Origin: Cyanophora paradoxa CCMP329
Lineage: Eukaryota > Plantae > Glaucophyta
DNA: 64,000 bases
Assembly (NCBI GenBank): GCA_004431415.1
Contig: QPMI01000044.1
Location: forward strand, 186,001-250,000
Direction of reading: 5' to 3'
Below, in pieces: positions 1-64,000 of this stretch. Every line of letters begins with the position of its first letter. Within the stretch, counting starts at the first letter, position 1. A program made the translations under genes and the position numbers. The notes below the pieces were generated by a model. It did no database searches and was not told where the DNA came from. It saw only the letters and a list, made by a program, of their open reading frames with translations.

Positions 1-13575
<13,575 letters not shown>

Positions 13576-13648
13576 CGCTGCGACAGGGACCGCTGTTGCG
13601 TTCTTCTTTGTGTCGACTTTGAGGTCGGGGTACAGTCGCCATCAAAAC
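13576..13648. promoter_or_regulatory. Putative very short bidirectional promoter/5'UTR interval between divergent genes
   Basis: Only 73 bp separate the inferred ATG of the EML-like gene (-, 13575) from the fibrillin ATG (+, 13649). Confidence 0.4.
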
Positions 13649-15340
13649 ATGGCCTTCGTCCTCGGAATCGCAACCGCGGCACTTGCCAGCCCCTCGGCGG
13701 CGCTCGTGGAGCCTGTGGTGTGTCGCTCGGCGCCTCAGCTCGCCCCGAAGCGTGCGAGCCGGTCTCTTGTTGGCCGCTCCTTCCATTGCGAGGCGGTGCC
13801 GGCGCGCTCTTTCTCCGGTCACGTACGCGTCGTTCCGGAACTTCCGGTCATCCGGGCCGACGTCCAGGGCAACGGCGCGTCTTCGTCCGCCGTTGGCGCC
13901 GTCGGCGCTGGTCAATATCGCTCTCCTCCTTACATTAGCAATGCAGGCGGCGTGGAGGAGAGCGTCGCGGTGCCGGAGCTGCCCGGTGCGTCTGTTCCTG
14001 CTTCGGCACGCGGCCGCACGTACGAGCGCCGTCTCACGCGCCTGCGGCCGCGCAGGCGAGTCGGGCGAGCACGAGAAGAAGCGCGAATCTATCAAGCTCC
14101 GGCTGCTCCGCGCGGTCGCCGGGAGCGACCGGGTGCGCCGCGCCGCCGCCGCTCGGAGGTCGTCGGGTTCGCCTCACGGGCGCCGTGCCCCCGCAGGGCC
14201 GCCTCCTGACGTCCTCGGAGAACGCGAACGTCGCTGCGCTCCTCTCGGAGCTGAGCGCGGTCAACCCGTCGCCCGAGCCCGTTCTGGACGCCCGCTTCCC
14301 TGGGTCCTGGCGCCTGATGTGCGCCCCGCCCCTGCCCCCGCGGCCGCTCCCGCCGCCGAGTGCGCCGCGCAGCTACACGACCAAGCAGCTTGCGGACATT
14401 TCGCCCTTCCTGCGCCTCGGAAAGACCCCCCTCATGTCCATCGGCCAGGTCCGGGCCGTCCTCGCGTCGCCCGCGCCGCTTCCGCCCCGCTCAGTCGCGG
14501 CCTGCAGGTCGTTCAGACGATCCACAAGTACGACGGGAAGGTGGAGAACGCGGTCGAAGTCACCCTCTTCCCCGCGACCAAGGGTTCGCCTCCGTCCCTG
14601 CCCCTCGCGCCGGGTGCGCCGCGGCGCCGCTGAGCCGGCGCCCGGCGCCCGGCAGGCCGCATCGTCACACAGGCGAGCTGCGACCTTCTGCCCCCGAGCA
14701 CCGTGCGCGCTCTGCTGGACGCCGCTTTTCGCGTACCCGCCCGCGGCGCCCCGCCCCGTCCCGATCCGGCCCGGCCGGGGCGCCCCCAGGTCGAGATCCG
14801 CATCGAGAAGAGCGTTCTTTCCCCTGTCAACTTCTTCAGTGCGCCGCCTTTGTGCCGTACCCCGCCCGCTAGCGCTCTTAATCTCACGGCCCTGCTGCAG
14901 CCGTCGACACCTCCAAGCTTCCCCCCATCACCGTACCCATCAAGGTCTCCCGCCCCGCCCGCCCCCGGTACGCGCTTCTACGGCGACTCACCGCCCGCGC
15001 CCCACAGGAGCTCTCCGAGCGCATCCGGGGGTACGTCCCCGTCGGCACGAACGAGGTCACCTACGTGCGCCCGCCCCGTACCCCCTTCCCCCTCCCCCCG
15101 GCCCGCTGGTGTCGTACCCCCAGCCACCTTTAATTGACCGACGACCGCGCAGCTGGACGACGACCTGCGCGTGACGCGGGGCGACAAGGGCGACGTGTTC
15201 GTCTTTTCGAAGGTACCCCCCGCCGCCCGCTCGCCCGCCCGCCCCCCCGCCCGCCCGCCCTCCCGCCCGGCCCTCAGTGACCGGCTTGGCAGATTGAGGA
15301 TGGGTCTGAGGCCTTCCCCGGTACCCCCGTGCAGCCGTGA
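13649..15340 (+). CDS. Plastid lipid-associated protein / fibrillin (PAP_fibrillin) with plastid transit peptide; multi-exon
   Basis: N-terminus MAFVLGIATAALASPSAA (Ser/Ala-rich, early Phe). Exons read LSAVNPSPEPVLDARFPGSWRL(M)YTT, IGQ-VVQTIHKYDGKVENAVE and NEVTY-LDDDLRVTRGDKGDVFVFSK. Last exon IEDGSEAFPGTPVQP* ends with TGA at 15338-15340. Confidence 0.85.
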
Positions 15341-16484
15341 GGCCTCGCAATTTGACTGGGATTGCGGTCCGTGTGTGTATACGTAATTTATCAGGGGCAG
15401 GACGTCTTAAGCTTGCGCGTGACGGCCGCCTGATCATGAGGCCTAGGCTGAGCTGCGCGCGCGCGAAGGAGCGCGCGCGGTGCGCGTGAAGCGCGTCAGG
15501 CAGCGCAGTACTTGTACTCCGGCCCTCCCGCAGTGAAGCACTGCGGCAGACGAGCGCGTGCCACGGTGACTCAGTGAGGGCATGCGCGCGCAGCTGCACG
15601 CGCAATATGCATCATTGCGAGTGCTATAGCAGCTCGGCGCATGCAGCACTGCATAGAGGCCAGAGCAGCTCGCGCTGCGCCTTATGCTGAGTCATGCGCA
15701 TGCTGAACTTCGGTACAGCCCGCCAGTGGCCCACTGGCCATATATGCATGGCAGCCCGGTACGTATACGCATCATGGCATGCGCAGCATGATGCGCCGCG
15801 CTTCTCTTGAGCATGCGCTAGCCTAGCGCACTGCGGCGCAGCGGCAGCCTGGCAGCAGCCTGCCAGCAGGCCCGCGCCGAAAAGCCTGCAGCAGAGGATC
15901 GATATCACTGGCCGGCAATGCGTGGGCCTCGATCGGCCGCCGGGGTACAGGCTTCGCAGAGTTCCGCCTTAATCGCGCACACCTGAGCCCTCCAACGTGC
16001 GCGCCGGCTTCCCCCAGCCGCTCTACCTGCACCTGTAGGCAGCAGATCTCTACTTGTAGCTCCCCGCCGCCCTTCCGGAGAACGAGGAGCGCCGAAAACG
16101 GTCGGCCATCAGGCCTCGCCCGCAGTCCGGCATTAGCAGCGCAGCAGGCCTCACGGGCTGGAGCTTAGCGGCTTGTAGCGCTCACCGGAGCAGTCCACGT
16201 GCGCTGCGCAACCGGCAGCACCGATGCGCAGCGTTGAGGGGGTTCAGGCTGCTGGCCCCCTCAACGGAGGCGGCGGGCCAGCGGAGAAGCAAACACAAGA
16301 GCTAGCCCGAGGTGCGCCTCCGCCCGAACCCGGGTCGCCCTGACAGCTAGTCCGGATCTGGTCGCCCGGCCGCAAATGTATCCGACGCGTGCCCGCGCCT
16401 CTCGTCTCCCCGTTTGGGAGGGGTGTGCAGGAATAGCAGCTGACCCGGTTGCACACTGCAGAATCGGGCCCGGATCTCGCCGCC

Positions 16485-19400
16485 ATGGCTGCCGCCTCGG
16501 GGTCGACCCCGGGGCCGCCCGCGGTGTGGGCCGTGACGATCCAGCCGCCGAGCGCGAAGCATATAGGACGAGGCGAATCGGAGGTGGCGGAGCCCCTCGC
16601 GACGCGGCAGGCGCCGAACGGGCGGGGCGCGGCGCGCCCGGCGCCGGCCTCCTTTCTGCGGGAGGGCCCCGCCCTGCCGAGCTGGAGCGGCGATGCTGCG
16701 GCCGCGGGCCCCGCGTCCCCGCTGGGCTCGAATGCGTCCCCCGGGATGCGCCCCGTGGCGAGCCGGTCGACCCTGCCGAACAGCGCCAGCGGCTTCCTGC
16801 AGCTTCCCCCGCGCGCCGGCAGCGCCAACTCGCAGCAGGCGCGCCCGCCCCGCCCCGCCCCCCGACCGGCGCTCCGGCGCCCACGCTCACCGCCGCGCGC
16901 GCCCAGGCCCGCTTCGCGAGGCGCCTCTCGGACAGCAAGCCGGCGGGGGGCCTGCACGGCGCCGACCGCGAGCTCGGCCTCTCCAGCGACTGCCTCGGCT
17001 TCCTTCGCTTCGCCGACGAAATCGTCGAGCGCGCCTACCAGGTACCCCGTACCCCCCTCCCGCGCTCTGAGTCCGCACCCCCGTCCGACGCCGCCCGCAG
17101 TCCTACCGGGCCGACGTTTCCTTTCCCCGGCACCGCCTCCTCGGTTCGATCCGCCCCGGGTCCCGTATCGTCGGCCGTTAACCGTACCCTCCGTACCTCT
17201 CAGTACCCCTCATCTTTTTCGCGTACTTCGGGGCCGCTATGGTCTTCCTCGGCGTGACCTTCTCCAACGAAGACGTGCTCCCCTCCGCCCCCCGCGTCCG
17301 CCGCCCCGTGTCTGCTGCAGGATGCTTATACGGGTCCCGCTTTCATCGCAGTCGTTCCGCGAGCATGACCGTTCCAAACGGCTCGTGAAGGTAATGCCCC
17401 CCCACCCCCCCCACCCCCCCCCCCCCCCCCCCCTGCTTCTGACCCCGCTCCCCTCTCTTCGCCAAAGATCTTCGTGGGATTCGTACCCTCGCTGCTCTTC
17501 GGACTCGTGAACATGTTCCTGCTCTTCCGGCGACCCTCGTTCTTCAAGCGGCACATGCAGACCCTGCTCACGGCGGCGACGCTCTTTGCCGTCGCTTTCA
17601 ACGCGTGGCCCGTCCTCGACTTCGAGCACCCGCAGGTCCCCTCTTCTTTTCCTTTCTTTTTTTTCCTTTCCTTTCTCTTTTCGTAACCCCCTGCCCGCAG
17701 ATCATTTACTTCTCGTGCATGTGGCTCATAGACATCGCGTGCCGGGGGGGCTACCTCCTCTCGGCCCGGGTGCGCCCGTACCCCCCTCTCTCTTCGCGCC
17801 TTCCCTTTCCTGACGACGTACCCCCGAAGGCCCACATGCTGGTCATCACTTGCATCGCGATCGTCGTCTGGATCGCCTGTACGCCCCTCCCCTCCCCCTC
17901 CCTAAGCTGGCTAAGCCAGCCAGCCCGCGCTCCCTAAGCTAGCCAGCCAGCCCGCGCCCCCTCCCCGCGCCCCCCACTCGCACCCCGCCGGCCCCGCCGA
18001 CCCCCCCCCCGCAGTCCCGGTGTCGGGGGCGGCCCACAATCTGGTGGACTACCTCGCCCAGGCAGTGTGCGTACCCCCCGAGTACTAGTACCCGCTCCAT
18101 CCGCTCGGATCTGATTTGATCCGAGCAGGATCGCGGGGATGGTCGTGCCCGCCTCGTTCTTCGCGGTGCGCGAGGACGAGGTCCGCCGCCGCTCCGACTT
18201 CGCCCGCAACTCCTCCCTCCACGACGAGGTCAGATCCGATCTGCCTTTCCAGCGCTCCGTTTCTCTAGCGCCGGTTTTAGCTTCGGTTCCTCCCCGCCCC
18301 GCGAGCCCGACCCGGCCCGGTCCGACCCGGTCCGGCCCGACGATCCCGTCGGCCTTCACAAGCTAGCCAGCTAGCGCTAGGCGGCTAGCCAGCTAGCTTC
18401 AGTTCTCGCGCTAGGCGCTCCGGTCTCCGCCCCGGATCCAATCCAATCCGCCCCTGATCGCAGTTGCGGGCGGTGCGGGTGGCGCACGACGACCTGCGCC
18501 AGCGCAACGCCGCACTCCGCGACCAGCTCACCACCCTCCAGCGTGCGTCCCGCCGCGCCCATTGTGCTCCCCGCCGGCCTCCAGCCTCGGGCTTCCGGCC
18601 GCCCCAGCGCTGCCGAGGCGCCGGCCCCAACCCTGGATAGATAGATAGATAGATAGCCTGTCTTCGGCGCGCCGCCACCCGTTCTGGCCCCCGAACCGAC
18701 CCTCGCCCCGGGCGGGCGCGCAGGCGAGAAGATCGGCGCGGACCTCGACCTCGACTCGCCCCTCGCGAAGGTCTCCGTACCCCCCTCCGGCTCGCCCCGG
18801 TACCCCCCCGACCCGCCCCTCTAACCCGCCGTACCCCCCGCAGGCGCTGAAGGCCCTCGACGCGATCCGCTCGGACCCTCGTGCGCCCCACGCCCCCCCT
18901 TCCCCCCCCCCCCCCCTCCCCCTTTTCCCCCCCACGCCCCTCTGACCCCCGCCCTCTCCCCTCCCCTTCAGGCCTCGCGGCGCAGTGCGAGTGGGCCGTG
19001 GCGGGCCTCGAGGGCGCCATAACCACCCTCATCGCCTCCAAGTCCATGTGCGCCGTACCCCCGCACCCCCTCCCGCATCCCGCTGTCCAAAGGCTTGCGC
19101 TCAAGCTCGTTGAGCTTGAGCTTCCAAGCTCCAGATTTAAATTATTCCGTTTGATCCTCTTTCTTCTTAAGGATTTTAAAGCTATAACTCCTCCCCCTCT
19201 CTAGATCTCTGTATCTCTCTTCACTCTTCTCTCCGCTCTGGAACCTGCGCGTGACTCACGAGGCCGCCTCCCCCCCCCCCCCCCCCCCCCGCAGCCTGGT
19301 GCCGGACTTGGGGGTACAGGTGCAGGAGGGCAAGCTTCGCCTCGACTCGGACGTCTCCCGCTGGCTCTTCTCCGAGGCGCGCGTACCCCCTCCGGCTCAC

Positions 19401-21927
19401 CTGAGCTCGTCTGAGCTCACCCGGGCTCGCTTGCCGCAGGTGGCGCCGACGCAGAAGCCGCGGGGGGGGCCCACGCCGGCGGGCGAGGGCGAGGGGGCGG
19501 CGGGGGGGGCGGAGCGGGATCCTCCCCCCGCAAGGCCTCCGTCTCGGGCCCCGGAGGCCTGCCCGTGCGCCCCCCCCCCCCCCCCCTCTCTTTCGTGTCG
19601 CGTACCCCGCCGCCGACTCCTGGGCCCGCTTTCTTCCGTCCAGGGCCTGGTCGACTCGTTGGCGGTACCCCTCCCCTTCTTCGACGCGGTGGAGGCCGAA
19701 GCCCGCCGCATCGTACCCCTCCTCACCCACTGGGACGACTTCGACATCTACCAGGTACCCCCTCCGCCGTCTTCCCCCCCCCTCCTCTTCATTGACGCTC
19801 CGCAGGTCGACCACAACTCGGAGGGCCGTCCCCTGCTCGCCATGAGGCGCGCCTGCACCCCTTCTTCACCCCCCCCCCCTTCGCTCACGCGTACCCCCCG
19901 CAGTATGGCCATCGTCGAGGGCCTGGGCCTCTCCCGCCGCCTCCCGATCGACGTACCCCGCCTCGCCTCCTTCGTCGCCCGCGTCGAGAGCGGCTACGGT
20001 ACCCCCTCAACCATGCAGCCCTTACCCCAATAAGTCTCGCTGACCCCCCCTTCCCCTAGGCCCGCACCCGTACCACAATCGCATCCACGCGGCCGATGTG
20101 TGCCAGTCGATGGCCGTGCGCCGTACCCCCCGTCCCCGTCCCTCCGATACCCCCTAACCCGGACGGGTACAGGTTGTGCTGCTCCGAGGAGGCCTGGTGG
20201 GGTACCTCTCCGACGTCGAGCAGCTGGCCGCGTACCTCGCCTGCATCGTCCACGGTACCTCTCCCCTCGGAGAACATCATCCTCGACCCCATCGCTGAGC
20301 CCCCGGGGTACAGATTTCGAGCACCCGGGGCTCAACAACAACTACCTGATAAACACCGGGGACCCCCTCGCAATCCTGTAACCCCCCCCCCCCGCGCCTC
20401 CTTCCCCCCACGGACCTGCACGTTGCTGAGGGTACCCCGCAGCTACAACGATCGGAGCCCCCTCGAGAGCCACCACGTCGCGGGTTCGGCTCCCGGCGCC
20501 TCCCTTTTCCCTCCCGTCTTTTCTTCCCTTAAATTCTTCGTTCGCAGCGAGCTGGCGGGCGCTGCGCGAGTCGGAGTACAACTTCCTCCAGGCAATGCCC
20601 CGGCCCGCCCTCAAGTGCGCCCCGACCCGCGTACCCCCCCTTCCCCCCCCCCCCGGCCCCCGACCCGCGCGCGCCCAGGGAGCTGCGCCGCACGATCATC
20701 GACATGGTCTTGGCGACGGACATGAGCCAGTGCGTACCCCTCCCGATCCGAACCCTACCCCCCCCCGCCCCTTCCCCTCCCCCTCACTCGCCCCGCAGGC
20801 ACTTCGAGATTTTAGGCAACTTCAAGAAGCGCGCCTCGGCCGGATTCCTCCCGGCGGGGATGGACCCGCCGCCCCCGGCCTCGGCCGCCGCCCCCCCCGG
20901 CGCCCCCGAGAGCCCCGTAGTCTCCTCCCGCCCCTCCCGCCGCCATTCGGTGCGCCCGTCGGCTGTACCCCGCCGCTGCGCCACTCGCCTTTGTGACGCT
21001 GTACCCCTTCCCAGGGCGTGGAGGGCGGCGCCGCGTCCGGCCCGGAGGGCGCGGGCCCGGAGTCCCCCGCCTCGCGCCCGGCCTCGCGGTCCTCCCTGGC
21101 GACCTTCCGCAGCGGGCGGCAGCCCCAGCCGCAGCCTCAGCCCCAGCCTCATGAGGCCGGCGCCGGCGCCCTCCAGCGGTCGCCGAGCCCCGGGCGCGCG
21201 CTGCGGGCGCCGGCCCTTGGGGGGGGCAGGAAGGCCGGGTCCTCCTTCCGCCTCGTGCCGACCCTCCCGCCCCCCTCCCTCGTCCAGCCCGAGGACAGGC
21301 GCCTCCTCCTCGCCATGGCCATCAAGGTGCCGTACCCCCCCTCCTTCCTTTCCGAGTTCGATTCGCCGTACCCCTGACGTGCGTGCGTGCGTGCGCGCGC
21401 GTGACGTCACGCAGGCCTGCGACATCGGTGAGGGCCGCGGGGCTCGCGATCGGTAACCCCGCGTTCGAATTTCTCACGGGTACCCCTCCCCGCCGCAGGC
21501 CACGGCGCGAAGCCGCTACCCCTCCACATCGAGTGGTCCAACCGCGTCTCCAGCGAGTTCTACAACCAGGTACCCCCGCCTTTCCCCGAGCTTGGCGTAC
21601 CCCTCCCGCTCTCCGCTCACCGGGCGCGGCGTACCCCCAGGGCGACCTGGAACGGGGCCAGGGGCTGGAGGTATCCCCCCTTATGGACCGCTCCACCGCC
21701 AACCTCCCCCGGAGCCAGATGGGTACGCGCGGGCCGCCCATTCAGTCCCCAAGGGAGCCGCGCCCGATCGAGCGATGGGGGGTACAGGCTTCTTCGACTT
21801 CATCTGCCTGCCGAGCTTCGAGGCGCTGTCGGGGATCCTACCCCCCCTGAAGGATGTGTTGGTGGCGGGGGCGCGCCGCAACTACGCCCACTGGCAGGAG
21901 AGCGCACTGAAGACGGCGACCCCTTAG
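16485..21927 (+). CDS. Class I 3',5'-cyclic nucleotide phosphodiesterase (PDEase_I) with N-terminal multi-pass membrane region and coiled coil; multi-exon
   Basis: Catalytic motifs across exons: PYHNRIHAAD (~20070), H-DFEHPGLNNNYLI, YNDRSPLESHHVA, MVLATDMSQ-HFE, MAIK-ACDI, EWSNRVSSEFYNQ-GDLERGQGLEVSPLMDR, SQ-GFFDFICLPSFEAL. Hydrophobic exons at 17470-18170. Confidence 0.92.
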
Positions 21928-22549
21928 GAGCCGGCGGCCGGGTCGCGGCCGCGTCGCCTCGGCGCGAGGCTTCAGCACTCCCGCCTCCGCCCCTTCTCCT
22001 CGCATCCAGCTATTTCTAGACATTATGTGATTATGATTATTCAGTTCGGTCGCGAATCTTGCGGTCGCGTGCTGCTTTGCAGTCGTGCTTGCGTAGTACT
22101 CTACTAGTTGATCGGAAGAACGTATCCCGTCGATTCCCCGATCGCGCATGACATTATGTATGCGTAATTGTATAATTCTATATAAAAGAGTACCGTTGTT
22201 GAGTGTATTACCGGCCAGAGCCTTTAAACACCAGCACCGTGGGGGCTGCCCAGGGGGCACGGCTGCAGTTGCAGGTACGTATAAATGAAGATATTTTATA
22301 CATGTACAGCAGAAGCCAAAAACTGGGACAAGCTTTAAGTCAAATTTTTTGATCATGAAAAGCGCGAAGAACGACAATTTGCAAGACCGTCGACGTCGGA
22401 CATCTTCATCGCGCTTTTTTTTTTGATCATCGCGCTTCCCCTGCCAGGCTGCTTTGGATTCTTTGCAATATTTTTAATTGCCTAGCCTAGCAGGCCTGGT
22501 GCAGGCTCCGTGTATACGTAGCTTCATCGTCTGATATCGATCATATGCA

Positions 22550-22611
22550 TCGGCCTTGGGGAAAGGAGAGGCCCTTAGGTCGGCCTTGGGGAAAGGAGAG
22601 GCCCTTAGGTC
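22550..22611. repeat. 30-bp perfect tandem duplication
   Basis: tcggccttggggaaaggagaggcccttagg occurs twice in a row. Confidence 0.9.
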
Positions 22612-24735
22612 TGTTGGTTTGATGTGACGGATTTCAAAAAGCGAAATTCGTATATTTGGAGACACCTACTACCCCATTTTAGACCCTGGGGAGCACGATG
22701 GTCCGGCCCGTTTTCCTATGAGAGGCCTCTAATGGGCAGTAACAGCACGTCGAAAAGCACAGAAAAGCATTTTCCCGGAAAAAAATAGAAAGCGCAAATC
22801 ACATTGGCCTTCCAAGTCGAAATTTGAAAATTATTAATTTGAAGAGACCGCACCCCATTCGCTAGGAAATAGTTTCCAAATTAACGGAGAGCCACGTGGC
22901 CGGCCAGCAAATTTGTATAAGTCAGGGTCGTTGTGTGCCACGAGGTGGGTTTTAAATATACTTGATGCGTTAGTTGAAAGATTATCAAAATAAACAATTT
23001 AGACAGAGCCTTATTACTGTGAATTATATTCAAATGATTCATAGATAATTATTAACCACCTCCAAAAGCGCCGAAAGTCGTTTTCATTCAGCTGAGACGA
23101 CCAATGGGCCCCTCGGGGCCTGTACTCAGTACAACTGCGGCCGATTGGGCCCCGCATCGATATCTGTACCCTTGCAGCACAACTCTGTACCCTCTCACTT
23201 GAGTGTGTACCCTTGCCGAGTGGACCCCCCTGTTTCTCCTCCCCCCTCCCCCGTAACCGCGCGCGGTTGCAATTGCGGGCCGGCCCCCGTTTAAAAACAA
23301 AGAGCTGCCCAAGACCCATGGCCAAGGCCACTCCTGCTCCGCAGGGACTCGCTTGTTATATAGCCTCAGTGCGCCCGATCCTGCCTCGAGCTCTGAACCT
23401 TCTAGTGCTAATCATTGAATTCTCCTCTTCTAGGGATTCTGTACCCCGGGAAGGGCGCGCAACGTAGGTCGGCGGGGCGGGAGAAGCGCCCGCCGGGCGC
23501 GCGCCCGGAGGGCACAGGTCGCCTCAGTAAGGTCTAGAAGCGCTTCTAGCCGCTTAGCCGCAGTGTCCGTTAGGCGATTCGTTCGTCGGCGGGCGCGGTT
23601 GGGCGTGCGGCCCCCAGGTCAGATCAGCGGTCTCAGCAGTGCTCATTGCCTCTAGTTCGGGCTTCTCTGCGTCGGCGCCGCTCTGCGCAACAGCGCCCGC
23701 GCGTTCCAGCATGTCTAGGCGCAAATCTAGCGAGGGCGGACCAAGCTGGCCGCGGCAGTAGGAGGAGCGACGCAGAGAAGGGCGCGGTGCTCGGGCTCTG
23801 GAGGAGATGGCGTGCTGCTCGGCTCCCGCCGACCAGCCTGGGTTCCCGCCGGGCATTGGCGATGCCGCGCCCAGCTGCAGCTGCCCGCGATGTTGACGCG
23901 CGGCTCGCTGCGCGGCGCTGCAGCTCGGCGGCTGGCGGCGACTCTGGACTCAGCGCTCGCCGTGGAGGCGGCTGAGGAGCGCGGCTCTTGCTGCGCGACC
24001 ACCAGTTTTTCATCCGGGCCCTAACTAACGGGGCTCCGGTTTTCTGGGCCTACATCTTTCTGCCGCGCTCACTGCTAGAGGACCGGCGCATATTATGTTC
24101 TGGAGACGACTCGGTAGACTACAGCTAAGGCACTAGCTCGACACGACTACTAGCTGTAGCACTCTTGTTATCTATCTCCTCTTGCAGTCAGCATCTCAGT
24201 ATCCGGTAGGCGTGGAGCCGCCGGAGCGGGGGACTGTTGTCAAGTGTGTACGAATGCAGCAGACTTTCAAAAAAAAAGAATTCTCCTCTTCTAGATCTGT
24301 CACTTCCCCGGGGCCCGTCGCCGGTGATCGTGCTAATTCCCATGTCCGGCAACCCTACTAGGCTAACTGTCGCAGTGTATACCGCATGCGTAGTACTCGG
24401 TATTAACAGCCTTTTACTGTACTGCAGCTGGGCACGGTACTGGGCACGACCGCCCAAGCTCCAAGGACCGGTACTCGGCACAAGTTGTTTCAAGTTTAAA
24501 AAAAGAACTAATTATCATCAATATTCCAAGCCTGAGAATCCAAGGTCCAAGGATCCCGCCGGCGCGGCAGCTGCAGTATCATTTTTTGGGTTCCAGGCTA
24601 ACTTCCGAAGTTCCAGCAACTTCCAGCAAGTTCCATGGGCCAGCCCCAAGTTCCAGGTATGATCATGACTGACCACTGACAGTGGCCCAATGGGCAGTAC
24701 TAGTGGCCACTGGCCAGTACCCACCGGCAGGGCGG

Positions 24736-25441
24736 GAGCGTGATCCACCGTGCCTCTGCCTCGGCCTCCAAGTTACGCGATTGGCTAATTACGACTGCGT
24801 CGAAAATCCAACTTGAAAAAGGCAGCATGGACCGCCTCTGCAGGCAGCTGCCTAACTTGAAAGTCTGGACTGCACAATCTAGGCAAGGCAGAAAAAAAAT
24901 GAGGCAGGTTGCCTCCGCTGCCTAGGGGCCTCAGACCCCGCTAGGGCAGCCGAGGCAGGCTGCCTCGGTTCAAGTCCTGCTGGCGCCCGTTCCCTGCCAC
25001 TGTCCTCGCGCATTGTAGCAAGTCACTAGCAACCTAGCAGGATGTTAGACTGACCACTAATGACTAGCTGGGCGATGCCAGCTCACCTGGCGCCTTGCAG
25101 CTAGCGCCAGCTAGCTAGCACTATAGCTAGAGCTCGAGCTCAAAGTGCGTCCAGATGTTGCCAAAAGTTGCTTATGAGTGTGCAGACACGTAAGCGTCGT
25201 GCCGCGGGCGACAGTGATGCGCCGTGCGCTGCGCGACGGCGGCGCGATTTGAAACAGCTAGCCGTTGGGGCGCTTACGTAGCCTGCCTCATGGACCGCCA
25301 GCCGAGGCTAGGTGCCTAGGTTCAGATGTAAAAAAAGTCTGCCTTGCCTTGCCTTGACTTAATTCACTTGAAAGCTAGGCAAGGCAAGGCAAGGCAGACT
25401 TTTTTTCACTGCCCGAGGCAGAGGCACGGTGGATCACGCTC
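24736..25441. mobile_element. MITE (706 bp), 29-bp perfect TIRs, 3-bp TSD; PIF/Harbinger-like ends
   Basis: gagcgtgatccaccgtgcctctgcctcgg at 24736-24764 and its reverse complement at 25413-25441. CGG on both flanks (24733-35, 25442-44). Internal stem-loop at ~25330-25406. Confidence 0.8.
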
Positions 25442-26135
25442 CGGGGCCACCGCTAGTACGGTACTACTAATAGCCTACCGGTAGTACGTCGACATTAACG
25501 TTGCGTCTCCGAATGTCCGCTAGTACTCTGTACCGTAGTACTCAGTGTACTGTGGGCCTGTGGCCCTGTGGCCATTGTGAGACTGCGTGCCACGGTGAGA
25601 CTGCGTGCCATGGTGACCCGTGAGGGCCGTGACGTCGACCACTGACCAGTGACCACTGTCACAGTGTCCAGGGCCCCAGGCCCGGGCGGGCGCCGGCCGG
25701 GCCAGCCCGGCCAGGCCCGACTCCGCCCGAGCACCGGCCCCCATGGCCAGGCCCCCCACTGGCCAGTTTACTACGAGTTTAGTGGCAGTACAACCCGGAT
25801 AACCCGGAAGTGAGTCTAGTGACCCCCCCGGGCCCCCGAGCGGCCAGCGCCGGCCACCCCAGCCACCAGCCTGACAGGCTAGAAGGAGCCTGCAGAACTC
25901 CGCGGCTGGCCATGGGATCCGGAGAGGCTCGGAGGAGCCAGGGCCCGGCGGCGGCCCGGCCCGCGCAAGCGGCGGGGGCGCTACGTATACGGCACTGCGA
26001 CTCTGCGAGTCGAGGTCTGCGCATGCGGCACGTGCACTGCGGCACCGCGGCGGGCAGCCGACACCCGTCATGATCACGCGCGCATGTGCGTGCCACTATG
26101 ACTCTTTCATTAGATCCCGGTTCCCCCCTTGCACC

Positions 26136-26166
26136 CCCGGCGCGAAAATCGCGGCCGGGCCACTAG
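26136..26166 (+). mobile_element. Possible Helitron 3' terminus (GC hairpin followed by CTAG|T)
   Basis: cccggcgcgaaaatcgcggccggg hairpin then ccactag|t; no 5' end identified. Confidence 0.3.
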
Positions 26167-26519
26167 TAGTTACAGGTTTACATGTACAGGTTTACCGTAG
26201 TACCGCAATTACCGGCAATTTACCGCAGTGCCACGGTGTACGTGCAATTTTCATTCAATGATTGAAACTCGGTCCCCCGGACCCCCGCGCGCAACACTGT
26301 CGTTATCGATATCGCGCACGCAATCATTTGAATTAAATTTAAGCAAGTCGCCGCCGACTCGCCGCCGAGTCGCCGCCGGGCGCGACTACCGGTACCGTTT
26401 GAGGAGGGCCCAGACGCACTGATTGAGAGCGAGCCTGTACATGTGGAGATCGCGGATCGTTATCTGAACCGTCAAGTCAGACTGCTATGCATACAAGCCT
26501 TGAAGCGTCACGGTGCAGC

Positions 26520-27668
26520 CAGTGATGGGCACTGATGGCATCATGATAATGATGAAAATGATAATGATGTGATATCACATTTTGATATCATGATACGGGA
26601 CCCCCCCTCTATCACGCTCATCATATATAATGGTGACATCACGACCCCTAAACTCCGAGGCTCGCGTCTTAATTTCGCCTTTCCAAGTGCTCTGTACATG
26701 TACAGTGCTATATCACACATAAACATGTACAGCTTCTGGTGATGTTAAGAATGTTATTCGAGGCTCTGGAGAGCCTCGAGCTCTGGCCGCCTCGGCAGTA
26801 CTATGCATGTACCCCCAGGTCGTCACCCTGGCCATGGGTGGATTTCTCATGATCTCTTGTCATTCGGACCCCCAGATCTAGATGCTTTAAAGCAGCACAA
26901 GACTTCCTGCCCCCTCGGGGCAGTGCAGCCTCGGGTCACCGGTCATGTAGTATTAAACAATGAATTCGCACACACCGAGACAAATGGCTAGAGATATAAC
27001 TGAGGTGTCCATCTGTGTCAAGTCGAACCGGTCATGTAGTATAAGTAGTAGCGCGGGCTAGCGCTAGCGCTCCCGGAGTCCCCTCGCCGTCGCTGGCGCG
27101 CCCGCTCGGCTCGCGCTTCACCAGCTCGCGATCGCGCGATTAATATTGATCGTGAGCCATGGCGCCGGCCAATAAAAAGATCTAGAGCCATTGATAGTTG
27201 AAAAGCGGATTGCCTGTCAATGCCTGATCGCCGAACGACTGTACGTTGACGATTCACAATGACTCGGAAGACCGATTGATAAAATGCCAGGCACTGGTTA
27301 ATTCAAAACTTAATTGTCAGCTTGCCGATTGATCGTGAGCCATTGTTCGTGATCGGCGCTGCAAGAAAACCCTAAAATCGGGGCAGCAATGTGCGACCGG
27401 ACACCATGACTGTGAAAAGAGAAGCCTCTTGGTCACCCACCGACCAGGTGACCCGAGGCTGATTGGTATATATGCTTAAAAACACGATTCTGCTCCAAAA
27501 CAGCAGGTTCTACAGCGCAGAAAGGGCACTGAGGTGTCTGATGACGCGTCCGTACCCCCTTCCCTGTGATATCAAAATGATCATGATCATCATGATATCG
27601 ATGGTGATAATGATGACGATTTTGGGGGACCTATATATCCGATGATCATGATCATGATGACATCACTG
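26520..27668. mobile_element. Non-autonomous hAT-like element, CAGTGATG...CATCACTG termini, 8-bp TSD
   Basis: TSD GGTGCAGC at 26512-26519 and 27669-27676; (atcatg)-rich subterminal repeats at both ends. Confidence 0.8.
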
Positions 27669-27766
27669 GGTGCAGCCTGCTGGCCTGCCTGGCAGTGCCT
27701 GCCCATGGCCAGGTATCTATAGCTACCGTAGTACCGGCCGGTAGAGACGTCCACTGCTGCTGGCAC

Positions 27767-28406
27767 TAGGGTTACCGCACTAGGCCTAGGGGTCCGGCCG
27801 CCGGCCATGCCGGCGCCCCCCGGCCGGCCGGCCGTCATGCTTTGGCTTGGACCCTCATGCCATTATGCCGGCTTTTGGCTTGACATGCCGGCCGCCGGCT
27901 CTGCGCATGCCGGACTCCAGCCAGAGCCTTCATGCCGACTATGGCCCCCCCGCTGTGGTCCCTGGCCATGCATATGGCCCCTGGCCCCCTGCTGTGGTCC
28001 CAGCCGGGGAGGAGCTCGAGGGCTTGTCTCACTTTGGGCGCCGGCTTGTTTGCAAGCCGAACTTCAGCCGGGTGCCGTAGTACAGGCTATGCATATGCCT
28101 TCATGCCGGCATGCGCAGGTATGCCGGCAACTTGGCGGCTAGCCATGCCGGCATGGTCATGGCATAATGCCGGCTTTGGCGGCTTGGACTAAGGCATTAT
28201 GCCCGATTTTAAATTTGACGGACCGGCCGGACCCCTATACCGCACCGACAATTCGGAGCTTCGTCAAACGATGGCCCCTCCCCCGGCCCCCCCCCCCTTT
28301 CGATCGCGACATCCGATGATCGCGATCGCACCGAAATCCACCTGACATTCGACATTGTCGATGTCGGAGGCTGGGGGACCGACATTACCGTCAGACGGTA
28401 ACCCTA
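27767..28406. mobile_element. hAT-like MITE (TAGGGTTACCG TIR, 8-bp TSD); second copy at 40495-41135
   Basis: TIRs at 27767-27777 and 28396-28406; TSD GCTGGCAC at 27759-27766 and 28407-28414. Confidence 0.85.
27781..28237. mobile_element. Second hAT-like MITE nested in the previous one (TAGGGGTCCGGCCG TIR, 8-bp TSD)
   Basis: TIRs at 27787-27800 and 28224-28237. TSD TACCGCAC at 27773-27780 and 28238-28245, with 6 extra nt (taggcc) at the left end. Interior is rich in gccggcatg. Confidence 0.75.
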
Positions 28407-30109
28407 GCTGGCACTGCATCGATATCATCAGTCTGCATGTGGCCATGGCCGGTATACTGTAGTAACTGTAAACGTACGAATTTCCGCCAGCGTTTAATTT
28501 CGACTCTATTTTTTTTTTTTTCAGTAATCCCTAGTGTATTAGGGGACTGGTGCCCCAAGTTGACAAACAGCTAATGCTATCTGCCTACCCTAGGCCTAAG
28601 CCTACAAACACACGACAAGTCTAGCTTACCTCCCCCCTCTTGGGTCTCCAGCTAGACTAACCCCGAGGGAATCTCCCTACTGCGAGCCCTACCCCCTAAG
28701 GCCACTCTTGCGGCCCTCGGTGGGGCCTCCCCCAGCGGCCGCGCGAGCGCGGCCATTGGGGGGTGGGTTGGGGGTGGGGAGCTGGGGCCGGAGAGTTTAT
28801 TGGGGCAGGGCCCCGGAGGATTTATTGCGCACCGCCTCTGCGGTGCGAGCGCCGCCGGGCGCGGGGCCCCGGGGGAGGGGTTGGGGCCCCCATCCGGCGG
28901 CGGGTCCCGCCCTGCAGGCTGCCAGCGGCGTGGCAGCCTGCACCTGCGCGGGCGGGACCGGACCTGGCGCGGGCAGGCAGGCCACGCCCGAGGGCCTGCT
29001 CTCCTCCAGGAGTGGGCCTCTCAAGCGCGAGCGTGGCGTCAGCCCGGCGCGCGCGGGCAGGGAGTGCACACTTTGGGCTCAGGGTCTGTAGCCCAGCGGG
29101 GAGAGGCCGAAGATGAGGAGGGACTGGATGAGGTCGCCGCGGTGGAGCAGGGGGTGGTACCTTGGGGGCAGAGAAGGGGGTACGGGGCTCGGTGGAGGCG
29201 GCGGTGACGGCCCAGGGGGTGTAGGCAGAGGGACATCGGTCTGGGGGCGGGAGTGCCTCGGGTGGAGCTGGCGCGCGCGGGCGGAAAACTCGAATGGGGC
29301 GGTGGTGCGGGGACCGAGGGCGGTGCCGGCGGTGGTGGGGGGCCCGGCGGCGGGGGCGCGGGCTGGCGGGGCGGGGGCCGGTCTTGCGGTTCGACGGGTG
29401 ACGGCGGTGTGGGGGGTCAGAGAGGCTCGCCGAGGCGGGGGGTCCGGGGGGGGCGGTCCTGTGGATCAGGGGCTGGGACAGCCGGACCTGCACGTCGGGC
29501 TCCGCGGTCTCCACGTGCAAGAAGATTGTTGCGGGCGGAGGTGAAGCCGGCCGAGTCACGGAGGGCGGCCAGCTCACGCTCGCGGCGCGTGAGGCGGCGG
29601 GGTAGCGGGGCTGGGCTGCGGGAGGGGGAGGAGGCTGGGGGTGTGGGGGGAGGGGCTGGGGGGAAGGGGGGGGAGACGGGGCCGGGGGACGGTGGAGGGG
29701 CCGGTCGGGCGGGCGAGGGGAGGGGCCGGGGTGGCGGAGGGTCCGCTGGGGCGGGGGCGGCGGGGAGTCCGGAGGGGAGGGGCAGTTGCGAGTCGGGGCC
29801 GGGGAGAACGGGGGAGAGACCGACCGCGGACCGGAAGTAGGATTGGAGGGGGCGCATCGCCACGGTCGTCCCTCTGCCGCGGCCTTTGCCGCGGCCCTTA
29901 CCGGGTCGAGCTGTGCCGGCACCTAGTCGGGAGGAAGGGCCTGTCGCCTCCGGTCGGCCTGTCGGAGGTGGGCGAGGCGAGGCGGGGGCGGGGCGGGCGT
30001 GGGGGGGCGGGGGTCCGGGGCTCGCGGCGGCGGGGGTGGAGCCGGAGCCGGAGGGGGCTGGGGCGGACCTCTGGGCCGGGTCCGGGAGCTGGGGGCCGTT
30101 GGCTTGTGG

Positions 30110-30850
30110 CTAGGATTCGGGTGAGGATGAGGCTGCGCCAGTGGGCGCAGCACCGGCTGCTGCCATCGAAGGGCGAGTTGGGGTCCGTGAGCGCGTCTTC
30201 TTGGCCCGGACCAGGGCGTCTGCCAGGGCACAGACAATTACACCGCAGCTGAAGCGGTCCCGTTGTTCGGGGATGGGGTACCTGGTGGCCGATGCAAGCG
30301 GCCAGGCGGTGGGGTCGTCTGAGGGGAGGTTGCGTTCCCGGCGCTCGAGCTGGAGCCAGCGGAGAATCGGGGCCAGCTTCTCTCGAGCCGACTCTGCGTT
30401 TGGCAGGTTGTAGGCATCATAGAGTTCGGCTCGACGGTCACGTACGTGGATCGCAGCGAAGGTCCAGTGGCCCGGTGAGTGGATCGGGAAGAGCAGAACA
30501 TCGAAGTCGAACGGGCTGACCCCGCGGGCTACCAGCTTGTTGTGAAGGCGCTGGGGGCCTCGGCCTGGCGCGGAGAGGTTAGGGTACTCAAGCGAGTCAA
30601 AGATTAGTGGACGGCGGGCCAGGGCAGGGAGTTGGGCGAGGAGGGCGAGGTAGAAGACAACGGTCTCGTCGTCTAACCAGGTCTCACCATTGAGCCGACT
30701 GAGAGATCTCCTCGTGACGTTGATGCTGCCCGAGGTACCGAGCAGCGGCGAGGAGATCTGTCGGAGTACTTCCTGCGCAGGCTTTAGCGGGCCGGGTCGG
30801 GTCTGTGCCCACGCTAGGCGGACCTCTTCGGACGGCGGCAGGGGGGCCAC
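30110..30850 (-). CDS. Ulp1/SENP-like (peptidase C48) cysteine protease domain carried by the LINE
   Basis: LSRLNGETWLDDETVVFY, LLFPIHSPGHW (His), ELYDAY (Asp), IPEQRDRFSCG (Gln, Cys). Same frame as the upstream CCHC ORF, separated by one TGA at 30926-30928. Confidence 0.88.
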   Translation of the reverse strand: MAPLPPSEEVRLAWAQTRPGPLKPAQEVLRQISSPLLGTSGSINVTRRSLSRLNGETWLDDETVVFYLALLAQLPALARRPLIFDSLEYPNLSAPGRGPQRLHNKLVARGVSPFDFDVLLFPIHSPGHWTFAAIHVRDRRAELYDAYNLPNAESAREKLAPILRWLQLERRERNLPSDDPTAWPLASATRYPIPEQRDRFSCGVIVCALADALVRAKKTRSRTPTRPSMAAAGAAPTGAASSSPES

Positions 30851-30925
30851 GGGCTGGGCTGCGGGCGGGTCGGGGCCGCGGGCAAGGGTGAGTGCCGGGG
30901 CTCCGGCGGGTGAGGCGCTGGGGGC

Positions 30926-33900
30926 TCAGGGGGGTGGAGGGTTAAGCTGGGGGGCTGAGCTCACGGGAGGGGCGTCCGATCGCGAAGTTGCTTTGAGGTT
31001 CGTGGGCGGGCTGTGCGGGCTGTCTGCGGCGACATTCATCAGGTCATGGGCGTCGGGCGGGGAGGGCGGGCAAGCTGGACGGTCTGTGCTCGACCGGCCT
31101 ACTGCTGAGTGCGCATCGCGCGCTGGCGCTGCCGTCGGCTGGAGACGGGCGCGTTCCGGTACGCTTGGGGGTACCGGAATACTACTGACCGGCACTACGG
31201 GTGCGGGCTGCGGGTTTGGGTCCGGCTGGGGGCGTGTCTCCCGGGCGCGGCGGCTTCTTCGGCGGGCCGCGGGGTCTGTTGCTGGCGGGGGTCGGGGCGC
31301 CGTCAGAGTCCGACGCGTGAGGCCACAGCGGCGCTGCCAGGCTTGGACGTCCGAGTTTCGCGCCTGCCAAATCTCCTGGAGCCCAGTCACAAGTACATCA
31401 AAGATCCCGTTCGCGCATTTACGAGCAGCGGGGGCGCGGACATGAAGGTACTCGAGGGCCGGGACCAGACTGCGGGGGAGGAGCAGCCGGACGGACAGGC
31501 GGGGCGAGTCGTGCGAGAGGTCGGTGAAAAGGGCCTGTCCGTGAGTCAGCCAGCGGGAGGGGGAGCCGTAGAGACAGGCACGGAGGTGGGGGGGTACAGG
31601 CCCGGGTCGCGAGCGTTCGTGCACGGTCTGACGCCAGCGGCGTTCGTCAGCGAGGGCGAAGGCGGGAAATAGGTCGCGGAGGAACAGGCCGTCCGACTTC
31701 AGGCCGTCCGGGAGCTCGTACTTCGTTGCGGCCGACTTTAGTCTCTGCGTGGTGATCGTTGTGTGGAGGAGGTTGTAAATCTTGGATTGCATAGCGAGCC
31801 GGGCCGCTTGCGATGCCGAACAAAGGCCGAAGGCGTGGTCGTGGGTCTCGGGTTGACTCGCGCTGTGGAGCGCCGGCGGGGGGTCGCGGTCTGCGGTTGC
31901 GGCGGCTCCTGGGTCGCGCCTCGGTGCCCAGGGGGGTGCCGGGATGGGGCCGCCGGAGGCATCGGCGACGCGAGCGCACCCAGGGCGTACGCACAGGCCT
32001 TGCGGGTTGATGTTGCCGTAGAGGTGTGGGGCATCGCGGGCACGGACAGGTAGGAGGGGCGCGAGTTCCATGCTGAATTTGGTGAGCTGCGCAAGGCGGG
32101 CATTGAACGGGGCTGACGCGTCGCGGGAGGCGCCTTGCTTACGGAATTCGCGCGCGAGCCGTGCCCGGTCGGCCGGGGCGCCGAGCCACGAGGATTCAAG
32201 CGACGTCAGCCGCACGAAGTTACGCATTTCGCAGACGGCGCGGACGTGGGCCCGGGGGTCGGACTCGACGCGGTACGCTCTGCTGGAGTCGTACCCCTCC
32301 AGGCTCCTGCGGGGGGTGAGAAGAGGAGGACGAACTCGAACCCGCCGGGGGGAAAGAGGGGCTCACGCCGTGCTAGCCATGCACGTTTTGCGGCAGCCGA
32401 GACGGCGGGGTCGGATGCGACTGCGGGATCTGCCTGCCAGGTGGCGCTCTCGACGTCAGCCCAGGCATTGAGGCCGTGGCCATCGCTGCAGACCTTGGAG
32501 AACGGGGCGCAGGGGTGCAGGGCGAGCGCCGCTGCGGCGAGGCGGTCGGCTCGGTGGTTATCCCGGTCGTACGCATCATTCAGTACCCTCTCCATGCGTT
32601 GGGCGATCGGGAGGCCGGCGAGGGCGGGAACGTGGGGCCCGAGAGCCGCGAGCGCGTCTCGACGGCGCTGGCGTTCCTCCCGGCGCGCCTTGCGGGTCTG
32701 ACGTTCGATCTGGTGGAGAATGCGTCGAGTCTCGCGGCGGCGGAGGTGAGCAGTGCGCGCACGGATGTGCTCGGACAGGTAGTTATAAGCGCCCGAAAGC
32801 GGGTTCGGGCGCCCGGCGTACACCCCTTGTCCCTCGCCGAATTTGGCGATAAGCTCGGCGTCAGAGGGCTCGGGGGGAGGTCGTCCGGGGCGGAGAGGTA
32901 GGACACGTACGATCCGGAGTCGTCCGCATCGCTGTCCGTCTCGGGCTCTGCCGGGGCGACAGGCGCAGGCCGGTCAGTGTACTCTTTCTGATGCGCCTTC
33001 ACCTTCTGTACGCGGACCTCGGCGGGTGGCCTTCCGGCGGCGGCGGCGAGGGCTCTGCGGTGCTGATGGACTTCTGCAGCCGCTCGCAGATGGTGCGAGA
33101 AGTTGGTGCGAAGGCCGCTGCGGACCGTCGAGTCAGCGCGGTGCAGGACAGAGCGGCGGATGAGTGACATCGCCGTCGAGCTGTCTGTCTTAACTGTGCA
33201 GCCCTCGGGCGACTTTAAGAAGGCCGTGAGGACGGCGAGGAGCTCGCCTTTGTTGTTGTTGACAGTGCCCGGGCACGGGGCGACAAAGAAGTCGCTGCCG
33301 TCCGTGGGGATGGCTTCGGCGAGCTCCCGCAGGGCCGCCGCCTGTGGGGCGTCATCTTCTGCGCATGCATCGGCTTCACGCAGCAGCTGGTTTTTCAGCT
33401 GTATACCTTCGCTGCGGCGCTGGGCTTCCCGCTGCCGATCCGCTGGGGAGTGCGCCGCGTTCTGCTCGTGGTCCCGGGTCCAGACACCCGCGTAAGCCGT
33501 TAGCGCCGCCTCGGATCCGAACCCCGTTGTGCTGGCATCGGTCGCCGCCACTCTCGGGGGCCGGGCAGCGGGGAGCTCCTCGCGGCGAAGCTCCTGGGCT
33601 ACGAGGTTCCAGAACGGGTCGGCTAGGGGCTCCGGGTCGATGAGAAAGTGCTCGAGAGGCTGGCGATCCGGGTATACAGGCGGTGCGGTGCGCGGTGGCA
33701 CTGTACCCGGGCGGCGTTGCTTGTAGCCCGACGGCGGCTGGGGCTGCGCGGAGGGATCCGCTTCGTAATCCCAATCGCGTTCCCACGGAGGAAGGAAGAG
33801 CGTCGTGCGGAACTCGGTCCACCACTCCTGACTCTCTAGCTTCACAACCGCGTACGGTTCGTGCTTCCGCGTGCGGGTCGCCGGGGTGATTAGCTCGAGG

Positions 33901-36900
33901 AGGCGGGCCGGGTGAATGTGGATAGAGTCCTCGGTCCACTGGCAGGCGCCTGACTCCGGCTCAGAGTGGTCGCAGCGCTGGCGCGCCGCCTTGGCTGTCG
34001 CGTCGTCCGTCGTGTACCGCGCATCGCACTCATCTTTGAGCATCGTGCACTTGTAGAATCGGGCGGCGCCCTCCCCGTCGCCGTCGCGGATCGTGCGGTC
34101 GCGCCAGATCCAATGTTCCAGGCGGACGTACACGCGGAGGCGCCCATCGTCTTCATCGCGCTCCTCCCATTTGCTAACGATGCGCGTCAGGTAGCCCTGC
34201 GGGTGCCAGGCGAACTGTCCCTCCACGTACGGCGGGCTCATCAGGTTCGCTTCGAAAAGCGTCTGCTGGCGCCGCGCCCCCTGCTTGAGCACGTGCATGG
34301 GGAAGCGCAGGGAGCGTGGGAGCTTCCTCGGCGGGACGGGCTCGCAGATTGCGCGGAGGAAGTCTGGGAACCACGACGGCGCCCGGCTGAGACGCTGGCG
34401 GACGCGGCCGCTGCCCCAGAGGCTCGCCCAGTCCAGAACGGTGCGCCCGTCCGGGCCCGTGATGTCCGCCGCCGTCAGCAGATCGTGTTCCCACAGGAAC
34501 GGCGCGGCGCTGCGGAGGAGGGCTGGCGGTAGAAGCGTAGTGAGGACGAATCTTCGTTCGAGTCGAGGATGCGGGAGGGCCGGAGTCAGGTGCGACCTTC
34601 CCGAGTCGAGGATGTAGCCCTCCGCATTCATATTTCGGGCTATAGCGAGGGCTAGATGATCGCGCCGGAGGGCCGGGCCTGGGTCTAGGTTCGGATAGCA
34701 GTACGGGGGGAGAGGAAGGCATAGCTTTTCCTGCGCCGCGAACACGCGGTGGAGGAGATACGGGCGAAGCGTCGGGTGGTTCGCGCGGATTGTTTCGTCT
34801 AGGACGTGTATGGCGAGCTGCTCGTCTGCCAGGCGCTTCAGCCCATAGAATCCGCGGCTCCATATTAGGGCGTTGGGCGCCGAGCGGCGGAGGCGCGCCT
34901 GATGCTTGACTAGCGTCATCCACAGGGTATCTATCTGGGCGCACTGGCGCTCGGTGTACGCGACAACCTTGCAGGCGTACGTGATGCGCGGGATGAGTAC
35001 GCTGTTCACGATGTACACTGCTTCCTTTGCGGTGAGCTTCTTTTTCTTTAGGATCGCGCAGGCGGTCTGCGCCATCGTGTAGACCGCTTCGAACTGATGC
35101 CTCCAATTTAGGTCCGCGGTAAACCAGACCCCCAGGAACTTGAAGGGCTTCGTCGGGGGCAGGACGTGGTGCGCACGCTCCTTAGCCCCGGGCGGGCCAA
35201 GGAGGGGCGGTTTGGGCTCGGGAGATACGTTGTTATAAGTGAACTCAGTCTTCTTCGCGTTCAGGGCGATATCGTGGATCCAGAAGAATTCCGATACCAG
35301 GTCCGCATGCAGTTGTACCCCCGCGCGGACGAGCTGATGAGCACGGTGTCGTCCGCGTAGGCCTGCCCTGGCGAGTCAACGTCGGGGAGGTGAGCCCGGA
35401 GGCGGTGAGCTGGCGGGGGGGCCGGGCGAGGTGCGATCCCGGGCCCCATGCGGTATGTTGTACCCTCCGCCGCGCTGACTTCGCGCAGGGCCGTAAGGAA
35501 GACATCGTAAAAGATGAGCCAGTGGATAGGCGATTCCGTACCCCCCTGGGGAAGCCCGCACTCGACATCGAACGGTTCGGTGGGGCCGTACCCGGTGAGG
35601 ACCGATGCCTTGCGCCGCGTCGTGAGCTGTTCGTACAGCTGAATGTACTTCTCAGGGATGCGGAGGCGGCGGAGGGCCATCGCCATGCTGGGCCAGCTCA
35701 CGCTGTCGTAGGCTCGACGGATGTCAAGGAGGAGCAGGTAGATCGGTTTAGAGAACTGTTTCGCATCTTCAAGTAATGCGCGCATCATGTAGAGCGGCTC
35801 GTCCGTCGATTTACCACGTGTAAAGGCGTAGTTTGCGCCCTTCAGTAGTTCGTTCTTTCGGATGATCCTGGAGAGTCTATCCGTGAGAAGAGCTGTTACC
35901 AGTTTCAGGGCGCATTCTTGCAGTGTTATCGGTCTGACGTTGTCAGGGTGCCCGTCCCATTCCCCGCTCTTCGGGATCAGGCAGATATTTCCGTAGAGCA
36001 GAGGTTCAGGAACAGCTCCGAGCTCTAGAATCAGGTTGACCGTCACCAGTAGAAGCCGCCTGCAGGTTGGCGTTCTGTTTTCGGACTGGAGGGCCGAGGT
36101 GTCCAGGCCCGCTTTCTTCAGCTCTTCGAGCGTTTTCTTGGGGAGGACAGGGTCACTCCACAGCATCTTAATCATTTCATTCGAGAGGCCCGAGGGCCCT
36201 GCCGCCCCGTTTCTCAGCAAGCCAATGATTCTGCCCAGCTCCGTGTCCTCCGTGCGATTCAGTAGGCTATCGAATAGGGCTGCATCTATGTCGTCCCGCG
36301 GCGCGTGCAGTCGCTGCCAGAGGCGGGGGTCCCGGGCGCATTCGCTTAGCGGGAGACCTAGCGGGTCGAGGCAGGCCGTTAGGGGTGCTCTGCGCTTGGT
36401 CCAGGCGTGCATGTGCTGGCGGGCAAAGGGACAGACTTGCTCTTCGGAGTCATACACTTTGTATTCGAGCCCATCGAAGAACGAGAAAGATGTGATACCT
36501 CGGCGAGCCGGCGCCTCCAGGACCAGTCGGAGGTGCTGCGCGAGGTCAACTTTGAACATGCGGCGCGTGCGTTCGCGGCTCGCCAGGATGCGCTTGGTCT
36601 CGAAGCCGCGGATGTGCAGGTCGACCTTCTTGTCGAGCGCCGAGACCCATGCCAGGAACACATCGTAGTGCTCGAGCCAGCGGGGCTGCGGCGCTGAGAA
36701 AGGAGGAGAGGGGGGTGGAGCCGGGAGGAGACTGTAGCCGGACCGTTTCTCCACGGGGAGCTGCGAGATGCGACGGTTATGGTTCGAGATGGCGAGGCGG
36801 AGGTCCGATAGCGCGTGTCTCACTCGGCGAGGCGTGGAGTCGGGTCCGTGTCGCGCCGCCGCCCAGGTGCGCCGGAGTTCCTGCGCGCGCGTGAGCAGCG

Positions 36901-38287
36901 CCGACTCTGGCCGGCCCCTGCGAGAGAACTTTTGGGTCTTGCGTGCGGGCGTGTACATGCCGAAGTCCGCGGACTGGCCGATCTCCTTGACTCGATCGAG
37001 CGCCCCGTCGAGCGCGGCGCTGAGGCGGGTCAGGCGCTGCTGCGGCGGCGCGGCGGCGTCCCGCTCGATTTCGTCGAGGATTGCTGCCACGCATTCGGCG
37101 CCGGGGCTGGTCCGGCTCAGGCTGGCCTCCAGGAGCTCCTTGAACCGAACTTTCGTCAGAGCGGCTTGCTTTCCGTACTGGAACCTAGGCGGGCGCTGGG
37201 GGGCGGGCGGCGGGCCGGACGAGAACTGGAGGCCGAGTCCGCGCCTGTCGTACTCGGCGAGTACCGGGAAGTGGTCGGACTCGTAGGGCGCGTGGCGGGG
37301 GGATACCTGAACTGCCCGGAGTCCGGCCCCGGCTGCCGTGGACTGGAGAATGTAGTCGAGCCGAGCAGCTGTCCGCAGGTGGCCCGTCGCAGTGATCCCT
37401 CGCGGCTCAGGCCCAGGTTCGTCCGGCCCGCGCTGTTTGTCGGGGAAGATGAAGGTGATCTGATCGTCCGTGCCCGCCAGCTTCGCAGCGTCGCGCAGGT
37501 TCCAGGCGCTCTCGCTGAGAAGCTCTCTCCACCAGCGATGCTCCGGTTCGTGTGAGCTGGCGTAGCGCGCGTTGCGGATCCGGCCGGTCGCCGGGCAGAC
37601 ACAGCTGTTGAAGTCACCGAGCAGGAACAGGTGCGCCTTGTGTCGGGCCGCCCAGTCGGCGAGGATGTTGTTTCGCATGTACTCGATGATCCGGGCGCTC
37701 TCCGTGTTCGCTGAGGTGCGGCTTTCTCCCGGCGGCAGGTACACGCTCGCTACGAAGACCTGCACGTTGTCCGCGAAGCGCAGCTCGCACCCGACGACTC
37801 GCCCCGGCATTGAGTAGGTGCGGAAGCAGTGCTTCGCCATGTCCGCGGACAGCAGCAGCGCAACGCCTGACCCGCGCGCAGACGGCTCCTTGGGGTCGTT
37901 CTTCTTCTTCTTCTTCTTTTTCTTCATCGGCTCGGCGCGGCGGGGCGCGCTAGGGTGGACCGAGGTCAGCATGACGCCGGCGTCGATGGCCTGCCTCATC
38001 GCTCGGGCTGCCGCGGCGGTACAGTTAAGTGATTGGACGCCCATGACGCTGATCCCCCAGTCCTTCATGTACTTTTGCAGGTGGCCGACGTGGTTCACGC
38101 TCGAGCACGACCGTGCGTTCCAGGTGGCGATCCGCCAGGCCTGCTTAGCGTCGAATTGGCGCTTCAGCGTGCGCGGCCGCGCGCCGAGCTTTGCGTGGGT
38201 GAAGAGGTCCGTCGGGAAGAGGTCAATTATACGGGGCGCGGCCCGGCCCTGTTGCGCCCCCCCCGCCGTGTTCACGTTATTGTTCAT
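30926..38287 (-). CDS. LINE ORF2 polyprotein: AP endonuclease - reverse transcriptase - RNase H - CCHC zinc knuckle; three 1-nt frame breaks at G/C homopolymers
   Basis: APE: IATWNAR, SVYLP, LLGDFN, RLDYIL, SDHFPV. RT: RPITL, LDIRRAYDSV, GLPQG, YADD, FKFLGVW. RNase H: ATDAS, NNKGELLAV, KTDS, KVKAH. Zinc knuckle: CVRPGC...ETHDHAFGLC. Frame breaks at ~35320, ~32875 and ~32313. Confidence 0.9.
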
Positions 38288-39550
38288 TGTCCCCTCAGTA
38301 TGTCCCTCTCGCTCGGCGGGCGTTTGGCTAGGAGGGGAGTACGCGGGAGGCCATGCATTGCGACTAGATCTAGACAGGGACCTAGATCTACTGAGCCTGC
38401 AGCTTTCTGAGAAGCTATTGACTGCTGCTCGGGGCACACGACGAAGAATCCTGCCTCTGTCTTGCCAGAAAAGACTGTGCACTGCGACGCGGGCGCGGCT
38501 ATCGATGCCCCGAAGCTGACACGCCCGCGCGCCGTCTCCATCGTCCATTGCTGCGTCGCGTGTTGGCGGTGCACTGCGGCTAAGGGAGGACGCCGCGACA
38601 CGCGCACCCCGACGTTCGCGGTCGGGCGGCCTAGAGGCTTCATCCTGGAGCCGGCATCCGAGCGCGCCGCGTTCTGCGATGGTCGGCGATGAGCGCGAGG
38701 AAACGATCTTTGGTGAGGAGTCGCGTGCGGCACCCGTTGCTCAGCGATCGAGGGCCTTTCGGGTTCCTGTGATCTGGACTGGCGGGACCGTTCGAGGGCC
38801 TGCGGTGGTTGGGAGCAGATCAGACTTGCTGTGTACAGGCGGGAGAACTGCGCGTTCGTGCTCACGTTGTTAGGCAAGCCACCGGCTTCGGCGCGCGATC
38901 GCTTCGCCGGCGTGCGAGCCACCGGCTGCTGCTGATCTGCTTTACGCTTGCCCTGTGGGTCCGGCGGCGGAGAACGTGGGTCGCCGCGCCACTCGGACCC
39001 GCCTTCCCTTCCCGAAGACATCGCGTCGTCCCGCATGGCCACGAGTGCTTGGAAGGGGTTGGCGTGCGTGAACGCCAGTGCCGGGCGTGCAGAGCTAGAG
39101 CTGCTCGCGTACGGAAGGGGCCGAGAGTGTGATCTATACCCCCCCTTCGTTCGCCGTGGTCGTCCCGCGGCGTCTCTAGCGCGGCTCGGCATGCGCCTAC
39201 TAGTCCAGGCGATTCTACAAGAGCCCCAGAGACGCTTGGAAGCGACTCCGAGGTTTCGGCGCCAAGTGACCGTTGGCGCTGATGACGTGCGCACGCGCGT
39301 GACCTGTGCGGCGCGGCGCGGGCACAGGTTAGCTAGCGCACGGGATGGTGATATCGATCCAACATGTAGTCGGGCACGCGAAGAGGGCGAGCGATTCAGT
39401 CCAGAGGTTCGGGCGAGCATGTCCGGCAGGCGATTTGGGCAAGAGGCCGTGTCCTGAGCGAGCACGCCGCTCGACTGCAGGCTTAAGGCACGTGAGACAT
39501 CCGAGGATGCTCTGAGGTTCATGGGAGGGCCGTGCGGGCTGTCTGCAGCA
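38284..39550 (-). CDS. LINE ORF1, 5'-truncated (low complexity, NPFQAL motif); stop overlaps the ORF2 start (ATGA)
   Basis: The ORF ends CAA TGA at 38284-38286, overlapping the ATG of MNNNVN at 38287. Sequence above 39550 is a duplicated ORF2 piece. Confidence 0.55.
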
Positions 39551-40175
39551 ACATTCATCAGGTCATGGGCGTCGGGCGGGGAGGGCGGGCAAGCTGGACG
39601 GTCTGTGCTCGACCGGCCTACTGCTGAGTGCGCATCGCGCGCTGGCGCTGCCGTCGGCTGGAGACGGGCGCGTTCCGGTACGCTTGGGGGTACCGGAATA
39701 CTACTGACCGGCACTACGGGTGCGGGCTGCGGGTTTGGGTCCGGCTGGGGGCGTGTCTCCCGGGCGCGGCGGCTTCTTCGGCGGGCCGCGGGGTCTGTTG
39801 CTGGCGGGGGTCGGGGCGCCGTCAGAGTCCGACGCGTGAGGCCACAGCGGCGCTGCCAGGCTTGGACGTCCGAGTTTCGCGCCTGCCAAATCTCCTGGAG
39901 CCCAGTCACAAGTACATCAAAGATCCCGTTCGCGCATTTACGAGCAGCGGGGGCGCGGACATGAAGGTACTCGAGGGCCGGGACCAGACTGCGGGGGAGG
40001 AGCAGCCGGACGGACAGGCGGGGCGAGTCGTGCGAGAGGTCGGTGAAAAGGGCCTGTCCGTGAGTCAGCCAGCGGGAGGGGGAGCCGTAGAGACAGGCAC
40101 GGAGGTGGGGGGGTACAGGCCCGGGTCGCGAGCGTTCGTGCACGGTCTGACGCCAGCGGCGTTCGTCAGCGAGGG
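39513..40175 (-). repeat. Duplicate of LINE ORF2 3' segment (30994-31656) joined to the element 5' end
   Basis: 39551-40175 matches 31032-31656 (625 bp, offset 8519). 39513-39550 versus 30994-31031 has 5 mismatches in 38 bp. Confidence 0.93.
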
Positions 40176-41239
40176 GTGACCCGAGGCTGATTGGTATATA
40201 TGCTTAAAAACACGATTCTGCTCCAAAACAGCAGGTTCTACAGCGCAGAAAGGGCACTGAGGTGTCTGATGACGCGTCCGTACCCCCTTCCCTGTGATAT
40301 CAAAATGATCATGATCATCATGATATCGATGGTGATAATGATGACGATTTTGGGGGACCTATATATCCGATGATCATGATCATGATGACATCACTGGGTG
40401 CAGCCTGCTGGCCTGCCTGGCAGTGCCTGCCCATGGCCAGGTATCTATAGCTACCGTAGTACCGGCCGGTAGAGACGTCCACTGCTGCTGGCACTAGGGT
40501 TACCGCACTAGGCCTAGGGGTCCGGCCGCCGGCCATGCCGGCGCCCCCCGGCCGGCCGGCCGTCATGCTTTGGCTTGGACCCTCATGCCATTATGCCGGC
40601 TTTTGGCTTGACATGCCGGCCGCCGGCTCTGCGCATGCCGGACTCCAGCCAGAGCCTTCATGCCGACTATGGCCCCCCCGCTGTGGTCCCTGGCCATGCA
40701 TATGGCCCCTGGCCCCCCTGCTGTGGTCCCAGCCGGGGAGGAGCTCGAGGGCTTGTCTCACTTTGGGCGCCGGCTTGTTTGCAAGCCGAACTTCAGCCGG
40801 GTGCCGTAGTACAGGCTATGCATATGCCTTCATGCCGGCATGCGCAGGTATGCCGGCAACTTGGCGGCTAGCCATGCCGGCATGGTCATGGCATAATGCC
40901 GGCTTTGGCGGCTTGGACTAAGGCATTATGCCCGATTTTAAATTTGACGGACCGGCCGGACCCCTATACCGCACCGACAATTCGGAGCTTCGTCAAACGA
41001 TGGCCCCTCCCCCGGCCCCCCCCCCCTTTCGATCGCGACATCCGATGATCGCGATCGCACCGAAATCCACCTGACATTCGACATTGTCGATGTCGGAGGC
41101 TGGGGGACCGACATTACCGTCAGACGGTAACCCTAGCTGGCACTGCATCGATATCATCAGTCTGCATGTGGCCATGGCCGGTATACTGTAGTAACTGTAA
41201 ACGTACGAATTTCCGCCAGCGTTTAATTTCGACTCTATT
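40175..41239 (+). repeat. Right copy of the ~1.06-kb direct duplication
   Basis: Matches 27447-28510 and continues into uninterrupted MITE sequence at 41240. Confidence 0.95.
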
Positions 41240-41447
41240 CGCCAGACCCTCGCGCTGTCGAATATTTGACGCTGGCGAATTAAGCCTTTGTATGGAGAGA
41301 GGGGTAACAGCGGCTGACCTCTCTATCATCAGTATAGCTATGGCGAAGTCGCAGGGTGTCGAAATCAAGACGCTGGCGGACTAATTTTCGACAGGATTTT
41401 CGGGTTTTGTCGAATTAAAGTGCTGGCGGATATTAGTATGTTTACAG
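41195..41447. mobile_element. Small TIR MITE (CTGTAAAC...GTTTACAG); the LINE target site lies inside it
   Basis: ~38-bp imperfect TIR: ctgtaaacgtacgaatttccgccagcgtttaatttcgac versus gtcgaattaaagtgctggcggatattagtatgtttacag. The left copy at 28466-28510 is cut off by the poly(T). Confidence 0.75.
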
Positions 41448-41777
41448 TATATGTATTGCACCAAAACAAATCGATCGTCCAACCCAAAACCTTGACTTTC
41501 GGAACTTGTACTTTTTAGATGAGAATTGGGCGGCGGATCCTCCGCGGCCGAGGCTCCTTGTCCCGGAGTCCGGAGTCCGGAGAAAAACGAGCTGTGGAGT
41601 CTGGTGACTCCGAGGCTCTGGTCCGACTCGGCGAGAGTCCGAGACTCTGAGACTCTAGATCTAGGCTCATCTAGCCTCTAGGCCGGACTCCCGCCGGAGT
41701 CTCTGTGACTCGGTGAGAGTCCGGTCCGAGACTCCGGATCGGAGATTCGGAGTCCCGGAGTCCGGACTACGTATACC

Positions 41778-43133
41778 GTAGAACACAATATTAAGGTCTG
41801 TACTTTATTATGTCCAGTATGGGTGAGGCCTGCGGCCCCACGGAATGCGTATTGGTAACAACAGGGGGCCCCCCCACCGCTCGAGGGATGGTCGGGGGCC
41901 TGATGGGGTAGGGCGCTAAGCGCCGACAGAAGTGCTACTGGGGTAACTAAGGGCCGAGGCCGGGGGGGGGGGAGGCTGGGATCCGGGAAGAGGGGGCGAG
42001 GGCGGTCAAGGTGCTCCTGGGGAGCGTCGGGGCGGGGCGGGCCGACGAGGGAGGCGAGGCCGAAGAGGGCGGGCCGAGGTGCACGTGGCCATGGGAGAGA
42101 GGGCCAGAGGGCTGGCGCCGGCCGGGGCGGTCCGGGGGAGGGCAGGGAGAGAGCGAGTGCACGGGGCAGAGAGGCAGCCAAGGGCATCGGGCTCGACGTC
42201 GACGGGAAAAGGAAAAGGCCTGGGGGGGGGCAGCTCGGGGAGCCAGGCGGGGAAGATCGAGCTCAGCATGCATAGCCCGAAATATAGACCAGGGGCTGTC
42301 GCGCGAGCCAGACGGGGGCGCCACGCCCGCTGGAGGCAGTCTCTATTGTGCTTGATCTCGCCCCCCGGGGTTGCCAGGCCCGGGGGACAGGCGGGGGCAC
42401 CGGCCGACGGACGCTGATCCAGCCTGTGAGGGGAAAAGGCGCGTCGGTCCGGGCATGCAGCGCGGTGATGTGAGGCTTCCGGGCGTGGTGCCATATACAG
42501 GCGCGACTTGGGCGGGGGCGTCTATGCCTATGATGGCGCAAGGGTCCTTAAGAGGGGGGCGGGAGGCCGGCGACGGCCTGGCGTGACGTCGGCGGCAGGG
42601 CGCTGGCCGGGAGGGGCACCCGCTTCACCGAGGACGAGTCCAAGGGCGAGACCCTGGGCAAAAAGGAGGTGGGGATCAGTTCCTGGCTAGCGCGGGCGAG
42701 GGGCAAGGGACGCAAGGGCTGGGATCCGACTGCAGGGGACCGTAGGACGTGGCGCGCGAGCAGTGGGGCGCCACAGGCCAGCCGTCAGGTCAGATCGAGA
42801 GCTCGAGGGTCGACGTGGTGGCGCTCGGCGACGGCGGCCGGCCGCAGGTTCCGGCCGCGCGTCTTCCATGGCGCTGCGTAATGCAGAATATTAAGGTCTG
42901 TACTTTATTATGTCGTCCCGAAATTATGTCGCCTCGGACGGGACAAAACGACATAATTTGGGGACGTCATAATACGGGCTCACTAAGCCGCCCCATACAG
43001 TACCCCCAATTTTACCGCCCCATACAAGCCTGAAAATTTCATGCCGACATAATTTGGGGATGTCATATTTCGCATAGAGAAGGCTCGGGTTTTCAAACGA
43101 CATAAATTTGCATGACATAATATTGTGTTCTAC
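41778..43133. mobile_element. TIR-bounded non-autonomous element (GTAGAACACAATATTA, 16 bp) carrying a 1.07-kb GC-rich insert
   Basis: TIRs at 41778-41793 and 43118-43133; internal attatgtcg/cgacataat repeats; no clear TSD. Confidence 0.6.
41815..42886. mobile_element. Unclassified 1072-bp GC-rich insertion with a 28-bp flanking direct repeat
   Basis: aatattaaggtctgtactttattatgtc at 41787-41814 and 42887-42914. Confidence 0.7.
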
Positions 43134-43201
43134 TAGGCTACGGTAGTACTCCGGCCCGAAGTCCGGAGTCCGGACACTTTTGAATTAGCCCTGCCAATTT
43201 C

Positions 43202-46200
43202 GGGCGAAGCCTCTTCCGTTGGTCGATGGCCAACTCCCGAAATTATTGTCGGATTTGAACCGGCGTTTTTTTCACTGAACCTCCACGAACCTCCGTGATG
43301 ACGTTACATGGGCGAAGCCTCTTCCGTTGGTCGATGGCCAACTCCCGAAATTATTGTCGGATTTGAACCGGCGTTTTTTTCACTGAACCTCCACGAACCT
43401 CCGTGATGACGTTACATGAATGTAACGTCCGTGTTACGTTATGGTCACGAATTAGTCACGTCCACATCACCGATCAAATTTTTCAAATTTTCGATCGCTC
43501 TCCCCTGGGCGTCGCGCGAAAATCGAGTTTCCCTCCAGGATCAATTCCGGTATTTATGCCCCGCCTCGATCGCGAAACTCCAAAAAGTGGGACCCGGTCC
43601 CGCCCGGTCCCGCGACGAAAGCCCGCCACAGACGCCCCAGAGCAATGCAGGATGAGAGCCAAGAGCGCGCGCACTCCGGCAACCTCGATTTTGGCCGCCG
43701 CCGACGCTCCAGTCCGAAGAGTCGGCCGAAATTTTGATCCTGCCGGTTCCGGCCGGTCCCCCGACGCGCGCATTCGATGCGTACTGGCGCGCATAGACAT
43801 AGCAGGGCCTGCGCACTCCAGATATCCGCTTTTCGGAGCCGGAACAGTGCAGGAAGGTGCCCGATGGCAAAAATTCGATCCTGCACAGCCCCGGGCAACT
43901 TTCCGCGCGCCAACGCCGCGGCGCATGCGCGAAACAATAGTATAAGCATTTGAGATGTAGAAGAAGCCTTCCGCACGGTCTCTAAATGCGCCGGGCCGCG
44001 GGGACCCAGCCGTCCCCGAAAATTCGATCCTGCACGGACCTGCGCATCTTTCCGCGCGCCCTCGCGTCCTCACCCATGCCCATCGCTACAGTAATCATTT
44101 GAGAGCTTCCTTAAGCCTTCCGCAAGCTCTGTGGGCGCGAAAGAGCACGAGGACCCAGCCGACGCCAAATTTTCGATCCTGGACAGGCCGGCACATATTT
44201 CCGCGCGCCCTCGCCTCCGCAGCCCTGGAAATCGATCCTGTGTGCATCCGAGATTCTGTTTAAGCGATTTATAAGCTCTGCGCATGCGCCTGGCCGCGAG
44301 AACCTCGCCCGTACCCTCAACAATCTCCTCTCAATTTCCTCAGAGCCTCGAGCTCAACTACAGCTAGCTGATTGGCAGCACCACTCCTCCCCTCATTATA
44401 TTCTCACCAATTCCCCTAACTACAGCTAGCTGATTGCCAGCAAGTTGGCCATGGCAGCACCACTCCTCCCCTCATTATATTCTCTCTCATCTGCAGGAAT
44501 TCCCTTTATCACATAATTATATTCTCGAAGGACAGCGCCTCTCAGGACAACTCCTCCCATAATTGTATTCTCACTCATCAGCCCTCCCCTCCCCTCTCCC
44601 TGCCCCACCGACCCAAAGACAGCCACGACGGGCCGCGATGATAAAGGGGGACGCGAAGAGGGCGGCTGAGGCTTCGCCCGATGTTTGGGACCCGCAGGGG
44701 CCCAGGGCTTGTCGTGCGAAGCCTCTTCCGTAGGTCGATGGTGAACGTCCCCATCTATTTTTTTTCCAGTCGAGTCCGATTCGTCCGAGCGTCCAGATTC
44801 GCAACCTCCGCAATGAAGGCGAACGGTCTCCGACGTGACACAGTAGAACTGACAGTCGGCCAACCTCCACTGGTTTATTTTCGCACTCATAGCTCCCCTA
44901 GAGTTCGGCCCGTGGGCGTCGCGCGAAAATCGAATTTCCCTCATGGATCAATTCCTGTATTTATACCCCGGCTCGATCGCGAAACCCCAAAAAGTGGGAC
45001 CCGGTCCCGCGACGAAAGCGCGCCAGGGATGTCCCAGAGCGGTCACAATGACAGCCAAGAGCGCGCGCATTGCGGCAAACTCGATTTCGGGCGCCGTCGA
45101 CACTCCAGTGCGAAGAGTCGGCCAAAATTTTGATCCAGCCGGTCCCGCCCGGTCCCGCAATGCGCGCATTCGATGCATACGGGCGCGCATAGACATAGCA
45201 GGACCTGAGCACTCCAGATATCCGCTTTTCGGAGCCGGAACAGTGCAGGAAGGTGCCCGACGGCAGAAATTCGATCCTCCACGGCCCCGGGCAACTTTCC
45301 GCGCGCCGACGCCGCGGCGCATGCGCGGATCAATAGTATAAGCATTTGAGACGTAGAAGAAGCCTTTCGCACGGTCTCTAAATGCGCCGGGCCGCGAGGA
45401 CCCAGCCGACCCCGAAAATTTGATCCTGGACGGACCTGCGCATCTTTCCGCGCGCCCTCGCTTCCTCACCCATGCCCATCGCTACAGTATTCATTTTAGA
45501 TATAAGCGAAGCCTTCCGCAAGCTCTGTGGCCGCGACAGAGCACGAGAACCCAGCCGACGCCAAAAATTTTCGACCCTGGACAGACCTGCACATATTTCC
45601 GCGCGTCCTCGCCTCTGCAGCCCTGGACATCGATCCTGTACGCATTCCAGACTCTGTTTAAGCGATCCGCAAGCTCTGTGCATGCGCCTGGCCGCGACAA
45701 CCTCGCCCGTCCCCTCGACAATCTCCTCTCAATTTCCTCATGATCAGAGCCTCGAGCTCAACTACAGCTAGCTGATTGGCAGCACCACTCCTCCCCTCAT
45801 TATATTATCTCTCAGCTGCAGCAATTCACCTGATTACATAATTATATTCTCTCAGGACAACTCCTCTCAGAACACCTCCTCCATAATTACATTCCCTCTC
45901 AGCACCCCTCCCCTCCCCTCTCCCTCTACTGATCATGACAGCCGCGACGGGCCGCGATAAATAATTATAAGGGGGACGTGCCCTGCAGGAAAACTGCTCC
46001 CCTATTTATATTTCCTCAGCAGCCCTCCCCTCCCCTCTCCCTGCCCCACGGACCCACCGACAGCCGCGACGGGCCGCGATGAATAAGGGAGACGCGAAGG
46101 GGGCGGCAGAGGCTTCGCCCGATGTTTGGGACCCGCAGGGGCCCAGGGCTTGTCGGGGGAAGAGGCTCGGGCGAAGCCTCTTCCGTACGTCGATGGTGAA

Positions 46201-47034
46201 CGTTTCCATTTATTTTTTTTCCACTCGAGTCCGATTCGTCCGAGCGTCCAGATTCGCGACCTCCGCAATGAAGGCGAACGGTCTCCGACGTGACATAGAC
46301 GTGACTGGTACCCGGCGAACCGCTCTCCCATCAGCGTCGCGCGAAAATCGAATTTCCCTCCAGGATCAATTCCGGTATTTATACCCCGGCTCGATCGCGA
46401 AATCCCAAAAAGTGGGACCCGGTCCCGCGACGAAAGCGCGCCAGGGACGACCCAGAGCGGTCACAATGACAGCCAAGAGCGCGCGCATCGCGGCAACCTC
46501 GATTTCGGCCGCCCTCGACGCTCCAGTCCAGAGAGTCGGCCGAAAATTTGATCCTGCCGGTCCCTCCCGGTCCAACATCGCGCGCATTCGATGCGTACTG
46601 GCGCGCATAGACATAGCAGGGCCTCCGCACTCCAGATATCCGCTTTTCGGAACCGGAACAGCGCAGGAAGGTGCCCGATAGCAAAAATTCGATCCTGCAC
46701 AGCCCCGGGCAACTTTCCGCGCGCCGACATCGCGGCGCGTGCGCGCATCAATAGTATATGCATTTGAGATGTAGAAGAAGCCTTCCGCACGGTCTCCAAA
46801 TGCGCCGGGCCGCGAGGACCCAGCCGACCCCGAAAATTCGATCCTGGACGGACCTGCCCATCTTTCCGCGCGCCCTCGCGTCCTCACCCATGCCCATCGC
46901 TACAGTATTCATTTGAGATGTAAACAAAGCCTTCCGCAAGCTCTTTGGCGAAGACAGAGCACGAGAACCCAGCCGATGCCAAATTTTCGATCCTGGACAA
47001 GTCTGCATGTATTTCCCCGCGCCCCCGCCTCCGC
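43202..47034 (+). repeat. Diverged ~1.41-kb tandem repeat (3 units), preceded by a 108-bp tandem duplication
   Basis: Anchor cgtcgcgcgaaaatcga at 43510, 44917 and 46335. 43202-43309 is repeated at 43310-43418. The third unit resumes at 62294. Confidence 0.9.
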
Positions 47035-47634
47035 CACAGCTCGCGAAAAAAAGTCGGTCCCCACAACTCGGTTTGTATGACAGGGGGGGGGGGCAAGTCG
47101 ACTTGGAAAATCCCTACGCCAGTCAATTAAACCTTTTCATATATATGGCATATATATGCATTCTTATAGAGCTTATTTCTTTCTATCAGTAGTTTTAACG
47201 AGATCGAGGAGAAATGCCGGTCGCTGGCACAGAGGAGAAGTTCAACACACAGCACGCCTCTTGACACCAGCGCCCACATCAGCATTGCGTAGGCCCGAGG
47301 ATCGAAGACAGCCAGGCAGTATAGTTTGGATGCGTCCGGGCGTACTGTGGCCTAGCGCGCCTTCGTTCTGCCGCAGAGCGGCCGACGCACGACGCCCGCA
47401 GCTGCAGCGAGCACGACGCACTCATGATCAGCTACGGCTCGTGGTGCGCTCTTGGTGCGAAGTGCGTGGTGCGGTCCCGGATAACGCCCTGCGCCCGGGC
47501 CCGTTGCGCCCCTGTCGCTGACAAACACGCAGGCTGACACTCCCGTAGTAGCCACTGCATGCACCTGTAGTAGCTACTGCACCTGTAGTAGCCACCATGC
47601 GGCTCTAGATCTGCGGTCCGCGCGTCCGAGCCGG

Positions 47635-48748
47635 GGCCGACGCGTGGCGGCGTGTCTCGGTGCTCGAGCAGGGCGCGACGGACGCGGGCAACGCCGGGGC
47701 GCTGCGGACGACTGTGCGCAGGCCTGCGGCTTCGGGCGCGACGGGACGAGCCCTGGCGGGCGGCGGAGGCCAGGCCGACGCGCGGCGGCGGGTCTCGGTG
47801 CGCGAGCAGGGGCCGCGGGCGACGCCGGGGCGCAGCTGACGCCGGGGCACAGGCCTGCGGCTTCGGGAGCGGCGGGGCGGGCCACGGCGGGCGGCGGAGG
47901 CCAGGCCGACGCGCGGCGGCGGGTCTCGGTGCGCGAGCAGGGGCCGCGGGCGACGCCGGGGCGCTGCGGACGACGGGGCGCAGGCCTGCGGCTTCGGGGG
48001 CGGCGGGGCGGGCCCTGGCGGGCGGCGGAGGCCAGGCCGACGCGCGGCAGCGGGTCTCGGTGCGCGAGCAGGGGCCGCGGGCGGCGCCGGGGCGCAGCTG
48101 ACGACGGGGCGCAGGCCTGCGGCTTCGGGGGCGGCGGGGCGGGCCCTGGCGGGCGGCGGAGGCCAGGCCGACGCGCGGCGGCGGGTCTCGGTGCGCGAGC
48201 AGGGGCCGCGGGCGACGCCGGGGCGCTGCGGACGACGGGGCGCAGGCCTGCGGCTTCGGGGCGGCGGGGCGGGCCCTGGCGGGCGGCGGAGGCCAGGCCG
48301 ACGCGCGGCGGCGGGTCTCGGTGCGCGAGCAGGGCCGCGGGCGACGCCGGGGCGCTGCGGACGACGGGGCGCAGGCCTGCGGCTTCGGGGGCGGCGGGGC
48401 GGGCCACGGCGGGCGGCGGAGGCCAGGCCGACGCGCGGCGGCGGGTCTCGGTGCGCGAGCAGGGGCCGCGGGCGACGCCGGGGCGCAGCTGACGCCGGGG
48501 CACAGGCCTGCGGCTTCGGGAGCGGCGGGGCGGGCCACGGCGGGCGGCGGAGGCCAGGCCGACGCGCGGCGGCGGGTCTCGGTGCGCGAGCAGGGGCCGC
48601 GGGCGACGCCGGGGCGCTGCGGACGACGGGGCGCAGGCCTGCGGCTTCGGGGCGGCGGGGCGGGCCCCGGCGGGCGGCGGAGACCAGGCCGACGCGCGGC
48701 GGCGGGTCTCGGGGCGCGAGCAGGGCCGCGGGCGGCGCCGGGGCGCCT
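47635..48748. repeat. GC-rich 130/131-bp tandem repeat, ~8.5 copies
   Basis: ggtctcgg anchor at 47791, 47922, 48053, 48184, 48314, 48444, 48575 and 48705. Confidence 0.95.
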
Positions 48749-49389
48749 TCTTCTCAGGGCCTCTCCGTCCCGCCTGCTCTCTCTGTTCAACGCTCCGACG
48801 GTAGAGCGCCAGTAGCTCGCCAGCGTTCTGAGATCTTGATAGTGAGTTCGTAATTCTCGAGAAACCCGCCGGCGCCCCGCCTGCGCCGTCTGGGCCGGCG
48901 AGCGCTTTGTTAAGCATGTATGAAGCTGTTAATGCATCTAAATGATGTATATCTCGCGTCCCAGGCGCTAGATGCGACCGGGCGGGCGAGAATCGTCCTG
49001 GGGCCAGGTGGGGCCGCAGATTGCAGCGGATCTTGAATGCCGGTCCAGGCTTTAATCGGCGGCCTTCGGTACCACCACCACCGTCTTCAGCACCCTCGAA
49101 AACCCCCGGGGGCGTGAAATCGCCGCTACTGAGTGAGTCGATGCTTCAATAAGGCATCATGAGCAGGTCGGGGAGGCATCTTGAAACTTGAAAACTGAAA
49201 AGTTCCAGAGAGGGTCCTACGAGTAAAGTTCAAAACATCGGTCCGGCCCAAAAACACTTCGGATCACCCTGGATCTTATAAATACATGTGATAATGATTC
49301 TGGCTTGAAGAGCGGCCAGCTGAGGCCAGCCAGTCGCCCAGGAACTCACTAGCTCACTGACTGTGAGCAGGCGATCTCCGCTGAGGATG

Positions 49390-49835
49390 CACCGCCGGGG
49401 GCCGCGATGCATCAGCACACGCTCTATCAAGGCTCGCATCGATCTGCGTTAGCGGTGGCCAAGCGAACCCCCGCGGCCGGGAGCGAAATTAGATCGCAAA
49501 GGCCCCCCCCCTCATGATCATGATCACGCCTTCTGGAGGAGCAGGCGATTCCCGCTGCAGATGCACGCGCCGGAGCCGCGCTTCAACCGCACATGCTCTT
49601 TCAAGATGTGCATCGATCTGCGTTAGCGGTGGTCCAGCGAACCCTCGCGGTCTAGAGCGAAATTAGATCGCGCAGGTGCCCCCACCCCAAGCCTTCTGAA
49701 GGAGCAGGCGATCTTCGCTGTGGTTGCACCCCCGGGGGCCGCGCTTCAACTGCACATGCTCTTTTGAGGTGTGCATCGATCTGCTTTAGCGGCGGCCCGG
49801 CGGCGCTCGCAGTAAGCAGCGAAATCAAATCTCCC
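49390..49835. repeat. Degenerate ~165-175-bp repeat, about 3 copies
   Basis: catcgatctgc(g/t)ttagcgg anchor at 49437, 49611 and 49774, each followed by agcgaaat. Confidence 0.7.
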
Positions 49836-50321
49836 AGGTGCCACCCACCCACTGGAGCAGGTGCCGCTGGCGGCGGGGGTGCGTGCCGCCGCCCGTACGC
49901 GAGCTCTGCGCGTGCTCTAGATGTGCCTCATGGCCCTAGACGTCTCAACCCGCATCGCCCCGCCGTTGCAGCCATGCCATCTGGAACCGCGGCCGCATGA
50001 CATGCTTAAGCTTGATTGCACACGAGCGCGCGTCTGCCTGGGCGCGGTGGGACACGAAGCGGGTCTGAGCGAAAGAAGCATGCCTCCGCGGCGTGCGTCC
50101 CGGTGCCTGCGGCAGGCGCCGGCGGATCCGATCAGGCCTATAGCTAGGGCGCCGGCGCGGAGTGTGCGAACGCGGAGCTCGCGGGCGCGGCAGCGTGGCG
50201 CTTCGCCACGCACCTATTCGTGATGTATAGCTTAGCTATGAGCGGTCCTGCGCCATCTTGGCGAACCGGCTCTCGTCGGGCCGCGGGCTGCGGCTGTAGT
50301 CAGCGCGCGCGGGTCGGGGGC

Positions 50322-50747
50322 AAAAAATGAGATAGTGGGGGTTCCAGCCCACCCACCTCTTCACCACCCTCACTCCTCCAAACCACCCCAACCCACCCAC
50401 TCCAACGCCTTCCAACACACATTCTCTTCCATCCCTTCGTTACGTCTACCACCACAACCTCTCCAAACCAACCATCCAGCAACCGCTAGGTAGTATCTAA
50501 CGTCTAGTCCGATCGATTTTGCAAAAGATATAGCAGTGATTTTAGGCGGACCCCCAAAGCGCCGGTCTCGGAATAATCTTCAACATCATTTAGACGTTAA
50601 TTGTGTGTATTTCGAATCTAAAAAACAAAGAGGTTTCAAGGGTTATGCTACACGTAATTACTATATCATCGGAATCTAATTACATACTCGAGTTCAGGTT
50701 CTAGCTAGACGCTAATTATTCCCACCGATGACGTAGTCCAAGTTTAG
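50322..50747 (+). repeat. Left terminal inverted repeat of the virus
   Basis: Reverse complement of 61342-61768; starts AAAAAATGAGATAGTGGGGG. Confidence 0.95.
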
Positions 50748-51348
50748 TGAAACCACTTAACATTGGTTTGTATTCGATCGACGGCCCGACAGGATCAGCG
50801 CTGCTAGAGGCGATGCGCAAGATCGATGTGTTTGCTACAGGTAATTCGCTAGCATTCTCATCCACCTCGGGGATTGCGACGATCGTCTTAGCAGGAACAG
50901 CAGATGATGGAGGAGAAAGCTTTTTATCAATTTTGGTCTTAGCAATCGGTTCGTTTAAAATCTTGTTTTCCATTTTAGTCTCAACCGCTATACCAGCAAT
51001 AAGATCACCAGCACGCTTCTTTGAAATTGTTTTCAACCCAGTCACTGTTTTAATGAAATATCTGCTACGATTACCAGTCTCTGATACATACAGCGGACCA
51101 TCGTCAGTATCCTTCAGTTTACTAGTTTTGCTTTTCTTTGTCCGCGAATTTTGGATCTTATCTAGAATAGCGTTTTCGTCGGCAGTAAGAGCAAAATCGA
51201 TAGACGCACCCTCACCACCAGCAGTCCGACGAACTAAAGGATAGGATTCAGTATCACCGCTCAAAAATTCAATATTATTCTTTTTATTGGGTGAGTTTGT
51301 AAGTTTTCTAGAAGCCGAAGGCAAGTAGCCACTTGTGCTACGCACCAT
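50716..51348 (-). CDS. Viral hypothetical protein, 210 aa, Lys/Ser/Thr-rich; stop lies inside the TIR
   Basis: ATG at 51348 (MVRSTSGY...) just downstream of the penton stop; no recognised domain. Confidence 0.65.
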   Translation of the reverse strand: MVRSTSGYLPSASRKLTNSPNKKNNIEFLSGDTESYPLVRRTAGGEGASIDFALTADENAILDKIQNSRTKKSKTSKLKDTDDGPLYVSETGNRSRYFIKTVTGLKTISKKRAGDLIAGIAVETKMENKILNEPIAKTKIDKKLSPPSSAVPAKTIVAIPEVDENASELPVANTSILRIASSSADPVGPSIEYKPMLSGFTKLGLRHRWE

Positions 51349-51418
51349 TTGTTTTAAATAAGGAACAGAAAAAAGTCGACAGACAAGCTGCCTCGGCTGC
51401 GCATTCGCGAAAGTGAAT

Positions 51419-52294
51419 TTAAGCAAAACTGCGATCAAACGGATGAAACTCACTATCTGTGTTTCTGATTGACGAGCGAAGTGATGCCTTTGTGTATGAA
51501 GAATCTTCAATTTCGAACTCGATAACGAATGAGAATTCAGTGTTAATAGCTGCAGTAAATCCATTAAAATAACGTATTGACACATCAAGTTGTTCTAACT
51601 CAGAATTATGATCGACGGAAACAGGAACACGTTCATCAGATGTATATTTGATTAGCTCTCCAAATTTCGCATCGATATGAATCTTTGCCAACGATGTGTT
51701 TGTCCAGTTATTTATTGTGTGAATCGAACCACGAATCTGATCGATATGTAGGAAGAGATAAGTATGATAAAGAAGATCAACAGGTATATCGCCAACGATA
51801 GCAAACGCATAATCAACAGCATCAACTGTGATTGGAGTATCTAGCTGTTCTGCAGATTCTGTAACAGCCTTTGTGAAGCCGAGCAGATTTGCGAGTTCAA
51901 GAGTTGAAAACGTTAGAGTAAACTCCGATTCACACAAGATGGTGATTTTCATTGACACATCATCAAAAACTGTTAAGAACTTTCGCTGGTAAGTACTCCC
52001 CAAATAACTGTATTGTTGTGTTTTCAAAAGAACATTCATATAATTCGTAAGAGATGTTGGAGTATATGATCCAGCTCGAAATAGGTTCGTTCTGGTTTTA
52101 ATGACGTTGCTAGGATCGAGCGTAATGGTTGTTATTGAAGCATCAGCAGCTAGATTATACATATTGTGAAAAAGTTCTAGCGATTCAATTCTAGCCGACT
52201 TCACGTTTGCTAACGCCCGAGGCAGATTAATTTTGAAATTCGAGGACGTGCCTTCGAACCGATCTCTAGAATCAACATTTACGCGGAGTTTCAT
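51419..52294 (-). CDS. Minor capsid protein (penton, single jelly-roll), 291 aa
   Basis: N-terminal VNVDSRDR...SNFKINLPRALANVKSARIESLE...MYNL and C-terminal LDVSIRYFNG...EFSFVIEFEI fit the penton pattern; adjacent to MCP. Confidence 0.8.
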   Translation of the reverse strand: MKLRVNVDSRDRFEGTSSNFKINLPRALANVKSARIESLELFHNMYNLAADASITTITLDPSNVIKTRTNLFRAGSYTPTSLTNYMNVLLKTQQYSYLGSTYQRKFLTVFDDVSMKITILCESEFTLTFSTLELANLLGFTKAVTESAEQLDTPITVDAVDYAFAIVGDIPVDLLYHTYLFLHIDQIRGSIHTINNWTNTSLAKIHIDAKFGELIKYTSDERVPVSVDHNSELEQLDVSIRYFNGFTAAINTEFSFVIEFEIEDSSYTKASLRSSIRNTDSEFHPFDRSFA

Positions 52295-52338
52295 CTTTAC
52301 AACAATATACGTGAAAATATTCTGTAATATAATATCAA

Positions 52339-53568
52339 ATGGCGCAAGCAGGAACTACTCTGAAAGAGCTCCTAACAACCAAAGGATCGAACGAGCTTTA
52401 TCTATCGCCAGGTCTAACTGTCGGTGTTAGCCCAAAGTTTAAGCCTTTCCTTGAGACGATCCGTCCGCGAGGCAACTCATACGGATTCGCACAGACTGCT
52501 GCTTTCGACCTTCCGCGCAAGCAACTTCTAAATGGCGTCTCCCTATATTTTAAGGTAACAGTCGCTGGTGGAGCTGCCGCTTCGGTTCTTCCTAATGGTG
52601 CTGGTGCATTTATTGAAAACGTTCGCTTTGTTCATGGATCTTTCAAAATGGTAATTCCTGGTGATTGGCTTACAGTGAACGCGCTAATTGATAATAGTGT
52701 TGCATCCGCCCAAGCATTTGCTAGCAGCTATGGCTTTGGAAAAGATGCAGCTCTCGAGATTCTTGATGCTAGCCGAGAGTACGTGCTGAAGATCCCATCA
52801 CAGCTTTGGGACAATTCGTACTTCCCTCTGTTAGCACTTGCAGATATGCCAACCGTCGAGATTGACTTCCGTTCGGCTGGTGTGATTGGAACTGTTGCTG
52901 ATGCTGTCGCGACACTAACGGATTGCGCCCTGGTTTGTCAATTCGTGAATATCCCTAGCGAAGAGGCAGAGTCTATGCTTAAATCTGCGAATGAGTCTGG
53001 CGGTATTCGAATTCCCTTCACGGAGATCATTTCGAAGCGTTCACGCCAGCTTAAAACGGACGACGCAGGAAACGCTGTCGAAATATCCCTTGCTAACGTT
53101 AGCGGACTTGTGCACGCGATCCTGATGACTGTGCGTAATGCGAATCACCTTGGCACTAGTAACCACAATTCATTTGCCGGTAACGGTAACGCTTTGAAGA
53201 TTGATTCTTTTGAGATCATGCACAATAATCGTACTCTCGACATAAGCAATAAACCTATCTCTGGATTTGTTTCGAGCTGCTATCATATCCCAACTCAATA
53301 TCGTGGTGCAACAACTGGTAATTCAGCCCTTGGTTTCGAGGATGGAAACGTCTATGGTATTGTGCTTTCGAAATCTGGCAAAGACTCCCTCCACAACGCT
53401 GTCCTCGGCTACACAGACTTCTTCAACTCAAGCAGCAGCTACTGCTCCCTCACTGTCACCGGATGTACAAACACCGCACCAGCTGTAGTCGATTTTCACG
53501 TCCTGCGCCACAACGTTCTCGTAATTAATTCATATCAAATGTCGACTCTAAAAGTAAGTAACTTCTAA
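52339..53568 (+). CDS. Major capsid protein (double jelly-roll), 409 aa
   Basis: YGFAQTAAFDLPRKQLLNGVSLYFKV, FIENVRF, YFPLLAL...VEIDF and C-terminal HNVLVI; size and position between penton and ATPase. Confidence 0.8.
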   Translation: MAQAGTTLKELLTTKGSNELYLSPGLTVGVSPKFKPFLETIRPRGNSYGFAQTAAFDLPRKQLLNGVSLYFKVTVAGGAAASVLPNGAGAFIENVRFVHGSFKMVIPGDWLTVNALIDNSVASAQAFASSYGFGKDAALEILDASREYVLKIPSQLWDNSYFPLLALADMPTVEIDFRSAGVIGTVADAVATLTDCALVCQFVNIPSEEAESMLKSANESGGIRIPFTEIISKRSRQLKTDDAGNAVEISLANVSGLVHAILMTVRNANHLGTSNHNSFAGNGNALKIDSFEIMHNNRTLDISNKPISGFVSSCYHIPTQYRGATTGNSALGFEDGNVYGIVLSKSGKDSLHNAVLGYTDFFNSSSSYCSLTVTGCTNTAPAVVDFHVLRHNVLVINSYQMSTLKVSNF

Positions 53569-53569
53569 A

Positions 53570-54286
53570 ATGGATATCAAATTGTTTGATCCAGCAGAAG
53601 TAAAACTTCCTAAACGGTTCTTGTTTGTCGGCCCCACCAACTCGGGCAAAAGCACCTACGTAAAACACGTATTAAATGCTGTAGCAAATCAGCTAGACGA
53701 TATTTACGTCTTCAGCACAACGGCATTTACAGAACAGTGGGACGATACCACTCGCAAGAGCAATATTTATGAAGAATGGGATACAGTTTTGGTTGAAGAA
53801 CTTTTAGAACGTCAAAAAGAAAGACGACGCAAGAAAGATGATCGAAAAATAGCAATTGTTTTAGATGACTTGCTTGATAATGACCTAGTAAACGTCCACA
53901 GTGACCGATTAATGCAAAAGCTTTTTACTAGCGGAAGACATTACAATATATCGCTCTTTATCACGACACAACGTCTATGTGGCATTAGTCCGACGATTCG
54001 GCGAAATTGCGAATATGTATGCTTTTCGTCGATTCTATCGAATATTAAAGAGTTCGATTGCGTCTTCTCCGAATACAACGCCGGAGCGAGTCGAGCAGTT
54101 TTAATGCGTCTTTTCCTTGAATGGGGTCATTCGTATCAGGTTTTGATATTTGAAGCCGCGACCGTGGACCGCGTCTACTCTGTTGATAAATCTTCTGGAG
54201 ATTTTTCGGCTCTATTGCGCTTTGTGCACGCAAGAAAGCGGCCCGGTCAAAAGCTGGTAACCAATCCTGTCGCAGCAACCAGCTAG
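53570..54286 (+). CDS. A32-like (FtsK-HerA) genome packaging ATPase, 238 aa
   Basis: Walker A GPTNSGKST, Walker B IAIVLDD, GRHYNISLFITTQ, IRRN. Confidence 0.93.
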   Translation: MDIKLFDPAEVKLPKRFLFVGPTNSGKSTYVKHVLNAVANQLDDIYVFSTTAFTEQWDDTTRKSNIYEEWDTVLVEELLERQKERRRKKDDRKIAIVLDDLLDNDLVNVHSDRLMQKLFTSGRHYNISLFITTQRLCGISPTIRRNCEYVCFSSILSNIKEFDCVFSEYNAGASRAVLMRLFLEWGHSYQVLIFEAATVDRVYSVDKSSGDFSALLRFVHARKRPGQKLVTNPVAATS

Positions 54287-54462
54287 TATATTCTGCTTTC
54301 GCTGAAGCAATCCACAAATAGGAGGCTCCTTTGTAAATGCCGAAGCTGATGCAGTGACTTGGGGTGAGTTGACTCCTGCCTGGCCAAAATTCTTCTAGAT
54401 TTAACTCTTCCTCTGTCGTTTCGAGTTCGAGTTCCATTAAAAAGATAAAGGGTGTTATTCCT

Positions 54463-54711
54463 TCAATTAAACCGTGATTTCGATGTTTGATCTTTATAAG
54501 CATCTTCGAATGAATCATAATAACCGATTATCTTCTTGCATCCATTGATTTTGGTTTCTGCTTTCCATTTATCGGTTCGTTTGTCAAAGGAAACACGGAC
54601 ATAGTGGTTGGTGGGTCGGTGGATTCTCCTCCGGCAATGTTTCAGTAGAAGATATTCAATGTGTTGCTGGATTGCAAAGGCAACGTATATTGGAAGGTTG
54701 ATATCGGTCAT
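54463..54711 (-). CDS. Small AP2-domain-like DNA-binding protein, 82 aa
   Basis: YVRVSFDKRTDKWKAETKINGCKKIIGYYDSFEDAY fits the AP2 consensus (Y.GV......KW.A.I..NGK...LG.FD..E.A). Confidence 0.65.
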   Translation of the reverse strand: MTDINLPIYVAFAIQQHIEYLLLKHCRRRIHRPTNHYVRVSFDKRTDKWKAETKINGCKKIIGYYDSFEDAYKDQTSKSRFN

Positions 54712-54744
54712 CTCTTTTTCGTTACTTTTACATATTGCAATATA

Positions 54745-54765
54745 TTTAAGGCATATTCACGCGAT
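54745..54765 (-). promoter_or_regulatory. 21-bp motif, inverted copy (partner at 55733-55753)
   Basis: tttaaggcatattcacgcgat is the reverse complement of atcgcgtgaatatgccttaaa; it lies 33 nt upstream of the AP2-like ORF. Confidence 0.6.
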
Positions 54766-54766
54766 T

Positions 54767-55714
54767 CTACCTTCGAATTCTCTTTGCGTAATATCCAGCG
54801 GGTTTGGCGCCTGCTCTGAGCAATGGTTCAGCAGCAATTTCGAGTTTTTTTAACTCACGATCCTTCCGGTTTTGACCCGCATACGTTTTCGTTTCAACGA
54901 GACCCTCTCTCCGAAGCTGACGATCTTGCTTCGATCTAGCAGTCGCTCTTTCAATCTTAGACTGGTCAGGTAGTTCTTGTGGCGCACGAATCTCGGATGG
55001 TTTAACACGTCTAGAAATTTCCACACCATGCTTTGTAATTAACCTAACACGGTTCTTATCAACGCCAGCAACAACGTAGGTCTCTTTGCTTGGTTTCGCC
55101 AGACCCTTTGCAAACACGCTTGGCTTAGGCTCAAGTATCTTCACCTCCGAACCTGGTTTAGGCATATTTGTGTTCTCTCGTTCAATATCGTTCTGTCGCT
55201 GTCGAACTTGATGTAGCTGCTCGGCAACCTGTGTTTTTTCACGCATCCACGTTGGTGATCGCTCTTCACCAAATGCATTGTGTGCTGTTTCATTGTACGC
55301 CTTCAAAATCGCAGGCAAGCGGGAGAGGAAATGTGGTGATCCGCGTGCTTCTGTGTCAGCTCGGATAAGTGCTCGCAATGTCCTAGCGAACCTGTCAATA
55401 ATTCCAAGTTTGTTACCTTTAGAAATGTGGTCATCTTTGGCAACATCAGTGTGCATTTTCAACGAGTTCTCTTCGGCCATTGCCCGAATTGCTGCTGTGT
55501 TAAAACCGTTGTCGGCGGAGAAACCCCAGATCCCTGGTAGCTCCGCGATCATTTTTGGAAGTTGTTTGAATGTTTCTATTTTTCGCACGATAGCGAAACG
55601 GGTTGCAATCTCGACCGCTGCAAACAGACGATACCTACCAATAAATAATACATCAATTTGCCAGACACCCGGTGGAGCTGTTATCGTGTACATTCTTCTA
55701 ATTGTCACACACAT
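54767..55714 (-). CDS. Retroviral-type (rve) integrase; start at ATG 55714 or 55693
   Basis: WQID, AVEIATRF, SADNG, LGIIDRFARTLR, AYNETAH...SP. Confidence 0.88.
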   Translation of the reverse strand: MCVTIRRMYTITAPPGVWQIDVLFIGRYRLFAAVEIATRFAIVRKIETFKQLPKMIAELPGIWGFSADNGFNTAAIRAMAEENSLKMHTDVAKDDHISKGNKLGIIDRFARTLRALIRADTEARGSPHFLSRLPAILKAYNETAHNAFGEERSPTWMREKTQVAEQLHQVRQRQNDIERENTNMPKPGSEVKILEPKPSVFAKGLAKPSKETYVVAGVDKNRVRLITKHGVEISRRVKPSEIRAPQELPDQSKIERATARSKQDRQLRREGLVETKTYAGQNRKDRELKKLEIAAEPLLRAGAKPAGYYAKRIRR

Positions 55715-55732
55715 AAAAAGTTTTTGGTGGAT

Positions 55733-55753
55733 ATCGCGTGAATATGCCTTAAA
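55733..55753 (+). promoter_or_regulatory. 21-bp motif ATCGCGTGAATATGCCTTAAA
   Basis: Perfect inverted partner of 54745-54765; lies 38 nt upstream of the AT-hook ORF. Confidence 0.6.
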
Positions 55754-55791
55754 AAGATTGTGATTATGATTAATAATAAAGTGATATTGTA

Positions 55792-56082
55792 ATGGAGGCG
55801 GAAAACTGTTTGGCACGCAAGCGTGGTCGTCCTCCAAAGTCTATGTCTCCGGAAGTAATAGAAGAGATGAAGAAGAATCGATCAGCAGCGGTAAAAGCTC
55901 GTTATCATTCAGATGAGGAATTTCGTAAGCGCAAACTACAAGCGACGTATGAATATCAGGAAAGAAATATTGAACGTAAAAGGGAACAATGTCGTAATTA
56001 TAGACGTCGGCAAAGACAATTGCTTCTAACTTTATTGGAAAAGTTTGGTGCTCAATCGGTTGAGGTAGTTTCAGCAGCCTAA
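55792..56082 (+). CDS. Small basic protein with AT-hook and charged helix, 96 aa
   Basis: RKRGRPPK followed by an R/K/E-rich helical stretch. Confidence 0.75.
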   Translation: MEAENCLARKRGRPPKSMSPEVIEEMKKNRSAAVKARYHSDEEFRKRKLQATYEYQERNIERKREQCRNYRRRQRQLLLTLLEKFGAQSVEVVSAA

Positions 56083-56112
56083 TGTTTGGAGGTTCGCTGC
56101 AAACTTCTTTTT

Positions 56113-59100
56113 TCAAATACGAGTGCGACAATGTCCAAGCGCCATTGTTTCTACGTCATTATCGCAAAGCCAGCGTTTTGTATCTAGCGAATGTAGTGCC
56201 TGTTTTGAGGTTTCTTGCACATAAACACGATGTTTCTTTGAGCGCATACCTCGAATTCCATTCACTTCACATGATAAGTATAGTTTCTGTCCATCTACAA
56301 CTTTACCAAGAACACAATCAATATATCTTTCCCGTGTAAGCTGGTCGGCAAAGCTTTTAGAAATCCCCTTGCATCGACGCTCTTGCTTACCACTGTCGAT
56401 CTGATACCAGTAACTCTTTGGTCGGTTCGCGATGAATTCTACCATTTGCTTACCATTGCACTCATCTTTGAAATTGCCAAGGGCTGTCGATTCTTTCTTC
56501 ATGGTGGCAATTTCTTCGTCCGACATTCCTGCAAAGAATCGATGTGACTCCGGATATTTGCTAACATCTAAAAGGTGACTTATATTTTTCAGATCAGCGT
56601 ACAAATCATCTGTCTCAATTCTAAGGATTAGCGAGTCAGTATCCGTTGCAAGCAATTTAACACGCGGACCCCAGAGCGGTTTTAGTTGCTCGTAATACAT
56701 TTTAAACATGTGTAGTTTTGACATTTCCAAAACACTGAATCCACTGTATATCGGTTTGTTTAATTTGACTTGTGAACGCCGTTTAGAGATAAATACAAGA
56801 TCCTCATCATATTTGACAATTTGCTTCAATAAATTTGGTTGTGCGGCAATTTTTGACAGTCTGACACTATCAGTCACAAGCTCCGCATCGCAATGCTTTC
56901 TCACGTTTTCCATATTTTTGCCGTATAATGCATTAGTCTTGAGTTTGAATAGATCTCGCACATGATCAAAGGTTGCGGCCTGACGCATTTCGGCATTTTT
57001 TTCCACATACGGTTTCATCCAAGCAGTCTGCTTGTACGTAATAACACGATGAGTTTTACTCACCACAAAACCTTGACTTTTGTAAAATTTGAGTAGTCTC
57101 CCATCAACAACATATTTCTTCAATGGAAGCAGACTTGGAATAAGCTTTCGCGTCTTCATCTGAATGCAATCCTTTTTAATCATATCCTGTTGTGATCTAG
57201 ATAGCATCGTTGGATCTACAATCATTGATACTGGCGCAATCGGGTAATCATTAAATTTCTCGTGAAGCTCATCTGGAATGTAAGCATCAATTTCAAGCGT
57301 TGCTCCTATATCACCGTCATAATCGAAACCATCATGGTCAAAGGTTTCTGGATCAACCCATTTAAAATCTCCAATCGGATGTTTCTCTAACATAGCATAT
57401 CCATACAACGAATTTGCATCTATATAGTACAGATATACTGATGGTTTGGATGGATCATAATCAACCATGTCCTTATTGTTCGCTTTTGCATATCGATTTG
57501 ACACCATTGAAATACCACCACGAATACCTGTCTCGAAGAATCTGAACATATCCTCTTGACCCTCATGCAACAGCTGTAATTGCCCACCTGTATATTTTAG
57601 AGCAGCATCCCAACTAAAGCCTGGTAGTGACATGTAATATGCAGGATCTATGCCATCTGTAGCGCGAGATGTTTCCCGATACGCTTGAAACACATCTGAT
57701 AGTAACGTTATATCAAGTTTCATATAAGCAATCGTGTAATCTAACATTGTCTTACATTTCAGCTTTTTCCAAACCTTCTGTGCGTGCTCATAATCTTCAA
57801 GCTTGCACTTTTCGTTTTTCAAGTCATTGTGAAACGCCTCTATCGGAGGTAGCTTACGGTCTGCAAGCCGCTGCCAGGAATTTACGTAGCTGTAGGGATA
57901 GATGCCCTTTCTTGTCATCAAATTAAACGTTTCCGCATCGGGACATAACTCGCGAGTTTGCTTTTTCAGTTCATCTGGAAGCGATGCCGCTAGCTTTTCG
58001 AGCGTTGCTGATAGATGTTGCATGCTGTCGCGGAATACGTAAATGCCGTACTCAATTTGACTCATTTTCTCGGAGTTTTGGAACATCACTTCGAAACGAT
58101 TTGAAAGCGGTGTCTCAGATCTCTCGAATTTGATTTTTTCTTTAACAAGCTGGTTCTTGATAAATCCTGGAACTCGTTTCTCATACTCCTCAGCATTTAT
58201 GCTCAGTTTGTTCATCGTCCATTCCCTCACGCTTTGATTTTGATATGTCTTCTCAAGTCGTGTTCGGACTGATCCAAGTTTTTCAATCAACTTTTTCTTA
58301 AATTCAATATGTGCGGCATGTCTACGAACACTTCCCTTTGCAATTGCGCGGATCAGCAAATGCGAATCAAATCCTCGAGCATTGTGAGCAATCAAGAAAA
58401 CACGTTTTGATTTGAATCTTCTACGGTTGCAGCCAGGACAAGCAGCACCTTTGAAATCACCATTATCATGATCGTGGTCCCAAACCTTTTTGATCTTCTC
58501 GCTGAATTCAACGTTACAGATATAGCAACTAGTAGCTGAATCAAACGTTTGCTTTGCAACATCTGTTTTTATCGCTGGTACCGATGCATTTAGCCCTTTC
58601 TTTAAAGTTGGTTCCATTGAATCTAGCCATTCAACAAACCTCTCCTCACATCTACGTCCGCTATTTACGTGCCAATATTTTGTATCATCATTGCCTGTGA
58701 TCAAACATCCAACAGCAGCTGGTATTTGACATGCAATTTCCTCTGTCTTTCCATTTTTCACAGAGTTCGTAGACATTGCAAGTGTTTCAAAATCATAGGC
58801 TCCAACATATCGTGCCGTTATCGTATTCGCATGGTTCAGGAATTTCAATGTTGAACGGTCGGGTTTTGGAAGCACATCACGGCCATGTTCGTCTCGTTCG
58901 AGGCATCTGTCTTCTTCGATGTGTTTCTGAAGAGCATCATCACCGCGAAATCCTTTTTGACAAGCGAGACAATAGCTGCGTGCGTTCTTGTCAATTCCAG
59001 GACGAGAAAACATTCGACTCACGTTCTTGATCCAAACGAAGTGGCCATAACTACCTTCGCCAGTCACGAATAGCAGAGGAATAGCATCTCGAGCCGCTGA

Positions 59101-61240
59101 AATATAATATGGAGTGATATCTAGCTTTTCATTATCAGCCACATACACGCATAGCTTCAGATTGTTTGCCTCTTCAAACCGACGGAATATCTTTGAATCA
59201 AGCGGGACAGGATAACTGAGCATTGATGTGTTGATCGTACTTAGGTGCTCTCTGTACTTGGCAGCACGTTGAGCATGCCGATCGACTGGGAACTTTGCGG
59301 ATAAAACTGAATACGTAAAACACATATTATCTGGTGCCTCCACGTTTATGACTGCGTTCTTCTTGCTAATCCATGATGGAAGTTCAAATGATGCGCCACC
59401 AACGGCGCGGACATGTTCTAGACTTTGTATGTAAAAATACGTCCACGTTTCTAACTCCCAGCTGTCATTCTCCTGTTCAGCTCTTCCATCGATCTCAACA
59501 CATCTGTCACGCAGCTCAACTTCAATGTTTGCACCGGGGAGGATACGGTAGAATTGATCTTCACTGATTTCATCTGTTTTGAAGCGGTTAGTAAAACCTT
59601 CTGTGCCATTCTGCCTATGCTTAAAAATACCTTTTGCATATACCTTTATAGATAGCCCCATTCGTGTTTCATTCGCCGCAGTCAATCGCTCAGTTATGAA
59701 ACGCTCAAATTTTGCTTTGAAATCTGGGGTGTTCGCCATGTACGACGCGAGCGATGTAACTCTTAGTCTGTTCGGCCTGATGATCGCAGCGCTTTCGAGT
59801 GCGTATATTCCATCTAGTGCCGTCTCGCGTGAACCATCTCCAGCAAGTTCCTCATTTGGCTGTCCAGGGAGTTCATTGAAAAGTGCTACCAGTTCAGCTT
59901 GGTTTTCAGCGATGATTATCTGCACAGTTCGCTCTGAGGCACGTCTCGTTTGTCCGACTACAGCAGCGAGCATTGAAAGCACATCAACAGTTCGTTGCAG
60001 CGTCACAAGTCGAGTTCGAGATCCTGGTGATGAGATTCGGAGTAATTTGTTTCGATATAGTCCATTGCGCTGAGCGGGATGCGCTAAGCAGTTGGCTAGG
60101 CCCAGAGGCGCCCCAAGCAGAGAGGGACAGGCCCGTACGGCACCGTAGGGCGGCGGCAAGCGGGTGCCATTACGTACACAGCAGGCGCAGAGCCAGCGTA
60201 AGACAGAGAGAACAAGAGAACAAGGACGTCGACAGACAGCAAGCGAGCGCCGCGCAGGGCAAGCGAGGGCCCAGGGCTAAAATAAGCGGGCCAGTTGGCA
60301 ACAACGTGGCACCAGGAATAGCAGGCTACAAAGGGTACAAGGCAAGGCAAGCTGCCGGCTTAGAGCCGACGACCAGGGCTAGCTGGGAGTCGGAAAGTGG
60401 GCGGCACACGCTTCCCGCTACAAAAAGCCGTCCTCGGCGCTACGAGCTAAAGGCTGAACTAAAGCTGCGTAGGCGAGGCTGAACGGACTACGAGCCAAAA
60501 GCCGGCTACCGTCCCTGCACAGAAAGCCGTCCTCGGCGCCACAGCGGGCGGGCCAGAGGGGCAAATTAAAATCCATCAGGCCGTCGGCACCAGTATGAGG
60601 AACTGGGCCCAACAAGGGAAGTTGGGTGAGGGACCCACGACCTGACGCCAGAGCGCGCGGAGCGCCGCCAGCCAACCGGGGGCAAACCCTCTAAATCCCG
60701 CCGGAAGGGAAAACGAGTGCTAGCGCTAGCACTAAGCTCGAATTCGAAGCCGGCGCCGCGCCACACGAGCCGCCGGGCCGCGGCGGCGCCGGGTCGAAAG
60801 TTCCACAACAGCGGGATGCGCTAAGCAGTTGGCTAGGCCCAGAGGCGCCCCAAGCAGAGAGGGACAGGCCCGTACGGCACCGTAGGGCGGCGGCAAGCGG
60901 GTGCCATTACGTACACAGCAGGCGCAGAGCCAGCGTAAGACAGAGAGAACAAGAGAACAAGGACGTCGACAGACAGCAAGCGAGCGCCGCGCAGGGCAAG
61001 CGAGGGCCCAGGGCTAAAATAAGCGGGCCAGTTGGCAACAACGTGGCACCAGGAATAGCAGGCTACAAAGGGTACAAGGCAAGGCAAGCTGCCGGCTTAG
61101 AGCCGACGACCAGGGCTAGCTGGGAGTCGGAAAGTGGGCGGCACACCATGAATACGTCTACGCTCATACAAAGTTTGTGCTAGACCTACGATCTGTTGTT
61201 TTAATAACGCTATCTGACGACGACGAGCAAATTGATTCAT
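56113..61240 (-). pseudogene. Protein-primed family B DNA polymerase (pPolB), 1347 aa when reconstructed; interrupted near codon 32 by the LTR element
   Basis: Exo: YDFET, HNARGFDSH, YMKLD. Pol: DANSLYG, KLKTNALYGK, DTDS. Zinc finger CLAC...HIEEDRC; endonuclease VII-like CYIC...DHDH...ACPGCN. Removing 60066-61149 joins MNQFARRRQ...RRIH in frame to GLYRNKLL. Confidence 0.93.
60066..61145. mobile_element. TRIM-like non-autonomous LTR retrotransposon (1080 bp), TG...CA ends, 4-bp TSD CCAT
   Basis: Direct repeats 60073-60408 and 60810-61145; CCAT at 60062-65 and 61146-49; GC-rich like the host; ~400-bp non-coding interior. Confidence 0.88.
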
Positions 61241-61341
61241 TTTGAAAGTGTCGCTAGAAATAAATTTCGGTTGATCAGCGCGATCTCTTATATCATTTTA
61301 TATTGTTGCTGAAACCTCTAAGACATAGTTATAACCTGAAC

Positions 61342-61768
61342 CTAAACTTGGACTACGTCATCGGTGGGAATAATTAGCGTCTAGCTAGAACCTGAACTCG
61401 AGTATGTAATTAGATTCCGATGATATAGTAATTACGTGTAGCATAACCCTTGAAACCTCTTTGTTTTTTAGATTCGAAATACACACAATTAACGTCTAAA
61501 TGATGTTGAAGATTATTCCGAGACCGGCGCTTTGGGGGTCCGCCTAAAATCACTGCTATATCTTTTGCAAAATCGATCGGACTAGACGTTAGATACTACC
61601 TAGCGGTTGCTGGATGGTTGGTTTGGAGAGGTTGTGGTGGTAGACGTAACGAAGGGATGGAAGAGAATGTGTGTTGGAAGGCGTTGGAGTGGGTGGGTTG
61701 GGGTGGTTTGGAGGAGTGAGGGTGGTGAAGAGGTGGGTGGGCTGGAACCCCCACTATCTCATTTTTTT
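61342..61768 (-). repeat. Right terminal inverted repeat of the virus
   Basis: Reverse complement of 50322-50747 (terminal run 7 T versus 6 A). Confidence 0.95.
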
Positions 61769-62293
61769 GGGGGCGAGCCCAGATGCGAGAAAGATCACAC
61801 CTGGCGCACTGTAAGCTTGCTCTGAGACGAACTGGAGCTACTGGAGGTCGCCCGCGCTCGAGCCCGGAACCTTCTCAGATGGGGGGCCCTGCACAAACGC
61901 GACGGCCATTTCGCGCAGCTGACGGAGCGAGGGCTGCCATCAAGCACAGAGCTAGAGTGCTTGACTATCTAAACTTTGTCGGAAGCACTTTGAAAATCGT
62001 CGGGCTAGTTTTCGCGCACGCTTTCCTTGACGGCGATCGAGTTTGACCAGACTCTTGGTTTTCGTCGCGGCGGTGCCCGAAGGCGGCCGTTCCTGCTCCA
62101 TATGCGACCTGGAGGCTAGCTGTGACGCTCTCTGCTGCGTGCCGAAGCTGCGGTGCGTGCTGGTCGCGCGCTTCGCCGAGTCGCGTACGTCTACCCCGGG
62201 TGTTTTAACTTTTGTAGGGGAGAATTATTCGAGTCCCAAGTCGAGTCCCAGCCAAGTCGAATTGCGGGGACCGACTTTTTTTCGCGAGCTGTG

Positions 62294-62670
62294 CGCAGCC
62301 CTGGACATCGATCCTGTATGCATTCGAGATTCTGTTTAAGCGATTTATAAGCTCTGCGCATGCGCCTGGCCACGAGAATCTCGCCCGTCCCCACAACAAT
62401 CTCCTCTCAATTTCCTCAGGGCCTCGAGCTCAACTACAGCTAGCTGATTGGCAGATACTCACCAATTCCCCTTATTCCATAATTATATTCTGTCATGGCA
62501 ACTCCACTCAGGACAACTCCCCCATAATTATATTCCCTCTCACTCCCCCTTATCCTATAATTCCAACTGCAGGAACTCCCCTTATCACATAATTATATTC
62601 TCTTAGAACAAATCCGCTCAGGACAACTCCTCCCATAATTATACTCACTCTCGGCAGCCCTCCCCTACCC
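62294..62670 (+). repeat. Continuation of the third 1.41-kb satellite unit after the CACAG element
   Basis: cgcagccctggacatcgatcctg...gagctcaactacagctagctgattggcag matches 44218-44378 and 45616-45782. Confidence 0.88.
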
Positions 62671-62683
62671 TCAGCTCAGCACT

Positions 62684-63790
62684 GCGCCGTGTCTCCAAAA
62701 AAATACCCGCGAAAAAATCAAAAACAAATCAGAAAACAAACCATTCCCAGTAACCCAATCTTGAATATCAGTAAATCTCAGTAAGCCTCAGTAAGAAACA
62801 TTGAATTAATCGAAGTTATATCATAATCTCGATTAATTATATCTTATCGAAGTTATATCTTTTTTATGCGCCGTGTCTCCAAAACAATTCCCAAGAAAAA
62901 CAAACCATTCACAGTAACCCAATTCCAAATCTCACTAAATCTCAGTAAGCCTCAGTAACAAAAATCGAATTAATCGAAGTTATATCTTAAATCTTATTTA
63001 TCGAAGTTATATCATAATCTCGATTAATTATATTTAATCGAAGTTATATCCTTTTTATCCGCCGTGTCTCCCATGAATAACTAAGTAAGTTTAGTTAAAA
63101 CCTCGAAAGAAAAACCTCTCATTTTTTACTGTATTTTTTGAACGATTTTTTACTGTATTTGTTACACTAGAAACAACAATAGAAACGACAATAAAAACAA
63201 TAGAATTTTAATTGTTTTTGAATCGTATATACGTCAATATATCACTGTAATATATATCATATATATCATAGGAAATCGATTTATAGTCAAACCTATAACA
63301 TATCAATTTGTGTATATGTGATATATATTCATATATGACGTCATGATGATGATGTATATGTATCTGATATATATGACACACCGGCTTATTCGGGAGATCA
63401 TGACGATCACGGCGATGTGTATATTGTCATGATGTATATGTATATATGTGTGACGCAATCTGATTGGTGTGCTACTTGTTTTGTTGTATCCCCCTTCAAC
63501 TTCTCCCCAGGTTTATATCACAGATAACATCTCAGATAATACCTCAGATAATACCTCAGATAATACCTCAGATTATACCTAGCTCAGATAATACCTCAGA
63601 TGATATCTCAGATATTAAATGTAATTTTGTTCGATTCCCATTGGACTATGCCACAGAGTAGTATTTACCTCTCTGAGGTATTTACCTTGAGGTATTTATC
63701 TCTCTGAGGTATTTACCTCGAGGTATTTATCTCGCCGAGGTATTTACTGCGAGGTATTTACCGCGAGATATTTACCTCGAGGTATTTATC
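62684..63790. repeat. AT-rich repeat cluster: ~185-bp degenerate units, 12-bp tcagataatacc array, gaggtattta array
   Basis: gccgtgtctcc anchors near 62686, 62870 and 63061; tcagataatacc repeats at ~63520-63615; gaggtattta repeats at ~63660-63790. Confidence 0.8.
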
Positions 63791-64000
63791 ACACGTCTTC
63801 GGTTTTTTCGATTATCGGCATCTTCAAACGCTTGTATCTCATCACCAGATCATCAAATCGCAACGTTCTGCATAGCGTTTTGAAGCGCTATGAAAGCTCT
63901 ACGCAACTATGCTATTTTCTTAGTATTTCAAGCTACCTTATCATACAATATTCTTCAGAAATCGACCTTTTACACACTGATTGTGGTCATTTCTCGCTGA

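Follow-up and report, generated by a model that had tools for sequence, protein, structure and literature searches.

Why a capsid-encoding element in the genome of the glaucophyte Cyanophora paradoxa CCMP329 should be only about 10 kb long is the question raised by this locus: is it a complete viral genome of working size, or what is left of a longer one? We analysed a window of 64,000 nucleotides (contig QPMI01000044.1, positions 186,001 to 250,000, forward strand), in which the element, as delimited by its TIRs and TSD, occupies positions 50322-61768. We consider it probable that this is an integrated copy of a compact, multi-copy family of Polinton-like viruses (PLVs), with predicted protein-primed replication, a double-jelly-roll (DJR) capsid assembled without a maturation protease and, likely, rve-type integration, the copy at hand being likely disabled.

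Limits of the element and its gene content

The two TIRs (50322..50747 and 61342..61767) are 426 nt long and 100% complementary. The left TIR starts with a run of six A and includes the 3' end of ORF1; the right one is followed by one additional terminal T at 61768. A perfect 6-bp TSD, GGGGGC, flanks the left end at 50316..50321 and the right end at 61769..61774. The corresponding empty site is represented in public contigs from all three of the DNA-type runs examined, where the two flanks are joined across the entire element, sharing 6 letters. The element measures 11,447 bp, of which 1,084 bp belong to an insert, leaving a native length of 10,363 bp; its GC content is 0.426 compared to 0.652 in the host part of the window. 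Between the TIRs 94% of the sequence is coding, in eight ORFs that lack introns and are separated by gaps of 1-176 bp, and no gene stumps are visible between them. The earlier note had described TIRs of ~426 bp, a 6-bp TSD, eight tightly packed intronless ORFs and a native length of 10,363 bp, all of which agree with these measurements; its general description of a very short integrating dsDNA virus that is bounded by TIRs and a TSD, encodes a capsid and resides in an alga is likewise upheld.

PLV genomes are usually cited as 14-40 kb. The insert-free length lies below this range, which is descriptive, and TIR-bounded PLVs down to 6.8 kb have been tabulated. Those of 6.8-11 kb that are bounded by TIRs form the low tail of cryptophyte families with medians of 19-29 kb (PMC12220804).

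The insert (60062..61149, minus strand) consists of an LTR-retroelement-like remnant and its flanking 4-bp duplications. The remnant itself is 1,080 bp (60066-61145; 63% GC) with TG...CA ends and 337-bp direct repeats, and the duplications, CCAT, lie at 60062-60065 and 61146-61149. Sister copies free of the insert exist: contigs from 3/3 DNA-type runs examined bypass 1,084 bp with 4 shared letters. The locus might be a decayed fossil without recent activity, given this secondary insertion, or an assembly chimera, given that collapsed repeats are known to yield false consensus EVEs (PMC10120064). Either origin is highly improbable given the identical TIRs, the perfect TSD and the lack of stops in all eight ORFs, along with independent contigs of multi-copy depth that show only 0-11 differences over 400-790 nt.

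Capsid-side genes and the protease question

The MCP (52339..53568, plus strand) and the A32-type packaging ATPase (53570..54286, plus strand; 238 aa; Pfam Pox_A32, E 1.4e-11) had been so labelled before, and both labels stand. Structure modelling of the MCP gave a pLDDT of 63.7 (30.8 for the single-sequence model). The model matched iridovirus and PBCV-1 MCPs at E 1e-19 in Foldseek and, in VIA, gave a Z of 30.9 to PBCV-1 (rmsd 2.6 over 339 residues), by which we take the predicted DJR fold as confirmed. Z values were 24-31 for NCLDV MCPs, 15-17 for virophages (mavirus 15.9) and 12 for adenovirus capsids. Greater closeness to NCLDV than to virophage or adenovirus folds is the pattern of both Polintons and PLVs (PMC10120064), so the fold does not decide between these two. 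In sequence, the MCP has four relatives among 1.84 billion representatives, all distant and none a named Polinton capsid, at a distance where sequence searches are weak. None of 7,995 candidates scored in a word-indexed search with the MCP, and scans of viral contigs with the MCP, the penton candidate and the ATPase revealed no relatives.

Adjoining the MCP is a putative penton, or minor capsid protein, of 291 aa (51419..52294, minus strand). It had no match in Pfam, PHROG, viral-contig or other sequence searches, and is a candidate penton by its position, its size and an N-terminal motif. ORF1 (50716..51348, minus strand) encodes a basic protein of 210 aa (pI 9.6) that is rich in S, K and T, with no match in Pfam or PHROGs and no usable Atlas match. 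Our guess is that it is an internal virion or DNA-binding protein. ORF1 contains no cysteine, which bears out the view that it is not a cysteine protease.

A scan of 11 ORFs gave no Peptidase match that would indicate an Ulp1/adenain-like protease; the same scan detected a host Ulp1 at E 3.7e-11. That domain (30110-30925) was rejected as viral, as it belongs to a LINE-like element 19 kb away. The lack of a maturation protease asserted previously thus stands as regards an Ulp1/adenain ORF. Its absence is not unusual: it is given as a defining trait of PLVs by Yutin et al. 2015 (PMC4642659), and in the cryptophyte study a protease was detected only in cluster C3 and in virophages, clusters C2 and C4 carrying rve-INT (PMC12220804). 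The statement also needs a qualifier because the pPolB carries a conserved vOTU Cys/His pair; a vOTU protease motif occurs in polinton pPolBs (PMC11161782).

Polymerase, integrase and adjacent small genes

The pPolB gene (56113..59973, minus strand) encodes a group-2-type, protein-primed polymerase of 1286 aa, counted from the ATG at 59973. The frame remains open upstream of this ATG (59974..60061, minus strand), probably as an N-terminal coding part, and the true 5' start is probably at 61146..61240 (minus strand), where an ATG at 61240 has A-rich surroundings. The 61240 ATG and 59973 share one frame across the insert, stop-free on both sides. Judged from this arrangement, the insert likely interrupts the pPolB reading frame near its 5' end, and this retroelement remnant has likely disabled the copy. 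The ORFs had been called intact, which is true of the absence of stops in all eight, but not of the pPolB frame, probably interrupted by the insert, nor of the integrase, which is N-terminally short.

The pPolB motifs themselves are intact and include a vOTU (D215, C218, H311), an exonuclease, an EndoVII insert (Pfam E 1.9e-6) and the polymerase. In an alignment of 41 homologues longer than 1,100 aa, taken from the top 60 matches, the vOTU D/C/H are invariant (41/41) and the polymerase motifs conserved. The vOTU Cys has a median position of 261 in relatives, compatible with either 218 (start at 59973) or 279 (upstream start). A tree of 45 rows, each comprising the C-terminal 680 residues (36 of 120 hits plus eight loci, one of which is actually a helicase), left the pPolB by itself on a long branch, and none of the 44 other rows was supported as a close sister. 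The viral-contig scan yielded no pPolB relatives.

The rve-type integrase (54767..55714, minus strand; 315 aa) belongs to a D-D-D family. Its Pfam rve match (E 0.02) is under the Pfam cut-off, yet homologues support the integrase label assigned earlier. Of 96 relatives, 92 also have D as the third catalytic residue; this D is therefore a family trait, and we rejected the idea that it marks a dead enzyme. In alignment it falls opposite the catalytic E of a retroviral integrase of solved structure (E 0.35). The N-terminus is unusual: 10 residues precede the first conserved motif, versus 55-67 in all 55 usable relatives, so that the element's integrase lacks ~50 (45-55) residues. A search of all six reading frames with a profile of the missing segment gave no match, which places the autonomy of the element in doubt. 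Gene order differs as well. In metagenomes, 23 loci have a polymerase-like gene next to the integrase gene, and at all of them it runs straight into the latter, whereas in the element the two are separated by an AT-hook gene, an arrangement that may be a mark of rearrangement. No integrase relatives were detected when viral contigs were scanned with the integrase alignment.

The separating gene (55792..56082, plus strand) encodes an AT-hook-like basic protein of 96 aa, whose Pfam AT_hook match (E 0.05) is under the cut-off. On the other side of the integrase gene lies an ORF for an AP2-like DNA-binding domain protein (54463..54711, minus strand; 82 aa). Its Pfam match is also under the cut-off (E 0.028), and the proposed AP2-like label is backed by PHROG matches to the AP2 tails of HNH endonucleases (E 3.7e-7); the ORF resembles only the tail of these enzymes.

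Several of these features would be expected if the 10.4-kb form had arisen by reduction from a longer Cyanophora PLV, losing its autonomy along with accessory genes and the N-terminal part of the integrase, and had spread with integrase borrowed from full-length relatives. These include the short integrase, the broken polymerase-integrase tandem and the likeness of the AP2 ORF to an endonuclease tail alone, to which may be added the position of 6.8-11 kb PLVs at the low end of their families. The presence of all core modules with intact catalytic motifs, the dense coding and the absence of gene stumps argue to the contrary, and we regard such a derivation as unlikely.

Polintons are defined by pPolB, rve, TIRs and a 6-bp TSD. 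As the element fits this definition, it could be viewed as a group-2 Polinton (Polintoviricetes) of protists that has lost its Ulp1 protease, rather than as a PLV that has gained pPolB and integrase, and some of the pPolB matches are indeed group-2-type polymerases of animals and fungi (36-42% identity). The integrase relatives, however, are metagenomic and not animal, the pPolB has no close sister, and none of the MCP relatives is a named Polinton capsid. We regard a Polinton origin as very improbable and treat the element as a PLV.

Copies of the element and its known relatives

Among the traits of PLVs in the broad sense, the element has the DJR MCP and the A32-like ATPase and lacks an Ulp1-type protease. 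Among those of Mavericks/Polintons, it has a pPolB with vOTU, rve, TIRs and the 6-bp TSD, but not the Ulp1/adenain protease; its MCP is not of the virophage type. With Maverick/Polinton group 2 (Alpha-type adintovirus PolB) it shares an OTU-bearing PF03175/EndoVII pPolB, rve, TIRs and 6-bp TSD, and it differs from them in lacking the protease and any detectable capsid similarity, in length (10.4 versus 15-20 kb) and in its protist host. Related sequences in C. paradoxa were remarked on by Starrett et al. Mavirus-type virophages (EMALEs) resemble the element in combining pPolB with an rve integrase and in their endogenous lifestyle; the element departs from them in its MCP (Z 15.9 to mavirus versus 30.9 to PBCV-1), its lack of a protease and its intact exonuclease domain. 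Cryptophyte PLV clusters C2/C4 (Bulzu et al. 2025, PMC12220804) likewise have TIRs, TSDs and rve-INT, and no protease is reported for them, but their median lengths are 19-29 kb and their capsid groups differ as far as tested. An integrated PLV of Monoraphidium neglectum, described by Yutin et al. 2015 (PMC4642659), is also similar: an algal host, a PLV-type capsid, a group-2 pPolB, an RVE integrase and no maturation protease. That MCP was identified by its homology to PgVV, and the passage gives 18-28 kb for PLV genomes, unlike the element; we found no sequence link between the Monoraphidium PLV and the element's MCP.

The lineage had been thought possibly undescribed, which does not hold for the capsid. 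A near-identical C. paradoxa MCP (QPMI01000594.1; by eye, ~5 substitutions over ~370 residues) is listed in Table S2 of Bellas et al. 2023 (PMC10120064), and the same study lists P0122, a C. paradoxa MCP relative at 27%. That study reports 366 MCP hits in the C. paradoxa genome, in two clusters of 272 and 94 (Tables S2, S4), and draws five C. paradoxa loci in its Dataset S1, which may already show elements of this size; its main text does not mention Cyanophora. Our literature searches found no paper devoted to viruses of C. paradoxa, nor any account of how large the genomes of its PLV lineage are, which genes they carry or what integrase they encode. What seems undescribed, then, is the compact genome, eight genes in 10.4 kb, with a capsid that has few and distant relatives; lacking a maturation protease is no novelty in itself, and the MCP lineage had already been detected. 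Other C. paradoxa PLVs are reported to carry fibre, lectin or discoidin genes, none of which the element has, and longer relatives therefore probably exist.

Contig depths, rough and GC-biased, point to multiple copies. In three runs, single contigs of near-identical pPolB pieces reached 6.5-9.3x the depth of the median host-gene contig, and pieces of ORF1, the penton candidate and the ATPase reached 9.3-19.4x. Capsid-side genes exceed pPolB by ~2x among near-identical contigs and by ~5x at 85% identity, which suggests many relatives with another polymerase arm or none. Two versions of the AT-hook/pPolB junction exist, one of which shows 57 differences across 446 nt, so this adjacency is not a one-off. 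The capsid-side excess is a further point in favour of reduction from a longer PLV, as are the 366 MCP hits, which imply that helpers would be plentiful. Conversely, the joints listed include no large internal skip besides the insert, in a data set where a longer relative would appear as loose ends, of which short contigs contain at least 329. One RNA-like run provided short pieces only, at depth 2-12 and some of them diverged, and gives no evidence either way on expression.

For the compact PLV family that we favour, a putative N-terminal terminal-protein domain of the pPolB would prime replication at the A-run termini, and the vOTU domain would then cleave it off, as proposed for polinton pPolBs. 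Capsids built from MCP and putative penton would be filled by the ATPase and, like those of other PLVs, would undergo no proteolytic maturation; the 6-bp duplications would be made by the integrase, either the short form itself or one supplied in trans by other resident elements. As the element has no transcription genes of its own, activation would have to draw on the host's RNA polymerase or on a giant virus infecting the same cell. We can propose only tentatively, and with some doubt, the stronger reading that this is the smallest self-sufficient integrating DJR virus family, with eight genes packed into 10.4 kb, a capsid lineage specific to glaucophytes and a D-D-D integrase that functions without its N-terminal domain, a family still spreading and with a capsid module swapped among replication arms. 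If 10.4 kb is the working size, it would set a practical lower bound for an integrating, capsid-forming eukaryotic DNA virus, and the minimum set would be capsid, penton, ATPase, polymerase, integrase and three small proteins. With several near-identical copies in a culturable glaucophyte, particle formation by endogenous elements with pPolB and rve would become testable, and the C. paradoxa system would also allow tests of vOTU cleavage of the terminal protein and of the need for a giant virus.

A 28-bp repeat was also observed near the small genes. One copy (54738..54765, minus strand; 21 bp exact) lies 27-54 nt upstream of the AP2 start and the other (55733..55760, plus strand) 32-59 nt upstream of the AT-hook start; no further copies occur at ≤3 mismatches. 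From its placement ahead of both small DNA-binding genes, this motif is likely a common promoter. We set aside the idea that the two copies, as an inverted repeat, bound an invertible or transposable integrase cassette, because no strand-changing joint was present among the joints listed, because the missing integrase N-terminus was not found across the repeat, and because each copy lies in the same orientation, ~30-55 nt before its small gene.

Boundaries and copies of the provirus

The Polinton-like virus (PLV) provirus at 50322-61768 is a real element, delimited by terminal inverted repeats (TIRs) and a flanking duplication. Its TIR arms, 50322-50747 and 61342-61767, form an inverted pair of 426 nt each with 100% complementarity, and GGGGGC is present at both flanks, in agreement with the ~426-bp TIRs and 6-bp target-site duplication of the earlier note. 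GC content is 0.426, versus 0.652 for the host part of the window. Subtraction of a 1,084-bp internal segment (63% GC) leaves 10,363 bp, the native length claimed previously, and eight ORFs take up 94% of the sequence between the TIRs. The stretch was found, whole or in part, in 20 of the 24 sequencing runs listed (at least half of it in 19), all under a single organism code.

Contigs from all three DNA-type runs examined skip the whole element, with 6 shared letters at the joint. The depth of this empty site is about 5 times that of host genes, so these contigs probably stem from a host repeat with further copies elsewhere. Both provirus flanks are high-copy repeats. On the left (47600-48900) is a GC-rich tandem array with units of ~130 bp; the right side (62460-63800) has short AT-rich tandem arrays.

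Single contigs were compared in depth with the median of eight host-gene contigs: the ratio was 6.5-9.3 over pPolB, 5-10 at the AP2/integrase end and 9-19 over ORF1, penton and ATPase. Summed at 85% identity, depth of the capsid gene (MCP) was about 5 times that of pPolB. All these values are rough, since contig depth does not equal copy number and sequencing under-represents GC-rich host DNA. They suggest a recent multi-copy family in which the capsid side is common to elements with another polymerase arm or none.

Polymerase, insert and integrase

The pPolB protein has intact exonuclease and polymerase motifs and an EndoVII insert. Its best matches, at 38-42% identity, are in metagenomes and animals, consistent with Polinton group 2 (the Alpha type of PMC8502044). 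Residues D215, C218 and H311 are invariant in all 41 aligned homologues and correspond to the vOTU protease domain that, as proposed in PMC11161782, cuts off the terminal protein; the element thus lacks a maturation protease yet carries a predicted cysteine protease domain. The absence noted earlier therefore stands for maturation proteases, with that qualification, but not as a novelty: PMC4642659 finds the protease in no PLV, and PMC12220804 only in one cryptophyte cluster and virophages.

The insert proper (60066-61145, minus strand) has TG...CA ends, a 4-bp duplication and 337-bp direct repeats, one adjoining a purine-rich tract; this anatomy suggests an internally deleted LTR retroelement. 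Contigs in three of three DNA-type runs skip it, with 4 shared letters at the joint. ATG 61240, in an A-rich context, lies 61 codons upstream of ATG 59973, in frame across the insert with zero stops, which makes it likely that the insert interrupts pPolB; homologue lengths are compatible with either start. The insert appears to belong to a non-autonomous LTR-retroelement-like family, present at high depth in the one RNA-like run examined. Contigs with loose ends at 60066, 60807 and 61145 reveal further insertion sites of this family and a longer version of its internal part.

Integrase relatives comprised 18 in databases and 80 metagenomic loci. Of 96 relatives, 92 have D as the third catalytic residue (1 has N, 3 are unmatched). 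Only 10 residues precede the first motif in the element's protein, versus 55-67 in all 55 of the 96 relatives that have a Met start and first motif, and a profile of the N-terminal segment matched nowhere in the element. Contrary to the earlier note, the ORFs are thus not all intact, given this short integrase and the likely interruption of pPolB. In each of the 23 loci that have a polymerase-like neighbour, that gene sits immediately upstream of the integrase gene in the same orientation; in the element an AT-hook gene separates polymerase from integrase. Inverted copies of a 28-bp repeat bracket the integrase, each facing a small DNA-binding gene at similar distance, which suggests a shared promoter motif. 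The metagenomic loci (L001-L080) represent a widespread rve integrase family with D replacing catalytic E, the gene usually following immediately on one for pPolB or a helicase; a Peptidase_S74 fibre-like gene is also present at L059 and L060.

Capsid and relation to described elements

The MCP of the earlier note, a 409-aa ORF, proves on structural modelling to be a capsid protein with a double jelly roll. Its model, which has a pLDDT of 63.7 and draws on five sequences, resembles the capsids of iridovirus and PBCV-1 (E 1e-19; Z 30.9 with an rmsd of 2.6 over 339 residues), whereas the mavirus capsid reaches only Z 15.9. At the sequence level the MCP is isolated: a search scored 0 of 7,995 candidates, and 1.84 billion representatives yielded 4 relatives (~26-30% identity), one a Cyanophora paradoxa protein. 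The packaging ATPase is of the A32 type, as proposed. No search supported the penton label, and ORF1 (210 aa, pI 9.6, zero cysteines) had no match in the databases searched.

The possibly undescribed lineage of the earlier note is only partly so. No genome description of this PLV family was found in the literature searched, most subscription papers being outside its scope. The capsid, however, is catalogued in PMC10120064: Table S2 has a C. paradoxa MCP in which, by eye, ~5 of some 370 positions differ, Table S4 lists 366 C. paradoxa MCP hits in two clusters, and Dataset S1 maps five C. paradoxa loci; the species is absent from the main text. The gene set is also known, the Monoraphidium element of PMC4642659 likewise having group-2 pPolB and RVE. 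Related adintovirus-like sequences were noted in C. paradoxa in PMC8502044, and PMC12220804 covers C. paradoxa elements only in passing. The latter puts PLVs at 14-40 kb and tabulates TIR-bounded ones as short as 6.8 kb, with the medians of these at 19-29 kb. Preprint 10.64898/2026.06.19.733378 terms 15-20 kb genomes highly reduced; the parts consulted leave Cyanophora unmentioned, and its supplements may cover this capsid. Missing protease, gene set and catalogued capsid are thus already known; the compact size, isolated capsid lineage and short D-D-D integrase seem undescribed.

Proposed cycle and other features of the window

In the most likely cycle, whose catalytic steps are all predicted from the observed anatomy, host or giant-virus machinery would transcribe the provirus and the pPolB terminal-protein domain would prime at the A-run ends. 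Such ends suit sliding-back initiation, as in phi29. The vOTU domain would then release the terminal-protein domain, the ATPase would package linear DNA into a capsid needing no proteolytic maturation, and an rve integrase would make new insertions with 6-bp duplications. Autonomy is the main doubt, because the integrase is short, and we consider it rather unlikely that the 10.4-kb form is both modal and autonomous.

Elsewhere, the minus strand carries a LINE-like retroelement (30110-38740). Read by eye, its frames resemble an endonuclease, a reverse transcriptase and an RNase H, and behind them comes a Ulp1 protease domain (Peptidase_C48, E 3.7e-11). An intron-rich host gene at 3000-12000 (minus strand) encodes WD40/EML-like peptides, also read by eye; contigs of an RNA-like run cover separate pieces of it. 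Another host gene (19200-21850, plus strand) encodes peptides with motifs resembling those of a cyclic-nucleotide phosphodiesterase.
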